A DNA stretch of 64,000 nt. It comes from an uncultured bacterium (GTDB lineage: Bacteria > Hydrothermota > Tepidihabitantia > SM23-42). The notes under the pieces are model-generated. The model saw only the letters and a program-made list of their open reading frames with translations. It was not told the origin of the DNA and did no database searches. The stretch spans positions 22,297 to 86,296 of the forward strand of contig CAYQPW010000005.1 in assembly GCA_964419565.1 (NCBI GenBank), in the 5' to 3' direction. The translations under genes and the position numbers were made by a program. Each line of letters starts with the position of its first letter. Within the stretch, counting starts at the first letter, position 1. This document shows positions 1-64,000 of the stretch, in pieces.

Positions 1-9198: not shown

Positions 9199-10746
9199 TT
9201 ACTCGGCTCGATCAAGAAGTTTATCAACGGTCATATCATACAGATATGCTGCACTGCCCGGTGCCTGAAATGCATCGAGTTGTTCTCCCATAATATCGAG
9301 ATAGGACTTAAAGAGTCTTTTTTCATCGATACCTTGCGATGTTGCGATATGTGAAAAGACAAACCAGGCTCTTTTGTTGCCTTTTAACCGTGCAAGATCA
9401 TAGTAATATTTAGCCCACTGTGACCGGGATTCAATACCGCAGACATATTGTGTTTGAAAACCGTATCTACTATGATAGTAAAGAAACGCATTGAGCGAGG
9501 CATAATAAACATATATCATATCTTCTTTTTGCCAGTTCGCCTCAACATAATCCAGCGTGCTGCGGAGTTCTTCTGGAGCACGCGGTCGGATGAGGTGATA
9601 ACCGGCGAGCAATACCGGTTGGACAAGCAGGATACAGACAATGGCCAGTCCGAGGAAATTCGATCTGGTCTTCAATTTCAATTGGATATCACTGATACCT
9701 TGAGCAATAATGAGGACCATAAAGGGTGTCAGAAAGAGCAGGAGCCTGCCCTCAAAAGGGTAACGATGTAAACCTGATGCAAAAAGAGCCAGGCATATCG
9801 GTGAAATAATGAGCAGGAGGTGTATTTTTTTATTCTTAAACATGAGGAAACAGCCCCAGAAAAACGCCAGGACCGCTAAGAATAATTCATATACAGAAAG
9901 CCCAACCGGGAATTTAAAAGTCCGTAAAAAGACATAGCCAAACCATTTAAGATCAGTCAATGAAGTCGGTGGTAAGGGCATGAAACTCTTTTGCCAAAAG
10001 GTCATCAGGTTCTTACTCTGACTGAGGTCGCTCAATGTAACTAGATAATTGATAACAAAGCTGCCCAAACCAAATATCGTGGCAAAGGCCAGCCCGGGTA
10101 TCTTAGTATATGAACGCTTGTGCAGTATATAAAGAAACATGGTAACGAGACTTCCACCGAATACAAAGAGAGCGGGGTGTGAGAACCAAAGACAAAGTCC
10201 GCCGATAAAACCGAAGAGCAATAAGTATTTTATATTAAATCCCTTGTTAAATACGAGCATGGTCAGCCAGATAATCAAAAGTGCGATAAGAACATCACTG
10301 GAATATTGCTTCACTTCTGATGCAAAATATATCAGGTGGTCGCCAACAGCAAAAAGAACCAGGCCTATTATAAGCGATTGTCTGCTTATGATCTTTTTGC
10401 CGACCTCATAAAAAAAGAATAGTGCAGCGACCCCTGCGATCAACGGAAAAAGGCGCAGTCCATATTCATTTGCTCCAAAAAGGCTACTGATAGATTTCTG
10501 TATTAGTAAAAAGCCGACCGGAGCAGCCTGAACATAATCCAGGGGTTTGAGCAATTGTGCATACGAACGCTGGACAATATTCAAGGCGAGCGCAGCTTCA
10601 CCTTCAGTCAGCGAGCGATTAAAAATATACTGAGCAAGCCTTAAGATAATACCGACTAAGATAATGAAAAATGAGATTACTTTTTGAGTAAAGATAGGAA
10701 ATTCTCTTCTGTTTGCTTCAGCCATTTTCCTCATTATAACAAACAA
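9199..10746 (-). CDS. Polytopic membrane glycosyltransferase, GT39/GT83 (ArnT/PMT-like) family
   Basis: It has more than 10 predicted TM helices. The N-terminal region 'ILRLAQYIFNRSL..DEAALALN' and overall layout are typical of ArnT/PMT-like dolichyl/undecaprenyl-phosphate sugar transferases. Confidence 0.5.
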   Translation of the reverse strand: MFVIMRKMAEANRREFPIFTQKVISFFIILVGIILRLAQYIFNRSLTEGEAALALNIVQRSYAQLLKPLDYVQAAPVGFLLIQKSISSLFGANEYGLRLFPLIAGVAALFFFYEVGKKIISRQSLIIGLVLFAVGDHLIYFASEVKQYSSDVLIALLIIWLTMLVFNKGFNIKYLLLFGFIGGLCLWFSHPALFVFGGSLVTMFLYILHKRSYTKIPGLAFATIFGLGSFVINYLVTLSDLSQSKNLMTFWQKSFMPLPPTSLTDLKWFGYVFLRTFKFPVGLSVYELFLAVLAFFWGCFLMFKNKKIHLLLIISPICLALFASGLHRYPFEGRLLLFLTPFMVLIIAQGISDIQLKLKTRSNFLGLAIVCILLVQPVLLAGYHLIRPRAPEELRSTLDYVEANWQKEDMIYVYYASLNAFLYYHSRYGFQTQYVCGIESRSQWAKYYYDLARLKGNKRAWFVFSHIATSQGIDEKRLFKSYLDIMGEQLDAFQAPGSAAYLYDMTVDKLLDRAE

Positions 10747-10896
10747 ACCTGCTAAGTCAACCCTGGTTCGAATGACAATGAGCTTGACAGCGCCACTAAA
10801 ACAGGTAGAATATCTTTATGATTCTATTATTTGAACGGCAAGAACCTTCAATCAAGCAAATTATACCAACGAGGCCATGTTTTTCTTATCTGCGTA

Positions 10897-10924
10897 TTGA
10901 CAAATAGTCAATTTCCATTAAAAT
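10897..10924 (+). promoter_or_regulatory. Sigma70-like promoter for the ispA-dxs(-giant OMP) operon: TTGACA-16-TAAAAT
   Basis: 'TTGACAaatagtcaatttccatTAAAAT' ends ~12 nt before the ispA ATG, giving a near-leaderless transcript. Confidence 0.3.
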
Positions 10925-10936
10925 TATGCTGGATTT

Positions 10937-11809
10937 ATGACTGATATGGATGTAGTTAAATACCTGACGGAAAAAAAGGTGCCTGTTGACCGCGCACTTA
11001 AGAAATGCTTCTCTGATATAAACGCCTTTTTTGATATCATGTACTATTCGATCGACGGCGGTAAGAGAATAAGACCTATTCTCGCTATCGCCAGTTATGA
11101 GGCTAATGGTGGCAAAGACCCTGAACAGATTATGCCGGTCGCCTGTGGTCTTGAGCTGATACATACCTACTCATTGATACATGATGATCTACCGGCAATG
11201 GATGATGATGATTTTAGAAGAGGAAAAGCTGCTGCACACAAGAAATTCGGTGAAGCCATGGCGATACTCGCGGGTGATGGCCTGTTCGCTCATGCTTTTG
11301 AGCTTTTTACCCGAGGTAATGGTTTAGTTAAAGAAAAACTCATGGTAATACAAGCAGTAAGCGAGGTAGTCGGTCCTAAGGGCGTTGTTTATGGTCAAAC
11401 CCTTGATATGAGCAAGGAAATATCGCCCGATCCGATATCTTTAAGACGTATTCATATCAATAAAACCGCTAAGTTCATTGCTGTTTCAGTGAAATGCGGT
11501 GCGATCATGGCTCAGGCATCAGCTTCTTTGATAAATGATCTCTATGCAGCTGGCATATACATGGGTATGCTTTTTCAATATACCGACGATATTCTTGATG
11601 TTGTTGGTGAAAAAGAGAAGTTGGGTAAGACCCCTGGTAAAGATATGGCGGCAGGTAAGCTAACCGCACCTGCTGTGTATGGTCTAGATGGCGCCAAGTT
11701 CCGTGCTCGGCGATATGCCCAACTCGCTAAGCATAAGTTTTCGGGACTTGGTGAAAGGTTTGATATCTTTAACATGATCACCGACTTCATCCTGCATCGA
11801 ACATTCTAA
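10937..11809 (+). CDS. ispA: Polyprenyl diphosphate synthase (farnesyl/geranylgeranyl diphosphate synthase)
   Basis: The FARM motif 'LIHDDLPAMDDDDFRRGK' and SARM motif 'QYTDDILD' are both present. Confidence 0.85.
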   Translation: MTDMDVVKYLTEKKVPVDRALKKCFSDINAFFDIMYYSIDGGKRIRPILAIASYEANGGKDPEQIMPVACGLELIHTYSLIHDDLPAMDDDDFRRGKAAAHKKFGEAMAILAGDGLFAHAFELFTRGNGLVKEKLMVIQAVSEVVGPKGVVYGQTLDMSKEISPDPISLRRIHINKTAKFIAVSVKCGAIMAQASASLINDLYAAGIYMGMLFQYTDDILDVVGEKEKLGKTPGKDMAAGKLTAPAVYGLDGAKFRARRYAQLAKHKFSGLGERFDIFNMITDFILHRTF

Positions 11810-11839
11810 GATCATGTCTCCTGAAATACATGGTGTTCT

Positions 11840-13699
11840 ATGGCAATTTTAAAAAGTATCAAAGGTCCTAAAGACCTCAAAGATCTAACCCTCGCGCAAC
11901 TACATGTACTCGCTCGGGAGATCAGAGAAGAAATAATAAATAGCTGTGCTCAAACCGGCGGTCATGTCGCGCCTTCACTTGGCGTAGTAGAATTGACCAT
12001 AGCATTATACCGGGCATTTGATGCGGATGTAGATAAGATCATCTGGGATGTGGGGCATCAGACTTATGCTCAGAAACTTATCACCGGTCGTTATCCGAAA
12101 TTCCACACGCTAAGAACATACAAAGGCATAAGTGGTTTTCCTAAACGGAAAGAATCTAAATATGATGTTTTCGATACCGGGCATTCATCAACTTCCTTGT
12201 CTGCTGCTACCGGCTTTGCACTGGCAAGGGATCTCAAAGGTGATAATTTCCAGATCATAAGTGTCATTGGTGACGGATCCTTGGGAGCTGGTATTGCTTT
12301 TGAAGCACTCAATCATTTGGGTCATTTAAAGAAGGATATTATCGTTATATTGAACGATAATGAACGTTCGATCGGCGATACGGTCGGTGCCTTGTCACAA
12401 TACCTGACAAGGGTTATTACAACGCGGACGTACAATCGTTTTCGCGACGACCTGTGGAAATTTCTTGGAAAATTCCCACCCTATACAAGAGACCGGAGCA
12501 GGAACCTTGCCAAGCTCCTACAAGAGGGATTAAAAGGTCTTTATGCACCCGCCGTGATCTTTGAAGAGCTTGGATTCAGATATATCGGACCGCTCAACGG
12601 GCACAAATTGGGAGAAATGATCGACACTTTTGAGCGCGTAAAAGAAATGAAAGGGCCAAGGATTATTCATGTTGTAACAAAGAAAGGCAAGGGCTTTGAA
12701 GCCGCGGAAAAATATCCTGAAGCATTTCACGGCATCGGTCCTTATTGCCCGCAAACCGGTAAAACGGAAAGCAAAGGACAATCATGGACATCAATATTCG
12801 GTGATACCGTGGTAGACCTTGCGAAGAAAAACAAGAAGATCGTTGCGATAACTGCCGGGATGTGTCTGGGTACTGGTTTAAAGAAATTTCGTGAAGAGAT
12901 CCCCGATCGTTTCTTTGATGTCGGTATTACCGAACAACATGCCATCACTATGGCCGCCGCCCTTGCCATTGAAGGATATATACCGATATGTGCGATCTAC
13001 TCGACATTTCTTCAACGAGCTTATGATCAGGTGATCCATGATGTGTGTCTGCAGGATGTACCTGTTATCTTTGCGGTTGACCGTGCTGGTCTGGTTGGTC
13101 AGGATGGTCCAACCCACCATGGTCCATTCGACCTTTCATATTTCAGATGTATACCTAATATGATCATCGGAGCACCAAAAGATGGCAGTGAATTGGTTGC
13201 GATGCTCAGAACCGCAGTGACTCAACGTGAACATCCGTTTGCAATACGTTATCCCCGAGGTGACTGTACGACGGTTGATGAAAATATCCCTCAGACTCTG
13301 CCCATCGGCAAATGGGAAGTTCTTAAAAAAGGCCGGGACATAGCAGTGATCGCGGTCGGCTCGATGGTCAAAGAAGCGCTTGGTGCCCAGGTGCTTTTAA
13401 AGAAAAAGTCGATCGATCCAATGATGATCAACGGGCGCTTTATCAAACCGCTCGACAATGAAATGCTACGGGAATTGCCAAATAGTGTTCATACGATAGT
13501 AACGGTCGAAGAAAATACGCTCAGTGGAGGTTTTGGCAGTGCGATTATGGAATACTATTCAAATACCAAAGCGCCAATAAAAGTTTACTGTATTGGCCTG
13601 CCGGATAATTTCATTGAGCATGGTGCCAGAGATATTCTTTTGGATCTGACCGGGCTCAATGCCAAGGGTATTGCCGATAAAATAGCTTCTTTTAAATGA
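11840..13699 (+). CDS. dxs: 1-deoxy-D-xylulose-5-phosphate synthase
   Basis: The N-terminus 'ILKSIKGPKDLKDL..GGHVAPSLGVVELTIALY..WDVGHQTYAQK' and the TPP-binding 'GDGSLGAG' are canonical DXS. The length is 619 aa. Confidence 0.92.
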   Translation: MAILKSIKGPKDLKDLTLAQLHVLAREIREEIINSCAQTGGHVAPSLGVVELTIALYRAFDADVDKIIWDVGHQTYAQKLITGRYPKFHTLRTYKGISGFPKRKESKYDVFDTGHSSTSLSAATGFALARDLKGDNFQIISVIGDGSLGAGIAFEALNHLGHLKKDIIVILNDNERSIGDTVGALSQYLTRVITTRTYNRFRDDLWKFLGKFPPYTRDRSRNLAKLLQEGLKGLYAPAVIFEELGFRYIGPLNGHKLGEMIDTFERVKEMKGPRIIHVVTKKGKGFEAAEKYPEAFHGIGPYCPQTGKTESKGQSWTSIFGDTVVDLAKKNKKIVAITAGMCLGTGLKKFREEIPDRFFDVGITEQHAITMAAALAIEGYIPICAIYSTFLQRAYDQVIHDVCLQDVPVIFAVDRAGLVGQDGPTHHGPFDLSYFRCIPNMIIGAPKDGSELVAMLRTAVTQREHPFAIRYPRGDCTTVDENIPQTLPIGKWEVLKKGRDIAVIAVGSMVKEALGAQVLLKKKSIDPMMINGRFIKPLDNEMLRELPNSVHTIVTVEENTLSGGFGSAIMEYYSNTKAPIKVYCIGLPDNFIEHGARDILLDLTGLNAKGIADKIASFK

Positions 13700-16600
13700 A
13701 TTTGATTCTTTCATTCATTTTATTTTCACAATTATCAACACCGTACGAAACACAGATCTTTCTCGATGCTGATGGGTCTTTTCTGGTCTATGCACGTTTT
13801 TACCAGGGTGAATTCATCGCTATCGATAGTATCGTAAGCGTTGATAAATACCTCGGTATCGGCCTTAAGGGGCACAATCGTGAAAGGCTGTTAGGTGAGC
13901 TTAAGAAGAGTCTTGTTCAACAGGGCGGTTATGCGAGTCAAGGTCTTTTTAGCACATTTGAGATACCTTTGCCAAAAGGCAGCTTCAGTGATTTTATGGG
14001 AGAAACCGGTAAGCTCGACGTCGGTGGTCATGTTAAGATCACAATCGGCGGCAGTGAGACCTTTATTTCTAACTTGCCTGAACAAAAGTTCTCCTGGCTC
14101 CCTGAGCTTGAAATGAAGCAAGAGATGTCGATAAAACTCGACGGTGAAGTCGGGGACCGGATGCGTGTTTTTATCGACCACAATTCAGAAAGGGTGAATG
14201 AGTCAGAGAATAAGATCACCGTGACATACCGGGGACATGAAGATGAGATCATTCAGGAGATCGAAGGTGGTGATACCCAGTTATCTATTCCTGCTACTAC
14301 ATATACTGGCGACATCCCTTCACACCGCGGTCTTTTTGGGATCAAATCTTCTGCCAAATTAGGGCCTTTAGACATCGTTGCGATCGCATCAAAAGAACGA
14401 ACCCAGACTCAGGAGATCGAGATCGAGGGATCAGCACAGGTCCAGTATGACACAACCTGGGCAAAGTATTTTGAACGCCGCCGGTTCTTTTTTCTAGGTA
14501 CACTTGATTCTATCGTTGAACTCAGAGTCTATCTTGATGATAATGATAACCAGAACGATAATCAGGGTATTACGTTCTTTGCCAATGCTTACCTCGACAT
14601 AAACGATGATAATATCCCGGACGATACAGTCATTCAAACGAATACCCAAAGCGGCTACTACACGCTAATGAGGGAGGGACTGAGTGATTTCTATTTGCGT
14701 GTCCCGCGTTCGAATATTATCGAATTAAACTATCAGCTGCCTGAGAATCAGGTGCTCGCGGTGTGGTATACAAAGATAAATGGCGCAGGACAGTATGACA
14801 CGGTCGGTATGATAACGGATTCTATACATAGTGATACGATGCAGCTTAAATTGATCTGTCCAGATGTCCTCGATACCCTGTCCTATACATGGAATTACGA
14901 GAAAAAGAATTATTACCAGATCGTATCACCGGGTTCTAAACTCGATTCGCTCCGGATATACTATATAACATCCGGTGGCGAACATCAAGATAACCAGGAT
15001 GGTGTATCTTATCTCCAGCTCCTCGGGCTTGACAATAACGGCGATAATCTGGTCGATGAAAACATTACTTTTTTCCAGGGTCGGGGTTTGCTTATTTTCC
15101 CGGACAGCATGCCCTTTGCCTCGAGTGCACTCGTTAATCCTGATCCTGAAATTTATACGGATCCATATATGACTGGACTCGGCGATTACTATTTATATAA
15201 AAAGACGGTTCAGGCAAAAGCTGTTTACACATTACCCGAGAATGTTGAAAAAGTAACCGTGTATATCGATGATATTGAGCAGGATTCGACGAGGGACTAT
15301 CATGTCGACTATGACGGCGGTGTCCTCGAGTTCAGAAAACCGATATTGCCGACGCAAAGGGTCAGGATCAAGGTTGAGTACTCGCCATTCTTTTCAGCTG
15401 CAGAAAAATCTCTTGTCGGAGTGCGCGGCACTTTGCGGCCTTTTGGTGAAGCCATGCTCGGTTCATCTTTCTTTTACCGCACTGAATCGTATCCCATGGA
15501 GCATGTCCGGCTAAAAGAAGAGCCGTTCAACAGGATGGTATGGGAGGCGGATTTATCCTACCCGCAGGAACTTCCGTTTGTTACCAGGGCGGTTGATTGG
15601 CTACCTTTTATTGAAACGGAAACCCCTTCGCGTTCGATCGTCAATGTTGAGGGCGCTTATTCGTTTTCTGACCTCAATGCCAAAGGTGAGGTCTTTCTCG
15701 ACGATCTTGAGTCATCAACCGTGCTCAGCAATGATTTTTCAGTTGCCAAAGTGTCCTGGTCCCTGTGTTCGAAACCGATCGAACAGGATACGGTAAATTA
15801 TGTCCAGAACCGGTTGATCTGGTATAATCTGCGCGACGATGAGGTTCTTCAGGCAGACGATATATATCAAGATCCAATAGATCCGAATGAAGCGGCTGAC
15901 GTTTTAAAGATGGTTTTTCATCCGGATCACGATGCATCATTTGGCGGTTTAACTCAATATATCTACAGTGAAGATTTTGACGATATCGAGAATCTAGAAT
16001 TGATAATCAAAGGCCGTGGTGGTATTATCCATGTTGATTTTGCGCAGGAAATAAGCGAAGATCAGCTCCGGCGTAATAAAAACGGTGAGCTTGTCGGTTA
16101 CCAGATTTTCGATGATGAAGACAGCGACAATAATAATGTATGGAATCAATTGAATGAAGATACTGGTCTTGATAATGTCTATGCGAGTGATAATGCTTAT
16201 GTCCCGGGTGCTGCTGATGACGGCAATGATGATTATGAGATCAATGATTATACTGGCGGCACCAATGGGACTGAAGGGAACAAGCTATGGGATACTGAAG
16301 ATCTGGATAGGGACGGCAATTTAAACACGAAAAACCGCTATTTCAGCTATTCAGTAGACCTTGATGATACAACTTCAGCGCGCTATGTAAATAATGCCGG
16401 GTTGATAAACGGCTGGAAGATGTTTCGTGTTTCGATCAAGGATTCAACCCAAAGAGATACGGTCACGGGGCAGCCTGACTGGCACGATATAAAATACGTC
16501 AGGATTTGGTTCAATGGTTTTAGCGAAACTGAGACCTTAATGATATATAAATTGAGTGCCACAGGCAGTCGTTGGAAGAATAAGGGCATTACTGGTGATT

Positions 16601-19101
16601 ATGCACCAAGAGATGAGGCCTTCAGCCTTAGACCGGTTAATACCAAGACTCATTCATACTACAGATCACCGTATGCTAATGAATATGATGAATTCGGGCA
16701 GGAAAAAACTGAGGGAGGCTTGGAATTCCTGCTGGAAAATATCGGCCATGACCGTACCTGCATTGCGCAGCGCAGAACTGACGAGAACGAAGACTACCGG
16801 GCATATGACACGCTGACCTTTTATATGAATGCGCACAATAGCAATCCTCTCTTGTCTATTCGAATAGGGAGTGACAGCTTGAACTATTATGAATACACAT
16901 GCCAGTATGATAATGGTGACCTGGGGTTGAATAATTATCGGCTTTTCAAAGTCACTATGCAGAACTTCATTGACCTCAAGCGTGATCGAGACCCGGACAT
17001 TGATACAGTTAGTGATTCGACCTACACCGTTGTAGGAAATCCTTCATTGTCACATAACCAGTTTTTTGAAGTCAGGATCACCAACCAGTATCTTACATTG
17101 CTTAACGATACGATCTGGTTCAATGATATCAAGCTTAAAGCACCGAAAACAGAGATCGGCAGGACATTTCGCGGTAATGGTTCGATCACTTTTGCCGACC
17201 TTGCCTCCTTGAATTTTTCGTACGATGAATCGAACGGACGTTTTAAAAGGCTGTCTGAGTCAAAAGATATATCAACGACAAGTGCGGGCAAAGGATACGC
17301 GGTAGGTGGCAATATATCAATGGATAAATTCTTGCCAACGGATTGGTACTTCAGAATTCCAGTCAGTATGAGTTACCGGAACACTATACTTGAGCCTCGA
17401 TTCTCTTACTTTTCTGATGATGTTGAACTCGAAGGTACTGATCGCGAAGAACAAGAGTCAAAGACTATAATGCGTGCATATACCGTGAGTATTTCCAAAT
17501 CGCAATCAAAGAACTGGTTCTTAAGATATACGCTTGACCGGCTTACCTTTGACCACACGCGAAACCAGACTCTGTCACGCGCGGTACTCAGTGCCGATAC
17601 TTCGGATAATATGACTTACCGGGGTTCCTATGCACTCGTTCCCAATTTGAGTTTCAAATTACTCAAGCAGAAATTCTTTCCGCTGCCGAAGAATATAAGC
17701 ATCAGTGCTTTGTATACAGACAACATGGTCAAGGCTTATCATCGCTCGAATCTTGATGATCCTTATGAACCAACTATCGGTGGTGCTCAGCACCGGAAAA
17801 CCTTGACACCGACAATATCAGTTGCATATGCACCTCATTCTATTATCAATGCGGATTATACATTTACCCAGAACCGCGATTCAGTTTTTGCCAGCAAGAG
17901 ATATGGTGAGGAAGTCGGTCGTACACAGAATTTCAATGCATCTATTTCTCCAAATCTCAAGATCGTTACGCCTCGTTTCTCATTCAATTCATCCTATAGC
18001 GAGGATCATCGTTTTGAAATACGGCAGGATCAGGATTTGCGCAATGTGTCGAATACCGGCGCTTATGGTGTTGATGGCGCGATCATGATCGGCACGATAA
18101 TAAGACTTTTTACTAGATTGAGGGATGAAACCAAAGATTCACTTTATGCTTCAGGTTCACCGGGTTGGATCGCCAGACAAGTCGAGAAATTAACCAACTA
18201 CATACAGAATGTGCAATTCAATTATCGCCGTCAGAGTAGTTCTGATTATCTCAATGTCAAGTCAAGACCGGTCATCGATTACCAGTGGGGGCTGGTGGAT
18301 TCAATCCCGCCTGAGGATGTTGCCCCGGGCAGTTTCCCGGGACGGGGTAATACAGATACTTATGGTCTGTCATCTGGTATGACTTATAAGTTTCTCAGTG
18401 CCAATGGCAGGTATAGTGGTACGATCAATCGAACATTTAATTATGGCGGAGGGCAAACTAGAACAGAGAATGTATCATACCCGGATCTGAATGTCCGCAT
18501 TCAGAAACTTGAATCCCTGCCTTTTCTGAAAAAATGGTGTCGTAATTCATCGATATCCGGGAATTTTGGTCAAACATATGAAAAACGTTATGATATAGCT
18601 GCGGATTCGTTGACTGGCGAATTGGTTTCAGACTCCAAAACCCTGAATTTGTCGCCTTTGGCAAGCTGGCAAGCAAACTGGATCAAAGGGATATCTACAA
18701 CTATTGAAGCAAATTACTCAGAGACAAATAGCAATGAATATGCAGGCGGCGCAACGCCTGTTCAGTCAAAAATGATAATGCGCGGCGGATCAGCAAGTTT
18801 TGGCTATACTTTCAGTGCCCCGGGCGGGATAAATTTACCGCTGCTTAAGGGCATAAGATTTTCTTCCAACCTTTCTATAAGTTTGAGTGTAAATTACAGC
18901 CGTACAACTAACTTTTTCACCGATCTTCTCGTACCCGCGACAAATACAAGCACCTTGAGTTCAAGCGTCGGATTGTCATACAACTTCTCTTCATCAGTGA
19001 CCGGCGGCGGGAATTTCGATTATTCCCAAAATGACGATATGAATAGTGATCAGAATACGCGAAGGGTTGGTTTGAACGCCTGGGTGAATATCAACTTTTA
19101 A
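13696..19101 (+). CDS. Giant (1801 aa) secreted outer-membrane beta-barrel-type protein. It is a candidate T9SS translocon (SprA/Sov-like)
   Basis: It has a signal peptide and a composition rich in D/N/S/T/Y. Alternating hydrophobic beta-strand patterns run throughout, and it ends in Phe ('..LNAWVNINF') like an OMP beta-signal. An acidic DxDxDG-like calcium-binding-type segment sits at ~aa 800-880. Its size, and a context of six T9SS cargo genes, suggest SprA. It is translationally coupled to dxs (ATGA). Confidence 0.4.
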   Translation: MNLILSFILFSQLSTPYETQIFLDADGSFLVYARFYQGEFIAIDSIVSVDKYLGIGLKGHNRERLLGELKKSLVQQGGYASQGLFSTFEIPLPKGSFSDFMGETGKLDVGGHVKITIGGSETFISNLPEQKFSWLPELEMKQEMSIKLDGEVGDRMRVFIDHNSERVNESENKITVTYRGHEDEIIQEIEGGDTQLSIPATTYTGDIPSHRGLFGIKSSAKLGPLDIVAIASKERTQTQEIEIEGSAQVQYDTTWAKYFERRRFFFLGTLDSIVELRVYLDDNDNQNDNQGITFFANAYLDINDDNIPDDTVIQTNTQSGYYTLMREGLSDFYLRVPRSNIIELNYQLPENQVLAVWYTKINGAGQYDTVGMITDSIHSDTMQLKLICPDVLDTLSYTWNYEKKNYYQIVSPGSKLDSLRIYYITSGGEHQDNQDGVSYLQLLGLDNNGDNLVDENITFFQGRGLLIFPDSMPFASSALVNPDPEIYTDPYMTGLGDYYLYKKTVQAKAVYTLPENVEKVTVYIDDIEQDSTRDYHVDYDGGVLEFRKPILPTQRVRIKVEYSPFFSAAEKSLVGVRGTLRPFGEAMLGSSFFYRTESYPMEHVRLKEEPFNRMVWEADLSYPQELPFVTRAVDWLPFIETETPSRSIVNVEGAYSFSDLNAKGEVFLDDLESSTVLSNDFSVAKVSWSLCSKPIEQDTVNYVQNRLIWYNLRDDEVLQADDIYQDPIDPNEAADVLKMVFHPDHDASFGGLTQYIYSEDFDDIENLELIIKGRGGIIHVDFAQEISEDQLRRNKNGELVGYQIFDDEDSDNNNVWNQLNEDTGLDNVYASDNAYVPGAADDGNDDYEINDYTGGTNGTEGNKLWDTEDLDRDGNLNTKNRYFSYSVDLDDTTSARYVNNAGLINGWKMFRVSIKDSTQRDTVTGQPDWHDIKYVRIWFNGFSETETLMIYKLSATGSRWKNKGITGDYAPRDEAFSLRPVNTKTHSYYRSPYANEYDEFGQEKTEGGLEFLLENIGHDRTCIAQRRTDENEDYRAYDTLTFYMNAHNSNPLLSIRIGSDSLNYYEYTCQYDNGDLGLNNYRLFKVTMQNFIDLKRDRDPDIDTVSDSTYTVVGNPSLSHNQFFEVRITNQYLTLLNDTIWFNDIKLKAPKTEIGRTFRGNGSITFADLASLNFSYDESNGRFKRLSESKDISTTSAGKGYAVGGNISMDKFLPTDWYFRIPVSMSYRNTILEPRFSYFSDDVELEGTDREEQESKTIMRAYTVSISKSQSKNWFLRYTLDRLTFDHTRNQTLSRAVLSADTSDNMTYRGSYALVPNLSFKLLKQKFFPLPKNISISALYTDNMVKAYHRSNLDDPYEPTIGGAQHRKTLTPTISVAYAPHSIINADYTFTQNRDSVFASKRYGEEVGRTQNFNASISPNLKIVTPRFSFNSSYSEDHRFEIRQDQDLRNVSNTGAYGVDGAIMIGTIIRLFTRLRDETKDSLYASGSPGWIARQVEKLTNYIQNVQFNYRRQSSSDYLNVKSRPVIDYQWGLVDSIPPEDVAPGSFPGRGNTDTYGLSSGMTYKFLSANGRYSGTINRTFNYGGGQTRTENVSYPDLNVRIQKLESLPFLKKWCRNSSISGNFGQTYEKRYDIAADSLTGELVSDSKTLNLSPLASWQANWIKGISTTIEANYSETNSNEYAGGATPVQSKMIMRGGSASFGYTFSAPGGINLPLLKGIRFSSNLSISLSVNYSRTTNFFTDLLVPATNTSTLSSSVGLSYNFSSSVTGGGNFDYSQNDDMNSDQNTRRVGLNAWVNINF

Positions 19102-19119
19102 TGCAAGGTTTTCACTGTT

Positions 19120-19944
19120 ATGTTGAATAGATCAAAACACAGATTGCTCACCGCCCTCTTGGGTGGACTGCTGTTTTGGTTTGGTGCTCCTAAACCACTA
19201 TCTGCTTTTTCACCGTATGATCACTTTTTGGATTTTTGCCGTATTGGCGAGCGTGTACCTGGAACTTCGGGACATAAAAAGGCTCGGGATTATATCGTTA
19301 CGAAAATAGATAATCCGGTCGTGGATTCATTTTATACGCGCGGCTCCTGGTTTTACAATATATATAAAAAGTTTCCTGGCAACAAAACAAGGATCGGCAT
19401 TGCCGCACACTGGGATTCAGATATCGGATGCCCGGGTGCGAACGATGGCGGATCAGGCGTCGCCGTATTATTGAGTTTGATCGATACGCTGACACTCAAT
19501 CCTCCTGAAATCGGAGTCGATATAATTTTCTTCGATGGTGAAGATGTCGATAGGGCAGCTTTACTCGGGTCAAACTACTTTGCTTCAAAATGCATTGATA
19601 ATTATTCTTTCATACTTATTCTCGATATGATCGGCGATAAAGATCTACAGATTTTCCAAGAAGGTCATTCGGCAACATTTTTTCCTGAATTCGTGGATTC
19701 CATATGGCGTATCGGTATGCAACTGGCTCCTGCGGTTTTCGTGCCGGCAATAAAGTATTATATCATCGACGACCATTATTCACTCATCAAATATGGGATC
19801 AGGGCCATTGATATCATTGACTTCGATTATCCATATTGGGATTCTGAAGATGATACTGAGGATAAATGCAGTAAGGAGAGTCTGGATATCATGTATAGAT
19901 TTGTTTTAAGAATCGTATATCCTGAATTCCTTCCACGTGAATAA
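19120..19944 (+). CDS. Secreted M28-family metallopeptidase-fold protein (aminopeptidase or animal-type glutaminyl cyclase-like)
   Basis: It has a signal peptide. Metal-ligand motifs are spaced as in M28: 'AAHWDSD', 'NDGGSGVA', 'FFDGEDV', 'LDMIGD', 'DDHYS'. Confidence 0.5.
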   Translation: MLNRSKHRLLTALLGGLLFWFGAPKPLSAFSPYDHFLDFCRIGERVPGTSGHKKARDYIVTKIDNPVVDSFYTRGSWFYNIYKKFPGNKTRIGIAAHWDSDIGCPGANDGGSGVAVLLSLIDTLTLNPPEIGVDIIFFDGEDVDRAALLGSNYFASKCIDNYSFILILDMIGDKDLQIFQEGHSATFFPEFVDSIWRIGMQLAPAVFVPAIKYYIIDDHYSLIKYGIRAIDIIDFDYPYWDSEDDTEDKCSKESLDIMYRFVLRIVYPEFLPRE

Positions 19945-20257
19945 GAAAGAAAGTATAGTCCTTGCCGTTCTCGTTATACTTCTAATAGTCCTGAATATAA
20001 TAAGTTATCTTAAGAGAGAACAGATAAAGAGGAATACCTCGATCATAGCACAGGAAATAGCTGTCAAGATACCGATTAACAGTGCCTGGACTGAAGAATT
20101 GGAATTACTCCCTGGGATCGGTCCTTCTCTGGCCAACCGCATAGTAGCATACCGGGAAGAACATGGAGATTTTAAAAGGATCGAGGATCTGAAGAAAGTC
20201 AAAGGTATCGGTGACAAAGTGCTCAAACAGATAAACCCTTATGTGAAATTACAGTGA
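19937..20257 (+). CDS. comEA: ComEA-family helix-hairpin-helix DNA-binding protein
   Basis: An N-terminal TM anchor is followed by 'LELLPGIGPSLANRIVAYREEHGDFKRIEDLKKVKGIGDKVLKQI', which is tandem HhH. Confidence 0.8.
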   Translation: MNKKESIVLAVLVILLIVLNIISYLKREQIKRNTSIIAQEIAVKIPINSAWTEELELLPGIGPSLANRIVAYREEHGDFKRIEDLKKVKGIGDKVLKQINPYVKLQ

Positions 20258-20281
20258 AACCGATAGACTAAAGGGGGAGAG

Positions 20282-22144
20282 ATGTTATTATTTATTTTCA
20301 TGCAGTTATTCAATATTGATCAGGTTACCCTTGATCATGCAATGGGTATTATGAGGCCTCTTTACAATGAGAAGATTGAGAATTCAGCATCCGTCTACTC
20401 TGGTGCTATTCCGATGTGGTGCTCTATGGACAGGACAAGATCCATGGATATGGATTTCCACCGTACAGATATCATCATCGGTGATACACCTGCCGAAACC
20501 CTGTCGATCAGTGGCTATTTCTATAATGAGGGCGATATAATCATCATCAATGATGGTGTACTCATCGTGCACAATGCTGATTTCAATCTTGCTGGTAACG
20601 TCATCATGGTTAATCGGGCTAAAGCAGTTATCGATTCAAGTATGTTGAATTTCATCCAGGCATATATCTATCATCGTATTATCTATGTCACTGATACTGC
20701 AGACCTATCGGTCAGTAATTCGACAACGAACTTTAGCGGTTATCCGTTCAGTGTCAGCGTGGCTGGTGCTGGTATGCTGACATTCAATGAGGTTGTCAAT
20801 GAAGATTGGATAACCGCTGGGGTAGCGCATAATGCTTCGGTTTATCTTGAAAATGTCGGTATTACCGGTGAATGGTTGTTTGCCGATGATTGCTACGCGA
20901 AATTCAAACATGTTGACGAGCTTCTCACCTGGTATTTTTGTGAAGATAATTCTGTCGTTGATATATCTTTTCCGGATGGAGATACAGTCTATGGGTTTTG
21001 TTTTGATTCAACGCTCAGCTATATAAGCGGTATAGGCTATCACGCCGAGATCGACAGCTCAACCGATTGTATGTGGGCGACAATACCTTTGAGAGGATGC
21101 GATGTGACTGTTCAGGATTCTGACCTGAGGGTTACTGGTCTTATGTTTGAGGGTGCAGATAGTTTTACGATTTACGGTCTGGTCAATGGTCTTTTTTATA
21201 ATGATTATACACTGCCCGTACAAGACAGGAATTACCATTTGATAAATACGTCAGTGCAGACATGGAATCTATATCCTGATGATACTTCATATGTCGATCT
21301 CTCGAATTCTATTTTCGGTGAACTGTGCGGATTTGGTAATAGCTATACTATTATTCAAAACGCTTTTTGTGATGGCACGGGCGGTCATATCGAGGCAACT
21401 TCACAAGCATTCGTTATAGTTTTTTTATCGAGTATTTTCGCTGATGTAATAACCAAGGAGCACGGCGTGTGTCTGCTTGGATACTGTTCTATGCCCTGGG
21501 GAAATATATGGGTCACGGGTTCTTCGATAATGGTTCTTATAAATACGCAGTTCCCCCAAGAACCGATACCATCTGATACAGCGATCGTTTTCGTTGCTGG
21601 AATCGCCGCTCCGAGTAATGCATATATTGACGATACGGTGGGCGTCATGGGCTCGGCTTGGATAGATAAGGGTCCTTATAATCCGCTGGACTTTGATTTT
21701 TACGAGCTTTACTTTCATGAACTCGGTGAATCAACATGGATTTTGATAGAAGACACACATTTTGTAGAGGTGCGTGATGATACGCTGGGTAATTGGAATA
21801 CCGCGGGCTTTACGCCTGGTACCTATGAGCTCAGACTCGTCCTTAAGAGCACTGCCGGCGACAGCATCGAGGCATTAAAACAGGTCAATCTAAGACCGAT
21901 GGGTGTCCTCGATGTCTTTTCTAGTGAACTCGACCTTGGTTTGATAACCGTGAAACAAGTTGCACCGCGTATTTTTTATATCACGAGTTTTGACTCAAAC
22001 CCTCAGATCTGCATTTATGATATTGTTGGGCGTGCGGTTCACGAAATAAAAACTTGCGAGTTATATTGGACTGCTCCAGCGAGCGGTATATATTTTGTGC
22101 GCGATAGTAAAACCGCTTATACTCAGAAAATTATCGCCTATTGA
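20282..22144 (+). CDS. T9SS-sorted secreted protein, probably a beta-helix fold, function unknown
   Basis: The C-terminus 'ICIYDIVGRAVHEIK..SGIYFVRDSKTAYTQKIIAY' looks like a T9SS C-terminal sorting domain. An SD-like GGGGGAG lies upstream of the ATG. Confidence 0.6.
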   Translation: MLLFIFMQLFNIDQVTLDHAMGIMRPLYNEKIENSASVYSGAIPMWCSMDRTRSMDMDFHRTDIIIGDTPAETLSISGYFYNEGDIIIINDGVLIVHNADFNLAGNVIMVNRAKAVIDSSMLNFIQAYIYHRIIYVTDTADLSVSNSTTNFSGYPFSVSVAGAGMLTFNEVVNEDWITAGVAHNASVYLENVGITGEWLFADDCYAKFKHVDELLTWYFCEDNSVVDISFPDGDTVYGFCFDSTLSYISGIGYHAEIDSSTDCMWATIPLRGCDVTVQDSDLRVTGLMFEGADSFTIYGLVNGLFYNDYTLPVQDRNYHLINTSVQTWNLYPDDTSYVDLSNSIFGELCGFGNSYTIIQNAFCDGTGGHIEATSQAFVIVFLSSIFADVITKEHGVCLLGYCSMPWGNIWVTGSSIMVLINTQFPQEPIPSDTAIVFVAGIAAPSNAYIDDTVGVMGSAWIDKGPYNPLDFDFYELYFHELGESTWILIEDTHFVEVRDDTLGNWNTAGFTPGTYELRLVLKSTAGDSIEALKQVNLRPMGVLDVFSSELDLGLITVKQVAPRIFYITSFDSNPQICIYDIVGRAVHEIKTCELYWTAPASGIYFVRDSKTAYTQKIIAY

Positions 22145-22196
22145 AAATTCAACTGCAAGAACGAGATAAAGTCCCCGCAAACCATCCCCCGTACAA

Positions 22197-22238
22197 TTGA
22201 CTTATATAGAAATTTATGTAGAATAAATTGAAAGGAGG
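22197..22238 (+). promoter_or_regulatory. Promoter-like TTGACT-16-TAGAAT plus GGAGG RBS ahead of the 22244 ORF, marking the start of the Cys-repeat/rSAM operon
   Basis: I read 'TTGACTtatatagaaatttatgTAGAATaaattgaaaGGAGGtatgcATG' directly. Confidence 0.4.
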
Positions 22239-22243
22239 TATGC

Positions 22244-22633
22244 ATGAACTTACCTTATGGCGAAATCAAGGATAAAATCCTGCAAATTAAATTTTCCACA
22301 GCAGATTTTTCGATCGCTGCGGTGCTCAGTGCAGTCAAAGTCCACCTTGATGTAATCGAGGAGATGGGAGTTATTTTTCTTGGTGCTCAAACTGATATCG
22401 TTGCTGGTCCTACTCCGGTATTTCAGCCGGTTCCGGTCATTGCCCAGTTCGAATATACGGGAAAAGGAGCGAGCAAAGATATCCTTGAGAAAGTGTACAG
22501 GATTGTGTGGCAGGGGATCGTGAGTTCATTCCCTGATGAGACGAAATGGTCAGAAGCAAAAGAGGCATATGCTTCATTTATCGCAGCACAGGCTGACCTG
22601 CTGAGAGCACGTATCGAAGCATCTAAAGAATGA
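22244..22633 (+). CDS. Hypothetical 129-aa protein. It is the first gene of the putative operon with the Cys/His-repeat protein and rSAM/SPASM
   Basis: It has its own promoter-like TTGACT-16-TAGAAT and a strong GGAGG RBS 6 nt before the ATG. The protein contains no Cys. Confidence 0.5.
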   Translation: MNLPYGEIKDKILQIKFSTADFSIAAVLSAVKVHLDVIEEMGVIFLGAQTDIVAGPTPVFQPVPVIAQFEYTGKGASKDILEKVYRIVWQGIVSSFPDETKWSEAKEAYASFIAAQADLLRARIEASKE

Positions 22634-22690
22634 TATTTAATGACGCTAAATGATAAATGTCAAGGAATTCTACGATTATATCACTAAATT

Positions 22691-24199
22691 ATGATGTGTA
22701 GTTTTCTTATACTAACACTGCTGTCATTATCAGCTGACCTTCGCTGGGTAGAGGTTGATGTCTCGTTGTGGCAAGATGGTCGGGCAGATTTTGTATATAA
22801 AGTCCGCTGGCATGTCCCTTCTGGGACCATGAGTGGGTTCTATTTTCAGGAACAAACGGTCGTTCCTTATTTTGATTTTGATGATGCCTATGCGATCGAT
22901 GAATCTGGTACGAGGTACCCTCTTGAGATAAAAGATCTCGGCAATCAATACGATATAATCCTTGCCCGGGGAAAGAGGTTTGGTCCGGGCGAGATAACAT
23001 ATATTTTCCATTATGGCGGCGATCTTGGCCAAAGCGGTAATCTCGCTAAAACGGCGAGTGAATTCGGTGATCTTGTTGTCTTCCATTGGGCACCGACTCA
23101 ATGGGATGAGCCGCTTGAACACTATACGGTCTATGTCTACTATCCGATAACGGTCCCGGGTGAAGATGTTGACCCTGATGATTACGGATTTCGGACTGAA
23201 AAGTTCATGAATGAGAATTATTTGCTTTCATACTTTGGTCAGCCATACAAGGGCGAAACCTTTTTTACGGTTCGTATACATAAAAATAATGTAGACACCA
23301 AAGAGAAAATACTCATTCAGCAGTACGTGCCAGCTGAGTATTTTGAAACCGAAAAGTTCGGCACCATTGAGATCATACCAGAAAGTCAAAAGAGATTTTC
23401 TTTTCCCTTTGAAGTACTCTGGATGATACTGTATGTCGTCCCTTATATATTCTTCAATAACAAGAAAGCAAAGCGCATAAAGGGAGCATACAGTGATGTT
23501 GCCAGTCTCAAATGGCTGCGCGACGACTGGGTACCACCAAAGCTCGAAGTGGCTACTTTCCGTAAATCTGGTAAGGTCGCTAAACTCGATCTCATTGAGG
23601 CCGCTTTATTGCTAGATTATCCAGTCAACAAAGTGCTGACCATATTAGCATATAAACTGCAGGATAATGGTCTGCTCGATATCACATCACGTCAGCCCAT
23701 GAAGATAAAGATTCTCAAGAGACCGACTGGATTGCGGTATTATGAAACAGGTTTTCTTGATGCCGTGAAATCCGACGGGACATTAGATGAAGCGGGTCTC
23801 AAAGCATTGATAACTCAGGTCGTCGAAAAGATATCTGCCAAATCCTGGGATTGTGACATAAAGGCGACAAAACTCTATTATGAAGAGAAAATAGGAAGTC
23901 CTTCTCCAGATATCGATCCAGAATACAATAAATCTGAATATTATGATTATCTGTCAGGACGCTCGTTTGCCAGACAGGGATATTTTAATGAAACAGAATC
24001 CGCTTTTGTCGTGTATGGGGCACCGATTAAAAGTTATTCTGCATTCGTGGCTTCTGATGCCTGTCACAGTGCTTGTTATGTACATACTGCCTGCCATGAC
24101 GCTTGTCATTCGGCATGCCATTCAGCCTGTCACTCGGCATGCCATTCAGCCTGCCACTCGGCGTGCCATTCAGCCTGCGTGAGCGGAGGAGCGCATTAA
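22691..24199 (+). CDS. Bitopic membrane protein (DUF2207-like layout) ending in a periodic (A-C-H-S)n Cys/His-repeat tail
   Basis: It has an N-terminal signal/anchor and a central TM ('FEVLWMILYVVPYIFF'). The C-terminus is 'DACHSACYVHTACHDACHSACHSACHSACHSACHSACHSACVSGGAH'. The N-terminal domain 'VDVSLWQDGRADFVYKVRWHVPSG..GFYF' resembles the DUF2207 start. Confidence 0.7.
   Translation: MMCSFLILTLLSLSADLRWVEVDVSLWQDGRADFVYKVRWHVPSGTMSGFYFQEQTVVPYFDFDDAYAIDESGTRYPLEIKDLGNQYDIILARGKRFGPGEITYIFHYGGDLGQSGNLAKTASEFGDLVVFHWAPTQWDEPLEHYTVYVYYPITVPGEDVDPDDYGFRTEKFMNENYLLSYFGQPYKGETFFTVRIHKNNVDTKEKILIQQYVPAEYFETEKFGTIEIIPESQKRFSFPFEVLWMILYVVPYIFFNNKKAKRIKGAYSDVASLKWLRDDWVPPKLEVATFRKSGKVAKLDLIEAALLLDYPVNKVLTILAYKLQDNGLLDITSRQPMKIKILKRPTGLRYYETGFLDAVKSDGTLDEAGLKALITQVVEKISAKSWDCDIKATKLYYEEKIGSPSPDIDPEYNKSEYYDYLSGRSFARQGYFNETESAFVVYGAPIKSYSAFVASDACHSACYVHTACHDACHSACHSACHSACHSACHSACHSACVSGGAH
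24101..24178 (+). repeat. In-frame 24-nt tandem DNA repeat (about 3 units, 'gcatgccattcagcctgtcactcg') encoding (ACHS)2 per unit
   Basis: There are three consecutive near-identical 24-mers at 24113-24184. Confidence 0.8.
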
Positions 24200-25560
24200 T
24201 GACATTCGAGATTTCAGATTCAGGATTTAAGAATTCCAAAGGAAATATTATCGAAGACGAACGACGATTTACGGATACGAGTTTTAATATCACCTGGGTC
24301 GATGAGTTTGTTGAAAAAATTAAGCCTTATGTCTTTGTGCGTGAGTTCGATAAGCTTTTGATCTTAATACCTAACCAGGCATATAAACTCAATGATGCTG
24401 GTGTTAGCACGCTTGATTTTCTGTTTAAGGGTCATTCGATCGAGGAGTTTCTAAATATTGTTGGTGATAATTCAGAGAAAAGAGAACAGCTGCATTATTT
24501 CTTCTGTGATCTCAGGGCAGCAGTGAACGGCTGCTTACGTGAGGACGAAAACCGTCAAGCTGTGTCTTATTATGAATTCAGCGGCGCATTTACAGAATAT
24601 CCGGTACTATCGGAGATCGCGGTCACTTATCGATGTAATTTAAAATGCGATTTCTGCTATGTTGGCGATCGTGATTATAATGAACTCAAGACGAGCGATA
24701 TGAAAAAGCTGCTCTTTAAGATATTAAAAGAAGCAAGGGTACCTTCAGTCAGTTTTACCGGAGGTGAACCACTGCTGCGTCAGGATATCGGTTTCCTCGT
24801 TGAATATGCACATGATCTCGGTCTCTGGACTAACCTCATTACCAATGGTACGCTTCTGGATATTGATAAAGTAACCGAGTTGAAAACCAGCGGTCTTTCG
24901 AGTGCTCAGGTCAGTATCGAAGGGCCAGACCCTAATATACACGACAGGATAACCGGGGTTACTGGATCATTCAACGCGACCGTTAAAGGAATTAAATCGT
25001 TACAAAAAGCAGGTATCCCGGTGCATACCAATACGACAGTTTCGCGAAACAACATCGATGAACTCATAGATATTCTCTTATTGATCAAAAGTATCGGTTT
25101 GAATCGCCTGTCAATGAACCTGCTCATCCCGTGCGGTGCCGCACGCCATAGAGAGGATATCTGGGTTTCATATTCAGAGATCGGCGATCATATACTAAAA
25201 GTAAAGCGGCGCGCTGACCAGGAGGGAATAAAATTCCTGTGGTATTCTCCCATACCGATGTGCAAATTCAACCCGGTCGCTTATGGATTTGGCAATAAAT
25301 CTTGTGCCGCGATCACTGGATTGTTGAGTCTCGATCCGATGGGGAATATCATACCATGCTCATCATGGCGAAAGCCTGTGGCATCACTTTTGAAAAGGAG
25401 ATTCCAGGACATATGGCAGTCTTCGGTATTGAGTTTTTTCAAGAATATCGAGTATGCTCCGGACGAGTGCCATGAATGCCTTGAGTTTGATATCTGCAAA
25501 GGAGCATGTCCTCTGTATTGGGCGGCTCAGGGTAAAGAGGAGCTCGATGACCGAACATAA
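24199..25560 (+). CDS. Radical SAM/SPASM-domain peptide-modifying enzyme with an N-terminal PqqD-like RRE domain
   Basis: 'AVTYRCNLKCDFCYVG' is the CxxxCxxC motif, and 'SFTGGEPLL' is present. The C-terminal SPASM cysteines are 'CAAITG..CSSW..CHEC..CKGAC'. The N-terminal ~140 aa '..LLILIPNQAYKLNDAGVSTLDFL.KGHSIEEFLNIV' fits the PqqD/RRE pattern. The start overlaps the upstream stop as TAATG, with GGAGG 8 nt upstream. Confidence 0.8.
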   Translation: MTFEISDSGFKNSKGNIIEDERRFTDTSFNITWVDEFVEKIKPYVFVREFDKLLILIPNQAYKLNDAGVSTLDFLFKGHSIEEFLNIVGDNSEKREQLHYFFCDLRAAVNGCLREDENRQAVSYYEFSGAFTEYPVLSEIAVTYRCNLKCDFCYVGDRDYNELKTSDMKKLLFKILKEARVPSVSFTGGEPLLRQDIGFLVEYAHDLGLWTNLITNGTLLDIDKVTELKTSGLSSAQVSIEGPDPNIHDRITGVTGSFNATVKGIKSLQKAGIPVHTNTTVSRNNIDELIDILLLIKSIGLNRLSMNLLIPCGAARHREDIWVSYSEIGDHILKVKRRADQEGIKFLWYSPIPMCKFNPVAYGFGNKSCAAITGLLSLDPMGNIIPCSSWRKPVASLLKRRFQDIWQSSVLSFFKNIEYAPDECHECLEFDICKGACPLYWAAQGKEELDDRT

Positions 25561-26461
25561 GTCATATCTTGTCTTCAATGAGATAAGTCCCAAATTACGG
25601 ACCCTGGTATCGGTTTTTTTGATCGGCGTCGGTTTTTTATTACAGCTTACCACGAGAAATATACTCGCTGGAATGCCTTTTATTGTCGGCTGTCTGGTCA
25701 TAAATCTTTTGAGAGGCATCTCAGTCAAGCAGGTCAGCGCGAAAAAATTGACTTGGCAAGAAGTGACCCCGGCAAAGATCGACCAGGTTCTCCAACAGTG
25801 TAAGCGCATAAAGAAGTTTCGCAGCAACGATGCCGGTTGTCTTATCGGTGTCATTGTCTTGCTCATCTTTGGGTTTTCCTTTGGTATACCGCTGATCGCA
25901 CTGGTCGTACGTTTAAATTTCGCATTTGTGGCAGCCGTCGTGAATGCGATAATACTCTTTGGAGGTCTGGCTTTTAGCGGACGCAGGAGTGCCTGGATGC
26001 CCAAAGCTTTGGATATCAAAACGGAAATAGTGAAACGTATGATCGGGTCAGCGATCATTAAAAAGTACCCCAAAACTCAGGTCATTCCATACCTTGAGGT
26101 TGGTGAAAGTGGCGAGGGTTCATTTCCTAATGATGCACGACTTATGGTCAGGTTCAGGGATGCACCAAAGGATTTCATCGGACTGCAGGGACAGATATCA
26201 ATAAACTCAGTTAAAGGCCGTCCATATCCTTATTTCTATGTTGTTCTTATTGCCAAACACTCATTCGATATTCTGAAAAAATTCGGCAAGCAGTCATTTG
26301 AAAAACTTGTCGTGGAACGTAAAGAGACGAGCGAGGTTGATGTGATCGTCATTAGACAGCGCACCACAAAAACCTCGGGTTACCATACTGATACCGCGGT
26401 TCAGGATTATACGCTGGATACCGGTTTAAAAGCCGTTAAGAATTTGCTGGAAGAATCCTGA
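25546..26461 (+). CDS. Membrane protein (4-5 TM at the N-terminus plus a C-terminal soluble domain), function unknown, in the rSAM locus
   Basis: There are hydrophobic helices 'LVSVFLIGVGFLL', 'MPFIVGCLVINLL' and 'LIGVIVLLIFGFSFGIPLIALVV'. The start 'MTEHKSY' overlaps the rSAM stop. Confidence 0.5.
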
Positions 26462-26480
26462 TTTTTTAAAGAGGTTTCCT

Positions 26481-28292
26481 TTGAAAGCTAAAGGCAAAGT
26501 TAAAGCAAAGAAAAAAACCAATATTATCCTGCCATTAGCCATAATTATATCATTAGTGTTTCTAGCATTTCTTCCTTCTTTACAAAACGGTTTTACAAAT
26601 TGGGATGACAATGTCCTGGTGACTGAGAATATGATGATCCGGGGATTATCATGGCACAATATCGGGCATTATTTTACATCCTATTATATCTCGACCTATA
26701 TTCCTTTGACTCTTTTGTCTTTTGCCCTTGAATACCAAGTAGCAGATCTCGATCCGCGTCTTTATCACATTACGAATCTTGCTATTCATATCATTAACTG
26801 CCTGCTTGTCTTTTGTCTTATACTCCTGCTAACCAAAAATACCTGGCTATCACTGATAACCGCGTTATTATTTGGGCTCCATCCTTTGCGTGTTGAATCC
26901 GTTGCCTGGGTTACCGAACGCAAAGATGTTCTTTTTGCTTTATTCTTCTTGAGCACCTTGATATTTTATTTACTTTACCAGAAGACCGCAAGAGTGAGAC
27001 ATTATTTTATTTCAATTCTCATGTTTATCCTCTCGGCTCTATCAAAAGGCATGGCGGTTACGCTGCCTTTTGTGATCCTGCTGTTCGATTATTATCTGAA
27101 GCGCCGGTTCGATAAAAAACTGTTCCTTGAAAAAATACCTTATTTTCTGATCGCCATTTTTTTTGCTCTGCTTGCTGTATTCGCTCAATTTCCGTCTATT
27201 GCGCGCCGGGTCGAGCCTTTAGTCGTTTTCCCCAGTACGCTTTTCATTGCCTGTCGTAATATCTGGTTTTATCTGCTCAAACTCTTGCTGCCCGTTAAAT
27301 TATCGGCTCTTTATCCATACCCGGATCTGTCTGGCAGTACCCTGCCTATAATATTCTATCTTTCTCCACTCATCGTCATCGTTCTGATAATACTCGCTAC
27401 TTATGGGAATGAGCGCTCCAGAAAGGTTTTTTTAGGCACCGCTTTTTTCTTATTCAATATAGTGACGGTCATCGGGATCATACCTCTTGCCGGTGATGCC
27501 ATCGCTGCAGACCGTTACACCTATATACCATCGATAGGGATATGTTTTCTTGTTGCGGCGGGTTTTTATTATCTCTATGAAAAGAAAAATATCGGCTTGA
27601 AATTCTATAAACCTGTTTTATTAGCGATATTGATCGCGGTACTGGGTATTTTTTCTATTTTGACATGGCAAAGATGCAAAGTGTGGAAAAACGACATGAC
27701 CTTATGGAAAGATGCTCTGAGTAAATATCCCAGTCCAGTGGCATTTAATAACCGGGGTCTTGTTTATTATGAAAAAAAACAATATGAAAAAGCGATAAGA
27801 GATTTTAATAGCGCTCTTGCTATGGATACTGAATATTCGACTGCTTATTACAATCGCGCAAATGTTTACGATGCGGAAGCAGATTATCAAAAGGCCTTAG
27901 CTGATTATAGCCGGGCTATTGAATTGGATCCTAAGGCGGCTAAAGCCTATAATAACCGGGGTCTGACGTATGGCCGTATGGGCAAACATCAAAAAGCAAT
28001 AGACGATTTCACTCAAGCAGTGCGCATCGATCCGACCTATGCGCTGGCTTTGAATAATCGGGGTATGATCTATGGTCGGCTTAAACAACATAAACAGGCG
28101 ATCGCTGATTTTACACAGGCGCTTCGTATCGATCCTGACTATGCAAAAAGTTATTATAACCGGGCGCTCGCATACTATTCTTTGGGTGATTATAAAAGGG
28201 CTTTACAAGATGCCGTTAAATCGGAGACACTCGGTTATGAAGTTAACCCCGGTTTTATGCAAAGACTCCAAAATGCGGTGGATAATCAATAG
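26481..28292 (+). CDS. TMTC-like membrane glycosyltransferase (PMT/GT39-like, DUF1736-type) fused to C-terminal TPR repeats
   Basis: It has about 10 N-terminal TM helices, then 6 or more TPR units ('AYYNRANVYD..AKAYNNRGLTYG..ALALNNRGMIYG..AKSYYNRALAYY'). Confidence 0.6.
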   Translation: MKAKGKVKAKKKTNIILPLAIIISLVFLAFLPSLQNGFTNWDDNVLVTENMMIRGLSWHNIGHYFTSYYISTYIPLTLLSFALEYQVADLDPRLYHITNLAIHIINCLLVFCLILLLTKNTWLSLITALLFGLHPLRVESVAWVTERKDVLFALFFLSTLIFYLLYQKTARVRHYFISILMFILSALSKGMAVTLPFVILLFDYYLKRRFDKKLFLEKIPYFLIAIFFALLAVFAQFPSIARRVEPLVVFPSTLFIACRNIWFYLLKLLLPVKLSALYPYPDLSGSTLPIIFYLSPLIVIVLIILATYGNERSRKVFLGTAFFLFNIVTVIGIIPLAGDAIAADRYTYIPSIGICFLVAAGFYYLYEKKNIGLKFYKPVLLAILIAVLGIFSILTWQRCKVWKNDMTLWKDALSKYPSPVAFNNRGLVYYEKKQYEKAIRDFNSALAMDTEYSTAYYNRANVYDAEADYQKALADYSRAIELDPKAAKAYNNRGLTYGRMGKHQKAIDDFTQAVRIDPTYALALNNRGMIYGRLKQHKQAIADFTQALRIDPDYAKSYYNRALAYYSLGDYKRALQDAVKSETLGYEVNPGFMQRLQNAVDNQ

Positions 28293-28439
28293 ATGACAGT
28301 GGATTAATAGGCGCCCCTTCAATGAATTCCCATCTATATACTCGGGAAAGGCAGTACAAGCATGAATGTCGCAACCACACTTTCTTTGATCATTGTAAAT
28401 GCACGATTTGTCGTGCAACTAATGGAGAATAAAGGTCAA

Positions 28440-29222
28440 TTATTTAAAATAGATGTCTTCCCGGCGGTCTTTCATTAGATCATTGTATATATTCATCTTT
28501 TTATCGAGAGCCAGTCCAGGGTCAATATCAATAACATGAACACATTCTTCAACTTTGGCACGATAGAGGATCTTACCACGCGGTCCGACGATTTCACTTT
28601 GTCCGATGAATTCATATGACTTATCACCGCGTTTTTCCTCACCCGTACGATTTGCCAGGATAATAAAGACTCCGTTTTCGAGCGCTCTTGTTTTATGTGC
28701 TTCAGGACAGTAGGACATAACAAGGTTTGCACAGTGTAATATTATTTGTGCTCCTTTAAGCGCCAGGGTGCGCATCGCTTCCGGGTATATCCAGTCATAG
28801 CAGACCAGTAATCCCAGCTTTGTATTCTCATATTCAAGCACTTGAAAACCCGTATCCCCCGGTGTAAAAAGATTTTTTTCTTCGAAATATAAATGAGATT
28901 TTCGATAGACACTGATAAGACCATGGGGTGCGACCAGGGCTGCGGAATTAAAAAATGCATTATTGTCTTTTTCTGCAAAGCCATAAGCAAAAGCACATTT
29001 ATGCTGACGCGCTAATTGTACCATAAAATCATATGTCAATCCGTTTGCCGGTTCGGCTAATTTATCGAGCTCGATTTTATCGAGAAATGTATAGCCGGTA
29101 TTAAAAAGCTCGGGCAGGACGATGAGCTCGGCATCGATACTGTTGAGTAGTTTTTCTACAGTGGCGAGATTCTTTTCTTTTTCGCCAAAGACTGGATCGA
29201 ATTGAACAAAACCGGCTTTCAT
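28440..29222 (-). CDS. Carbon-nitrogen hydrolase family protein (nitrilase/amidase superfamily)
   Basis: 'MKAGFVQFDPVFGEKEKNL..LIVLPELFNTGY' places the Glu, and the catalytic Cys is in 'LGLLVCYD'. Confidence 0.8.
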   Translation of the reverse strand: MKAGFVQFDPVFGEKEKNLATVEKLLNSIDAELIVLPELFNTGYTFLDKIELDKLAEPANGLTYDFMVQLARQHKCAFAYGFAEKDNNAFFNSAALVAPHGLISVYRKSHLYFEEKNLFTPGDTGFQVLEYENTKLGLLVCYDWIYPEAMRTLALKGAQIILHCANLVMSYCPEAHKTRALENGVFIILANRTGEEKRGDKSYEFIGQSEIVGPRGKILYRAKVEECVHVIDIDPGLALDKKMNIYNDLMKDRREDIYFK

Positions 29223-29924
29223 TTAGAATCCAAGGTCTTCAGCGACGAGCGCAACTGAAATATTTGTTTGCCACGGTCGATACTGGATGATCGAGATGAC
29301 CCGGCAGATCCGGCGTTCTGCCCGGCAATCGATACAAATACCGGTTTTTACACACGGTGTGTCAGCGCCGACCCTTTTTGCATTCATCACACCGGCAATA
29401 TCTTTACTGCGTTTAATGCCTTCATCGATCGAACGGACGATCTTATTGCTGCCGGCGACTATTATCACGTTTTTGGGACCAAAGATCATCGATGCGACCC
29501 GGTTGCCGATACCGTCGATATTAATGATATCGCCAAAAATAGTGATCGCATTGGCACTCGTTAGATAAAAATCTGCAGAACCTTCGAGTCGGCGGGCATC
29601 TTTATCAGTTTCTTCAGTAAGTTCGCTGCGCCAGTGCTGGAATATTTTATTGCCGCGTTTTTTCAAATTTTCCATGATCCCCAGCTCACGGATCGTTACT
29701 GAACCAGCGATACCGATCGTTGCTGATTTTGGTATCGTCCTGAGAAGGTATCGGTTGACCGCAGAAATATTCTTATAAGCATCGGCATTAAAAGCCCTTT
29801 CACGCAGCGCTTTAATGACCGTGTTCATTATTGATTTATCAAACCAATTCCTTATCGGTTTAAAATCCTCATTCGATATTTTCATCATCCTCCTCTTCGA
29901 ATTTACATTATAGTGGAATATCAA
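29223..29924 (-). CDS. LUD-domain protein (lactate-utilisation LutB/LutC or DUF162-like)
   Basis: The central block 'IGIAGSVTIRELGIMENL..ADFYLTSANAITIFGDIINIDGIGNRV' is the LUD-fold conserved core. Confidence 0.55.
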   Translation of the reverse strand: MIFHYNVNSKRRMMKISNEDFKPIRNWFDKSIMNTVIKALRERAFNADAYKNISAVNRYLLRTIPKSATIGIAGSVTIRELGIMENLKKRGNKIFQHWRSELTEETDKDARRLEGSADFYLTSANAITIFGDIINIDGIGNRVASMIFGPKNVIIVAGSNKIVRSIDEGIKRSKDIAGVMNAKRVGADTPCVKTGICIDCRAERRICRVISIIQYRPWQTNISVALVAEDLGF

Positions 29925-29941
29925 ATGGTGTCAATCAGCAT

Positions 29942-29973
29942 AAAAAAAAGGGGTCATGTTTTAGCATGACCCC
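29942..29973 (-). terminator. Rho-independent terminator downstream of pckG. It has a 9-bp perfect GC-rich stem GGGGTCATG/CATGACCCC followed by a U8 tract on the minus strand
   Basis: I read 'aaaaaaaaGGGGTCATGttttagCATGACCCC' directly from the sequence. Confidence 0.7.
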
Positions 29974-29993
29974 ATAGTGTATTTATGCAGTTA

Positions 29994-31874
29994 TTATGCC
30001 AGTTTATCAGGTGTTATATAGTCGCCGTGTGTTTTCTGAGCTTCGAGTAGTCTTTGTTTCTGGGCCTCGAGTGTGTCAAAGAGTTTTTTCGGTGGATCCA
30101 GAACATCGGTCTCATATATCTTTTTGATCCGTTCTATTTTTGCAAGACTTTCAGGGATGCGCACTTTAAACTGTTCGTTGTAATCTTCGAGTTTGTAGTC
30201 TTTGTCGAGAACTTGTTTGAAGAGTTTTTTCAGATCATCATACTTCGGTATTCTGCCGGTCGGCGTATCGATCGCATCGACATCGCCATTAGCCCGCAGC
30301 TCCGCCCATTTGTACCATACTTTTTTATCGGTTTTGGCATTCAGGAAATTGCCATCTTTACCTTTCAAAAAATAATTCACCGAGAAAATGAGCGGCGGTT
30401 TATTCAGACCTTTTGCAAAGTCCAGGTTAGCCTGAATATACTTGGCGATCGGGATCGAAAGAAAATCGAGATTCGACATAAGGTTGAATTTTCTCACGCC
30501 TTCTTTGCCTAAAGTTGCCGCGGTCGTTTCGGATTCCAGGGATGCACCTTTGGTAATGATACCATGCGCCCAGTCGAATGATTCTTCAATCGGTGCCCAG
30601 GTATCTGAGTCCCTGCCACCGTAGACCATACCCCCTACACCTACACCCTTGGGGTCATGGAGTGTTGGGTCAAGATTACTAAAATTGTCCAGGGAAATGG
30701 TAAAGCGTGCATTGCGATGTGATGGCGTAATTTCATTGCCGTCTTTATCTTTCTTGCCTGGCTGCCATTCACCAGAGTGATTCTGTCCTTTTGGAGGAAC
30801 TTCGCCATCTTTACCGATCCAGTAGACGTTCTTATCCGGGGTCATCAGTATGTTCGAGAAGATTATTTCGGTCGGCGTATGGAGGGCCTTCCATATCCCC
30901 GGGTCATCAGTTGAATTAATACCCATTATTATACCGAATACCCCTGATTCCACATTGACCGCACGGACTTGTCCGTCTTTTTTCCTGAGATAGGCGATAT
31001 CGTCACCGACCACGGTTTCGTTATCGAGCATCGCGGTCGAGGTTTTACCGCAGAGTGACGGGAAGGCCCCGGTAAAGTAAGTTACCCGGTTATTTGGACC
31101 GTGTACGCCCATGACGAGCATGTGCTCGGTCAGCCAACCTTCTTGCGAACCACGATTTATGGCAAGACGCATTGATAATTTTTTCAGACCGATAGTATTG
31201 CCGCCGTATTGCGTATTAGCACTGTAGACTATGTTTTCTTCAAGGTCGATATATATCCTTCGTTTGTCGAGATTCTTGCTCGTATTGCGTTCGTCTAGTT
31301 CACCGGCTGAATGGACTATCTTAAAGAACTTGGCATTTTTACCTTGCCTGACAAATTCTTCAAAACCCTGGCGATAAAGGATATCTTCGCTGTGCGCAAC
31401 GTATGCTGAATCGGTCAACTGGACAACCGGTTGTGAGAACTCCGAGTTTGTCGGACCAAGGCAGAAGAAACGCACAAAGAGCTCTTTACCTTTCATTATG
31501 TCTTTCATGATATCGTGGATCTCGACAAGACCTTGGTCGCGGTCGCCCGTTCTAATCGATTTGTCGAGTTTTTTCCCTTCGGGCATAAGAATAACAGTAT
31601 GCGCTTTATCACGCGCCTGATCATAATAATTATCAAAGTGGATCGTATGCCCCTTGGTTGCGAGGGTGATCTCTTCACCTTTATTGACCGCTGATTCCCT
31701 GACATATTTGATATCCTCTGGTCCATCAGTGCAGATAAATACTTTTTCCGGGTTACAGTGTTCAATGTATTTTGCTATGAATCCATGCAAGCTGGGATTA
31801 TCTATTCGCATCAGTTTTTCAAAGCCCTTGTTTGGTAATCTTTGTTTTAAAAAATCCTTCTTTTCGTCATCCAT
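29994..31874 (-). CDS. pckG: Phosphoenolpyruvate carboxykinase (GTP)
   Basis: It is 626 aa. The kinase-1a P-loop 'FPSLCGKTSTAM' is present, and the layout is GTP-PEPCK-like. Confidence 0.88.
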   Translation of the reverse strand: MDDEKKDFLKQRLPNKGFEKLMRIDNPSLHGFIAKYIEHCNPEKVFICTDGPEDIKYVRESAVNKGEEITLATKGHTIHFDNYYDQARDKAHTVILMPEGKKLDKSIRTGDRDQGLVEIHDIMKDIMKGKELFVRFFCLGPTNSEFSQPVVQLTDSAYVAHSEDILYRQGFEEFVRQGKNAKFFKIVHSAGELDERNTSKNLDKRRIYIDLEENIVYSANTQYGGNTIGLKKLSMRLAINRGSQEGWLTEHMLVMGVHGPNNRVTYFTGAFPSLCGKTSTAMLDNETVVGDDIAYLRKKDGQVRAVNVESGVFGIIMGINSTDDPGIWKALHTPTEIIFSNILMTPDKNVYWIGKDGEVPPKGQNHSGEWQPGKKDKDGNEITPSHRNARFTISLDNFSNLDPTLHDPKGVGVGGMVYGGRDSDTWAPIEESFDWAHGIITKGASLESETTAATLGKEGVRKFNLMSNLDFLSIPIAKYIQANLDFAKGLNKPPLIFSVNYFLKGKDGNFLNAKTDKKVWYKWAELRANGDVDAIDTPTGRIPKYDDLKKLFKQVLDKDYKLEDYNEQFKVRIPESLAKIERIKKIYETDVLDPPKKLFDTLEAQKQRLLEAQKTHGDYITPDKLA

Positions 31875-32120
31875 CTTTTTAACCTCCTTAATCTTCTTTA
31901 ATGCTGAACAAAAAATATATTAAACTCGGGATCAATTATTTGACGTTTTCGTTAATTCGAAAAGGTCTATGAATTATATTCCATTTTCTTTAAAAATCAA
32001 GCAAAATATAGTCGTAACAAAGTCGTGGATGAAATCAGGACATCATATTTAAGGCTCGAAATTTCATGCATTTCCTTGATATGTATTATTAGCTGTGTGA
32101 CATTAAAGCATCAGGTTTAG

Positions 32121-32351
32121 CTATTTTGTTTGTTTTTTCCCGGCAAAGACAAATGATTTTTGACGCATTTTTATCCATTTTATTTGATCTACACCGATGA
32201 CCTGACCGCATTTACATTTTATCACATCATTGTCGTGTATCGTATAGTCATTCGTGATACGCTGCTTCCAGCAATGCAGGATCCTTCCTTTACCGATCTT
32301 AAGATACCTGAACAATTTGCGCTTGCATTTGGCACATTTGATCGTTAACAT
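32121..32351 (-). CDS. Small zinc-ribbon protein (two CxxC pairs)
   Basis: The pairs 'CAKCKRK..' and 'CKCGQV' are present. Confidence 0.4.
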   Translation of the reverse strand: MLTIKCAKCKRKLFRYLKIGKGRILHCWKQRITNDYTIHDNDVIKCKCGQVIGVDQIKWIKMRQKSFVFAGKKQTK

Positions 32352-32367
32352 TCAAGGTATGAACAGT

Positions 32368-33486
32368 CTATTTCAATACCACGACTTTTTCAACTCTATG
32401 GTCTTTTGAATCGGATTTCAAAAAGTAGACGCCTTGTACCAGATCACCCAGATACAGTTTATTCGTATTTTGTGTTAGTCTAAATACTCTTATCATACGT
32501 CCGGTCGCATCATAGAGAGTGAGTTGTAGTGGTGGTTTCGGTATATTCACAAAAGCATGGTTTTTGATAATCGTCGATTGAAGAGAGAATCCGTTAACTA
32601 TGCCAGATAGATGTTCTTGTATGCCTATGATCTGTTCGATATGTACTGAACCTGGTGAGCCTGGCTGCGGGTTTCCATAGGCACCTGAACCTGCTGCGCC
32701 GGCCTGAACCAGTGTTGATATGCTTAGAGTATCTAAATGAGCCGTATAAAATACCTTGATACGACCGCCGCCCGCGCCGCCGCCGCCGCCAAATGATGCA
32801 TCGCCGCCATTCCCACCATTAGCCGTGATCCCGGTATGGTGAAGGGTGAGCGTATCGGCCCACACCATTATACCGCCGCCTGCGCCGCCGCCGCCTGCCT
32901 CCACTGAACCGTCATACCCCCGTTGTCCATCAGATACTATCGACGAAGAATCTATTAATATGTGTTGAGCCTTTAAATAGATCTGTGCACCGCCATTACC
33001 GCCGGCACCGTCGAGTGCACTCAGCCGGCCGCAGCCTCCACCAGACCCCAAGTCAATGATCGTATCTGCAGGGTCGCCGTAACCTACACCGCCTGAGCCG
33101 CCATAGATGTCTCCGCCCAGACCGCCATTACCTCCATATGCGCCGCCGCCGCCTGCACCGCCACTTACCCCGCCAGCACCGCCGCCACCGGGTCCATATC
33201 CCTGAGGGTGGCTGTTTAAATAGGCTCCCCGATAACCAAATTCCGAGCCGATCACCGAGGATAACTCTTCAATAATAATTACCGGTGCATTAAGATATAG
33301 TTTGCCAAACGAGTCTGCTGCTGCGCTCCATTGTCTGATCTTTAGTTTTCCGGCCCCAGATATATGGATTTTGATATTGTACTGGTGATTCCCGCAGATG
33401 ACCAGGCTGTCATTCTGTACAATAAGACTATCAGCATCCTCATAAATATAGCCGATGAGTATTGTAAATATCATTAAACCAACCAT
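32368..33486 (-). CDS. Glycine-rich T9SS-sorted secreted protein
   Basis: It contains long GGxGG runs 'GGGGAGGVSGGAGGGGAYGGNGGLGGDIYGGSGGVGYG..GGGGAGGG'. The C-terminus is 'QGVYFLKSDSKDHRVEKVVVLK'. Confidence 0.6.
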   Translation of the reverse strand: MVGLMIFTILIGYIYEDADSLIVQNDSLVICGNHQYNIKIHISGAGKLKIRQWSAAADSFGKLYLNAPVIIIEELSSVIGSEFGYRGAYLNSHPQGYGPGGGGAGGVSGGAGGGGAYGGNGGLGGDIYGGSGGVGYGDPADTIIDLGSGGGCGRLSALDGAGGNGGAQIYLKAQHILIDSSSIVSDGQRGYDGSVEAGGGGAGGGIMVWADTLTLHHTGITANGGNGGDASFGGGGGAGGGRIKVFYTAHLDTLSISTLVQAGAAGSGAYGNPQPGSPGSVHIEQIIGIQEHLSGIVNGFSLQSTIIKNHAFVNIPKPPLQLTLYDATGRMIRVFRLTQNTNKLYLGDLVQGVYFLKSDSKDHRVEKVVVLK

Positions 33487-33577
33487 CTTGCCTCCCTGAT
33501 CAATATTACCATATAAAAAAGCGATGTCAAGGGGACTATCATGTTGACAATCAGGCCTTATTAGCTATAATTGGCCT

Positions 33578-34591
33578 ATGTTCAAAGAGCTCAGCGAACT
33601 CATCGGCGTAAGCGGCGGCGAAAAAAGGATCAAGGAATTCATCAGGGGTAAGATAGAACAAGATGTCGACGACATAGTCGAAGACCCATATGGCAATCTT
33701 ATTGTCCGTAAAGGTGAGATAAAAAAGCCCCGTATACTCTTGACCGCTCATATGGATGAAGTCGGTTTCATGATCATCGGTATTGAAAAGAAGGGGTTGT
33801 TGAAATTTTCATTGATCGGTATTTTACCCCAAGTTATCCTTGCAAAAAGGGTGATTATCGGTAGTAAAGGCATTAATGGTGTGATCGGTCGAAAACCGAT
33901 ACACCAATTAAAAGATGATGAAAAAAAGAAAATGCCCAAAGTAAAAGACCTTTTCATAGATATCGGTGTTACCTCTAAAGAAGAAGCAGAAAAACTAGTT
34001 GCAATCGGTGATTTGGGCACATTTGACACAGAATACCGTGAAAATGGGGAGAATATTTACGGCAAGGCATTTGATGATCGTATCGGCTGCTATATACTTA
34101 TGAAGATACTTGAACAAACTGATCTGCCGATGTATTGTGCGTTCACTGTTCAGGAAGAGGCTGGTTTGCGCGGTGCTGGTATAGTAGCATATCGGGTATG
34201 TCCTGATATTGCATTTGCCATAGATACTACAGCCTCGGGTGAATGGCCTTCAGATAAAGATATCCCGCTATATCCTGAGATCGGTAAGGGACCGGTAATA
34301 ACTATTGCAGACCGTTCGATCATATGCGATAAACAGCTCGTATCTCTGATAATAAATACTGCAAAGGAGCATGATATACCGTACCAGCTCAAAAAACCGA
34401 TGATCGGAGGTACGGATGCAGGCCCGATTCATCTCAGTCGAGCCGGTGTACGCACCGCTGCTATTCAGACGCCAGCCCGATATATACATTCTCCGTTGTC
34501 GATCGTATCAAAAAGGGATGTTGAATACGGCGTCAGACTGCTGACGCTCAGTATTGAAAAGGTTTACAAGGAGAAGTCTTTATGGAATTAG
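33578..34591 (+). CDS. M42-family metallo-aminopeptidase (FrvX/TET-like)
   Basis: 'LTAHMDEVGFMI', 'AFDDRIGCY' and 'TVQEEAGLRGA' are M42 signature blocks. Confidence 0.85.
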   Translation: MFKELSELIGVSGGEKRIKEFIRGKIEQDVDDIVEDPYGNLIVRKGEIKKPRILLTAHMDEVGFMIIGIEKKGLLKFSLIGILPQVILAKRVIIGSKGINGVIGRKPIHQLKDDEKKKMPKVKDLFIDIGVTSKEEAEKLVAIGDLGTFDTEYRENGENIYGKAFDDRIGCYILMKILEQTDLPMYCAFTVQEEAGLRGAGIVAYRVCPDIAFAIDTTASGEWPSDKDIPLYPEIGKGPVITIADRSIICDKQLVSLIINTAKEHDIPYQLKKPMIGGTDAGPIHLSRAGVRTAAIQTPARYIHSPLSIVSKRDVEYGVRLLTLSIEKVYKEKSLWN

Positions 34592-35601
34592 CGAGAAAGC
34601 TCTGCAACGCCTATGGACCAGCAGGACGAGAAGAAAACATTAGAAAGATAATAGAGGCTGAAATCAGTGGCCTCTGTGAGCGCACCGAAGTAGACCGTCT
34701 CGGTAATCTAATCGCCTATATTCCAGCCGGCTCCAGGAGTACAACCCGGGGTGAAAAGACCCCTAAGATAATGTTCTGTGCTCATATGGATGAGATAGGT
34801 TTGATAGTCACACACATCGATAAAAAGGGTTTCTTGAGATTTACCAATGTCGGTGGTTTATTCATGGAACGCATAATCAGTCAGCGTATTGTTTTTGAAA
34901 ACGGTACGGTCGGGATCATCGGGGTCGAGACAAAGCCCGAAACACCAAAACCACCGCGTATCGACAATTTGTTCGTCGATATCAATGTCAGGGATAAGGA
35001 AGAAGCTCAAGAAAAAGTCTGTATAGGCGACATCGCATCATTTCAGCAGACCGCAGTTATTGCGAATGAACGTATGATGTCAAAAGCACTCGATGACCGG
35101 ATCGGCTGTTATTGTCTGATCGAAACAATGAAACGCATAAAGCAGAGTCCGTGTGAGCTGTATTTTGTCTTTACTGTGCAGGAAGAAGTCGGTCTAAGAG
35201 GTGCACGGACCGGAGCATACGGTATCTCACCGGATTTTGCGATCGCCGTCGATATAACCCTTACCGGAGATACACCCGAATCACGTAGGATGGAGGTAAA
35301 ACTCGGTCATGGAACAGCGATCAAAGTCAAAGACCAGATGTTCTTGGCCAATCCAATAGTCAAGGACAAACTGGTTGCTTTTTGTGAAGAAGCGAAGATC
35401 CCCTATCAACTCGAGATACTCGAGCAGGGGACGACAGATGCAGCGGTTGTGCAGATGGTCAAAGAAGGCGTCGCGAGTGGTGTTGTATCTATCCCGACAA
35501 GGTATATCCACTCAACTAGCGAGGTCTGTGATCTTGGCGATGTCGAACATACAATAAGATTACTCGTTATGGTTTGCGAAAACGGTCTGGGTCAGATATG
35601 A
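34582..35601 (+). CDS. M42-family metallo-aminopeptidase, a tandem paralog
   Basis: 'CAHMDEIGLIV', 'ALDDRIGCY' and 'TVQEEVGLRGA' are present. Confidence 0.85.
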   Translation: MELARKLCNAYGPAGREENIRKIIEAEISGLCERTEVDRLGNLIAYIPAGSRSTTRGEKTPKIMFCAHMDEIGLIVTHIDKKGFLRFTNVGGLFMERIISQRIVFENGTVGIIGVETKPETPKPPRIDNLFVDINVRDKEEAQEKVCIGDIASFQQTAVIANERMMSKALDDRIGCYCLIETMKRIKQSPCELYFVFTVQEEVGLRGARTGAYGISPDFAIAVDITLTGDTPESRRMEVKLGHGTAIKVKDQMFLANPIVKDKLVAFCEEAKIPYQLEILEQGTTDAAVVQMVKEGVASGVVSIPTRYIHSTSEVCDLGDVEHTIRLLVMVCENGLGQI

Positions 35602-36365
35602 ACAAGGGGTACTCAGTTGTCGTTACATCGACTGAATCCGGCGGTACTAAATATTTTTTTATTTCAAAAAAATGGTTGAGAATAATAGCTGCCTCAGTTT
35701 TCGTCGTGGTTATTATTCTCAGTTATATTGTAATCAATTACTCACGGGTCTATTATCAAGCTTTGGAAACAGTCATACTAAAACGCCGAAATGCAGAGAT
35801 CGAGAAAGAGTTTGCTAAACTTCAGGAGATAAAAGAAAACCTTGAGCGGACCGAGATGCATAATAAAAGACTTAAAGTAATGCTCGGTATTGAAGAAACA
35901 CCATCTGAAGTTGAACCTGACCTCGATACAGTAAGCTATGATTACTCGAGCAAGATGGAAATGATCTCGACGAATGAGGGAAATATCCCTTCACTTTTAC
36001 CTACAACCGGTAGGATATCGCGGAGTTTCAGCCCTCAGCATAACGGCATTGATATTGCTGCAGCCCGTTTCTCGCCAGTAGTCAGTGCTGCTTCAGGTAT
36101 TGTCAAAGCCACAGGCTGGGATTCGATATTCGGGAATTACGTTATTATAGATCATACAGTGAACTACTCCACATTTTATGGACATTTGAATTCGGTCGAT
36201 GTACAGGCTAATGACCGGGTCGCAGGCGGTAAAGTCATCGGAACCATCGGTTCAACCGGGAAATCAACCTCGCCTCATTTACATTATGAAGTCAGATTTC
36301 ACGAAAAACCGGTCGATCCCGTTGGGTATTTGCCGTTCTTACTAAATTTCAAGGAGAATTTATGA
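35598..36365 (+). CDS. M23-family (LytM-domain) metallopeptidase with an N-terminal TM anchor and a coiled coil
   Basis: 'HNGIDIAA..GNYVIIDH..YGHL..TGKSTSPHLHYEVR' carries the HxxxD and HxH motifs. An ATGA overlap start is preferred (alternative ATG at 35574). Confidence 0.75.
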   Translation: MNKGYSVVVTSTESGGTKYFFISKKWLRIIAASVFVVVIILSYIVINYSRVYYQALETVILKRRNAEIEKEFAKLQEIKENLERTEMHNKRLKVMLGIEETPSEVEPDLDTVSYDYSSKMEMISTNEGNIPSLLPTTGRISRSFSPQHNGIDIAAARFSPVVSAASGIVKATGWDSIFGNYVIIDHTVNYSTFYGHLNSVDVQANDRVAGGKVIGTIGSTGKSTSPHLHYEVRFHEKPVDPVGYLPFLLNFKENL

Positions 36366-37318
36366 GGGTACTGATAACCGGGATCTCTGGTTTTGCTGGC
36401 AGCCACCTCGCCGAATATTTTTTAGACGAGGGTAAGCATGAAATTTACGGGACTATAAAGTGGCGGTCGGACAGACAAAATATAGTTGGCATTCAAGAAA
36501 AACTGAATCTTTTGGAATGTGATATAAAGGACGCTTTTGCAGTAAAGACGGTTATTGAACAGGTAAAACCTGATCAGATATTCCATCTTGCAGCACAGAG
36601 TTATGTGCCTTTTTCCTGGCGTGCTCCAAAAGAAACGCTCACGACTAATATCATAGGAGAGCTCAATATATTTGAAGCAGTAAGAGCGACAAAATTGGAC
36701 TCATATATTCATATCGCTGGTTCAAGTGAGGAATACGGGCTGGTCTATCCAGATGAAGTACCGATAAAAGAGACAAACCCTTTAAGACCGCTAAGTCCGT
36801 ATGGTGTGAGCAAGGTGACCCAGGATCTCTTGGGTTTTCAATATTTCAAGAGCTATGGAATGAACATAATCAGAACACGTGCTTTTAATCACACCGGTCC
36901 TCGTCGGGGAACAGTATTCGCGACTTCGAATTTTGCCAAACAGATTGTCGAGATCGAGAAAGGCAAGCGTGAACCCGTTATCAAAGTGGGTAATCTGGAT
37001 GCAGTACGCGATTTCTGTGACGTGCGCGATGTAGCCCGGGCTTATGCTATGTCTTTATCAAAGGGGAAGCCTGGCGAAGTTTACAATATATCATCAGGTG
37101 TCGGTGTTAAGATAAAAGAAATGCTGGATAAGCTCATTACGATCTCAAAGGTTGATCTTAAAACAGAAACTGATAAATCGCGAATGAGACCTTCTGATGT
37201 TGAATTGCTCATTGGCTCGGCAGAAAAATTCAAAAAAGCTACGGGTTGGAAGCCATCGATACCTTTTGATCAAACACTATCAGATCTGTTGGATTACTGG
37301 CGTAAAAAAATAAAGTGA
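36362..37318 (+). CDS. NAD-dependent epimerase/dehydratase (GDP-sugar reductase/epimerase-like)
   Basis: 'MRVLITGISGFAGSHL' is the Rossmann motif, and the SYK catalytic triad is in 'SPYGVSK'. Confidence 0.75.
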   Translation: MRVLITGISGFAGSHLAEYFLDEGKHEIYGTIKWRSDRQNIVGIQEKLNLLECDIKDAFAVKTVIEQVKPDQIFHLAAQSYVPFSWRAPKETLTTNIIGELNIFEAVRATKLDSYIHIAGSSEEYGLVYPDEVPIKETNPLRPLSPYGVSKVTQDLLGFQYFKSYGMNIIRTRAFNHTGPRRGTVFATSNFAKQIVEIEKGKREPVIKVGNLDAVRDFCDVRDVARAYAMSLSKGKPGEVYNISSGVGVKIKEMLDKLITISKVDLKTETDKSRMRPSDVELLIGSAEKFKKATGWKPSIPFDQTLSDLLDYWRKKIK

Positions 37319-38232
37319 AGACAATTCTTGTCACAGGCAGCGAAGGTTTTGTCGGTTCGCACCTGATAAAGGCATTGAAGGAAGGTCTTAATAGGGTCGT
37401 TGCGACCGCATATCCTTTGTTAATACCAAAAGAGGGTTCTTATGTTCCCCTTGATATTGTGAATCTTGATATGACCAAGGAGGTCCTCAAGGAGTCTCAG
37501 CCCGATATTGTTTTTCATCTTGCCGCGGTCAGCTCAGTATCAAAATCTTTTCGTGATCCCCCGCTTACCTATAATACAAATCTGATCGGGACCGTGAATC
37601 TTCTTGAAGCCGTGAAGGCCTTGAAGAAAAAAACGACTTTCATCTTTGTTTCGACGTGTGAGGTGTATGGCGGTGGCGAAAATGTCCTCGAGACAGACGA
37701 TATCAACTTAAAGAACCCCTATGCGGTTAGTAAATATGCGGCTGAATTGGCCTGTCAGAATTACGCGATAGATAATATTGGTTTTGTGATATTGCGACCA
37801 TTTACCCATACCGGGCCAGGACAATCAAGGGATTTTGTATTGCCTTCTATCGCCTCGCAGATAGTGGATATCGAGAAAGGCACTAAACCACCTTTGATCG
37901 AATTGGGCAATAGCGATGTAAAGCGGGAATTCATGAATATTCAAGACATCATTAACGGTTACAAATTGGCGATCACAAAAGCGAAGAGCGGCAATATCTA
38001 CAACATATCTTCAAATGAGGGGTACACACTTAAACAGGCTTTATCGATTTTCCAGAAATTATCACGGGTGAAATTCGAGATAAAGATAGATCCTTCAAAG
38101 ATAAGAAAAGTCGATATCCCAACATTGGTGGGTAATGGAACTAAATTTATCGAACTCACAGGGTGGAAGCCGATATTTAAGTTCGAAAAGACTCTTGAGG
38201 ATCTGCTTAATTTCTGGCGTGCAAAAACATAA
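37315..38232 (+). CDS. NAD-dependent epimerase/dehydratase
   Basis: 'ILVTGSEGFVGSHL' and 'YAVSKYAAE' (YxxxK) are present. Confidence 0.75.
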   Translation: MKTILVTGSEGFVGSHLIKALKEGLNRVVATAYPLLIPKEGSYVPLDIVNLDMTKEVLKESQPDIVFHLAAVSSVSKSFRDPPLTYNTNLIGTVNLLEAVKALKKKTTFIFVSTCEVYGGGENVLETDDINLKNPYAVSKYAAELACQNYAIDNIGFVILRPFTHTGPGQSRDFVLPSIASQIVDIEKGTKPPLIELGNSDVKREFMNIQDIINGYKLAITKAKSGNIYNISSNEGYTLKQALSIFQKLSRVKFEIKIDPSKIRKVDIPTLVGNGTKFIELTGWKPIFKFEKTLEDLLNFWRAKT

Positions 38233-38254
38233 TATACATTATTCAGACAATAAA

Positions 38255-39349
38255 ATGAATATTCTCGTTATAAACTGGCAGGATTGGGAAAATCCTTTAG
38301 CCGGTGGTGCCGAAGTCTATCTTTATGAAATTTTTTCCCGATTGATCAAACGGGGGCATACGGTGAAACTTCTCGTCAGCCGGGCACCGGGGCAGAGCGG
38401 TTATGAGATTCTTGATGGTTTCAGTATCTACAGGATTGGCCGGCGTGAGAATTTTAATTTTTTCGTACCGTGCGCACTGCGCAGTCTGCTCAGACATCAC
38501 GAGATCGATATAATTATCGACGATCTCAACAAAATACCTTTTTATTCACCTTTTTTTACACGCAAAAAAGTTATACCGATGCTCATGCATCTATTTCGCA
38601 GGACTATCTTCCGTGAGACAAATCCGATTTTTGCGAGTTATGTTTTTTTAACCGAGACTGTTATACGCTGGTTTTATCCGAGCTCCAATTTTATATCGAT
38701 ATCTGAAAGTACGGCAGAGGATCTGAGGGGACTTGGTATAGACAACAAGATAGATATCGTTCATTGCGGGATACCACAAAAACCCAGCATGTCCGGGATC
38801 GAACGTCAGAAAAATCTCGTAGCTTATGTCGGTCGAGTTAAAAAATATAAGTCGATCGACCATTTTGTCAAAGCCGTTGCAAAGATAAAAAAGCAACGGG
38901 ATATTGATGCCGTTATTGTTGGCGACGGTGATGCAAAAGGAGAACTGGAGGAGCTGTCGCAAGATCTGAAACTCGATATCAAGTTCACCGGTTTTATCAG
39001 CGAAGAAGAGAAATATAGAATATATTCAACCGCCCGTGTTGTCGTGCAGCCATCGGTCAAGGAAGGTTGGGGATTGACTGCGATTGAAGCACAGTCCTGC
39101 GGTACACCAGTGGTTTGTGCTGATTCACCCGGACTACGCGAGGTCGTAGTCGATGGCAAAGGCGGGTTTTTATACCCTTATGGCAATATCGAGAAATTTG
39201 CTGAGCGGGTAATAGAGCTGATGCATGACGATACAAAATGGGATAGATTTTCAAAGGCAGCGCAGGAGTGGGCGCAAAGATTCTCCTGGGATAATGCCGC
39301 GACAAAACTTGAAAGAATATTGCATAATACTGTTGGAGGTGATAATTAA
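38255..39349 (+). CDS. Glycosyltransferase family 4 (GT-B)
   Basis: The start is 'MNILVINWQDWENPLAGGAEVY'. The C-terminus has 'EGWGLTAIEAQSCGTPVVCADSPGLREVV'. Confidence 0.8.
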   Translation: MNILVINWQDWENPLAGGAEVYLYEIFSRLIKRGHTVKLLVSRAPGQSGYEILDGFSIYRIGRRENFNFFVPCALRSLLRHHEIDIIIDDLNKIPFYSPFFTRKKVIPMLMHLFRRTIFRETNPIFASYVFLTETVIRWFYPSSNFISISESTAEDLRGLGIDNKIDIVHCGIPQKPSMSGIERQKNLVAYVGRVKKYKSIDHFVKAVAKIKKQRDIDAVIVGDGDAKGELEELSQDLKLDIKFTGFISEEEKYRIYSTARVVVQPSVKEGWGLTAIEAQSCGTPVVCADSPGLREVVVDGKGGFLYPYGNIEKFAERVIELMHDDTKWDRFSKAAQEWAQRFSWDNAATKLERILHNTVGGDN

Positions 39350-41593
39350 ATGAATTCACGATCAATAATACTCAAGGCATGTTTCATCATTTTATGTATA
39401 TACATTTTTGCTTCAGGCGAAACTGATGACTTTTCGCATGGCGAACAGGCATTTCAAAATGGTAACTACAAACTGGCTGAGATATATCTTGATCACCTCT
39501 TGGTAAATGAGCCGCTTAACGAACATATCCCGGATGCCGTCTATTATCTGGTTCATATTTATGAGAGTCAGGGTGATTTTGCAGATATGGTTTCACAAGC
39601 CAATCGATTTTTAGAGGATTTTAAATATGATGTGCGCAGCAAAGAAATAGTGCTGATTATTCTAAATTATTTAAACGATGCCGGGGCATACACTATCGCT
39701 CTTGAGTACATCGAGCGCTATGATCATTTGATCGACGATCAAGAGGTCTTTGAACGTATCGGATTTGGTCTTTTTCAGCAGAATAGATTTTTATTAGCTG
39801 ATCATGCACTCTCTTTATGTACTCAAACCGATTCAATCATGATAATCCGGGCTCAATTGACTGATGATCCAGACAAAAAAATGGAGCTGTATGGATCTAT
39901 CGATGAACCGAAAGGACTGATATACCTTACCGAATTTTATCTGGAGATCGGCGATACGGTCCGAGCTTATCGATCATATGAAAGAATAGACAATAAACAG
40001 ATCCATGATGATCTGCTTTTTCGGTATGCCAAGCTTGCCAGGCTTTTTGATCGTCGGGGATTGCCAGAGATCTTAGAAAAGCTGGCAATGATCCCAGGAT
40101 TTGATAAAAAAGCCAGATTACTCGATGAGCAATTCAGGTTTCGGCCATTTATTATGCCAGACGACCAGGAAGAAGTAAGGTTGCTGATCGAACACCTTGG
40201 GCAGGATACTGTTATGACCAGGTTGCCTGATTCTCTGAATATAGAATCTTTAATGCCGGATTCCATAACCGAAGAAGATCTTATATTTTTACGCGATACC
40301 CTGGGGACTTATTATTTCCTGGATTCACTTTATTGCGATTTTCTCATAAGTAATAGCCGGATCAGTGAAGCATACATGGTCATTAAGCCATATCTTATCT
40401 ATAAAAATACCCAAGACTTTTTGCGAAAAGTGCGGGCATTGAAGAGCTATGCTGACGGTGAATACCAGTCAGCAGTAAAGGATCTTGTCCTTGTTAATGT
40501 CAAACACCCGATGTATCGGTTTATCCTGGCAAATTCTCTCACCAGACTTGGTTTTGATGCGATCGCTATGTACGAGGACCTTTTACATGCTACTTCAGAT
40601 TCGGCATTCATATCTCGAGTATCTAAAGAATTATTGAAAAGCTGCTTTGCCGCAGGCAAATACGCGCGTATTGCCAAACTAGACCTTCAAATGTTTGATA
40701 ATGACACAGGTCTTGTCCGGATATATGCACACAGTCTGGCTCATATCGGGAAAAAGAATAAAGCGGATTCAGTTCTAGCCCATTATCTTCTGGAACCTGA
40801 TTATGATTATTTGAACCATTATGGAGAAAACCTTATTGAAAGTAAGAAGTATAAAGCCGCTGCAGCGCTCTATGATTCATTAGCAAGTTTAGGTGATAGA
40901 CGATTACCCGATATTATTTATTACAACTGGGCACTAATACCTTTTGCTCGAGGCCAGGAAGATACTGCATTATACAGATTCCAGTTATTTTTCGATGATC
41001 TGAACGAGGATGATATTTATGCCAAAACATCGTTTAAAATCGCAACTATCAAGTATCTGCAGCACGAATTTGACTCGGCCGCTTTCTATTATGAGCTGGC
41101 GAGTAAAAATGAAGATCTGCGTTTGGATGCACTCAAGAACCAGCTGATATGCTACAAAAAATACGGTAACTGGTCTATGATGATAAAAACCGGGAAAATG
41201 ATAGTACCTGTGACTTCAGGAGATGATGAAGTTGAATCACTCTTCGAGATCGGTTATGGCTATTTGCGATCCGGCTATATAAGAGAGGCAGTTTCTTTTT
41301 TATCCAAGGCTGCAAAATTAAAACCCACACCGGAATTTTTCTACTGGCTGGCCGAGGCTCATGTTGCTAAAGGAGAATTCTCCCAGGGCCTATACCAGTA
41401 CCGGCGCATCGTCGATCTCTTTCCAAAAGATGAGATGTGGACTCCGACCGCAGAATACAAGAGCGGCATTGTTTTTGAATTAATGGACGAACTGGAAGAA
41501 GCAAAGAAGATTTACCGCGGGATTATCCGAAGACGCGGCGCTCAAGATACTTGGGGTATCGAAGCTCAAAAAAGATTAGAGGAAATAGAATGA
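39350..41593 (+). CDS. Secreted TPR-like repeat protein
   Basis: It has a signal peptide and alpha-helical repeat character throughout. Confidence 0.5.
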   Translation: MNSRSIILKACFIILCIYIFASGETDDFSHGEQAFQNGNYKLAEIYLDHLLVNEPLNEHIPDAVYYLVHIYESQGDFADMVSQANRFLEDFKYDVRSKEIVLIILNYLNDAGAYTIALEYIERYDHLIDDQEVFERIGFGLFQQNRFLLADHALSLCTQTDSIMIIRAQLTDDPDKKMELYGSIDEPKGLIYLTEFYLEIGDTVRAYRSYERIDNKQIHDDLLFRYAKLARLFDRRGLPEILEKLAMIPGFDKKARLLDEQFRFRPFIMPDDQEEVRLLIEHLGQDTVMTRLPDSLNIESLMPDSITEEDLIFLRDTLGTYYFLDSLYCDFLISNSRISEAYMVIKPYLIYKNTQDFLRKVRALKSYADGEYQSAVKDLVLVNVKHPMYRFILANSLTRLGFDAIAMYEDLLHATSDSAFISRVSKELLKSCFAAGKYARIAKLDLQMFDNDTGLVRIYAHSLAHIGKKNKADSVLAHYLLEPDYDYLNHYGENLIESKKYKAAAALYDSLASLGDRRLPDIIYYNWALIPFARGQEDTALYRFQLFFDDLNEDDIYAKTSFKIATIKYLQHEFDSAAFYYELASKNEDLRLDALKNQLICYKKYGNWSMMIKTGKMIVPVTSGDDEVESLFEIGYGYLRSGYIREAVSFLSKAAKLKPTPEFFYWLAEAHVAKGEFSQGLYQYRRIVDLFPKDEMWTPTAEYKSGIVFELMDELEEAKKIYRGIIRRRGAQDTWGIEAQKRLEEIE

Positions 41594-42078
41594 CAAAACT
41601 GAGAATTTTTTCTTTCTTCCTAGTTCTTAGTTCCTACTTATTTACTATTAAATGTTGTGGTTATTCAACCCGCTCGTTATTACCCGGCTATTTTGAAAAA
41701 GTGCACATAAAACTGTTTGAGAACAGAACGCTTAAACCTGGTCTTGATGAGCTTGCCACAAACGCCGTTACCGAGGCATTCCGCAGTGGTTCAGGACTGC
41801 ATATTTCAGATGAGAATAGCGCCGACCTTGTCATTGAGGGAAAAGTTTCCGGCTATTCGAAAGATCCGCATACCTATACGAGCGACCAAACAGTTACTGA
41901 GTATAAAATAACCGTTAGCTACTCAGTGCGGTGTCTCGACCGTATAAAGAACGAAGTCTTCTGGGAAGGCACGATTTCGGACTGGGCCGCCTTTTCCACG
42001 GATGAGGACGCAGCGATTGAAGAAGCTGTAGAAAAGACAGCTGATAAATTGGTTGATGCTATTTTGACAAATTGGTAA
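41590..42078 (+). CDS. LptE-like outer-membrane lipoprotein
   Basis: A signal peptide with Cys ('..FTIKCCGYS') is followed by an LptE-like pattern (L..L..G, 'ADLVIEGKV', 'TEYKITVSYSV'). The ATG overlaps the upstream stop. Confidence 0.4.
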   Translation: MTKLRIFSFFLVLSSYLFTIKCCGYSTRSLLPGYFEKVHIKLFENRTLKPGLDELATNAVTEAFRSGSGLHISDENSADLVIEGKVSGYSKDPHTYTSDQTVTEYKITVSYSVRCLDRIKNEVFWEGTISDWAAFSTDEDAAIEEAVEKTADKLVDAILTNW

Positions 42079-42120
42079 TACTGCATAAAGTGCAGTGAAT
42101 ATGAAAGGCAGGAGAAAATA

Positions 42121-44106
42121 ATGAAGAAAAAACGGGTCGATGTTCAAGATCTATATAAATTGAAATTTCTGAGGGAGATCGCGCTCTCTCCTTGTGGCAA
42201 AAAGGTCGCCTATACAGTGGAATGGATGGATCGTAAGAATAATAAATATTTCTCAAATCTTTATGTGGTTACCGAGAAAGGCAAGACACAGCATTTTATT
42301 CGAGGTAACAAAGATATTAAATTACCCAAGTGGTCGCCTGACGGTAAATATATCTCTTTTCTCCGTACTGAAATAGTGAAAAATGAATTAAAACAAAATA
42401 TCTGGATAATCCCGGCAGGCGGCGGCGAAGCATATGCGATGACCGACGCAAACGGCATGTTCGGAGCATATGAGTGGACGCCGGATAGTAAGAATATCGT
42501 GTGTCAGTTTGTCCAGAAAAAAGAAGATAAAGATCGAGTGCCTGAAAAAGGCAAGCCGCCGTTGTATTATTATGTAAAGAAAGCTTGGTATAAATATGAT
42601 GGCAAGGGCATGTTGCCTGAAGAAAAGATGCACATATGGCGCGTGCGTATAAATTCTGGCAGAATGAAGCAGTTGACTTTTGGCATTAATGGTGATGATG
42701 GACCTAATATTTCACCTGACGGCAAGAAGATTATTTTTTCCTCAAACCGCAATGTAAATTTCGAAGAAAGACTGCTTTATCAAGATATCTATATCGTCGA
42801 TATCAATGGGAAAAAGGAGAGACGTGTCAAGACTCTGCCAGGTCCCAAGTATCAACCGGTTTTTTCACCCGACGGTAAGAGCATAGTATATCTCGGTCAC
42901 ACATATCCTGAGGAGTTTGTTGGTTGGCGGACTCTCAATCTCTGGAAAGTTCCGATAAACGGCGGGAAGGCAGTAAACCTTACAAAATCGCTCGATCGAA
43001 CAGTACCGGGTTATATCGTCGATGATATGGGTCATTATGCCCAAACCCAACCGGTTTTCTCAAAAGACGGTCGGTTTTTGTATTATCATATCACAAATAA
43101 TGGCGATCTGAGTCTTTATGGTATCGATGCGAAAAACAAGAAAATCACCAAAGTCTGGGGTGATAATCAAGTAATTTATGCATTTGACCATGATGGCGGA
43201 GATACTTTTGTCATGGCGATCAGCGATCCGCTCAATCCTGGTGATCTGTATTTGTTGAAAAGTGGTAAATTAAAACGCTTGACCGATCTTAATCGCAGTT
43301 ACATCAAGGGCCATTGGATCTCTAAACCAGAGGACTTCTGGTTCAAAGGTGATAAGGGAGATGATATCCAGGGTTGGTTGATGAAACCGCCGCGTTTTAA
43401 TAAGAAAAAAAGATACCCGTTGATCGTTCAAATCCACGGTGGACCACACGCGGCTTATGGTAATTCTCTGTTCCATGAGTTCCAGGTACTCGCCGCGAAT
43501 GGATATATAGTATTCTATTGTAATCCGCACGGTAGTGTTGGCTACGGCGAGAAATTCGCCAGGGATCTGCATAATCAATGGGGGATACCAGATACAAAGG
43601 ATATCATGAAAGCCTTGCGCTTACTCGGTAAACGTAAGTACATTAACGAACGCAGCATGGGTGTCATGGGTGGCAGCTATGGTGGTTTCATGACCAACTG
43701 GATAATCGGTCACACTGATATCTTCAAAGCAGCCATTACCATGCGAAGTGTTGTGAACATGATTTCTTTTTTCAGTACGGACTTCGGGTTTTCTCTGCAC
43801 AAGGAATTTCGTGGTCACTTATGGGAAAAGAACAATCTTCAGTTCTATTGGAACATGTCGCCCTTAAAATATGCAAATAAGATAAAAACGCCGCTTCTCA
43901 TAATTCACAGTGAGCAGGATCATCGCTGTCCGATAAGCCAGGGTGAAGAACTATACGTAGCTTTGAAAATATTGAAGAAAGAAGTCGAAATGGTGCGCTT
44001 TCCATTAGAACCTCACGGTTTATCAAGACATGGCTCGCCGCGGCGTCGTGAAAAAAGATTGGATTTCATCCTAACGTTTGTCGATCGCTATTTAAAGAAA
44101 AAGTAA
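42121..44106 (+). CDS. S9-family serine peptidase (prolyl oligopeptidase / acylaminoacyl-peptidase type) with an N-terminal beta-propeller
   Basis: 'WSPDGKYISF' propeller repeats are present. The nucleophile is in 'GGSYGGFMTNW' (GxSxGG), with C-terminal Asp/His blocks. Confidence 0.85.
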   Translation: MKKKRVDVQDLYKLKFLREIALSPCGKKVAYTVEWMDRKNNKYFSNLYVVTEKGKTQHFIRGNKDIKLPKWSPDGKYISFLRTEIVKNELKQNIWIIPAGGGEAYAMTDANGMFGAYEWTPDSKNIVCQFVQKKEDKDRVPEKGKPPLYYYVKKAWYKYDGKGMLPEEKMHIWRVRINSGRMKQLTFGINGDDGPNISPDGKKIIFSSNRNVNFEERLLYQDIYIVDINGKKERRVKTLPGPKYQPVFSPDGKSIVYLGHTYPEEFVGWRTLNLWKVPINGGKAVNLTKSLDRTVPGYIVDDMGHYAQTQPVFSKDGRFLYYHITNNGDLSLYGIDAKNKKITKVWGDNQVIYAFDHDGGDTFVMAISDPLNPGDLYLLKSGKLKRLTDLNRSYIKGHWISKPEDFWFKGDKGDDIQGWLMKPPRFNKKKRYPLIVQIHGGPHAAYGNSLFHEFQVLAANGYIVFYCNPHGSVGYGEKFARDLHNQWGIPDTKDIMKALRLLGKRKYINERSMGVMGGSYGGFMTNWIIGHTDIFKAAITMRSVVNMISFFSTDFGFSLHKEFRGHLWEKNNLQFYWNMSPLKYANKIKTPLLIIHSEQDHRCPISQGEELYVALKILKKEVEMVRFPLEPHGLSRHGSPRRREKRLDFILTFVDRYLKKK

Positions 44107-44131
44107 TCTGTCCTCTTGTTGCGTTTAAAAT

Positions 44132-44698
44132 ATGGAATTCTTGATAATACTCGGGATCGTTTTCGTGGTCTATGTCATTTGGAAATACTGGACCTTGTTG
44201 CTTGGAGCTGGATATGACCCGACGCCCATGGATACAGTACATAGAATGCTCGAGCTGGCCCAGGTCAGCGATAAAGATATCGTATATGATCTAGGAAGCG
44301 GCGATGGCAGGATAATCATTAGCGCCGCCAGGATCTATCATGCCCGTGCAATAGGTATAGAAGCTGATCCTTTCCGATACTTGTTTTCCTGGGTGAATAT
44401 TATCGTTTCAGGTCAGATAAAGCGTGCACGTGTGAAATTCGGTAATTTCTTCAGTCAGGATATCAGTAACGCAACGGTCATAACCTTATTTCTATTTAAA
44501 CCGACGAATAATAGACTAAAAGATAAGTTCATGCAAGAATTGAAACCCGGTACGCGTATAGTCACGTATATATGGACATTTGATGATTGGCAGGATCAAA
44601 CGAGTGTGCCTGAGCAGAGGATATATCTTTATAAAATCGAGAAGGCAATGGATGATGATGTTTCATGTGCGCAGGAAAATTTTTCCGAGAATTGTTGA
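44132..44698 (+). CDS. Class I SAM-dependent methyltransferase with an N-terminal TM helix
   Basis: Motif I is 'VYDLGSGDGRIIISAA'. Confidence 0.7.
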   Translation: MEFLIILGIVFVVYVIWKYWTLLLGAGYDPTPMDTVHRMLELAQVSDKDIVYDLGSGDGRIIISAARIYHARAIGIEADPFRYLFSWVNIIVSGQIKRARVKFGNFFSQDISNATVITLFLFKPTNNRLKDKFMQELKPGTRIVTYIWTFDDWQDQTSVPEQRIYLYKIEKAMDDDVSCAQENFSENC

Positions 44699-44730
44699 CA
44701 TTGCTAGGAAAAACCCTATAATTTTTTTAC

Positions 44731-46776
44731 ATGAAATTTGATATATCAATAGTCATCGTTAACTACAATGTAAAAGCATTTCTTGAGCAGTGCTTGATGG
44801 CTATCGAACGTGCTAAACATGACCTGAGACTCGAGATATATATAGTTGACAATGCTTCAGTGGACGGCAGTCAGGCGATGATAAGAAAACGATTTCCTTA
44901 TGTTAATTTGATCGAGAACAAAAAAAACCTCGGATTTTCTAAAGCGAATAATCAGGCGCTTCGTAAGGTGAAAGGAAAATACGTTCTTCTGCTCAATCCC
45001 GACACACTCATCCAGGAAGATACCTTGATTGTACTAAACGATTATCTTGAACAACATGAGGATGCCGGCGCAGTGGGATGTAAATTAATAAATCCTGATG
45101 GGTCATATCAGATTGCGAGCCGACGAAGTTTCCCCACACCATGGGTAGCATTCTCAAGGATACTCGGTTTAAGCCGATTTTTTCCTAAGAGCAGATTGTT
45201 TGGACGCTATAATATGACCTATCTTGATCCGGATGCTCATTGCGAGATCGACGTCCTTCCAGGATCTTTGATATTCGCAAGAAGACATGTACTCGAGACC
45301 GTCGATTATTTTGATGAAGATTACTTTATGTATGGTGAAGACATAGATCTCTGCTATAAGATCAAACAGCAGGGGTGGAGAATATTCTATACTCCGGCGA
45401 CAAAGGCGATTCACTATAAAGGGGAGAGTACAAAGAAGAGTGAATTATCTTTTGTTTCAAATTTTTATTCGGCAATGCTTATATTTGCACGTAAGCATTT
45501 CAAGAGTCACTATTCAGCAATGTTGCGGACTGTATTGGTCCTCGGTATCTATATGCGCGCCTTTTTCGCTTATCTCTGGCGCATTTTGAGGAATTTGAGT
45601 TCACCGTTGATCGACTTTGCCCTTATCATGGCAAGCAGCTTTCTATCGATCAAGATATGGCTTCCGCACTATGCCCTCGAGCGCTTCAGTATCATTATGC
45701 CGATTTATGTATTTATTTGGTTTGTATTTATCTACATGTTCGGTGCTTATCATCGCAAAGGTAAATACCATCTGAGACCGATCCTCTGGAGCACGATAGT
45801 CGGTCTTCTGGTTAACTCAACATTCACGTATTTTTTCAGGCAATTTGCTTATTCACGGGTCGTTGTATTGATCTCATTCCTATTGATCCTTACAACACTC
45901 AGTCTATGGCGCACACTCTATAGAATTATCGGGCCGGTTTCCAAGAAAGGTCCTCTGGCAAAGATGAACCGGGCTATCATTGTAGGCGCCGGTACAGAAG
46001 GCAAGAGGATCCTTAGACAACTGCAAAAACGTCCGGACATGCAATTTGAGATTTGTGGCTTTGTGGATTTCGATGAAAAAAGCGTTGGACAGCAGATCAA
46101 TGGCACTGAAGTACTTGCGACTATTGATAATGTCCGGGATGTCATCCGTGTTGAAGAAATCAACGAAGTGGTCTTTTCATCCGACCGTTTGACCAATGCG
46201 CAGATATTAGAGACGATCATTCTGGCTCAAGGCAGTGGTGTGAATTTCAGGATCGTGCCCCATGAACTTGAATACCTGGTTGCCAAATCATCCGTCGATG
46301 AGATAGATACCCTACCTCTTATCGATATCTCGGGTGTCGCTGATCCACTCGACCTCATGGTAAAGAGAACTTTCGACTTATTATTCAGTGGTTTTATTAT
46401 CCTTATCACTCTTCCTTTGGTCTTATTCAATTTTATAATCGGCGGGAAACTTGTCTCAAAGAAGATTATTGGCCATGCCGGTAAGCCCATTGATATTGAT
46501 ATATTTCAAGGGGGTATTGGTTTTCTTAAATACATCCCATTATACTATTCAGTCTTTACTGGTCGGCTCAGTATCGTCGGTTCTGAAATAACCGGGTTCA
46601 AGCCGAGCGAATTCCATCCTATTTATAAGCCTGGTTTGACCGGGCTTGTCCAGGTTAAGGCAAAAGAAAAGAGAAAGGCTTTAACTCAGCAGGAAAAGGA
46701 CTACTATAACCTTTACTATGTGAGGAATCAGTCGATCGTCACTGATTTTCAGATCATTGTTAAATCAATCTTCTAA
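44731..46776 (+). CDS. Fusion protein: N-terminal GT2 glycosyltransferase plus a C-terminal polyprenyl-phosphate sugar-transferase-like domain (CoA-binding-like 'IIVGAGTEGKRIL', TM, WbaP-like C-terminus)
   Basis: 'ISIVIVNYNV..DNASVDGS' is GT2. The C-terminus '..PGLTGLVQVK..YYNLYYVRNQSIVTDFQIIVKSIF' is typical of bacterial sugar transferases, but the canonical FRTM and DELPQ catalytic blocks are not evident. Confidence 0.6.
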   Translation: MKFDISIVIVNYNVKAFLEQCLMAIERAKHDLRLEIYIVDNASVDGSQAMIRKRFPYVNLIENKKNLGFSKANNQALRKVKGKYVLLLNPDTLIQEDTLIVLNDYLEQHEDAGAVGCKLINPDGSYQIASRRSFPTPWVAFSRILGLSRFFPKSRLFGRYNMTYLDPDAHCEIDVLPGSLIFARRHVLETVDYFDEDYFMYGEDIDLCYKIKQQGWRIFYTPATKAIHYKGESTKKSELSFVSNFYSAMLIFARKHFKSHYSAMLRTVLVLGIYMRAFFAYLWRILRNLSSPLIDFALIMASSFLSIKIWLPHYALERFSIIMPIYVFIWFVFIYMFGAYHRKGKYHLRPILWSTIVGLLVNSTFTYFFRQFAYSRVVVLISFLLILTTLSLWRTLYRIIGPVSKKGPLAKMNRAIIVGAGTEGKRILRQLQKRPDMQFEICGFVDFDEKSVGQQINGTEVLATIDNVRDVIRVEEINEVVFSSDRLTNAQILETIILAQGSGVNFRIVPHELEYLVAKSSVDEIDTLPLIDISGVADPLDLMVKRTFDLLFSGFIILITLPLVLFNFIIGGKLVSKKIIGHAGKPIDIDIFQGGIGFLKYIPLYYSVFTGRLSIVGSEITGFKPSEFHPIYKPGLTGLVQVKAKEKRKALTQQEKDYYNLYYVRNQSIVTDFQIIVKSIF

Positions 46777-46820
46777 TCAATAAATTTCAGTATCGAAATT
46801 TTGATTTGTTGACATATTTT

Positions 46821-48782
46821 CTAAAATACTTCGAGCGGATCGACATCTACTTCTAGAGTACAATTTGGTGTTTTATAAATTTTGAGAAATCTTAGTATCG
46901 TATGTTTAAAATCCTTTGACACCCTTAAAATAATGAATACACGGTAGTTTTTCCTTATTTTATAATAAAAAGACCGATTAGGACCTAACACCTCGATATT
47001 TTTCATTCTTTTTAGAATATTATGCAGTTTGCCAGCTTGTTCGTAGACGGTTTTTTCCTTTTCTCCTCTTATCCTCAAGAGAATAAGTTTTGAAAAAGGC
47101 GGGAAATTGAGTTCTTTACGCAATCTCATCTCACGGGCATAAAACTTTGGATAATTTTGAAGCTGGCTAAAGAGGATCGAGTATTGTTCAGGATGGTATG
47201 TTTGCATGATAACACTACCTGGTTTTTTCCCCCGTCCAGACCGGCCAGCGACCTGGGTGAGCATCTGGAAGGTATGTTCGCTCGACCGAAAGTCCGGTAA
47301 ATTGAGCACGACATCAGCATTGAGGATACCCACAAGTGTAACATCGGGGAAATCAAAGCCTTTGGTAACGAGCTGTGTTCCCAGAAGAATTTTCGCCTTT
47401 CGGTTCTCAAACGTATTGTATATTTTTTCTGCTTGGCCTTTTTTTCTAGCTGTATCGCGGTCTAATCTGAGAATTTGATTCTTTTTATTAGTATCCCTGA
47501 ATATTCTACCAAGGAGTTCTTCTATCCGCTGGGTTCCTGCTCCCCGGTAAAGTAATGTAGTACGGGCACATTTAGGGCAGACATGTTGAATATGGGCTTT
47601 ATATTGACATATGTGGCACGAAAGTGAACCTTTATCATCTTTTTCTGGCTTATGATAAACAAGCGGCAGTTTGCAGTATGGACACTTGGCAACATAACCG
47701 CAATTCGGGCATATTAGACTGGGCGCAAAACCACGGCGGTTAAGAAATAGAATTATTTGTTCGTCATTATTAAGTGTTTTTTCAATCGCCGATTCGAGCG
47801 CAGGTGTGATATACCTTTTGGTTTCTTTGCGCAGGTCTATCATTTCTATTGATGGTAAGGATCTGTTGTCGATGCGTTCTTTCAAGGTCAGCAGTTTATA
47901 TTTGCCAATTCCGGCATTATGATAGGATTCGATCTGAGGCGTGGCGCTGCCGAGTACGACCGTGATATTTTCAAACCTGCCGCGCATTACGGCAACATCC
48001 CGTGCATTGTAGCGCGGCATTCTTTCATGTTCTTTATATGAACGGTCGTGTTCTTCGTCGACTATGATCATCTTCAGGTCCGGGATCGGAACGAAGATAG
48101 TTGAACGGGGTCCAATGACTACTCTGTATTCACCATTACTGATAGCATACCAGATATCCCTGCGTTCTTTGATGGTCATGGATGAATGTATGGTGATGAC
48201 ATCGTCCTTAAACCTTTCCTGGAATCTCGTGAAAAGAAGCGGGGTCATGGAAATTTCCGGAACGAGGACCAAGATCTTTCCATTACTCTTAATAATTTTT
48301 TCAGCACACCGCAGATAAACTTCGGTTTTACCGCTACCAGTTATGCCATAGAGAAGAAAGGTTTCAAAAGAACCTTTATGCAGGGAGCTTATGATCGTCT
48401 TGACTGCATTGGATTGCGCATATGTTGGTGTGGGTGTTTCGAAAAATTCATAAGTGGTCTTGGGTTTCTGCTCAAGGTTGTACGTTTTCAGGATTTTAGC
48501 AGGTAGCGCCAGACGCAGAACTTCGCCGAGTGGTGCAAGATAATAATCGGACATCCATTTATATAGCTTAATTAAATTAAGCGGGAGGAATTTCTTATGG
48601 ATGAGTGATTCCACTTTTTTCAGACGGTCTATTTCACGCTGGGAATTTGTCTTCACGACTATCCCGTACTTTGATTTATTACGCAGCGGGACCGATACAA
48701 GATCACCAACATTGAACGAATCTTCAGTTTCATAAGTAAAAAAATCAAGTTTTGTGCGGGGGATAGCAACATCGACCTTCAT
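46821..48782 (-). CDS. priA: Primosomal protein N' (replication restart helicase PriA)
   Basis: Walker A is 'GITGSGKTEVY' and DExH is 'IIVDEEHD'. The Cys4 zinc module is 'CPNCGYVAKCPYC..CHICQY..CPKC'. Confidence 0.9.
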   Translation of the reverse strand: MKVDVAIPRTKLDFFTYETEDSFNVGDLVSVPLRNKSKYGIVVKTNSQREIDRLKKVESLIHKKFLPLNLIKLYKWMSDYYLAPLGEVLRLALPAKILKTYNLEQKPKTTYEFFETPTPTYAQSNAVKTIISSLHKGSFETFLLYGITGSGKTEVYLRCAEKIIKSNGKILVLVPEISMTPLLFTRFQERFKDDVITIHSSMTIKERRDIWYAISNGEYRVVIGPRSTIFVPIPDLKMIIVDEEHDRSYKEHERMPRYNARDVAVMRGRFENITVVLGSATPQIESYHNAGIGKYKLLTLKERIDNRSLPSIEMIDLRKETKRYITPALESAIEKTLNNDEQIILFLNRRGFAPSLICPNCGYVAKCPYCKLPLVYHKPEKDDKGSLSCHICQYKAHIQHVCPKCARTTLLYRGAGTQRIEELLGRIFRDTNKKNQILRLDRDTARKKGQAEKIYNTFENRKAKILLGTQLVTKGFDFPDVTLVGILNADVVLNLPDFRSSEHTFQMLTQVAGRSGRGKKPGSVIMQTYHPEQYSILFSQLQNYPKFYAREMRLRKELNFPPFSKLILLRIRGEKEKTVYEQAGKLHNILKRMKNIEVLGPNRSFYYKIRKNYRVFIILRVSKDFKHTILRFLKIYKTPNCTLEVDVDPLEVF

Positions 48783-48886
48783 TTTTAGATTATAGTAATA
48801 TATATATGGAAGTCAATTCTGTGTTTGAGAAGAGGCCTTGACATATTCATAATTCAGTAGTATCATTTAAATAAAGGGGAGGATGT

Positions 48887-50584
48887 ATGAAAACATGTAG
48901 AGTATTAATCGTATATTCAATAATGATTGCAGCATCTTCAGCACAGTCGCCGGGTGATATAATCGGCTACACGTGGTATGAGTTCCAGGCAAATGGTTCG
49001 TATGGGCAGCGGATTGATGTCGATGATTTACGACAAGCACATATTGTCTGGACCAAGATGGATGCTGCTGCTACAACCCGTTATGTCGCATGGAACCTTC
49101 GGTATTCAGATGGTTCTTATTATGGTGAAACTCAGGCTTCTCCTTCCTGGAGCGGTTATGTCCAGATGGATATTACACGCGACCTGGATCCATACATGCA
49201 AAGAACAGTGATCGTTTACAACTATAATCCGGGTACTGATTATTATTCATGGATTGATATTGATGCAGGTAATGGTTGGGGATCATGGCCCAATACACCT
49301 GGAACACCTGGTATGCCTGGCCATATTTGGCCATATATAGCAGTCGCGAACAATAATAATTTTGTCTTAGCGACTGGTGATAAGGGTGGGAATATGCACC
49401 ATATATATGTTAGTATATACGAAGGGGTGACATGGCTATATATTGCTGGTTTTGATTCTTGTGCAACGTTATCGCAGTTTGTGCGGGCATCAGAAAAACG
49501 TGATACAAACAAAGCAGCTTTTGTCCATACTCAGTTCATCACCGATACTATTGCTGGCGGTCAACTAGACAATGATGTTTATCATAGGATCTCTGATGAT
49601 GGTGGTATTACCTGGGGACCGCATACGAATATTACTGATTATCAGCCTTCTGATTCGGTCCGCGCTTACAATAACGTCAATGCGGTATTTGATGATAATG
49701 ACTATCTCCATATTGTCTGGGCTGGGAGAAAAGTAGACAGTGCTAATTATTATCAGGCTTCGAAGATATTTCATTGGGACGAGTTCAATGATACGATAAC
49801 TGTAGTAAATAGCCCGAGTATTTATTATAATGAACCCGGGGGCTGGTGGATTGAAGGCTCTGCTGGCAACTTTAGCGCCTCGTACATGCCAGCTGATCAA
49901 CCACAGGTTGTATTCGACACGACAACGAGCTTTCTCTATTGTCTGTGGCATGGTAATGATGATACGACTGATGTTTCAGCGGCTGGTTTCTTCAATGGTG
50001 AATTATATGGCGCTTATTCGACTGATTACGGTATTACCTGGTCTGATTATGTTAATCTAACGAATACACGTTCACCTGGCGCTGGTTCTGGTTATTGTTA
50101 TGATGAGGATTATATGACTGCTTGTCCTAAAGTAGTGACAGATTCAATATTTGTTACTTATATTGAAGACAAGGATGCTGGTGCCTATGTTCATAACGAA
50201 GGTGTGAAAACTGAAAATCCAGTACGCTGCTGGGTATTCTGGACCGGGTTGATCAGGACCGGGCTAGAGGAAGAACATGCTTTAACACCCGAATTCCAAG
50301 AGCCAAGTTTGAATATAAATCCAAATCCTTTTGTAAAATCGGTCATGATCGATTTTAGCATAGGGCAAAGTGCTAAGGGCATGGGGCATGATGCAGAGGG
50401 CATAGAGCTAAGAATTTATGATGCGACCGGGAGGGTGGTGAAATCAATTACTCAGTTACATAATTACCCAGTTACATGGTCTGGTGACGACGAGACTGGC
50501 AACAAACTTCCAGCCGGTGTCTACTTTATCGAACTCATTAGTGGAGATAATATAATTTCAAAAAAGGTGATCAAGCTAAAATAA
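48887..50584 (+). CDS. T9SS-sorted BNR-repeat (sialidase/glycoside-hydrolase-like) secreted protein
   Basis: BNR motifs 'SDDGGITWGP' and 'STDYGITWSD' are present. There is a signal peptide with the 'ASSA|Q' site, and the C-terminus is 'GVYFIELISGDNIISKKVIKLK'. Confidence 0.65.
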   Translation: MKTCRVLIVYSIMIAASSAQSPGDIIGYTWYEFQANGSYGQRIDVDDLRQAHIVWTKMDAAATTRYVAWNLRYSDGSYYGETQASPSWSGYVQMDITRDLDPYMQRTVIVYNYNPGTDYYSWIDIDAGNGWGSWPNTPGTPGMPGHIWPYIAVANNNNFVLATGDKGGNMHHIYVSIYEGVTWLYIAGFDSCATLSQFVRASEKRDTNKAAFVHTQFITDTIAGGQLDNDVYHRISDDGGITWGPHTNITDYQPSDSVRAYNNVNAVFDDNDYLHIVWAGRKVDSANYYQASKIFHWDEFNDTITVVNSPSIYYNEPGGWWIEGSAGNFSASYMPADQPQVVFDTTTSFLYCLWHGNDDTTDVSAAGFFNGELYGAYSTDYGITWSDYVNLTNTRSPGAGSGYCYDEDYMTACPKVVTDSIFVTYIEDKDAGAYVHNEGVKTENPVRCWVFWTGLIRTGLEEEHALTPEFQEPSLNINPNPFVKSVMIDFSIGQSAKGMGHDAEGIELRIYDATGRVVKSITQLHNYPVTWSGDDETGNKLPAGVYFIELISGDNIISKKVIKLK

Positions 50585-50627
50585 GGAGTTCGATGAATGT
50601 ACAATTATGAATTATAAGGTGAAAGAG

Positions 50628-51827
50628 CTATTTTTTTGCTACTCTCAGAAACTTGTGTTTGCCCGCCCGGATGATTATCGGTTTGGTTAATTTTACCGTC
50701 TGCTTGATGTCTTTGATGCGTTTGCCGTCGATATCGATCGCACCTTCCCTTATCTTTCTTTTAGCTTCACCACGTGAACTCATAAGGCCGGTTTCGACCA
50801 ACAATTCGACGATATTTATTTCCTTGTGTTTTATTTTGACCTGTTTGATATCTTCTGGGAGCTCTTTTTTTGCAAAGACCTTATCAAAATCATCGGCCGC
50901 TTTTTGAGCAGCCTGCGGTGAATGGTACATGCGTACGATCGTCTTAGCCAGGTCGAATTTCACGTCCCTCGGGTTGATCGTTCCGTCGTGTAAAGCCATC
51001 TTGTATTCTTCGATTTTATGAGGGAAGGCATCGGTCACAAGTTCAAAGTACTTGGTGATCAATTCATCCGGGATCGACATGGCTTTACCAAACATCTGTT
51101 TCGGTGTTTCTGTAATACCGATATAATTACCGAAACTTTTACTCATCTTTCGCACACCGTCGGTTCCTTCGAGTATCGGCAGCATGACGACACATTGAGG
51201 TTCCATATTGAATTCACGCATGAGTTCGCGTCCGACAAGGAGATTGAATTTCTGGTCAGTGCCGCCGAGTTCGATATCTGCCTCGATCGATACAGAATCA
51301 TAACCCTGACAGAGCGGGTAGAGAATTTCATGCATATAGACCGGTTGGCCATCTTTGAGCCGTTGAGAAAAATCGTCTCTTTCCAGGATACGAGCTACCG
51401 TGTACATCGATGCAAGTTCGATAAAATCATACATCGTCAAGGAGCCGAGCCACTTGCTATTATAAGTGAACTCGGTCTTCTTGGGGTCTAATATCCTGAA
51501 TATCTGTTCTTTGTATTTTGCCATGTATTTTTTGATCTGCTCTTTCGTAAGCTTTGGTCTTGTTTTTGAGACACCGCTTGGATCACCTATCATGCCGGTG
51601 AAGTCTCCTACGACCATGACTGCGATGTGCCCGAGGTCTTGAAATTGTCGTAGTTTTCTGAGGACGACGCTGAAACCAAGGTGGATCTCCGGTCCTGAAG
51701 GGTCGATACCGAGTTTGACCCTTAATTTTTTTCTCTTCTTGAGTTTTTTCAAAAGCTCCTCTTCAGAAATTATCTCAGCAACATTGCTTTTTAAAATCTC
51801 CAATTGTTTATCTGGTTTCATAGCCAT
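50628..51827 (-). CDS. tyrS: Tyrosine--tRNA ligase
   Basis: 'GIDPSGPEIHLGF' is the HIGH-region, 'KMSKS' is present, and the C-terminus has an S4 domain. AGGAGGAGG lies 8 nt upstream of the chosen ATG (MAMKPDK). Confidence 0.9.
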   Translation of the reverse strand: MAMKPDKQLEILKSNVAEIISEEELLKKLKKRKKLRVKLGIDPSGPEIHLGFSVVLRKLRQFQDLGHIAVMVVGDFTGMIGDPSGVSKTRPKLTKEQIKKYMAKYKEQIFRILDPKKTEFTYNSKWLGSLTMYDFIELASMYTVARILERDDFSQRLKDGQPVYMHEILYPLCQGYDSVSIEADIELGGTDQKFNLLVGRELMREFNMEPQCVVMLPILEGTDGVRKMSKSFGNYIGITETPKQMFGKAMSIPDELITKYFELVTDAFPHKIEEYKMALHDGTINPRDVKFDLAKTIVRMYHSPQAAQKAADDFDKVFAKKELPEDIKQVKIKHKEINIVELLVETGLMSSRGEAKRKIREGAIDIDGKRIKDIKQTVKLTKPIIIRAGKHKFLRVAKK

Positions 51828-51905
51828 CGTTAAATACCTCCTCCTGTGTGCCATGTATAAATTGTCATGATCAAGTATATTTAAAATGTTTTTAAAGTCA
51901 ATCGC

Positions 51906-52610
51906 CTAGACTTTTGCTCTCAATAAGGTATTTGCTACGTATTTTTTAGATATTTTAAAGAATTTTCTCAGCTGCTGATGATATTCCGGGCTGAGTTTTT
52001 GCTGATAGAGAACCTTGTAAGCATTGTCAGGGACATGTGCTTGCAGAGCCCATTTTTTTGCCCCTTCAATAGTTTTGCCAATTTGATGGATCGCGTCTTC
52101 ATCGATGATACCGGGCACACATGTCGTTCTAAATTCATAGTCTGTATCACCGTTCATAAGTATTTTTATGGATTTTTTTATTCTTTCCAGATCGACATGT
52201 TTACCGGTTGCGATATTATATCTTTCATCAACAGGTGATTTAATATCCATCGCAACATAATCGACGAGCGTACTGTCGATCAACTTCTCCAAAATTTCAG
52301 GGAAGGCACCGTTTGTATCAATTTTGACCAGAAGATCGAGTTCCTTTATTTTTTTGCATAACTGGGCAGCTTCTTGTCCACTGCATAAGGGCTCTCCGCC
52401 GGTCAGCACGACACCGTCTACCCATCCTTTTTTTGCCAGCAATTTTTCTTTGATTTGTTTCCATTCGATGATCGGAAATTTATCCGGGTTAATAATGAGA
52501 TCCCAATTCTGACAGAACGGGCACATGAAATTACATTTGTCAAAGAAAACCACCGATGAAATTTTGCCATCCCAGTCGACAAGCGATGTTTCAATAAATC
52601 CGCGGATCAT
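51906..52610 (-). CDS. Radical SAM activase, NrdG-like (anaerobic ribonucleotide reductase / glycyl-radical-enzyme activating family)
   Basis: 'CNFMCPFCQNW', 'LTGGEPL', 'KIDTNG' and 'EFRTTCVPG' are blocks typical of NrdG2-type activases. Confidence 0.6.
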   Translation of the reverse strand: MIRGFIETSLVDWDGKISSVVFFDKCNFMCPFCQNWDLIINPDKFPIIEWKQIKEKLLAKKGWVDGVVLTGGEPLCSGQEAAQLCKKIKELDLLVKIDTNGAFPEILEKLIDSTLVDYVAMDIKSPVDERYNIATGKHVDLERIKKSIKILMNGDTDYEFRTTCVPGIIDEDAIHQIGKTIEGAKKWALQAHVPDNAYKVLYQQKLSPEYHQQLRKFFKISKKYVANTLLRAKV

Positions 52611-53065
52611 TGTTCGATCTCCTCGAGGATTTTTTGTATAACATCCGGTATACTGGCCAGTACTTCATCAGTGCAGTCTTCGCTGAATGTGTTATTGTCT
52701 TTGATCTCTACTGCATAAACAAATATCTGGCCGGGCATTTTATAGCCGAATTGCAGGCCTATCCTGAGTGCCGATATAAAATCAATACCGTGTGATGCAG
52801 TGAGTGAAGGCCTTGTTTCCATCGGGTCTATTTTTATCTTAAGGATGTCACCGGGGTTTCCATTTTCTGTTTTAATAGAATCGATCAAGATGACCTTGTC
52901 AAAACCCATTATTTCATCGAGCATAGCCAGGCCATCGATACTGCCGGATCTTATAATGGTTTTCTCATTTGAACATTCTTCTTTCAGCATTTCGGCGATT
53001 TTCAAACCGATCGTATCATCGCAGCGAAAAGGATTTCCCATACCATATATGAGTATTTTTTTCAT
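52607..53065 (-). CDS. Hydrogenase maturation endopeptidase (HycI/HyaD family)
   Basis: 'ILIYGMGNPFRCDDTIGLKIAE' is present. It lies adjacent to a [NiFe] large subunit that has a cleavable C-terminal extension. Confidence 0.75.
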   Translation of the reverse strand: MKKILIYGMGNPFRCDDTIGLKIAEMLKEECSNEKTIIRSGSIDGLAMLDEIMGFDKVILIDSIKTENGNPGDILKIKIDPMETRPSLTASHGIDFISALRIGLQFGYKMPGQIFVYAVEIKDNNTFSEDCTDEVLASIPDVIQKILEEIEQ

Positions 53066-53108
53066 AGGAGATAAATATTCATGGCGCTTTTTAGTTTTAT
53101 TTTAAAAT

Positions 53109-53145
53109 AATGGGAGGAGCTTTGAGCTCCTCCCATTATTCGTAT
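53109..53145 (-). terminator. Strong hairpin between the hydrogenase large-subunit and protease genes: a 13-bp stem AATGGGAGGAGCT/AGCTCCTCCCATT in an AT-rich flank. It could be a terminator or attenuator
   Basis: It is a perfect inverted repeat followed on the minus strand by AUUAUUUUAAAAUAAAA. Confidence 0.5.
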
Positions 53146-53179
53146 TATTTGTCCATTAAAAACAATGTTCTGCTATTTG

Positions 53180-54643
53180 TTAAACAGTCCTTAATGATTT
53201 GACTATTTCCTTATCAGTATTGTAAATGTCGACCTGTAATGGGACGTGTCCGTTGATCGTATGCGTTGCGCAGGCAAGGCATGGGTCATAAGCACGGAAA
53301 GCCATTTCAACCATGTTGAGGAGTCCGTCATTGACCTTACCGCCTTTGATCAGATTCCTGGCAGCCTTTTCAACCGACATATTGATCGCCGCAGAGTTAT
53401 TAACCGTTGCAACGATCAAATTGGCTTTGGTGAGCACGCCGTTTTCATCGGTTTCATAGTGATGGAATAAGGTACCGCGTGGAGCTTCGATCACACCGAT
53501 ACCTTGCTTTGGCGTCTGAAAATCCATATTGCGAACATTAGGATCGAGTATTTGTGGATCATTAATGAGCTTTACCATTGCTTCGGCTGCTTGCATAGCT
53601 TCGATCAAGCGAGCCCAATGTGTTGCAAGGGTATTGTGCGCAGGCTTGCCGCCCAGTGTTTCATAGAATTTTTCATAGTACTCCTGGGCGAGTGGTGTTG
53701 CCATCCCGTCTGAGGCGTTCAAGCGACCCAGCGGTGCAACCCGGTAGACCCCGCTGTCTTTACCATCAACAAAGCCTTTCCAGCCGACATTCTTGAGATA
53801 AGGGAATTTAATATAGGTCCAGGATTCGACACCTTCAGAAATGTGATCGAGGTAGTCTTTGACCTTGAATTTGGCAAATTCTTTGCCGTCAGGATCAACA
53901 ACCCTTATCCATCCGTCGTAGAAATCCACTTTATTATTATCGTCGACCAGACCCATATAGTAAGTTTTATGCTTATAGATATCACCGACAATGAGGTCGA
54001 CATATGTTTTGTTTGCCAGTACGATATCTTCGAATGCCTTGAGACTGAACTTGGCGAACTCGACACTGTCTTGGGCTGTCTTTTTGAATTCTTGCTGCAT
54101 TTCTTTGGTCATTGGTTTTGAAACGCCGCCCGGTAAACAGTGTACTGGGTGTACAACACGACCGCCCATTGTCTGGATGATATTTCTTGTACGTTTTCTT
54201 ATATCGATTACTTTTTTACCGATCTCAACACCGACTTTACCGATCACACCCAGGATATTACGTTCTGCTTTTGGCGCGTCAGGGCCGACTATGAAATCAG
54301 GTCCGCCAAGAAAATAGAAGTGGAGATTGTGATCCTCAAACATGAATGCATTATAGACGAACTTTCTGATTTTCAGCGCGGCCGGGGGAGGTTCTACACC
54401 ATAAAGGTCATCGAGTGTTTTCCCGGAACATGTATGGTGCGTGGTTGGACAAACGCCGCAAATCGTTTCAGTAATACGGGGCATTTCTTCGGCAAGTCGA
54501 CCTACTGCAAATCTTTCGTAACCACGGAGTTCGGGAACCTGCAAGCAAGCATGTGCCACATCACCTTTATCATCGAGAAATATCTCAATCCTGCCATGTC
54601 CTTCTAAACGAGTGATTGGATCTATTTTGATTTCCTTATACAT
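53180..54643 (-). CDS. [NiFe] hydrogenase large subunit (group 3, Mvh/Hox-like cytoplasmic type)
   Basis: The N-terminus has 'RLEGHGRIEI' and 'ICGVCPTTHH'. The C-terminus has 'DPCLACATH' followed by a ~25-aa cleavable tail. Confidence 0.85.
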   Translation of the reverse strand: MYKEIKIDPITRLEGHGRIEIFLDDKGDVAHACLQVPELRGYERFAVGRLAEEMPRITETICGVCPTTHHTCSGKTLDDLYGVEPPPAALKIRKFVYNAFMFEDHNLHFYFLGGPDFIVGPDAPKAERNILGVIGKVGVEIGKKVIDIRKRTRNIIQTMGGRVVHPVHCLPGGVSKPMTKEMQQEFKKTAQDSVEFAKFSLKAFEDIVLANKTYVDLIVGDIYKHKTYYMGLVDDNNKVDFYDGWIRVVDPDGKEFAKFKVKDYLDHISEGVESWTYIKFPYLKNVGWKGFVDGKDSGVYRVAPLGRLNASDGMATPLAQEYYEKFYETLGGKPAHNTLATHWARLIEAMQAAEAMVKLINDPQILDPNVRNMDFQTPKQGIGVIEAPRGTLFHHYETDENGVLTKANLIVATVNNSAAINMSVEKAARNLIKGGKVNDGLLNMVEMAFRAYDPCLACATHTINGHVPLQVDIYNTDKEIVKSLRTV

Positions 54644-54644
54644 G

Positions 54645-55610
54645 CTAAACCCCCTGTTTTCTTTTCAAGATTGAACTTGGTAAAGAATACATGTAGAACA
54701 GACCTATTGGATCGAGAACTGATTCAGCGACCTTTTCGATTTCCTTTACATCATCGATATCAATGATCGAGGCGAGACTCGAGAGGAATTTCGCACCCAT
54801 ATCCTTGACTTCCTTGGTTGGCCCGAAACAGCCACGGCATGGCATATTCGCATTGATACAGCGTTCACCGCAGCCACCTCTTGTTGCCGGTCCAAGACAA
54901 ATGATACCTTCAGCAAGGAAACACTTCTCAGGATCTGCTTTTACCATTGAGATCCTCTTGATGTCTTTGATAGCCAGGGTATCGGGTTTCGATTTATTGC
55001 GTTCACAAGTTTCGCATAAGGCTTTATCGACGGTAAGTACTGAGCCCTTTGGTGGTAGCTTGCCTTCAAGTATCGCAGTAATACCCTGCATAATAAGATC
55101 AGGTGGTGGTGCACAGCCAGGAAGATAATAATCAACATCAATTGTCTGATCGAGCGTTTTTACAGTATCATAAAACTCAGGTAAAGTCAGTTTACCGTAT
55201 GGTGTTTCAGTGACGGTCTGTGGATAAATACCTTTGGGATTAGCTGTCGTGTGGGTGAGCTTGTAGGCAGTCTCAAATATCTCTTTTCTATTTGAGACAT
55301 TTGCCAGACCCGGGATACCTCCGAGATGAGCACAAGATCCAAAAGCGATGACGATTTGTGATTTTTTACGCAGCAATTTAACCATCTCTTCTTGTTCTTC
55401 GGTTCGGATCGCACCGTTTATAAAACTCACCGCAAAAGATTTATCTTGCATAGCCTCAACATCTGAACGTTTGAAATCCATAGCTACCGGCCAAAATCTG
55501 ATGTCAACTGCTTCAACGACCTTTAAAATGTCCTCTGCAAGATCGACAACGGCTTCTTCGCATCCGCCGCAAGAGGCACACCAGTAAAATGCGACTAATG
55601 GCTTCGCCAT
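54645..55610 (-). CDS. [NiFe] hydrogenase small subunit (MvhG-like, with extra FeS cysteines)
   Basis: 'KPLVAFYWCASCGGCEE' is the N-terminal proximal cluster motif, with further 'CETCERN' and 'CRGCFGP' motifs. There is 1 nt between its stop and the large-subunit ATG. Confidence 0.8.
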   Translation of the reverse strand: MAKPLVAFYWCASCGGCEEAVVDLAEDILKVVEAVDIRFWPVAMDFKRSDVEAMQDKSFAVSFINGAIRTEEQEEMVKLLRKKSQIVIAFGSCAHLGGIPGLANVSNRKEIFETAYKLTHTTANPKGIYPQTVTETPYGKLTLPEFYDTVKTLDQTIDVDYYLPGCAPPPDLIMQGITAILEGKLPPKGSVLTVDKALCETCERNKSKPDTLAIKDIKRISMVKADPEKCFLAEGIICLGPATRGGCGERCINANMPCRGCFGPTKEVKDMGAKFLSSLASIIDIDDVKEIEKVAESVLDPIGLFYMYSLPSSILKRKQGV

Positions 55611-55799
55611 CTAATTCCTCCTTTCAAGGATACGAACTAACATTAATTTGTTGGATACATGATATTATCTATCACCATTTATATTACCTTATATTATATA
55701 TAAAAACGCTTGAATGTCAATACCCATATAACCGCTGAATTGGCGTAGTTTGAACGAAATATAGGGTCGAATGGGCGGTTTTTTGTGAGCTGTTTGTCA

Positions 55800-57245
55800 C
55801 TATTCCGGGAAGATTTTACCGGGATTTAGGATATTATTAGGATCAAAGATCTTCTTGATGGATCTCATGATCATGATCTGCCGGGGATCGAGAGCCATTT
55901 CAAGGTATTTGATCTTGGATAGACCTATGCCATGTTCAGCGGTGATAGTACCTCCCAGTGATAAGGTGATTTTATACATACCCCGGCGCATTTCGTCTAT
56001 CTTGTCTAATTCAGTGACGTCTTTTATCGTTTTTTCACTACGCGAAGGTTTCTTGTTCTCGGCAGGCATAAGCCCGACATCAGCATGGATATTGCCGTCA
56101 CCAAGATGGCCGAATGCATAGAGATTTGCTCCATATTGTTCAATATACTGCTTGAGCCGGGTTATCAATTCAGGGATCTTGTCTTTCGGCACAACGAGAT
56201 CTTCACGTGCCAGAGGTTTTGCCTGGTCTTTTAATGCATCACCCGCCTTTTTACGCGGTTCCCAGATCTTTTCTTTGTCTTTGGCACTTTCTCCGACAAA
56301 GACATCGAGCGCGCCATTTTTTAAAGCGATATTCCCTATCTGATCATAGTGTTTAGATAAGAGTTCTTTGTTATCCCCATCGAGTTCGACAATGACGTGT
56401 CCCTCAGCTTCGGCAAAAGGGAGCTTACGTTTGAGGTATTTTTCCACCATTCGATATACATCACCGGTCATGAATTCGATAGCCGCTGGCATTAAACCTG
56501 TCTGTAACACATCTATTGCGAAACTGACGGAATCTTCCACGCACTTAAAAGGGATGAGCAGGTCGATTATCACCGTTGGCAAGGGCAGGACTTTCAGGGT
56601 TGCTTCAGTTATGATAGCAAGCGTACCCTCAGAACCAATGATAAGGTCGATCACATCATAACCTGTAACATTTTTTAAAAGTTTGCCGCCATATTTCTGA
56701 ACTGTGCCATCTGCTAGTACAACTTCGATACCGAGCACATAATTTTTTGTAACACCGTATTTCATGGCGCGCGGTCCACCGGCACATTCCGCGATATTAC
56801 CTCCGATCATGCATGAATCGAGACTGACCGGGTCAGGTGGAAAGAAAAGACCTTGCTTGGCGAGTTCAATCCCGAGCTGTTCAGTTATTATCCCTGGTTC
56901 AACCGTAACCATCATGTTTTTTTTATCTATTTCTTTGATCTTATTCATATTCTCAAGGGAAAGAACGATACCGCCTTTTATCGGCACAGCACCAGCTGAT
57001 AGACTAGTACCGCCACTCCTTGGTGTTACCGGGATCATATTCGCATTCGCCATCTTCATTATTTCGGAGACCTGCTGTGTCGACATCGGTTTAACGACGA
57101 CTTCCGGCATTGAACTGTATAATGGTGTTTCATCATGCGTGTAGTTTTCTAAAGCTTCCTTATCGACAATAATATTTGTTTTTCCAACGATATTTTTCAG
57201 GGAGTCTATTATGTTTTCAGTCATCTTATTATAGCCCATGAACAT
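55800..57245 (-). CDS. FAD-binding oxidase (GlcD / D-lactate dehydrogenase family)
   Basis: It has a PCMH-type FAD-binding N-terminal domain ('GGGTSLSAG') plus an FAD-oxidase C-terminal domain. Confidence 0.7.
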   Translation of the reverse strand: MFMGYNKMTENIIDSLKNIVGKTNIIVDKEALENYTHDETPLYSSMPEVVVKPMSTQQVSEIMKMANANMIPVTPRSGGTSLSAGAVPIKGGIVLSLENMNKIKEIDKKNMMVTVEPGIITEQLGIELAKQGLFFPPDPVSLDSCMIGGNIAECAGGPRAMKYGVTKNYVLGIEVVLADGTVQKYGGKLLKNVTGYDVIDLIIGSEGTLAIITEATLKVLPLPTVIIDLLIPFKCVEDSVSFAIDVLQTGLMPAAIEFMTGDVYRMVEKYLKRKLPFAEAEGHVIVELDGDNKELLSKHYDQIGNIALKNGALDVFVGESAKDKEKIWEPRKKAGDALKDQAKPLAREDLVVPKDKIPELITRLKQYIEQYGANLYAFGHLGDGNIHADVGLMPAENKKPSRSEKTIKDVTELDKIDEMRRGMYKITLSLGGTITAEHGIGLSKIKYLEMALDPRQIMIMRSIKKIFDPNNILNPGKIFPE

Positions 57246-57364
57246 TTATTATAGTCATTTTTAGAGAATTTTCAACTATACAAAATCGCTGTAGAATCTT
57301 GCCATTGACAGCATGCCGTGGATAAGTAGAATATATTTGGAGGTTTCCTACTCTTGGAGATTTC

Positions 57365-58795
57365 ATGGATATTTTCATAGATGACGGACAAAATGCAAGA
57401 CGATGCGGTTATGCAGTGGTTGTTATTCTATTATCATTTATAGCAGTTTTACCTTCAAGTGCACAAATAATATCAGGAGATGACAATAAGGCTCTATCTC
57501 AATTATTTTATGACCCTGATAGTCTGCCCGTATACGGCTGCAATATTATTAATTCATTTCCGCATGACAGCAATGCCTTTACTCAAGGTTTGATCTATGA
57601 GAATAACGCGCTTTACGAAGGCACAGGACTTTATGCTCAATCTACTTTACGCAAAGTTGAATTAACAACCGGTGCAATATTGAAAATACACTATCTTGAT
57701 AATAGTTATTTCGGGGAAGGCATAACGATGTGGCATGATACGATAATACAGATAACCTGGCGCGAGCACACTGGTTATGTATATATTGAACAGGCTACAT
57801 TTCAGGTGATCGACAGTTTCGGTTATAGCACTGAAGGTTGGGGATTGACCCATGACGACACGTGTCTTATTATGAGTGATGGGACTTCCAGGATTTACTA
57901 TCTTGACCCTCAAAATTATGTTGAGGTCGGTCATATTGACGTTGAAGCTGAGGGGATCCCGGTCGTTTATTTAAACGAATTAGAGTATATTCAGGGGAAT
58001 ATCTATGCAAATGTCTGGTACTGTGATTCAATAGCTATTATCGATCCTCAGACTGGTCATGTAACCGCTTGGCTAGACTTATCAGCATTGAGCTCAGGAC
58101 AGCCAAATGTACTGAACGGTATTGCCTATGATGGTGATGATGTACGTCTGTTCGTGACCGGTAAGCTGTGGCCGACGCTTTTTGAGATCGAAGTCGACCC
58201 CTTGAATTATCCGCCAGAGATAATCGCATTTTCTCCGCCATCACCGTGTTATATAAATATCGATAGTGTTCTTGTGCTGACGGTTATGGTACAGGATCCT
58301 GATCCCCAGGATTCCCTGTTTTATACCTGGAGCGTTAATGGAGTTATTGATACAATAGCTCATGATACGAGTTATTGTTACTCAAGTTCATCGGCAAGGA
58401 CCGATACCGTGATGTTCAGAGTCGATGACGGTATGTTTTGCGATTCAATAGTATGGGTCGTTATCGTTTCAGACCCCGGGGTCGTTGCTGAGAAATCTGA
58501 TCATATGACCAGTTCAGGAGTATTTTTATCATGTTATCCTAATCCCTTTTCAAAATCGATCGTGATCGACTTTAGCACAGGGCTGAGCACAGAAACCACA
58601 GAGCTGAAGATCTATGATGCAACCGGTAGAGTCGTTAGAGATTTTTCACTGTCCAGGGCTTATTCCCTAGTGCCTACTGTAATTCAGTGGGATGGTGCTG
58701 GCCAATTTGGTCTTCCAGTTCCAGCCGGTATTTATTTTGTTGTCCTTAAAGCAGAAAAACTCCGGGTCATAGAAAAAGTAGTCTTTTTATACTAA
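57365..58795 (+). CDS. Glutamine cyclotransferase (plant/bacterial beta-propeller type) fused to a T9SS C-terminal sorting domain
   Basis: 'FTQGLIYENNALYEGTGLYAQSTLRKVELTTGAIL' is the glutamine cyclotransferase signature, and later blades follow. The C-terminus is 'GIYFVVLKAEKLRVIEKVVFLY'. The signal peptide ends 'PSSA|QIIS'. Confidence 0.75.
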   Translation: MDIFIDDGQNARRCGYAVVVILLSFIAVLPSSAQIISGDDNKALSQLFYDPDSLPVYGCNIINSFPHDSNAFTQGLIYENNALYEGTGLYAQSTLRKVELTTGAILKIHYLDNSYFGEGITMWHDTIIQITWREHTGYVYIEQATFQVIDSFGYSTEGWGLTHDDTCLIMSDGTSRIYYLDPQNYVEVGHIDVEAEGIPVVYLNELEYIQGNIYANVWYCDSIAIIDPQTGHVTAWLDLSALSSGQPNVLNGIAYDGDDVRLFVTGKLWPTLFEIEVDPLNYPPEIIAFSPPSPCYINIDSVLVLTVMVQDPDPQDSLFYTWSVNGVIDTIAHDTSYCYSSSSARTDTVMFRVDDGMFCDSIVWVVIVSDPGVVAEKSDHMTSSGVFLSCYPNPFSKSIVIDFSTGLSTETTELKIYDATGRVVRDFSLSRAYSLVPTVIQWDGAGQFGLPVPAGIYFVVLKAEKLRVIEKVVFLY

Positions 58796-58873
58796 CATTG
58801 CTGGATTTACCATTGGCAGACGTTCTCAATCAGATGAAGAAAGTGCCAGATCTATATAAAAGGAGATAAAGCT

Positions 58874-64000: not shown

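What the first reader, a model, noticed from the sequence alone, without database searches (positions are those of the whole stretch)
13696..19101. 1801-aa outer-membrane beta-barrel-type giant, translationally coupled to dxs, as a possible T9SS translocon
The giant ORF overlaps the dxs stop (ATGA). It has a signal peptide, ends in Phe, and has OMP-like composition. This window carries six CTD cargo genes, and SprA/Sov is the only T9SS protein in this size class. An Asp-rich DxDxDG-like segment (~16.1-16.4 kb) suggests Ca-binding loops. Co-transcription of an isoprenoid-precursor operon (ispA-dxs) with a secretion translocon would be unusual.
Basis: inference. Interest (0 to 1): 0.5.

Follow-up and report, generated by a model that had tools for sequence, protein, structure and literature searches.

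The report
Compact SprA secretion pore in WOR-3
The 1801-residue gene is a slimmed-down homologue of SprA/Sov, the giant outer-membrane pore of the type IX protein secretion system, found here in an uncultured WOR-3 (Stahlbacteria) bacterium, where it sits in a gene cluster conserved across that phylum directly behind the isoprenoid gene dxs.

Summary
ORF 13696-19101 (+) encodes 1801 aa. Its ATG overlaps the dxs stop (ATGA), and it ends in Phe.

Evidence that it is SprA:
- It scores 323 bits on the curated SprA/Sov model TIGR04189 (cut-off 200).
- A profile of its family matches Flavobacterium johnsoniae SprA (PDB 6H3I) at E=5.5e-136, colinear from end to end.
- AlphaFold models of residues 1-1200 and 602-1801 both hit only SprA chains strongly (Foldseek E about 1e-56 to 1e-59; next hits are 1e-4 to 1e-5).

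It is 600 aa shorter than classic SprA. Classic proteins carry many extra insertions of 15-95 aa, and no segment of 15 aa or more is lost. A rough strand count (34-38) fits a 36-strand barrel.

Five genes in the window carry T9SS sorting domains above threshold, and a sixth is below threshold. No other core T9SS gene lies on the 72.5-kb source contig, so whether the system is complete is untested.

Two features are unusual:
- ispA-dxs-sprA synteny is found in 55 of 80 related genomes, and 42 of those junctions keep a 4-nt overlap.
- The gene after sprA resembles a Bacteroidota-type glutaminyl cyclase, and SprA has a conserved Gln after an odd 11-residue leader.

Verdict: a new member of a known kind, of moderate interest.

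The parts
10784..10924 (+). Two sigma-70-like promoter matches (10784-10811 and 10897-10924, 11 of 12 positions each) in the gap upstream of ispA. This is the candidate start of the operon.
   Evidence: These are consensus matches only. Promoter types of the FCB group are not covered by the scan.
10937..11809 (+). ispA-like farnesyl diphosphate synthase, 290 aa
   Evidence: PF00348 192 bits. NF045485 277.8 bits against a cut-off of 275.
11840..13699 (+). dxs, 1-deoxy-D-xylulose-5-phosphate synthase, 619 aa
   Evidence: TIGR00204 815 bits against a cut-off of 466.
13696..13699 (+). ATGA overlap: the dxs stop codon and the sprA start codon share these four bases.
   Evidence: A 4-nt overlap (ATGA; GTGA in one) is kept in 42 of 55 dxs-sprA junctions among related genomes.
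13696..19101 (+). Compact SprA/Sov homologue, 1801 aa, the predicted outer-membrane translocon of the T9SS
13696..13731 (+). Short uncharged N-terminal leader (residues 1-11) followed by the conserved Gln12. This is a possible signal peptidase I site of the form x-x-[S/A/T]|Q.
   Evidence: 75 of 77 close homologues have Gln at positions 9-16, and none has Lys or Arg in the first 10 residues. Cleavage is inferred.
14005..14460 (+). N-terminal block of long beta-strands (residues about 104-255). It is the part most similar in sequence to F. johnsoniae SprA residues 169-295.
16081..16335 (+). Conserved acidic segment (residues 796-880) containing the DxDxDG loop DLDRDG at nt 16300-16317
   Evidence: The model confidence is low here (pLDDT 45-56). 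Metal binding was not tested.
16336..17085 (+). Beta-sandwich region (residues about 881-1130). This is where I place the carbohydrate-binding-module-like Foldseek matches of about 200 residues. It probably forms part of the extracellular cap.
   Evidence: Secondary structure. The mapping of those hits to these residues is inferred.
17101..19098 (+). C-terminal barrel part (residues 1136-1801): about 26 consecutive long antiparallel strands, ending in Phe
   Evidence: mean pLDDT 83.5. (SprA chains, TM-score 0.61-0.65 normalised to the query).
19120..19944 (+). M28-fold protein, 274 aa, most similar to the type II glutaminyl cyclases of Bacteroidota. In this clade the His zinc ligand is replaced by Asp.
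   Evidence: PF04389 97.6 bits. Best PDB matches are 6qro, 3tc8, 3gux, 4fuu and 6qql. Hallmark residues are taken from PMC7948796.
19937..20257 (+). comEA-like helix-hairpin-helix protein, 106 aa, overlapping the previous gene by 8 nt
   Evidence: TIGR00426 67.7 bits against a cut-off of 53.1.
20282..22144 (+). 620-aa protein with a sorting-domain-like C-terminus that scores below threshold. It is the last gene of the tightly packed cluster.
   Evidence: TIGR04183 15.2 bits against a cut-off of 23. The C-terminus reads GIYFVRDSKTAYTQKIIAY.
527..3124 (-). 865-aa protein with a T9SS type A sorting domain (cargo)
   Evidence: TIGR04183 34.0 bits.
3131..5323 (-). Gingipain-like C25 peptidase with a T9SS sorting domain, 730 aa. 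It does not qualify as PorU under the curated model.
   Evidence: PF01364 129.6 bits and PF18962 33.1 bits. The PorU model NF033707 gives 25.5 bits against a cut-off of 420.
32368..33486 (-). 372-aa protein with a T9SS sorting domain (cargo)
   Evidence: TIGR04183 28.1 bits.
48887..50584 (+). 565-aa protein with a T9SS sorting domain (cargo). Its signal peptide ends ...ASSA|Q.
   Evidence: TIGR04183 34.4 bits. N-terminus.
57365..58795 (+). Type I (beta-propeller) glutaminyl cyclase fused to a T9SS sorting domain, 476 aa
   Evidence: PF05096 294 bits and PF18962 33.9 bits.

Best explanation
ORF 13696-19101 encodes the SprA/Sov homologue of an uncultured WOR-3 ('Candidatus Stahlbacteria') bacterium. 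[quoted passage not shown]

This is a stripped-down version, 1801 aa against about 2400. It keeps every segment of 15 residues or more of the family core and lacks the many loop insertions of the Bacteroidota proteins.

Inferred mechanism, by homology with F. johnsoniae:
- Cargo is first exported by Sec, then enters the barrel from the periplasm with its CTD leading.
- The cargo is handed to a carrier protein at a lateral opening.
- It is then released to the cell surface.

The gene is the third of a tightly packed, co-directional cluster: ispA, dxs, sprA, a glutaminyl-cyclase-like gene, comEA and a CTD-like protein. Its start codon overlaps the dxs stop, so it is most likely co-transcribed with dxs. 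Ribosomes finishing dxs may re-initiate on sprA.

What is shown: homology, fold, gene order and its conservation, and the presence of CTD cargo.
What is inferred: secretion activity, the partner proteins, transcription, and translational coupling.
For: Family membership:
- TIGR04189 scores 323.1 bits against a cut-off of 200. PF14349 scores 71.9 bits against 27.
- The single sequence matches PDB 6h3i_A (SprA) at E=1.6e-30 in four colinear stretches.
- The 30-sequence family profile matches it at E=5.5e-136 (458 bits). Query 35-1560 aligns to SprA 60-2009, and a weak third stretch (independent E 1.1) aligns 1595-1780 to 2175-2380.

Fold:
- The model of residues 1-1200 (pLDDT 77) hits 8gl8_A at E=2.4e-59. 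The next non-SprA hit is 1.6e-4.
- The model of residues 602-1801 (pLDDT 83.5) hits 8gl6_A at E=5.2e-56 with TM-score 0.63. The next hit is 1.4e-5.

Compactness: in the profile alignments to seven longer relatives (2059-2429 aa), none lacks a stretch of 15 aa or more of the WOR-3 profile. All carry extra insertions of 15-95 aa.

Cargo: five CTD proteins score above the cut-off and one below, within 64 kb.

Operon:
- Gene spacings are 30, -4, 18, -8 and 24 nt.
- The strongest promoter-like matches lie upstream of ispA.
- No terminator-like site falls in any gap between the genes.
- ispA-dxs-sprA order is found in 55 of 80 related genome loci. A 4-nt overlap is kept in 42 of them, including every junction where SprA is at least 42% identical.
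Against: - No other core T9SS gene (gldK/L/M/N, porV, porU, sprE/porW, sprT/porT, porP) was found in the window or on the 72.5-kb source contig. ORFs under 150 aa and about eleven longer ORFs (at 28440, 29223, 29994, 34582, 37315, 50628, 51906, 52607, 53180, 54645 and 55800) were not scanned against any family library.
- The one TPR candidate for SprE shows only generic TPR similarity.
- The C25 peptidase does not reach the PorU cut-off.
- The N-terminal leader is much shorter than a normal Sec signal peptide and has no basic residue.
- The exact strand number, the lateral opening and the cap could not be checked. Only half-length models could be made, and their coordinates are not readable.
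- Neither transcription nor coupling was measured.
Confidence: 0.8

Rival explanations
1. The protein is a true SprA relative but does not act as a canonical T9SS translocon. It could be a giant barrel kept for another transport or envelope role, or it could work without the Bacteroidota-type motor, ring and carrier proteins.
For: No partner gene was seen in 72.5 kb. The protein is 25% shorter than characterised SprA proteins. Its conserved neighbours are dxs, a cyclase-like gene and comEA, not T9SS genes.
Against: The density of type A CTD proteins is high: five above the cut-off in 64 kb. The protein is colinear with SprA from end to end, and both halves share its fold. In Bacteroidota, T9SS genes are likewise scattered around the genome (established knowledge). 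Absence from one contig therefore says little.
Confidence: 0.13
2. The dxs-sprA overlap has no functional meaning. It is a frozen piece of gene order in small, tightly packed genomes, and sprA expression does not depend on dxs translation.
For: Overlaps of 4 and 8 nt and short gaps are common throughout this cluster. No known biochemical link connects DXP synthesis to SprA. In more distant WOR-3 lineages the junction becomes a gap of 3-21 nt or a different overlap. In other phyla dxs is not next to sprA at all.
Against: The order ispA-dxs-sprA survives down to 27-33% SprA identity. A 4-nt overlap is kept in 42 of 55 junctions, including all where SprA is at least 42% identical. No Shine-Dalgarno-like purine run is visible by eye in the 35 nt before the ATG. 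Re-initiation from dxs is therefore a plausible way to start translation.
Confidence: 0.55
3. The ORF is an unrelated giant adhesin or generic outer-membrane protein, not SprA.
For: Its length is outside the usual SprA range, and public records name its relatives 'hypothetical protein'.
Against: It passes the curated model cut-off. Its family profile matches SprA at E=5.5e-136. Only SprA chains give strong structural matches.
Confidence: 0.02

Closest known systems
Flavobacterium johnsoniae SprA (PDB 6H3I, 6H3J, 8GL6, 8GL8) and Porphyromonas gingivalis Sov: the T9SS outer-membrane translocon, family TIGR04189 / PF14349
   Same: - The two are colinear in sequence from N- to C-terminus.
- Both halves have the same fold.
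- The acidic segment with its EF-hand-like loop is conserved.
- The C-terminus is a long run of barrel strands ending in an aromatic residue.
- CTD-bearing cargo genes are present in the same genome.
   Different: - It is 1801 aa against 2403 aa. The difference is spread over many loop insertions that exist only in the longer proteins.
- Pairwise identity is only 15-18% in the structural alignments.
- The N-terminal leader is uncharged and about 11 residues long.
- The host belongs to phylum WOR-3, not Bacteroidota.
- It sits in an operon with ispA-dxs and a cyclase-like gene.
- Partner proteins were not identified.
SprA-like proteins of other non-Bacteroidota FCB phyla: Cloacimonadota, Zixibacteria, Gemmatimonadota, Latescibacteria, Ignavibacteria and Rhodothermales
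   Same: They belong to the same family and form a graded series of lengths, from about 1700-1950 aa up to 2100-2700 aa. T9SS genes have already been reported as possibly present in several of these FCB phyla (PMC11285876).
   Different: The ispA-dxs link is restricted to WOR-3-type genomes. WOR-3 is not named in the T9SS literature searched. Two WOR-3 genome papers do not mention secretion, T9SS or gliding.
Bacteroidota type II glutaminyl cyclases (PgQC 6QQL, TfQC 6QRO, BtQC 4FUU), compared with the gene directly downstream of sprA
   Same: These are its best PDB matches, at E from 3e-24 to 1e-15. It keeps the Asp-Gly and Glu-Asp hallmarks and the Trp that separate these cyclases from two-zinc aminopeptidases.
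   Different: - It is shorter (274 aa).
- It has no lipobox cysteine in its leader.
- The His zinc ligand is Asp in this clade.
- Its activity is untested.

Membership tests
SprA/Sov T9SS translocon (TIGR04189, PF14349) | Score above the curated cut-off of the equivalog model TIGR04189 | tested here: met
   323.1 bits against a cut-off of 200, E=3.3e-96, in 4 stretches.
SprA/Sov T9SS translocon (TIGR04189, PF14349) | Pfam SprA_N domain above the gathering score | tested here: met
   71.9 bits against 27. The same domain is precomputed for nearly all homologues.
SprA/Sov T9SS translocon (TIGR04189, PF14349) | End-to-end colinearity with the structurally characterised SprA | tested here: met
   The family profile matches 6h3i_A at E=5.5e-136. 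Stretches 35-297, 327-1560 and 1595-1780 align to 60-335, 431-2009 and 2175-2380. The third stretch is weak (independent E 1.1).
SprA/Sov T9SS translocon (TIGR04189, PF14349) | Giant transmembrane beta-barrel fold shared with SprA | tested here: met
   Foldseek gives E=2.4e-59 for the N-terminal half and 5.2e-56 for the C-terminal half, against SprA chains only. TM-scores normalised to the query are 0.44-0.65.
SprA/Sov T9SS translocon (TIGR04189, PF14349) | A barrel of 36 strands with an extracellular cap and a lateral opening | tested here: inconclusive
   Counting strands from the secondary structure of the two overlapping half-models gives roughly 34-38 barrel-length strands. No full-length model was possible because of the 1200-aa cap. 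Model coordinates cannot be read, so the cap and the opening were not checked.
SprA/Sov T9SS translocon (TIGR04189, PF14349) | Typical length of about 2300-2500 aa in Bacteroidota. This is typical of the family, not strictly defining. | tested here: not met
   1801 aa. A conserved class of about 1800 aa covers at least 80 clusters. The shortening is due to missing loop insertions.
Type IX secretion system (whole system) | Cargo proteins with type A C-terminal sorting domains in the same genome | tested here: met
   Five proteins score above the TIGR04183 cut-off and one scores below it.
Type IX secretion system (whole system) | Motor and ring (GldL/M/K/N or PorL/M/K/N), carrier PorV, sortase PorU, and SprE/PorW and SprT/PorT in the genome | not testable with these tools
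   None was found in the window or on the 72.5-kb source contig. About eleven of the window's ORFs of 150 aa or more were not scanned.
Type IX secretion system (whole system) | Demonstrated CTD-dependent secretion | not testable with these tools
   This needs an experiment.
Translationally coupled gene pair | The stop codon of the upstream gene overlaps the start codon of the downstream gene, and the overlap is conserved | tested here: met
   ATGA at 13696-13699. A 4-nt overlap is kept in 42 of 55 junctions.
Translationally coupled gene pair | Translation of the downstream gene depends on translation of the upstream gene | not testable with these tools
   This needs reporter or ribosome-profiling experiments.
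DxDxDG-type calcium-binding loop | Presence and conservation of the sequence motif | tested here: met
   DLDRDG at residues 869-874. The family consensus is DIDRNG. F. johnsoniae has DINRDN at the aligned position.
DxDxDG-type calcium-binding loop | Bound metal ion | not tested
   The model confidence is low in this segment. The metal content of the solved SprA structures was not looked up. The 2018 structure paper is not held.

The most novel reading that the evidence does not exclude
A minimal SprA core of about 1800 aa is the form used by WOR-3 and several other non-Bacteroidota FCB phyla. In WOR-3 it is hard-wired into one transcription and translation unit with dxs. Across at least three phyla it sits next to a Bacteroidota-type glutaminyl cyclase.

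Taken together with the conserved Gln after SprA's own tiny leader, this would mean two things. First, N-terminal pyroglutamate formation (the 'Q-rule') extends beyond Bacteroidota. Second, it would be genetically tied to the T9SS translocon itself, a link that has so far been seen only as a phylogenetic coincidence.
Probability: 0.25. Interest if true: 0.55.

Novelty: new member of a known kind. Interest (0 to 1): 0.4.

Why it matters
T9SS is usually described as a Bacteroidota system. Its translocon has been solved from only one species, and at about 2400 aa it is hard to handle.

- A conserved version of about 1800 aa shows which parts of SprA can be dispensed with. It keeps every core segment but lacks the loop insertions, so it would be an attractive smaller target for structural and mechanistic work.
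- It extends T9SS-type secretion to WOR-3, a phylum whose published genome analyses do not mention it. That bears on how these mostly uncultured organisms put proteases and other enzymes on their surface.
- The conserved dxs-sprA overlap and the sprA-cyclase gene pair are concrete and cheap to test. They may point to links between envelope biogenesis, N-terminal pyroglutamate formation and secretion.

Tried and rejected
- Other T9SS genes in the window. NCBIfam scans of 36 window proteins, 16 of them also run against Pfam, found none. About eleven ORFs of 150 aa or more, such as 28440 and 29994, were not scanned.
- The 747-aa TPR protein next to lptE (39350-41593) as SprE/PorW. It scores 17.7 bits against a cut-off of 250, and its PDB matches are generic TPR proteins, not the SprE chain of 8GL8. 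Rejected.
- The C25 peptidase with a CTD (3131-5323) as PorU. It scores 25.5 bits against a cut-off of 420. Its layout is that of a gingipain (propeptide, C25 domain, CTD) in 730 aa. It is not filed as PorU.
- Extending the view beyond the window. The last ORF is not on record. The first ORF showed that the source contig is 72.5 kb, with only lpxB, groEL and groES beyond the window start.
- A full-length structure prediction was not possible because of the 1200-aa cap. Alignments of 72 sequences failed in the tool, so 30 sequences were used instead.
- The 2018 SprA structure paper (PMC6927815) is not held. Strand positions and metal sites of the solved structure could therefore not be taken from it.
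- Literature searches for WOR-3 together with T9SS terms found nothing.
- An adhesin or unrelated outer-membrane protein is rejected.
Full report
**Observation**

The ORF is real. It runs from 13696 to 19101 on the + strand and encodes 1801 aa.
- Its ATG (13696-13698) shares bases with the dxs stop TGA (13697-13699).
- An in-frame TAA at 13693-13695 means the start cannot lie further upstream.
- The protein ends in ...WVNINF, and the final Phe is nearly invariant in the family.
- Residues 796-880 (nt 16081-16335) are 26% Asp+Glu, against 13.7% overall. They hold one exact DxDxDG match, DLDRDG at 869-874.

Upstream lie an FPP synthase (ispA-like, 10937-11809) and a bona fide dxs (TIGR00204, 815 bits).

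Five other genes in the window carry a T9SS type A sorting domain above the TIGR04183 cut-off. A sixth (20282-22144) scores 15.2 bits against a cut-off of 23, but has the same C-terminal motif by eye.

The weak point is the 'signal peptide'. The N-terminus MNLILSFILFS|QLSTPYE is hydrophobic, but it is only about 11 residues long and has no basic residue. I could not run a signal-peptide predictor.

**What it is**

- The curated equivalog model for the T9SS translocon (TIGR04189) scores 323.1 bits against a cut-off of 200.
- Pfam SprA_N scores 71.9 bits against 27.
- The single sequence finds F. johnsoniae SprA in the PDB at E=1.6e-30, in four colinear stretches.
- A profile of 30 family members finds it at E=5.5e-136 (458 bits). 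The alignment runs from residue 35 to about 1780 of the query and from 60 to 2380 of the 2403-aa SprA. The last stretch (1595-1780) is weak on its own (independent E 1.1).

The structure tool is capped at 1200 aa, so I modelled residues 1-1200 and 602-1801 separately, each with a 30-sequence alignment.
- The N-terminal model has mean pLDDT 77.2 and the C-terminal model 83.5.
- Against the PDB, the four SprA chains are the only strong matches for both models.
- N-terminal half: E=2.4e-59 to 5.4e-39, with the next hit at 1.6e-4.
- C-terminal half: E=5.2e-56 to 1.7e-43 with TM-scores 0.61-0.65, and the next hit at 1.4e-5. The following hits are other large outer-membrane barrels such as SlpA, SusC and TonB-dependent transporters.

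The C-terminal 660 residues are predicted as about 26 consecutive long antiparallel strands. Adding the long strands at about 104-255 and 570-659 gives roughly 34-38 barrel-length strands. This is compatible with the 36-strand SprA barrel, but it is not a proper count.

**Why it is short**

The protein search found a large, coherent class of about 1800-aa proteins (38-90% identical). Public records name them 'hypothetical protein' or 'SprA N-terminal domain-containing protein', mostly from candidate division WOR-3. The class grades through proteins of 1850-2100 aa (for example Cloacimonadota) into classic proteins of 2100-2700 aa named 'cell surface protein SprA'.

I aligned the WOR-3 profile to seven longer relatives (2059-2429 aa). 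No profile segment of 15 aa or more is missing within the aligned stretches of any of them. All of them carry extra insertions of 15-95 aa at recurring positions, after profile positions 277, 318, 747, 832, 1328, 1402, 1482, 1637 and 1740.

The window protein is therefore a minimal core version of SprA, not a truncated one.

**Organism**

The closest genome loci are a MAG labelled only 'bacterium' (90% identical) and 'Candidatus Stahlbacteria' / candidate division WOR-3 MAGs (76-82%). The source contig is a 72.5-kb Logan assembly contig.

**Context and conservation**

The cluster ispA, dxs, sprA, M28-fold gene, comEA and a CTD-like protein is co-directional, with spacings of 30, -4, 18, -8 and 24 nt. 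The two best promoter-like matches lie upstream of ispA. No terminator-like site falls in any gap between the genes.

Look-ups of relatives show the same order, with the same 4-nt overlap, in genomes whose SprA is 59%, 57%, 52% and 42% identical. The order is lost in two relatives at 30% and 25% identity.

A scan of one genome per species returned 80 loci.
- 55 of them have dxs directly upstream of sprA. These include WOR-3 lineages with only 27-33% SprA identity.
- 42 of these junctions keep a 4-nt stop/start overlap (ATGA; GTGA in one).
- That includes every junction where SprA is at least 42% identical.

It is old, and it is a phylum-level trait rather than an oddity of one genome. What it means is open. 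I rate a neutral, frozen gene order as slightly more likely than a functional link between isoprenoid supply and secretion.

**Mechanism**

By homology with the F. johnsoniae structures (PMC10994853), the inferred steps are:
- Sec-exported cargo enters the capped barrel from the periplasm.
- Its CTD binds inside the cavity, to the loops of a carrier protein docked at a lateral opening.
- Energy input pulls the carrier and cargo out onto the surface.

This study shows family membership, fold and the presence of cargo. The partner proteins and the activity are inferred. No other core T9SS gene is in the window or on the contig. About eleven of the window's longer ORFs, and all ORFs under 150 aa, were not scanned. 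The TPR protein at 39350 is not recognisably SprE. The C25 peptidase with a CTD at 3131 looks like a gingipain-type cargo rather than PorU.

**Comparison with what is known**

T9SS components are already reported as possibly present in several FCB phyla outside Bacteroidota (PMC11285876). This is therefore a new member of a known kind.

I found no paper in the held library that links WOR-3 with T9SS. Two recent WOR-3 genome and isolation papers do not mention secretion, T9SS or gliding.

**Side finding**

The 'M28 peptidase' directly after sprA (19120-19944) is most similar to the type II glutaminyl cyclases of Bacteroidota: 6qro at E=3.1e-24, then 3tc8, 3gux, 4fuu and 6qql. According to PMC7948796, these cyclases differ from two-zinc aminopeptidases in three hallmarks.
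- The window protein keeps Asp-Gly (ANDGGSG), Glu-Asp (FFDGED) and the Trp.
- The His zinc ligand is Asp (PYWDS) in this clade.
- That His is retained (WHT) in other WOR-3 lineages, and in the Gemmatimonadota and Latescibacteria loci where the same gene also follows sprA.

SprA itself has a Gln at positions 9-16 in 75 of 77 close homologues, placed where a signal peptidase I site would fall. Two CTD proteins in the window have ...SSA|Q. A second cyclase, of type I and fused to a CTD, lies at 57365-58795.

The 'Q-rule' (pyroglutamate N-termini) has been described as a Bacteroidetes trait that coincides phylogenetically with T9SS, without a demonstrated link (PMC5837995). A conserved sprA-cyclase gene pair in other FCB phyla is a new hint in that direction, but it is untested.

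**Verdict**

The finding is correct and can now be explained. It is a compact SprA/Sov homologue, most likely the T9SS translocon of a WOR-3 bacterium.
- Confidence that it belongs to the SprA family is about 0.97.
- Confidence in the whole statement, including function, is about 0.8.
- Interest is moderate (0.4). The identification itself follows from standard models. The minimal architecture, the conserved dxs overlap and the cyclase neighbour are worth a specialist's attention.

Noticed in passing
window 19120-19944 (+); also L004, L005, L062-L064, L074, L080, L082, L084-L086: The gene directly after sprA is annotated only as an M28 peptidase, but it resembles a Bacteroidota-type (type II) glutaminyl cyclase. 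It follows sprA in WOR-3, Gemmatimonadota and Latescibacteria. In the window's clade the His zinc ligand ('YWHT') is replaced by Asp ('PYWDS/T').
   Followed up: partly
window 13696-13731 (SprA residues 1-12): The leader is very short, uncharged and conserved, and is followed by a near-invariant Gln (75 of 77 homologues; none has Lys or Arg in the first 10 residues). This suggests a signal peptidase I site that exposes Gln, as in the Bacteroidetes 'Q-rule'. CTD proteins at 48887 and 57365 also read ...SSA|Q, and the protein at 20282 has a similar short leader (MLLFIFMQ).
   Followed up: partly
window 57365-58795 (+): A type I (beta-propeller) glutaminyl cyclase (PF05096, 294 bits) is fused to a T9SS sorting domain, so this cyclase is predicted to be secreted. 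The 64-kb window therefore holds two cyclase-like genes of different folds.
   Followed up: no
window 3131-5323 (-) and 527-3124 (-): A gingipain-like C25 peptidase with a propeptide and CTD sits next to an 865-aa CTD protein. The pair lies between lpxB and an epimerase gene, whereas the relative L001 has those two genes adjacent. The peptidase does not reach the PorU cut-off.
   Followed up: partly
window 19937-20257 (+); many loci: A comEA-like gene follows sprA (or sprA plus the cyclase-like gene) in most WOR-3 loci, and also in Zixibacteria, Hydrothermota and Gemmatimonadota loci. This adjacency is wider than the dxs or cyclase links.
   Followed up: no
window 22691-24199 (+) and 24103-25560 (+): The 502-aa protein ends in a long Cys/His-rich repeat (HSACHSACHSAC...). 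It is followed by a radical SAM/SPASM maturase-like gene. This may be a peptide-modification pair, and relative L001 has the same gene pair.
   Followed up: no
window 39350-42078 (+): A 747-aa TPR protein overlaps the start of an LptE-family gene. Its similarity to PorW/SprE is only 17.7 bits (cut-off 250), and its PDB matches are generic TPR proteins.
   Followed up: yes
SprA residues about 881-1130 (window 16336-17085): Both structure models give secondary Foldseek matches of about 200 residues to carbohydrate-binding modules (CBM11, agarase modules), with TM-scores of about 0.6 normalised to the target. This suggests a jelly-roll domain inside SprA. Its position within the model was inferred, not read from the alignment.
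   Followed up: no
L002 / L003 (relative with 57% identical SprA): A cyclophilin-type peptidyl-prolyl isomerase gene lies four genes upstream of ispA. The F. johnsoniae translocon contains a peptidyl-prolyl isomerase subunit. This may be coincidence.
   Followed up: no

What the first reader, a model, noticed from the sequence alone, without database searches (positions are those of the whole stretch)
22197..26461. Candidate new system: an RRE-containing rSAM/SPASM maturase coupled to a 502-aa membrane protein with an (ACHS)n Cys/His tail
- **What the sequence shows.** A promoter and strong RBS are followed by ORF 22244 (129 aa, no Cys), then ORF 22691 (a bitopic membrane protein whose last ~50 aa carry 10 Cys at exact 4-residue spacing, each followed by His). 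Next, overlapping as TAATG, is a radical SAM enzyme. Its N-terminal ~140 aa fit the PqqD-like RiPP recognition element, and its C-terminus has the SPASM cysteines. A further membrane protein follows.
- **Established background.** RRE+rSAM/SPASM enzymes such as PqqE, MftC, sacti/ranthipeptide synthases, QhpD and GRRM act on Cys-rich or repeat peptides encoded next to them.
- **Inference.** The best substrate candidate here is not a small precursor peptide but the cytoplasm-facing Cys/His-repeat tail of a large, DUF2207-like membrane protein. This is comparable to QhpD, which acts on a protein subunit. It also parallels GRRM, which modifies Gly-rich repeats, given that DUF2207 tails are Gly-rich. 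On an alpha-helix, i,i+4 Cys plus i+1 His would form a continuous metal-binding or thioether-ladder stripe.
Basis: partly seen in the sequence, partly recalled or inferred. Interest (0 to 1): 0.88.

Follow-up and report, generated by a model that had tools for sequence, protein, structure and literature searches.

The report
Membrane protein tail with dedicated maturase
A radical SAM enzyme with a peptide-recognition domain is almost always encoded right after a membrane protein ending in a conserved (Ala-Cys-His-Ser)n tail, across many bacterial phyla and Asgard archaea, which points to an undescribed enzymatic modification of a membrane protein's tail.

Summary
**Observation:** real. Window 22244-26461 holds four coupled genes: a 129-aa protein, a 502-aa single-pass membrane protein ending in (A-C-H-S/D)n-ACVSGGAH, a 453-aa radical SAM/SPASM enzyme (TAATG overlap), and a 304-aa membrane protein (true start 25547).

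**Coupling:** strongly supported in both directions.
- A DNA pattern for the tail found at least 120 genomes, covering about two dozen phylum-level labels plus Thorarchaeota/Promethearchaeota. About 105 carry a close homolog of this rSAM, nearly always directly downstream.
- 80 metagenome loci were picked with rSAM-specific peptides. All 76 with upstream DNA have the tail ORF ending just upstream.

**Tail selection:** synonymous codon differences outnumber nonsynonymous ones 12.5:1.

**Enzyme domains:** the N-domain is a PqqD-like recognition element at family level (33 of 39 members hit PF05402; the profile hits TfuB1 and PqqD). The window copy alone does not hit. The rSAM has CxxxCxxC plus seven conserved SPASM cysteines.

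**Novelty:** no NCBIfam model claims any component, and I found no literature.

**Best reading:** a dedicated maturase modifies the cytoplasmic Cys/His tail, most likely through Cys-directed crosslinks. The chemistry and the biological role are inferred, not shown. I rate it a new variant of RRE-dependent rSAM/SPASM maturation, with a membrane protein as substrate.

The parts
22197..22238 (+). Promoter-like hexamers (TTGACT-16-TAGAAT, 22197-22224) and Shine-Dalgarno AAGGAGG (22232-22238) ahead of the first gene
   Evidence: This is a consensus match only. The number of promoter-like matches in the region is not above the shuffles.
22244..22633 (+). 129-aa soluble Cys-free protein, an accessory gene of the cassette in some lineages
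   Evidence: Homologs sit directly upstream of the tail-protein gene in 12 of 120 loci (WOR-3-like bacteria, Aminicenantes, Thorarchaeota/Promethearchaeota) and in L140. Pfam gave only sub-threshold matches, and NCBIfam and PDB sequence searches gave none.
22691..24199 (+). 502-aa single-pass membrane protein: signal-like N-terminus, extracytoplasmic beta-sandwich (residues 14-214), TM (about 236-258), cytosolic alpha/beta domain (residues 301-401), Cys/His tail
24053..24196 (+). C-terminal tail, residues 455-502: SDACHSACYVHTACHD(ACHS)6ACVSGGAH; candidate substrate
   Evidence: In 193 unique tails with 1518 C-x-x-x-C units, position 2 is His in 94%, position 3 is Ser in 78% or Asp in 15%, and position 4 is Ala in 95%. 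The median is 8 units. Codon differences are 12.5:1 synonymous to nonsynonymous. The window DNA has a 24-nt period repeated 3.1 times.
24199..25560 (+). 453-aa radical SAM/SPASM enzyme. PqqD-like RRE at residues about 26-140 (24274-24618), rSAM core at residues 142-295 with C146/C150/C153, SPASM region with C355, C369, C387, C424, C427, C433, C437 (25261-25509)
   Evidence: No NCBIfam model reaches its cut-off; the best is AhbD at 151 bits against 500. The closest solved chains are SkfB (E=3.8e-19) and PqqE (3e-17).
25547..26461 (+). 304-aa membrane protein: four TM helices plus a cytosolic beta-rich C-terminal domain; third core gene of the 'type A' cassette

Best explanation
This is a conserved two-to-four-gene cassette. 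A cytoplasmic radical SAM/SPASM enzyme is the dedicated maturase of the protein encoded just upstream.

**Proposed mechanism, step by step.**
1. The substrate protein is inserted with its beta-sandwich domain outside the cell and its C-terminal half in the cytoplasm. This is shown by topology prediction.
2. The enzyme's N-terminal PqqD-like recognition element docks on the segment just before the tail, of the type aromatic-x-x-F-h-x-S. This step is inferred.
3. The rSAM/SPASM core then works along the (A-C-H-S/D)n repeats and modifies the cysteines. The most likely product is a series of intramolecular Cys-derived crosslinks (sactionine- or ranthionine-type thioethers), one per 4-residue unit. 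The result would be a rigid, His-decorated ladder that stays attached to the membrane protein. The chemistry is inferred only.
4. The downstream 304-aa membrane protein (replaced by other accessory proteins in other lineages) and the 129-aa protein probably hold or present the tail. This is a weak inference.

The biological role of the mature protein is unknown. A membrane-tethered metal- or redox-active element is the most natural guess.

The confidence of 0.65 refers to the claim that the enzyme covalently modifies the tail. For thioethers specifically it is about 0.35.
For: **Shown.**
- Forward synteny: 105 of 120 tail-bearing loci carry an rSAM homolog (89 by a strict same-strand, immediately-downstream criterion). 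Most of the rest lack downstream DNA.
- Reverse synteny: 76 of 76 informative loci chosen by rSAM peptides alone have the tail ORF directly upstream. Two complete WOR-3 genomes show the same cassette.
- The pairing holds from bacteria to Thorarchaeota even when gene order changes; there the rSAM is divergent and upstream.
- The tail protein is the only partner present in all cassette types.
- The tail is the best conserved part of an otherwise 21-45% identical family and is under strong purifying selection.
- The enzyme has a family-level RRE, which is a peptide-binding domain, and a full 7-Cys SPASM.
- The tail is on the cytoplasmic side and the enzyme has no signal peptide or TM segment.
- The genes are translationally coupled (TAATG).

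**Background.** QhpD makes Cys-Asp/Glu thioethers in the protein QhpC (PMC7876137). The closest solved relative by sequence is the thioether-forming SkfB.
Against: - No product was observed, so the chemistry is pure inference.
- NCBIfam scores are as high for tetrapyrrole enzymes (AhbD 151 bits, NirJ2 138) as for peptide maturases (PqqE 123, WgkB 118, StsB 98, PapB 80). Sequence therefore does not point to thioether chemistry.
- The window's own N-domain does not hit PqqD on its own.
- A few tail proteins have no adjacent rSAM (L029, L066, L085, L122, L041). L029 is a second copy in a MAG whose other copy (L039) does have one.
- The tail model has pLDDT below 50.
Confidence: 0.65

Rival explanations
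1. The tail is a metal- or Fe-S-binding motif that is not covalently modified. The rSAM docks on it (for cluster or electron supply, regulation or membrane localisation) but acts on another substrate such as a lipid, a small molecule or another protein.
For: - Cys-His pairs at a 4-residue period are plausible metal ligands.
- The best NCBIfam scores are to non-peptide SPASM enzymes AhbD and NirJ2.
- The membrane context and membrane accessory proteins fit.
- Some tail proteins lack an adjacent rSAM.
Against: - The enzyme carries a PqqD-like RRE, which in known systems binds the substrate peptide.
- No biosynthetic genes for a small molecule are conserved in the cassette.
- The tail protein is the only universal partner.
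Confidence: 0.15
2. The membrane protein is a very large RiPP precursor. After modification the tail is cleaved off and released as a peptide, for example a metallophore.
For: - The core-at-C-terminus layout resembles a leader-core precursor.
- In Thorarchaeota a roughly 408-aa protein with an HEYEHH (HExxH-like) motif follows the tail gene.
Against: - No protease or exporter is conserved in type A or type B cassettes.
- The tail is cytoplasmic and tethered to a folded, conserved 450-residue membrane protein.
- The neighbourhoods are housekeeping genes.
Confidence: 0.08
3. The tail is modified on cysteine by a different rSAM chemistry than thioether crosslinking. Candidates are thiooxazole formation (as reported for SbtM), formylglycine formation (anSME-type), or His-centred C-C or C-S crosslinks. 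This is a sub-case of the best explanation with a different product.
For: - rSAM/SPASM enzymes are reported to make thiooxazoles from Cys (the SbtMa peptide is mentioned in PMC12538549; NCBIfam TIGR04082 is named accordingly).
- His is 94% conserved next to every Cys, which plain thioether formation does not obviously need.
Against: - There is no closer similarity to SbtM or anSME than to other SPASM enzymes: 81 and 85 bits for L068, against cut-offs of 350 and 349.
- anSMEs lack an RRE; this point rests on my own knowledge.
Confidence: 0.25
4. Adjacency without a functional link: a simple-sequence repeat that happens to sit next to a housekeeping rSAM.
For: - The window's tail DNA is a 24-nt tandem repeat.
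- Similar 12-nt repeats occur as junk in viral contigs.
Against: - 76 of 76 and about 105 of 120 co-occurrence across distant phyla and archaea.
- A 12.5:1 synonymous to nonsynonymous ratio, with Ser encoded by both TCN and AGY codons.
- The junk repeats lack the ACVSGG end and the protein context.
Confidence: 0.01

Closest known systems
QhpD / QhpC (quinohemoprotein amine dehydrogenase maturation)
   Same: An rSAM/SPASM enzyme, encoded in the same operon as its substrate, modifies cysteines of a protein that stays functional as a protein rather than becoming a secreted peptide. It installs several Cys thioethers in sequence (PMC7876137).
   Different: - QhpC is a small (about 15 kDa) soluble subunit with an N-terminal 28-residue leader that is cleaved before export.
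- Here the candidate substrate is the extreme C-terminal tail of a 500-aa membrane protein.
- There are no qhp partner genes, and the repeat has a strict 4-residue period with His.
Sactipeptide / ranthipeptide maturases (SkfB, CteB, PapB, SCIFF maturases)
   Same: The architecture is RRE + rSAM + 7-Cys SPASM. The substrates are Cys-rich and often repetitive. SkfB is the best solved-structure hit (E=3.8e-19) and CteB also matches.
   Different: - All curated models score far below their cut-offs: StsB 98 against 625, PapB 80 against 340.
- Those systems use short leader-core peptides and usually have export or protease genes.
- Here the substrate is not a small peptide and there is no export machinery.
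ACGX-repeat system (NCBIfam TIGR04340 rSAM; the repeat peptide is recalled from memory)
   Same: An rSAM/SPASM enzyme paired with a substrate made of 4-residue repeats that begin Ala-Cys.
   Different: - TIGR04340 scores 75.9 bits against a cut-off of 400.
- The tail protein hits no NCBIfam model.
- ACGX substrates are small peptides (from memory), with Gly where this tail has His.
DUF2207-family membrane proteins with Gly-rich C-terminal tails
   Same: The layout is the same: signal peptide, extracytoplasmic beta-sandwich (DUF2207 N-domain), TM, cytosolic region, low-complexity C-terminal tail. L068 ends ...ACHSACVSGGGGSSGGGGASGGW, bridging the two tail types.
   Different: - Ordinary DUF2207 proteins have no Cys/His repeat and, as far as I know, no rSAM partner.
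- The window protein is below the DUF2207 gathering score.
- Their function is also unknown; the only study found is a stress and biofilm phenotype in S. mutans (PMC10457818).
Bufferins / thiooxazole RiPPs (MNIO enzymes; SbtM rSAM)
   Same: Cysteines in a ribosomal product are enzymatically converted into metal-binding groups, and the systems are widely conserved outside classical antibiotic clusters.
   Different: - Bufferins are exported and are made by oxygen-dependent MNIO enzymes.
- This system is cytoplasmic, rSAM-based and tethered to the membrane.
- No evidence for thiooxazole was obtained here.

Membership tests
Radical SAM superfamily (PF04055) | Pfam hit above the gathering score and a CxxxCxxC cluster motif | tested here: met
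   PF04055 scores 99 bits against 29.5. C146-x3-C150-x2-C153 is 100% conserved in 87 homologs.
SPASM subfamily (PF13186 / 7-Cys motif) | C-terminal SPASM domain with the Cys set for two auxiliary clusters | tested here: met
   PF13186 scores 23.8 bits against 21.5. C355, C369, C387, C424, C427, C433 and C437 are 97-99% conserved, including CxxCx5CxxxC.
PqqD-like RiPP recognition element (PF05402) | The window sequence itself matches the PqqD model | tested here: not met
   The window N-domain (residues 26-140) gives no PqqD hit at E<=1 (part A) and none in the full-length scan.
PqqD-like RiPP recognition element (PF05402) | The homologous domain family matches PqqD / solved RREs | tested here: met
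   33 of 39 aligned N-domains hit PF05402, best E=1.9e-10. The profile hits TfuB1 6jx3_B (E=4e-4), PqqD 3g2b (0.011), TbiB1 5v1u (0.039) and PqqCD 5sxy (0.073). The fold itself was not modelled.
DUF2207 (PF09972 N-terminal domain) | Pfam hit above the gathering score | tested here: inconclusive
   The window scores 18.3 bits (E=0.003) against 24.4. Homolog P0013 scores 26.8 bits. PF09972 is precomputed on 4 homologs. The fold is a beta-sandwich like OST1 and M1 aminopeptidase N-domains.
Named NCBIfam rSAM/SPASM maturase families (PqqE, MftC, StsB, PapB, WgkB, HxsC, ACGX, GeoRSP, ScmE/F, GDL-trio) and AhbD/NirJ | Score at or above the curated cut-off of the model | tested here: not met
   The best is AhbD at 151 bits against 500. 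PqqE scores 123 against 381, MftC 104 against 265, PapB 80 against 340 and ACGX 76 against 400. The result is the same for six other cassette rSAMs from distant phyla.
Sacti-/ranthipeptide systems | Short precursor peptide (leader + core) encoded beside the maturase | tested here: not met
   Gaps in the cassette are 99, 57, -1 and -14 nt. In about 180 loci the tail ORF ends directly before the rSAM with no intervening conserved gene. The Cys-rich sequence is the end of a 450-700-aa membrane protein.
Sacti-/ranthipeptide systems | Product contains Cys S-to-C(alpha/beta/gamma) thioethers | not testable with these tools
   This needs mass spectrometry or NMR of the modified tail.
QhpD/QhpC system | qhp operon context (qhpABC, protease QhpE, QhpG) and an N-terminal leader on a small gamma-subunit | tested here: not met
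   The neighbours are a 129-aa orphan, a 304-aa membrane protein and unrelated genes. The candidate substrate is a C-terminal tail. The family description is from PMC7876137.

The most novel reading that the evidence does not exclude
The rSAM turns the (ACHS)n tail into a new kind of protein-derived, membrane-tethered cofactor. This would be a crosslinked Cys/His ladder, or a chain of Cys-derived heterocycles, that binds a row of metal ions or relays electrons on the cytoplasmic face of the membrane. It would be an ancient module shared by about two dozen bacterial phylum-level lineages and Asgard archaea, giving a first functional handle on the large DUF2207-type family of tail-bearing membrane proteins.
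Probability: 0.2. Interest if true: 0.9.

Novelty: new variant of a known kind. Interest (0 to 1): 0.78.

Why it matters
- **A missed substrate class.** RRE-dependent rSAM/SPASM enzymes are mined almost only next to short peptides. Here the same machinery is locked onto the tail of a large membrane protein, a substrate class that peptide-centred mining misses.
- **Breadth.** The pairing is near-obligate, under strong selection, and spread from WOR-3, Spirochaetota, Chloroflexota, Planctomycetota, Myxococcota and Desulfobacterota to Thorarchaeota. It is likely a housekeeping modification in anaerobes rather than an antibiotic.
- **Testability.** The system is small (two genes suffice for a test), has a very regular substrate, and occurs in at least one cultured strain, Desulfobulbus alkaliphilus DSM 24258. 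The chemistry is therefore directly testable.
- **Wider payoff.** It could shed light on the unexplained low-complexity tails of DUF2207-type proteins.

Tried and rejected
- **Viral-contig scan for (CHxA)3C.** It gave 19 hits, all simple 12-nt tandem repeats without the ACVS end or the protein context, so it was dropped. It taught me to add the ACVS anchor to the pattern.
- **The search for related loci with broad alignments A1 and A2.** I replaced them with a DNA pattern and a narrower rSAM alignment, A4.
- **NCBIfam and Pfam on the tail protein, the 129-aa protein and the 304-aa protein.** No model reached its cut-off. PF27846, precomputed on some homologs, is not in the local Pfam copy, so I could not identify it.
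- **The 129-aa protein.** Its profile against PDB sequences gave no hit.
- **Literature.** No paper holds the repeat strings as a protein motif, DUF2207 together with radical SAM, or 'ACGX'. A DUF2207/5-thiohistidine paper (PMC12631010) looked promising for Cys-His chemistry, but its authors conclude the DUF2207 gene is unrelated.
- **Unavailable resource.** The afdb50 fold library was not on the machine.
- **Rejected idea: the rSAM is a WOR-3 housekeeping enzyme only by chance next to the tail gene.** I raised this because one search gave far more rSAM hits than one search gave tail-protein hits. Searches rejected it.
- **Apparent exception L132.** The tail gene has no rSAM there because a 100-N scaffold gap follows it.

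Full report
**1. What is in the window**

- On the + strand, 22244-26461 carries four tightly packed genes:
  - ORF 22244-22633: 129 aa, no Cys.
  - ORF 22691-24199: 502 aa.
  - ORF 24199-25560: 453 aa.
- The 502-aa gene's stop and the next ATG overlap as TAATG.
- A database protein identical over all 453 aa (P0096) supports the start at 24199.
- An identical 304-aa protein (P0216), together with the 14-nt overlap seen in a complete WOR-3 genome (L140), places the fourth gene's start at 25547.
- Gaps within the cassette are 99, 57, -1 and -14 nt, so there is no room for a separate small precursor gene.
- A promoter-like TTGACT-16-TAGAAT (22197-22224) and AAGGAGG precede the first ATG. This is only a consensus match.
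- The closest genome loci are candidate division WOR-3 MAGs (L120, L106), so the window is most likely from that group.

**2. The tail**

- The 502-aa protein ends SDACHSACYVHTACHD(ACHS)6ACVSGGAH.
- It has 10 Cys at residues 458-496. Spacing is 4 in eight of nine intervals. Eight of the ten Cys are followed by His.
- The degenerate DNA pattern matches six times in the window against 0.00 expected.
- The DNA has a 24-nt period repeated 3.1 times.

**3. The membrane protein**

- AF2 (58-sequence alignment, mean pLDDT 83.6) gives:
  - a signal-like N-terminal helix;
  - a confident beta-sandwich at residues 14-214;
  - one TM helix followed by NNKKAKRIK;
  - a confident cytosolic alpha/beta domain at residues 301-401;
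  - a low-confidence tail (pLDDT below 50).
- A hydropathy scan finds a single TM segment at 236-255.
- Homologs have classical signal peptides, so the tail is cytoplasmic.
- The DUF2207 N-domain model scores 18.3 bits in the window, below the cut-off of 24.4. It scores 26.8 bits in homolog P0013.
- L068 ends ...ACHSACVSGGGGSSGGGGASGGW, a hybrid with the Gly-rich tails typical of DUF2207 proteins.

**4. The enzyme**

- Radical_SAM PF04055 scores 99 bits. SPASM PF13186 scores 23.8 bits against a cut-off of 21.5.
- In 87 homologs, C146/C150/C153 and seven SPASM cysteines (355, 369, 387, 424, 427, 433, 437) are at least 97% conserved.
  - Alone, the window copy hits no PqqD model.
  - Of 39 aligned N-domains from cassettes in many phyla, 33 hit PqqD PF05402 (best E=1.9e-10).
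  - Their profile finds the solved recognition elements TfuB1 (E=4e-4), PqqD (0.011), TbiB1 (0.039) and PqqCD (0.073) ahead of noise.
  - I take the RRE as established at family level. The fold was not modelled.
- No NCBIfam model reaches its cut-off for this enzyme or for six distant cassette homologs. The best is AhbD at 130-161 bits against 500, and peptide maturases score similarly low.
- The closest solved chains are SkfB (3.8e-19), PqqE (3e-17), SuiB and CteB.

**5. Is the pairing real? Forward test**

- The first homology search showed that nearly all relatives of the membrane protein end in the same tail, from WOR-3 to Promethearchaeota.
- By record titles these cover:
  - Chloroflexota, Spirochaetota, Planctomycetota, Myxococcota;
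  - Acidobacteriota/Aminicenantes, Omnitrophota;
  - Verrucomicrobiota/Kiritimatiellae/Lentisphaerae;
  - Hydrogenedentota, Sumerlaeota, Abditibacteriota, Armatimonadota, Gemmatimonadota, Nitrospirota;
  - Desulfobacterota, including the cultured Desulfobulbus alkaliphilus DSM 24258;
  - Gammaproteobacteria, Bacillota, Elusimicrobiota, Riflebacteria, WOR-3;
  - Thorarchaeota and Promethearchaeota.
- These are MAG labels that I did not verify.
- In 115 loci the tail belongs to a homolog of the 502-aa protein. The other five loci hold only a truncated fragment of the tail ORF.
- 105 loci hold a homolog of the window's rSAM, mostly at E<=1e-90.
  - In 89 loci it lies on the same strand directly after the tail gene by a strict criterion.
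  - Most of the others are long-ORF artefacts of the same arrangement.
  - In Thorarchaeota the rSAM is divergent and upstream.
- Of the 15 loci without an rSAM, most lack the relevant flank or have a scaffold gap (L132).
- The true exceptions are L029, L066, L085, L122 and L041. L029 is a second copy in a MAG whose other copy (L039) has the rSAM.

**6. Reverse test**

- One search returned far more rSAM homologs than one search returned tail proteins, so I checked whether the enzyme also occurs without the tail.
- Two complete WOR-3 genomes show the same cassette.
- A metagenome scan seeded only with rSAM peptides ([LY]PVLSEIA[VL], [VI]PSVS[FW]TGG) returned 80 loci at 44-83% identity.
- All 76 with upstream DNA have an ORF ending in (ACHx)n-ACVSGG directly upstream. 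Four have no upstream DNA.

**7. Selection on the tail**

- In 193 unique tails with 1518 C-x-x-x-C units, position 2 is His in 94%, position 3 is Ser in 78% or Asp in 15%, and position 4 is Ala in 95%. The median is 8 units, with a range of 2-11.
- I compared the last five units of 68 unique tails from the rSAM-seeded set, whose ascertainment is independent of the tail.
  - 39% of codon comparisons are identical, 56.6% differ synonymously and 4.5% differ nonsynonymously.
  - Ser is encoded by both TCN and AGY codons.
- The repeat is therefore kept at the protein level and is not a DNA curiosity.
- By contrast, the rest of the protein is 21-45% identical across the family.

**8. Accessory genes**

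- A homolog of the 304-aa membrane protein follows the rSAM in at least 56 loci (type A).
- In Chloroflexota and Myxococcota, a roughly 400-aa coiled-coil/zinc-ribbon protein and a roughly 170-aa membrane protein take its place (type B). Their tails carry ACVHD variants and end in CVS[SKR]F.
- In Thorarchaeota, the 129-aa homolog precedes the tail gene and a roughly 408-aa protein with an HEYEHH motif follows it (type C).
- Only the tail protein and the rSAM are universal.
- The 129-aa protein has no detectable relatives of known function.

**9. Mechanism**

- Shown:
  - a peptide-recognition domain fused to a full rSAM/SPASM enzyme;
  - near-obligate, translationally coupled pairing with a protein whose only strongly conserved segment is a cytoplasmic Cys/His repeat;
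  - no alternative peptide substrate in the cassette.
- Inferred:
  - the RRE docks on the pre-tail segment, which has clade-specific motifs such as YSxF[VI]xSD or FxxFRTS;
  - the catalytic core modifies the cysteines unit by unit.
- I favour thioether crosslinks. The characterised RRE + 7-Cys-SPASM enzymes acting on Cys-rich repeats do this, and QhpD does it on a protein (PMC7876137).
- Sequence similarity does not discriminate between chemistries. The near-invariant His suggests something more specific, such as metal binding, a His-involving crosslink, or a heterocycle like the thiooxazole reported for the rSAM SbtM.
- My confidence that the enzyme covalently modifies the tail is about 0.65. 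My confidence in thioethers specifically is about 0.35.

**10. Comparison with known systems, and novelty**

- It works like the QhpD/QhpC and sacti-/ranthipeptide systems but is a member of none. All curated models fail their cut-offs, there is no short precursor, and there is no qhp context.
- No NCBIfam model (release of June 2026) covers any of the four proteins.
- Full-text searches for the repeat strings, for DUF2207 with radical SAM, and for related terms found nothing on it.
- The library does not hold subscription-only papers. The Pfam entry PF27846, precomputed on some homologs, could not be inspected. An existing description therefore cannot be fully excluded.
- I rate it a new variant of a known kind: RRE-dependent rSAM/SPASM maturation applied to the tail of a membrane protein.

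Noticed in passing
L068:4703-6214 (Candidatus Vecturithrix MAG JAXGYF010000001): This tail protein ends ...ACHSACHSACVSGGGGSSGGGGASGGW. It is a hybrid of the Cys/His repeat and the Gly-rich tail typical of DUF2207-type proteins, which suggests the two tail types are evolutionarily linked.
   Followed up: partly
L022, L115, L121, L130, L102 (Thorarchaeota / Promethearchaeota loci): The archaeal version has a different order: the rSAM is divergent and upstream, then the 129-aa homolog, the tail protein (about 710-730 aa) and a roughly 408-aa protein with an HEYEHH (HExxH-like) motif. The tails contain ACVSHD and VCHS variants.
   Followed up: partly
L020, L025, L027, L043, L083, L131, L134 and others (Chloroflexota, Myxococcota): In these cassettes the 304-aa membrane protein is replaced by a roughly 400-aa coiled-coil protein with CxxC zinc-ribbon motifs and a roughly 170-aa membrane protein with a C-terminal zinc ribbon. 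The tails have ACVHD interruptions and end in CVS[SKR]F or CAGSF.
   Followed up: partly
L029 and L039 (same Myxococcales MAG, CAMKRB01): There are two tail-protein paralogs in one genome. L039 has the rSAM downstream. L029 is followed directly by a 327-aa membrane-protein ORF that occupies the position of the 304-aa gene (not detected as its homolog), with no rSAM. L066 (Bradymonadales) has the same rSAM-less layout, followed by a weak homolog of the 304-aa protein.
   Followed up: partly
window 26481-28292: A 603-aa protein lies 20 nt downstream of the cassette. It has a multi-TM N-terminal half and five C-terminal TPR repeats. A PMT_2-type protein also lies near the cassette in L140, but it is not a conserved neighbour.
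   Followed up: partly
window 20282-22144 and 13696-19101: A 620-aa protein with no Pfam or NCBIfam hit lies just upstream; it has a near-identical homolog in WOR-3 MAG L120. Further upstream is a 1801-aa ORF. Neither was examined further.
   Followed up: no
window 23943-24182: The alternative reading frame of the repeat DNA gives a 79-aa ORF ending in HAIQP-type repeats. This is a by-product of the tandem repeat and not a gene candidate.
   Followed up: no
L001-L019 (viral contigs): The (CHxA)3C DNA pattern hits 19 viral contigs, all simple 12-nt tandem repeats in short or open ORFs. Three contigs (L001-L003) share an identical SACNSACNSACHSACHS... peptide-like ORF of 65-94 aa.
   Followed up: partly

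What the first reader, a model, noticed from the sequence alone, without database searches (positions are those of the whole stretch)
24044..24199. The Cys/His tail is encoded by a 24-nt tandem repeat, so its length may vary
The (ACHS) units are encoded by about 3 near-perfect 24-nt DNA repeats plus degenerate flanking copies. Units therefore remain in frame on expansion or contraction. Perfect tandem repeats of this kind are prone to slippage or recombination, so tail length could differ between strains. This is also the place where assemblies most often collapse repeats.
Basis: seen in the sequence. Interest (0 to 1): 0.5.

Follow-up and report, generated by a model that had tools for sequence, protein, structure and literature searches.

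The report
Fixed-length Cys/His tail, radical-SAM target
The 24-base repeat is real, but it encodes a Cys/His tail whose sequence and unit number are held constant in related bacteria; the tail sits on a membrane protein and is probably chemically modified by the radical SAM enzyme encoded next to it.

Summary
Observation confirmed. Window 24104-24177 holds 3.1 copies of a 24-nt unit at 94% match, in frame. Each unit encodes two ACHS units at the end of ORF 22691-24199 (tail: ACHS ACYVHT ACHD (ACHS)x6 ACVSGGAH).

The interpretation (length may vary) is only partly supported.
- Against: thirteen relatives at 67-92% protein identity carry the same 46-residue tail with the same unit count, apart from terminal substitutions in two. 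They differ at 16-38 mostly synonymous bases per 138 nt. The exact window protein occurs on 6 contigs.
- For: across 215 family tails the CH-unit count runs 2-11, but 80% have 7-9.
- For: one pair of contigs with identical flanks differs by exactly 2x24 nt. This is either an assembly collapse or real slippage.
- For: several contigs end inside the repeat.

What is really there is the C-terminal tail of a DUF2207-like single-pass membrane protein. It heads a conserved three-gene cassette: target, radical SAM/SPASM enzyme whose start overlaps the target's stop (TAATG), and a 4-TM protein. The cassette occurs in at least 120 species, bacteria and Asgard archaea.

The tail is most likely the enzyme's substrate; the chemistry is unknown. 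The nearest described kind is the 'Cxxx-repeat radical SAM target' (TIGR04117/PF27846), whose score thresholds this family does not meet.

The parts
24104..24177 (+). 24-nt tandem DNA repeat, 3.1 copies. Each copy encodes two ACHS units.
   Evidence: TRF: period 24, 94% matches, score 127. The codon-shuffle test gives P about 0.0004 for lag-24 exceeding lag-12 identity.
24059..24196 (+). Coding region of the 46-residue Cys/His tail, ACHS ACYVHT ACHD (ACHS)x6 ACVSGGAH (10 Cys, 10 His).
   Evidence: Translation. The tail has the same amino-acid sequence in 13 relatives of 67-92% identity, except terminal substitutions in L018 and L020. Family-wide unit logo: C 100%, +1 H 92%, +2 S 75%/D 15%, +3 A 94%.
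22691..24199 (+). Target protein, 502 aa. It has a signal-like N-terminus, an extracytoplasmic beta-sandwich (about residues 14-214), one TM helix (about 236-271), a cytoplasmic winged-helix/helical region, and then the Cys/His tail.
24199..25560 (+). Radical SAM/SPASM enzyme, 453 aa. Its start ATG overlaps the target's TAA stop (TAATG). The N-terminal ~135 aa look like a PqqD-type peptide-recognition domain.
   Evidence: PF04055 at 4e-28 and PF13186 SPASM. CX3CX2C at residues 146/150/153 and CX2CX5CX3C at 424-437. No NCBIfam family reaches its cutoff; the best is 151 bits against 500. Nearest solved structures are SkfB, PqqE, SuiB and CteB. An N-terminal profile weakly hits TfuB1 and PqqD.
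25547..26461 (+). Third cassette gene, 304 aa as called in public assemblies (a longer ORF starts at 25454). It has four N-terminal TM helices and a cytoplasmic alpha/beta domain.

Best explanation
The 24-nt DNA repeat is the coding image of a peptide repeat, (A-C-H-S/D)n, whose sequence and unit number are under strong purifying selection. It forms the cytoplasmic C-terminal tail of a single-pass, DUF2207-like membrane protein.

The tail is most likely the substrate of the radical SAM/SPASM enzyme encoded immediately downstream, whose start codon overlaps the target's stop. The enzyme would recognise it through an N-terminal PqqD-like domain and modify the Cys-containing units one after another. 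The most probable chemistry is Cys sulfur-to-carbon (thioether) cross-links or another Cys-directed modification. The product would be a defined, possibly metal-binding, structure of fixed length. The third gene, a 4-TM protein with a chaperone-like cytoplasmic domain, probably holds or presents the tail at the membrane.

At the DNA level the array does turn over by 24-nt duplication, deletion or conversion, but selection restores or keeps the count. Length therefore changes only slowly between lineages.

Shown: the repeat, its conservation, the cassette, the enzyme's motifs, and the topology prediction. Inferred: that the tail is the substrate, the chemistry, and the role of the third protein.
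For: Constraint on the tail:
- The 46-aa tail has the same sequence and unit count in 13 relatives at 67-92% identity, apart from terminal substitutions in two. They show 16-38 mostly synonymous differences per 138 nt.
- The family-wide CH-unit count peaks at 7-9 in 171 of 215 tails.
- In pairs with 65-95% body identity, about 85% share the same count.

DNA turnover:
- Within-array lag-24 identity is 0.92 (window), 0.94 (L009), 0.96 (L020) and 0.88 (L011). Identity between orthologous positions in different lineages is about 0.80. The phase of the codon alternation differs between lineages.

Cassette:
- The order target, rSAM/SPASM, 4-TM protein holds in every sufficiently long related locus.
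- An rSAM lies within the locus in 81 of 91 genome loci, and directly downstream in 71.
- The TAATG overlap is visible in the sequence.

Enzyme:
- It has canonical rSAM and SPASM cysteine motifs.
- The closest solved relatives are the peptide maturases SkfB, PqqE, SuiB and CteB.
- The conserved N-terminal domain weakly matches the PqqD-type domains TfuB1, 5sxy and 3g2b.

Topology:
- One TM segment followed by a Lys/Arg cluster places the tail in the cytoplasm, where rSAM enzymes act.

Breadth:
- At least 120 species, including Chloroflexota, Spirochaetota, Planctomycetota, Myxococcales, Omnitrophota, Thorarchaeota and the cultured Desulfobulbus alkaliphilus DSM 24258.
- About 600 clusters at 50% identity with E<=1e-10.
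Against: - No experiment or paper links this tail to the enzyme; six literature searches found nothing. The substrate relation rests on gene neighbourhood.
- Ten of 91 genome loci show no rSAM in the stretch held, though most of these are cut short or have another gene order.
- The PqqD-like match is weak (E 0.014-0.36), and Pfam's own models do not hit the N-terminus.
- The variable residue of the unit (+2: S/D/N/G/H) is the natural acceptor candidate, yet it is the least conserved position. So thioether chemistry is a guess.
- A Cys/His array could bind metal without any modification.
- Short alleles that appear real exist: 3 units on 14 contigs. The count is therefore not absolutely required.
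Confidence: 0.65

Rival explanations
1. This is a strain-variable (contingency-like) coding repeat. The 24-nt units slip frequently, so tail length differs between strains and tunes function.
For: - The array has 3.1 near-perfect copies.
- The family-wide count ranges from 2 to 11.
- L006 and L020 have identical flanks and differ by 2x24 nt.
- There are signs of within-array homogenisation.
Against: - Thirteen lineages at 67-92% identity have exactly the same count and peptide, despite near-saturated synonymous change.
- Independent assemblies of the window's organism are identical.
- The longest exact repeat in the window is 20 nt.
- None of roughly 100 complete tails in species-representative genomes has fewer than 7 CH units.
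Confidence: 0.08
2. The tail is an unmodified metal-binding or Fe-S-binding Cys/His array, for example five Cys2His2-type sites from 10 Cys and 10 His. The neighbouring radical SAM enzyme acts on something else.
For: - Cys and His numbers are equal, in a strict C-H dipeptide every four residues.
- The fixed count suits a fixed number of sites.
- In one relative a NifU-like gene follows the cassette.
Against: - The link with an rSAM/SPASM enzyme is tight and conserved from bacteria to archaea, and the two genes overlap at their stop and start codons.
- The enzyme carries a conserved N-terminal extension resembling peptide-recognition domains.
- Its nearest solved relatives are peptide maturases.
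Confidence: 0.2
3. The repeat count in the window is an assembly artefact: collapsed or expanded relative to the true genome.
For: Collapse probably happens in this family. Examples are L006 versus L020 and contigs that end inside the repeat.
Against: - The window's tail matches, residue for residue, 11 of 13 independently assembled relatives that use different codons; the other two differ only by substitutions at the tail's ends.
- The same DNA is found in separate assemblies.
- The longest exact repeat is 20 nt, below usual assembly k-mer sizes.
Confidence: 0.02

Closest known systems
Cys-Xaa-Xaa-Xaa repeat radical SAM target protein (NCBIfam TIGR04117 'Syntroph_Cxxx'; Pfam PF27846 'tSAM_targ_Cxxx_rpt')
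   Same: Both have C-terminal repeats with Cys every fourth residue, encoded next to a radical SAM/SPASM enzyme. Some relatives of the window protein carry weak precomputed PF27846 hits.
   Different: The TIGR04117 model is only 98 positions long and is typed 'paralog'; from memory, its members are small soluble peptides in Firmicutes. Here the repeat ends a 500-900 aa membrane protein and has a strict A-C-H-S/D unit and a CVSGG end. The window protein gets no NCBIfam hit at E<=0.01. Relative P0036 scores 16 bits against a cutoff of 50.
Ranthipeptide/sactipeptide systems (SCIFF-CteB, freyrasin PapA-PapB, SkfA-SkfB)
   Same: These use an rSAM/SPASM maturase with an N-terminal recognition domain acting on a Cys-rich sequence. 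From memory, PapB makes one thioether per repeated Cys motif. SkfB and CteB are among the nearest solved structures.
   Different: Those substrates are short secreted peptides with leader, protease and exporter. Here the 'leader' would be a whole membrane protein, and no protease or exporter is in the cassette. PapB scores 80 bits against 340, and StsB 98 against 625. The chemistry here is untested.
QhpC/QhpD of quinohemoprotein amine dehydrogenase (from memory)
   Same: This is a precedent for an rSAM/SPASM enzyme installing several Cys thioether cross-links in a functional protein subunit rather than in an exported peptide.
   Different: QhpC is a small periplasmic subunit without tandem units. 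I did not test any sequence relation to it here.
ACGX-repeat peptide system (TIGR04340 rSAM)
   Same: From memory, it has four-residue A-C-x-x units next to an rSAM/SPASM enzyme.
   Different: The window's enzyme scores 75.9 bits against a cutoff of 400 for TIGR04340. The unit here is A-C-H-S/D, not A-C-G-x.
DUF2207 membrane proteins (PF09972)
   Same: Same overall build: an extracytoplasmic N-terminal beta-sandwich, a TM segment, and a low-complexity C-terminal tail. The sequence match is weak.
   Different: The match is below the Pfam threshold, 18.3 bits against 24.4. From memory, typical DUF2207 tails are Gly-rich rather than Cys/His repeats. No paper in the library mentions DUF2207 together with radical SAM.
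Simple-sequence contingency loci and in-frame coding minisatellites
   Same: An in-frame tandem DNA repeat that can in principle gain or lose units by slippage.
   Different: Only 3 imperfect copies are present, and no count polymorphism is seen among close relatives.

Membership tests
Cxxx-repeat radical SAM target (TIGR04117 / PF27846) | Protein scores above the family's HMM cutoff | tested here: not met
   The window protein has no NCBIfam family at E<=0.01. Relative P0036 scores 16.2 bits against a cutoff of 50. PF27846 is not in the local Pfam copy; it is on record for 16 of the 95 homologs and is marked 'weak' in the one case where a strength is given, P0016.
Cxxx-repeat radical SAM target (TIGR04117 / PF27846) | C-terminal repeats with Cys at every fourth residue | tested here: met
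   1222 of 1411 Cys-Cys spacings in 160 distinct tails equal 4. The window has 8 of its 9 Cys-Cys intervals at spacing 4.
Cxxx-repeat radical SAM target (TIGR04117 / PF27846) | Encoded next to a radical SAM/SPASM enzyme | tested here: met
   TAATG overlap in the window. An rSAM lies in 81 of 91 genome loci, directly downstream in 71.
Cxxx-repeat radical SAM target (TIGR04117 / PF27846) | Partner enzyme belongs to the CXXX-repeat peptide maturase family (TIGR04115, recalled from memory) | tested here: inconclusive
   TIGR04115 is not among the 25 best NCBIfam hits, so it scores below about 76 bits. No family reaches its cutoff. Its exact score is not visible.
RiPP-type rSAM/SPASM maturase (sacti/ranthipeptide-like) | CX3CX2C radical SAM motif plus a SPASM domain with the CX2CX5CX3C auxiliary-cluster motif | tested here: met
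   Cys 146/150/153 and Cys 424/427/433/437, with further Cys at 355, 369 and 387. PF04055 and PF13186 both score above threshold.
RiPP-type rSAM/SPASM maturase (sacti/ranthipeptide-like) | N-terminal PqqD-like peptide recognition element | tested here: inconclusive
   A conserved ~120-aa N-terminal domain is present in 41 diverse orthologs. Its profile hits TfuB1 (E 0.014) and PqqD 5sxy and 3g2b (E 0.19, 0.36) among the top 8. No PqqD hit appears in Pfam.
RiPP-type rSAM/SPASM maturase (sacti/ranthipeptide-like) | Short precursor peptide with leader and core, plus protease and/or exporter | tested here: not met
   The substrate candidate is a 502-aa membrane protein. The neighbours are a 4-TM protein with no family match, a TPR protein and housekeeping genes.
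RiPP-type rSAM/SPASM maturase (sacti/ranthipeptide-like) | Thioether (S-C) cross-links in the product | not testable with these tools
   This needs mass spectrometry or NMR of the modified tail.
Strain-variable coding tandem repeat (contingency-like locus) | Long perfect tandem copies | tested here: not met
   There are 3.1 copies at 94% match. The longest exact internal repeat is 20 nt.
Strain-variable coding tandem repeat (contingency-like locus) | Different copy numbers among close relatives or strains | tested here: not met
   The count is the same in 13 relatives at 67-92% identity and in separate assemblies of the same organism. The one exception in the clade is L006 versus L020, which may be an assembly collapse.
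DUF2207 (PF09972) | N-terminal domain scores above the Pfam gathering threshold | tested here: not met
   18.3 bits against 24.4. Relatives score 16.8-19.8 bits. Three of the 95 homologs (P0013, P0029, P0079, P0082 among those listed) carry precomputed PF09972 hits.

The most novel reading that the evidence does not exclude
The tail is a new kind of protein-embedded, RiPP-like modification. A membrane receptor-like protein carries a genetically fixed array of about ten Cys-His units. A dedicated radical SAM/SPASM enzyme converts the array into a cross-linked or heterocycle-bearing metal-binding rod of defined length. The system is conserved from WOR-3 bacteria to Asgard archaea, and its chemistry does not match any characterised maturase.
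Probability: 0.3. Interest if true: 0.75.

Novelty: new variant of a known kind. Interest (0 to 1): 0.45.

Why it matters
As a repeat-instability finding it is ordinary. The tract is stable in this lineage, and the main practical lesson is that assemblies of relatives with longer perfect repeats can collapse or break there.

The tail itself is more interesting. It marks an uncharacterised but widespread three-gene cassette: at least 120 species and about 600 protein clusters at 50% identity, spread over many bacterial phyla and Asgard archaea. In it a radical SAM/SPASM enzyme appears to act on the tail of a large membrane protein rather than on a small secreted peptide.

The perfect conservation of a 10-Cys/10-His array, and of its length, gives a clear hypothesis that can be tested in the laboratory. 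A cultured carrier exists, Desulfobulbus alkaliphilus DSM 24258.

Tried and rejected
- A genome scan with the 51-sequence protein alignment failed because it had no conserved stretch. I replaced it with a degenerate DNA pattern for ACHxACHxACVS.
- The cluster look-up of the window protein found nothing, because the exact sequence is not in that table. So no >90%-identity variants could be listed that way.
- Six literature searches found no paper on this tail or cassette. The terms were: DUF2207 with radical SAM; CXXX repeat; Cys-Xaa-Xaa-Xaa; SPASM with Cys-rich tail; the literal strings ACHSACHS and similar; and SPASM genome mining.
- NCBIfam, Pfam and PDB sequence searches gave nothing for the target's cytoplasmic region or for the third protein.
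- I considered reading CHSACH as overlapping CX3CH heme-c attachment sites, prompted by AhbD and NirJ being the top rSAM hits. I rejected it for three reasons. The tail is predicted to be cytoplasmic. Adjacent motifs would share cysteines. The AhbD score is far below its cutoff (151 bits against 500).
- I considered an anSME-like formylglycine reaction and rejected it. From memory the anSME motif is C/S-x-P/A-x-R, and the tail has no such motif.

Full report
**1. The observation.**
Tandem Repeats Finder reports one array at 24104-24177: period 24, 3.1 copies, 94% matches, no indels, score 127. A weaker 12-nt reading covers the same tract. It is the only sizeable tandem array in the window.

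The array lies in frame at the 3' end of ORF 22691-24199, 502 aa. Read by codons, the tail is ACHS ACYVHT ACHD (ACHS)x6 ACVSGGAH, encoded by 24059-24196. Successive ACHS units alternate between GCA TGC CAT TCA and GCC TGT CAC TCG. This is why the DNA period is 24 while the peptide period is 4 residues.

The 24-nt periodicity is not a trivial consequence of the peptide repeat. Lag-24 identity is 0.92 against 0.72 at lag 12. When the codons actually used are permuted among units, only 0.04% of shuffles reach that difference.

**2. Does the length vary?**
The exact 502-aa protein is encoded on 6 contigs. Two of them, from different sources, were aligned with the window and are base-identical across the tail.

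A scan of metagenome contigs returned relatives at 67-90% protein identity (L009-L018, L020). Look-ups through the third gene added a 92% relative (L150, an NCBI MAG) and an 85% one (L151/L152).

All 13 relatives have the same 46-residue tail with the same unit count. Eleven are identical to the window residue for residue. L018 ends in R instead of H. L020 begins with S and has S at the penultimate position. Eleven of these tails were compared base by base and differ from one another at 16-38 of 138 bases, nearly all synonymous.

That pattern shows purifying selection on both sequence and unit number.

**3. The family as a whole.**
A protein search found 95 homologs, nearly all ending in (ACH[SD])n ACVSGGxx or close variants. 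They include:
- Chloroflexota, Spirochaetota and Planctomycetota
- Myxococcales, Acidobacteria and Omnitrophota
- Aminicenantes, Gemmatimonadales and Gammaproteobacteria
- Thorarchaeota
- the cultured Desulfobulbus alkaliphilus DSM 24258

A profile search of 1.84 billion representative proteins gives 602 clusters at E<=1e-10.

Over 215 complete tails the number of CH units runs from 2 to 11, but 171 have 7-9. Among pairs whose non-tail regions are 65-95% identical, about 85% share the same count. The share falls to 19-45% below 65% identity. So the count does evolve, but slowly.

All tails with 6 or fewer units come from the protein database, mostly from contigs of a few kb. The only such tails among the genome loci are on contigs cut inside the repeat, plus L062, which duplicates P0018 on a 2-kb contig.

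At least one short allele looks real. P0024 has 3 units on 14 contigs; the six retrieved, from several samples and sources, have identical DNA and an intact cassette.

**4. Assembly collapse.**
L006 is a 2-kb contig from sample Ga0315289. L020 is a 154-kb contig from sample Ga0315288. They are identical over the ~1.9 kb upstream of the repeat and the ~95 nt downstream of it, and differ only by 48 nt. That is exactly two copies of a perfect 24-nt unit. L020 contains a 44-nt exact internal repeat, against only 20 nt in the window.

This is either a collapsed assembly or a very recent slippage event. The data here cannot tell which.

Several contigs end inside the repeat: L013, L028, L090, L096 and L127. 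The partial proteins P0006, P0062 and P0087 also end there. The window's own count is safe, because it agrees with 13 relatives that use different codons.

**5. Signs of DNA turnover at constant length.**
In the window, L009, L011 and L020, units 24 nt apart are more alike (0.88-0.96) than orthologous positions are between lineages (about 0.80). The other lineages show no 24-nt periodicity. The phase of the CAT-TCx / CAC-TCG alternation also differs between lineages.

This suggests occasional duplication, deletion or conversion in 24-nt steps, with selection keeping six ACHS units. It is an inference, not a demonstration.

**6. What the tail belongs to.**

The next gene starts at the A of the TAA stop (TAATG). 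It encodes a 453-aa radical SAM/SPASM protein with CX3CX2C at residues 146-153 and CX2CX5CX3C at 424-437. No NCBIfam family reaches its cutoff; the best is AhbD at 151 bits against 500. Its nearest solved relatives are the peptide maturases SkfB, PqqE, SuiB and CteB.

The enzyme's ~135-aa N-terminal extension is conserved across 41 diverse orthologs. As a profile it weakly hits three PqqD-type recognition domains among its top eight PDB matches: TfuB1 at E 0.014, 5sxy and 3g2b.

The three genes travel together in every related locus long enough to show it. In Thorarchaeota and some bacteria the gene order differs. The surrounding genes are housekeeping: DXP synthase, polyprenyl synthase, a SprA-like protein, PEPCK.

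**7. How it most likely works.**
The conserved link, the overlapping stop and start codons, the cytoplasmic location, the recognition-like domain and the maturase-like relatives all point one way: the tail is the enzyme's substrate. The strict unit also fits an enzyme that treats each unit alike. Cys is invariant, His follows it in 92% of units, Ala precedes the next Cys in 94%, and the position between is S in 75% and D in 15%.

The chemistry is not determined. From general knowledge of SPASM maturases, thioether cross-linking is the commonest outcome with Cys-rich substrates, so I rank it first but with low confidence.

A rival view is an unmodified metal-binding array, since the tail has 10 Cys and 10 His. 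I rate that at about 0.2.

**8. Comparison with what is known.**
The concept of a 'Cys-Xaa-Xaa-Xaa repeat radical SAM target' exists as NCBIfam TIGR04117 and Pfam PF27846. Some relatives carry precomputed PF27846 hits. The window protein has no NCBIfam hit, and a relative scores 16 bits against a cutoff of 50. Membership is therefore not met.

The architecture here is a large membrane protein rather than a ~98-residue peptide, and the unit is different. I found no publication on it. I file it as a new variant of a known kind.

**9. Verdict.**
The 'length may vary' interpretation is partly supported: it holds over long evolutionary distances and as an assembly hazard, but not for strains of this lineage. 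The real content of the site is a fixed-length tail, probably modified by a radical SAM enzyme, in a widespread uncharacterised cassette.

Noticed in passing
window 22244-22633 (+): A 129-aa gene with no Pfam or NCBIfam match sits just upstream of the target. It is syntenic at 57-90% identity in all WOR-3-clade relatives, but not in distant cassettes. It may be a clade-specific accessory gene or simply conserved synteny.
   Followed up: partly
L144 7308-7704: In the groundwater relative with the 3-unit tail, a NifU-like Fe-S scaffold gene directly follows the three-gene cassette.
   Followed up: no
L013, L028, L090, L096, L127 (contig ends); L136 2322-2421: Five contigs terminate inside the Cys/His repeat. 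In L136 a 100-N scaffold gap lies about 170 nt after the tail, and no rSAM follows it. These are signs that assemblers struggle at this tract.
   Followed up: partly
P0004 tail (ACHSACPSACHSACPSACVSGGAD): A His-to-Pro change appears in two units eight residues apart. This is what copying a mutated 24-nt unit would give. It could also be a sequencing error.
   Followed up: no
P0088/P0092, P0093/P0094, P0320 tails: Variant tails exist. Examples are extra CDSSCDSCHSS units, a CACACACAGGGW end in Promethearchaeota proteins, and an HSACVH-type unit that lacks the Cys-His dipeptide.
   Followed up: no
window 24182-24196 (residues 498-502 of the target): In the AF2 model the last residues (VSGGAH) have much higher confidence than the repeat itself (10-residue block means 66 and 93, against 42-46) and form a beta-bridge. 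The conserved C-terminal end may dock onto a folded domain. No coordinates were available to check the partner.
   Followed up: no
L026, L119, L125, L134 (Thorarchaeota); L034, L101, L127: Gene order varies. In Thorarchaeota the rSAM lies upstream on the opposite strand. In some bacteria the third gene sits between target and rSAM.
   Followed up: partly
window 50446-50477: A 16-nt unit (AATTACCCAGTTACAT) occurs twice in tandem at 93% match.
   Followed up: no
window 13696-19101 (+): An 1801-aa ORF has a SprA_N (gliding/type IX secretion) match. The neighbours DXP synthase, polyprenyl synthase, M28 peptidase and PEPCK indicate a core chromosomal region of a WOR-3-like bacterium.
   Followed up: no

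What the first reader, a model, noticed from the sequence alone, without database searches (positions are those of the whole stretch)
57365..58795. Plant-type glutaminyl cyclase exported as a T9SS cargo, with cargo signal peptides ending 'SSA|Q'
- **The enzyme.** ORF 57365 has the beta-propeller glutamine cyclotransferase signature (FTQGL..YEGTG) and a T9SS C-terminal domain.
- **Known background.** In Porphyromonas, T9SS cargo commonly expose N-terminal Gln after signal-peptidase cleavage, and this Gln is cyclised to pyroGlu by a lipoprotein animal-type QC.
- **What is seen here.** At least two cargos (48887: 'AASSA|QSPG'; 57365: 'LPSSA|QIIS') have a predicted cleavage that exposes Gln.
- **Second candidate.** A separate secreted protein (19120) has the M28 fold shared by animal-type QCs.

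A QC that is itself a T9SS cargo, and itself begins with Gln, would be an interesting variant of the pyroGlu pathway.
Basis: partly seen in the sequence, partly recalled or inferred. Interest (0 to 1): 0.55.

Follow-up and report, generated by a model that had tools for sequence, protein, structure and literature searches.

The report
Secreted glutaminyl cyclase with T9SS export tail
This gene from an uncultured WOR-3/Stahlbacteria bacterium encodes a plant-type glutaminyl cyclase that carries a type IX secretion tail instead of the usual membrane anchor, an undescribed layout; the idea that the organism follows the Bacteroidetes 'glutamine rule' did not hold up.

Summary
ORF 57365-58795 (476 aa) has five parts:
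- a Sec signal peptide;
- a flexible linker starting at Gln34;
- a five-bladed plant-type glutaminyl cyclase (QC) propeller (PF05096, E=1e-87) with all catalytic residues intact;
- a PKD/Ig-like spacer;
- a type-A T9SS C-terminal domain (CTD).

About 47 orthologues, all from WOR-3/Stahlbacteria or unnamed metagenomic bacteria, share this layout. QC homologues from other phyla lack the tail and mostly look lipoprotein- or membrane-anchored.

The enzyme's own predicted mature N-terminus is Gln in 30/47 orthologues and Glu in 5 more.

The wider 'Q-rule' reading is not supported:
- In the homologue family of cargo ORF 48887, only 10/104 expose Gln.
- In a hand-curated set of 26 exported proteins from this lineage, only 3-6 do.
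- Control sets give 11-13%.

- Its best solved relatives are the Bacteroidetes type II QCs.
- It lies directly downstream of the T9SS translocon gene sprA here and in four other WOR-3 loci.
- However, the zinc-ligand His is Asp in 115/121 family members.

Verdict: a new architectural variant of known parts, with moderate interest. Function is inferred, not shown.

The parts
57305..57332 (+). Promoter-like site TTGACA-16 nt-TAGAAT upstream of the QC gene.
   Evidence: It matches 11 of 12 consensus positions. This is a consensus match only.
57356..57359 (+). GGAG ribosome-binding site, ending 5 nt before the ATG at 57365.
   Evidence: Read directly from the sequence.
57365..58795 (+). Whole ORF: secreted plant-type glutaminyl cyclase, 476 aa plus stop codon.
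   Evidence: An identical protein, P0001, is already in public databases on contigs up to 115,892 bp.
57365..57463 (+). Signal peptide, aa 1-33 (MDIFIDDGQNARRCGYAVVVILLSFIAVLPSSA).
   Evidence: Heuristic score 5.97, the highest among the window's predicted signal peptides. The AlphaFold2 model shows a helix at aa 8-32.
57464..57526 (+). Predicted mature N-terminus Gln34 (codon 57464-57466) followed by a flexible linker, aa 34-54.
   Evidence: pLDDT is below 50 for aa 29-51. The aligned position is Gln in 30/47 orthologues and Glu in 5/47.
57527..58195 (+). Five-bladed beta-propeller QC domain, aa 55-277. Catalytic residues are E118 (57716-57718), N204 (57974-57976) and K267 (58163-58165).
   Evidence: PF05096 at 1e-87. 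PDB hits: 3mbr 8.8e-65, 3nol, 2faw. Foldseek target-normalised TM-score 0.84-0.92 to five QC structures. The catalytic residues are invariant in 47 orthologues.
58217..58468 (+). PKD/Ig-like beta-sandwich spacer, aa 285-368.
   Evidence: The model shows seven strands, with 10-residue block mean pLDDT of 85-96. Pfam gives only weak PKD_3 (E=0.009) and Big_9 (E=0.011) matches, below the cutoffs. The domain is conserved in orthologues (D311, D313, D316, W322, D347, D355, W364).
58523..58792 (+). T9SS type-A C-terminal sorting domain, aa 387-476.
   Evidence: PF18962 33.9 bits and TIGR04183 34.1 bits, both above cutoff. The model shows a beta-sandwich. An independent CTD HMM gives 55 bits.
19120..19944 (+). 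M28 protein of the Bacteroidetes type II QC clade, 274 aa, with a signal peptide or signal anchor and no lipobox.
13696..19101 (+). SprA/Sov T9SS outer-membrane translocon, 1801 aa. It ends 18 nt before the M28 gene starts.
   Evidence: TIGR04189 at 323 bits against a cutoff of 200. The gene order sprA-M28-HHH is conserved in four other WOR-3 loci.
48887..50584 (+). Some homologues carry BNR-repeat hits.

Best explanation
The gene encodes an active type I (plant-type) glutaminyl cyclase that is exported rather than tethered.

**Shown**
- Domain order.
- Intact catalytic residues.
- A conserved tail.
- A translocon gene in the same genome.

**Inferred pathway**
1. Sec exports the protein and signal peptidase I cuts after Ala33, exposing Gln34 on a roughly 20-residue flexible linker.
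2. The propeller folds in the periplasm.
3. The C-terminal domain takes it through the SprA translocon to the cell surface or the medium.
4. There it converts N-terminal Gln (and more slowly Glu) of exported proteins or peptides to pyroglutamate, capping them against aminopeptidases.
5. Its own N-terminal Gln is very likely one such substrate. It could be capped by itself, by a sister molecule, or by the M28 QC-like enzyme encoded next to sprA.

This is an enzyme-specific feature of the lineage. It is not part of a proteome-wide Q-rule.
For: **Identity and active site**
- PF05096 match at 1e-87, plus the CTD above curated cutoffs.
- Papaya QC residues E69, N155, K225, Q24, W110 and W169 map to E118, N204, K267, Q74, W159 and W218. 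All are invariant or nearly invariant in 47 orthologues.
- AlphaFold2 model: mean pLDDT 85.8, with separate propeller, Ig-like and CTD modules. Foldseek gives TM 0.84-0.92 to XcQC, ZmQC, papaya QC and MxQC.

**Export**
- 45/47 orthologues carry the tail by an independent HMM; 0/72 QC-only homologues do.
- Many QC-only homologues show a lipobox-like or hydrophobic anchor-like N-terminus by my heuristics, and only 1/54 has Gln at +1.
- SprA is encoded in the same window.

**Own N-terminus**
- Gln or Glu at the QC's own +1 position is enriched against the 48887 cargo family. By blind prediction it is 16/41 against 10/104, Fisher p=1.5e-4.

**Expression signals**
- The gene has its own promoter-like site and a ribosome-binding site.
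Against: - No activity or localisation data exist.
- T9SS function has not been demonstrated outside Bacteroidota.
- In this window only SprA clears its curated family cutoff. The C25+CTD protein matches the PorU model at only 25 bits against a cutoff of 420 and lacks a signal peptide.
- Few other exported proteins of the lineage expose Gln, so obvious substrates are scarce.
- T9SS cargo fold in the periplasm, so the enzyme could act there before export.
- Signal-peptide sites come from a home-made rule, not SignalP.
- The 47 orthologues are related, so the Fisher test overstates independence.
Confidence: 0.6

Rival explanations
1. The enzyme does its real work in the periplasm while waiting for export. 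It would be the lineage's general QC for signal peptidase I substrates, a Q-rule enzyme as in Flavobacteriia, and the tail only disposes of it or displays it.
For: - T9SS cargo fold in the periplasm before translocation (established knowledge of the system).
- Some exported proteins here do expose Gln: ORF 48887, a TonB-dependent receptor in L086, and possibly SprA, where Gln12 is conserved in 4/4.
Against: - The lineage sample shows no Q-rule: 3-6 of 26 curated proteins, and 10/104 in the cargo family, against 11-13% in controls.
- In Bacteroidetes about 87% of plant-type QCs are predicted lipoproteins (PMC5837995), and PgQC is inner-membrane associated. This clade has replaced that kind of anchor with an export tail.
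Confidence: 0.15
2. The enzyme acts on foreign peptides in the environment rather than on the cell's own proteins. For example it might cyclise Gln-peptides during extracellular protein degradation, releasing ammonia or altering peptide uptake or stability. The M28 protein beside sprA would then be the enzyme that handles the cell's own N-termini.
For: - Self-substrates with Gln at +1 are scarce.
- The M28 gene is tightly linked to sprA in 5/5 loci and belongs to the type II QC clade.
- Both genes coexist in one complete genome.
Against: - Conservation of Gln/Glu at the QC's own N-terminus shows that at least one self-substrate is under selection.
- No peptide transporter or protease is linked to the QC gene. 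Its neighbours are an FAD oxidase, a nitroreductase and a thioesterase.
- The M28 zinc-ligand His is replaced by Asp in 115/121 members, so its activity is uncertain.
Confidence: 0.15
3. The propeller is no longer a cyclase. It would serve as a binding or structural module of a surface protein.
For: - Beta-propellers followed by PKD/Ig domains are common in surface-layer and adhesin proteins. PDB 1l0q was the first non-QC structural hit.
Against: - All catalytic and substrate-binding residues are invariant across orthologues that are 44-78% identical to the window protein.
- The domain is 57-61% identical to QC-only enzymes of other phyla. That indicates strong purifying selection on the enzyme core.
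Confidence: 0.05

Closest known systems
Bacterial and plant type I glutaminyl cyclases (papaya QC 2FAW/2IWA, Xanthomonas XcQC 3MBR, Zymomonas 3NOL, Myxococcus 3NOK; Pfam PF05096)
   Same: - Same five-bladed propeller fold (TM 0.84-0.92, 36-48% identity).
- Same catalytic residues, E69/N155/K225 in papaya numbering.
   Different: - The known enzymes are single-domain proteins.
- The short homologues found here have no Ig-like domain or CTD, and many show a lipobox-like or anchor-like N-terminus.
- This one adds a cleavable signal peptide ending in A|Q, a PKD/Ig-like spacer and a T9SS tail.
Bacteroidetes Q-rule system (PgQC and plant-type QCs of Flavobacteriia; PMC5837995, PMC10653852)
   Same: - A QC in a T9SS-bearing bacterium with two membranes.
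- Some exported proteins, including the QC itself and possibly SprA, expose N-terminal Gln.
   Different: - In Bacteroidetes more than 48% (mean 71%) of signal peptidase I substrates start with Gln, and the QC is an inner-membrane lipoprotein.
- Here the sampled Gln frequency is near background.
- The plant-type QC has no lipobox and carries an export tail.
Bacteroidetes type II QCs (TfQC 6QRO, PgQC 6QQL, BtQC 4FUU/7D1D, PdQC 3TC8), compared with ORF 19120
   Same: - They are the best solved relatives (profile E = 8e-35 to 3e-25, full length). True aminopeptidases score 1.5e-15 or worse and match only partially.
- ORF 19120 keeps Asp-Gly (D109-G110), Glu-Asp (E141-D142), D169 and Trp240, hallmarks listed in PMC7948796.
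   Different: - Shorter (about 274 aa against about 310-330 aa).
- No lipobox, and +1 is mostly Lys, Arg or Glu.
- The His zinc ligand (PgHis299) is Asp241 in 115/121 members.
- The gene lies directly after sprA.
T9SS type-A cargo proteins (TIGR04183 / PF18962)
   Same: - Sec signal peptide, then a functional domain, an Ig-like spacer and a C-terminal beta-sandwich with PNPF...IYD.G...GIYF motifs.
   Different: - The passenger is a protein-modifying enzyme, not a hydrolase, adhesin or motility protein.
- The host is WOR-3/Stahlbacteria, where T9SS has not been studied.

Membership tests
Type I (plant-type) glutaminyl cyclase, PF05096 | Match to the family model above the curated cutoff. | tested here: met
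   294.1 bits against 22.3, covering profile positions 19-249 of 249.
Type I (plant-type) glutaminyl cyclase, PF05096 | Five-bladed beta-propeller fold. | tested here: met
   In the AlphaFold2 model most 10-residue blocks across aa 55-277 have mean pLDDT above 90 (range 84-96). Foldseek target-normalised TM-score is 0.84-0.92 with rmsd 1.5-2.5 A to 3mbr, 3nol, 2iwa, 2faw and 3nok.
Type I (plant-type) glutaminyl cyclase, PF05096 | Active-site residues E69, N155 and K225 (papaya numbering; PMC5837995), plus Q24, W110 and W169. | tested here: met
   They map to E118, N204, K267, Q74, W159 and W218 by the alignment to 2faw. All are invariant or at least 90% conserved in 47 orthologues.
Type I (plant-type) glutaminyl cyclase, PF05096 | Cyclisation of N-terminal Gln in vitro. 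| not testable with these tools
   This needs an H-Gln-AMC coupled assay.
T9SS type-A cargo | C-terminal sorting domain above the curated cutoff, located at the very C-terminus. | tested here: met
   TIGR04183 at 34.1 bits against 23; PF18962 at 33.9 against 27; aa 391-473 of 476. An independent HMM gives 55 bits.
T9SS type-A cargo | N-terminal Sec signal peptide. | tested here: met
   By a heuristic only: a charged n-region (RR), a 15-residue h-region and SSA at -3 to -1. SignalP was not available.
T9SS type-A cargo | T9SS machinery encoded in the genome. | tested here: inconclusive
   SprA/Sov is present (323 bits against 200). A C25+CTD protein matches the PorU model only weakly (25 bits against 420). 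PorV, PorK/L/M/N and PorZ were not looked for outside the window.
T9SS type-A cargo | T9SS-dependent secretion and removal of the tail. | not testable with these tools
   Requires an experiment.
Bacteroidetes Q-rule system | Most signal peptidase I substrates expose Gln at +1 (more than 48% in 332 of 334 species; PMC5837995). | tested here: not met
   10/104 in the 48887 cargo family, 1/115 in the M28 family, and 3 clear plus 3 ambiguous of 26 hand-curated exported proteins from WOR-3 loci. The sample is small and the predictor is crude.
Bacteroidetes Q-rule system | The QC is a lipoprotein held at the inner membrane. | tested here: not met
   There is no lipobox in ORF 57365 or its orthologues. 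They have a signal peptidase I type signal plus an export tail.
Bacteroidetes-type (type II) QC, for ORF 19120 | M28 fold, and closer to the solved bacteroidal QCs than to aminopeptidases. | tested here: met
   PF04389 at 1e-27. The family profile scores 6qro, 3tc8, 4fuu, 3gux, 6qql and others at 8e-35 to 3e-25. The best aminopeptidase, 2ek8, scores 1.5e-15.
Bacteroidetes-type (type II) QC, for ORF 19120 | Single-zinc ligand set Asp149 / Asp183 / His299 (PgQC numbering; PMC7948796). | tested here: not met
   D109 and D142 are conserved. The His position is Asp241 here and in 115/121 family members, and His in only 6.
Bacteroidetes-type (type II) QC, for ORF 19120 | Asp-Gly after the bridging Asp (it is Asn or Asp in aminopeptidases), and Trp before the last ligand (Tyr in aminopeptidases). 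| tested here: met
   D109-G110 and W240 are invariant in the family alignment (120-121 of 121 sequences).

The most novel reading that the evidence does not exclude
In WOR-3/Stahlbacteria, pyroglutamate capping has been moved from the inner membrane to the secretion route itself. An M28 QC-like enzyme, co-expressed with the SprA translocon, and a T9SS-exported plant-type QC would together cap selected cargo at or beyond the outer membrane. The exported QC's own conserved Gln/Glu N-terminus would be a self-capping device. That would be the first functional coupling of N-terminal cyclisation to type IX secretion, and the first example outside Bacteroidota.
Probability: 0.15. Interest if true: 0.65.

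Novelty: new variant of a known kind. Interest (0 to 1): 0.4.

Why it matters
**What is new**
- Bacterial QCs are described in the papers I read as periplasmic enzymes tethered to the membrane. The physiological role of type I QCs is called 'not fully known' (PMC7948796).
- A conserved clade in which the tether is replaced by an export tail suggests pGlu formation can be an extracellular or surface activity in bacteria.
- It also offers a compact, probably soluble QC for testing this.

**Second lead**
- The conserved sprA-M28 gene pair is an independent, testable link between a QC-like enzyme and the T9SS translocon.

**A useful negative result**
- The Q-rule does not extend to this T9SS-bearing lineage. 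This agrees with the published view that the rule is specific to Bacteroidetes.
- Nothing here overturns current understanding.

Tried and rejected
1. **Metagenome scan with the orthologue alignment.** The patterns came from the conserved QC core, so it returned only short QC-only genes from other bacteria. It gave no lineage sample, and I used those loci only as a control.
2. **Search of 1.84 billion representatives with a CTD profile.** The top 150 hits were mostly giant multi-repeat proteins of mixed and unknown origin (Gln at +1 in 14/109). It was useless for the lineage question.
3. **Genome-collection scan with the single protein.** It gave only 4 loci.
4. **A proteome-wide Q-value could not be computed.** Only about 370 kb of WOR-3-lineage DNA could be fetched, in 20-kb pieces.
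5. **The idea that A|Q is a general feature of this organism's cargo.** I rejected it after seeing the 48887 family.
6. **ORF 20282-22144 as a sixth cargo.** Pfam and NCBIfam find no tail there. Only my self-seeded HMM does, so it stays unverified.
7. **ORFs on the opposite strand inside the gene (57662-57934 and 58038-58244).** They are short and lie wholly inside the QC gene, so I treated them as spurious without further testing.
8. **Literature searches for a T9SS-exported QC, or T9SS in WOR-3.** They found nothing. The library is incomplete, so this is not proof of absence.

Full report
**1. What is at the coordinates**

ORF 57365-58795 (+) encodes 476 aa.
- Pfam gives PF05096 Glu_cyclase_2 at E=1e-87 over aa 51-277, and PF18962 Por_Secre_tail at 33.9 bits over aa 391-473.
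- NCBIfam gives TIGR04183 (type-A sorting domain) at 34.1 bits against a cutoff of 23.
- A promoter-like site (TTGACA-16-TAGAAT, 57305-57332) and a GGAG ribosome-binding site at 57356-57359 support the ATG at 57365.
- Short ORFs on the opposite strand lie wholly inside the QC gene. I took them to be spurious and did not test them.

**2. Enzyme identity**

- The best solved relatives are Xanthomonas QC 3MBR (8.8e-65), Zymomonas 3NOL and papaya 2FAW.
- From the 2FAW alignment, papaya E69, N155, K225, Q24, W110 and W169 correspond to E118, N204, K267, Q74, W159 and W218. These columns are invariant or at least 90% conserved in 47 orthologues.
- An AlphaFold2 model built on that alignment has mean pLDDT 85.8. 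It shows:
  - a signal-peptide helix at aa 8-32;
  - a disordered stretch at aa 29-51;
  - the propeller at aa 55-277;
  - a seven-strand Ig-like domain at aa 285-368;
  - a linker, then a beta-sandwich at aa 387-474.
- Foldseek against the PDB puts five QC structures first, with target-normalised TM-score 0.84-0.92.
- The middle domain gets only weak PKD_3 and Big_9 matches.

**3. Who else has it**

- The protein itself is already public (P0001, 100% identical).
- 47 further full-length cluster representatives (430-493 aa, 44-78% identical to the window protein) share the layout. Where named, they come from candidate division WOR-3, Candidatus Stahlbacteria or 'bacterium' MAGs.
- The other 72 listed hits are QC-only proteins, mostly about 270 aa, from other phyla.
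- An HMM built from the five other CTDs in this window finds the tail in 45/47 clade members and in 0/72 short homologues.
- By my lipobox pattern and h-region heuristic, many of the short homologues look like lipoproteins or have an uncleaved hydrophobic anchor. Only 1/54 has Gln at the predicted +1.
- In Bacteroidetes about 87% of plant-type QCs are predicted lipoproteins (PMC5837995).
- So this clade has swapped a membrane tether for a cleavable signal peptide plus an export tail.
- I found no paper describing a QC as T9SS cargo, or T9SS in WOR-3.

**4. Signal peptides and the 'Q' question**

SignalP was unavailable. I used a simple h-region plus -3/-1 rule that ignores the identity of +1, except for a penalty on Pro.
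- The rule reproduces LPSSA|QIIS (ORF 57365) and AASSA|QSPG (ORF 48887).
- In the QC clade the aligned position after the hydrophobic core is Gln in 30/47 and Glu in 5/47 (A|ETG in P0041/42/44/46/48), although the signal peptides themselves are very divergent.
- The blind predictor gives 16 Gln and 7 Glu of 41.
- Comparison sets:

| Set | Gln at +1 |
|---|---|
| 48887 homologue family (WOR-3 cargo; some BNR hits) | 10/104 |
| M28 family | 1/115 |
| Loci from other phyla | 13/115 |
| Mixed CTD-like set | 14/109 |

- Fisher test, QC clade against the 48887 family: p=1.5e-4. The sequences are related, so this is indicative only.
- Among 26 exported proteins that I curated by hand from about 370 kb of WOR-3-lineage loci (window, L001-L004, L085-L095), only 3 clearly expose Gln. 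These are the QC, ORF 48887 and a TonB-dependent receptor in L086.
- Three more are ambiguous: ORF 527, a cargo in L089, and SprA, whose 'MNxxxSxxLFxQ' start keeps Gln12 in 4/4 orthologues.
- Conclusion: the QC's own N-terminal Gln/Glu is a selected feature. A Bacteroidetes-style Q-rule (more than 48%, mean 71%; PMC5837995) is absent. That paper also reports a continuum of 2-77% outside Bacteroidetes, so a value near 10-25% is unremarkable.

**5. The second candidate**

- ORF 19120-19944 is Peptidase_M28 (1e-27).
- Its best solved relatives are the Bacteroidetes type II QCs: TfQC 6QRO at 3e-24, then 3TC8, 3GUX, 4FUU/7D1D and PgQC 6QQL.
- A profile of 35 family members scores these at 8e-35 to 3e-25 over the full length. 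The best true aminopeptidase scores 1.5e-15 over part of the sequence.
- Hallmarks that PMC7948796 lists for bacteroidal QCs are invariant: Asp-Gly (D109-G110), Glu-Asp (E141-D142), D169 and Trp240.
- However, the His zinc ligand (PgHis299) is Asp241 here and in 115/121 relatives.
- The family has a signal peptide or signal anchor with Lys, Arg or Glu at +1 and no lipobox.
- The gene starts 19 nt after the stop codon of ORF 13696-19101, which is SprA/Sov (TIGR04189, 323 bits against 200).
- The order sprA - M28 - HHH protein recurs in all four other WOR-3 contigs examined, including two complete genomes. In two of them the genes overlap.
- In CP070834.1 the M28 and QC-CTD genes coexist about 47 kb apart.

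**6. Interpretation**

- Shown: a QC-fold enzyme with an intact active site, a conserved T9SS tail, a conserved Gln/Glu at its predicted mature N-terminus, and a translocon gene in the same genome.
- Inferred:
  - export by the T9SS;
  - cyclase activity outside the cell or on its surface;
  - self-capping of Gln34;
  - a possible division of labour with the sprA-linked M28 protein.
- Periplasmic action before export cannot be excluded.
- The neighbours of the QC gene (an FAD oxidase, a nitroreductase and a thioesterase) give no functional clue.

**7. Verdict**

- This is a new architectural variant of two well-known parts. It is already auto-annotated in databases but, as far as I could find, not discussed.
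- Interest is moderate (0.4). The most useful leads are the exported QC clade and the sprA-M28 pair.

Noticed in passing
window 13696-19944, and L085-L088 at about 4590-10825: The gene for the T9SS translocon SprA is followed immediately by the M28 type II QC-like gene and then a small HHH (ComEA-like) gene. This holds in the window and in all four other WOR-3 loci examined, and the genes overlap by 22 nt in two loci. This conserved pairing of a QC-like enzyme with the translocon may be the more interesting lead.
   Followed up: yes
window 19120-19944, aa 241: In the WOR-3 M28 family the zinc-ligand His of bacteroidal and animal QCs (YWH) is Asp (YWD) in 115/121 members and His in 6. All other active-site residues are invariant. 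The effect on metal binding or activity is unknown.
   Followed up: partly
P0054, P0069, P0075 (hits): Some bacteria, where named Anaerolineales, encode single proteins of 567-805 aa that combine the plant-type QC domain (PF05096) with an M28 domain (PF04389). That puts both QC-associated folds in one polypeptide.
   Followed up: no
window 22691-25560; L085 11712-14803; L087 13685-16515: A roughly 500-aa protein with a weak DUF2207 match and a signal peptide ends in a Cys-rich repeat (...[36 protein letters not shown]). It is followed by a radical SAM/SPASM gene. The pair is conserved in two other WOR-3 loci and may be a peptide-modification pair.
   Followed up: no
window 3131-5762 (- strand): The Peptidase_C25 + CTD ORF (730 aa) has no signal peptide and matches only the last part of the C25 propeptide model. 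Sequence that looked to me like the missing propeptide part lies upstream in another reading frame; this was judged by eye and not tested. The same 730-aa gene call appears in an independent Logan assembly. It could be a frameshifted gene or an unusual start. Whether it is a PorU analogue or a gingipain-like cargo is unresolved.
   Followed up: partly
window 13696-19101: SprA here is 1801 aa, against about 2300 aa for the Bacteroidetes model. It has a very short hydrophobic N-terminus (MNLILSFILFS|QLSTPYE) with Gln12 conserved in 4/4 orthologues.
   Followed up: partly
window 48887-50584, and P0391-P0510: The homologue family of ORF 48887 (T9SS cargo; some members carry BNR-repeat hits) is large in WOR-3, with several members per contig. 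There are two N-terminal forms: the SPGD core directly after the signal peptide, or an added '...EPLPKLRGDE' extension.
   Followed up: partly
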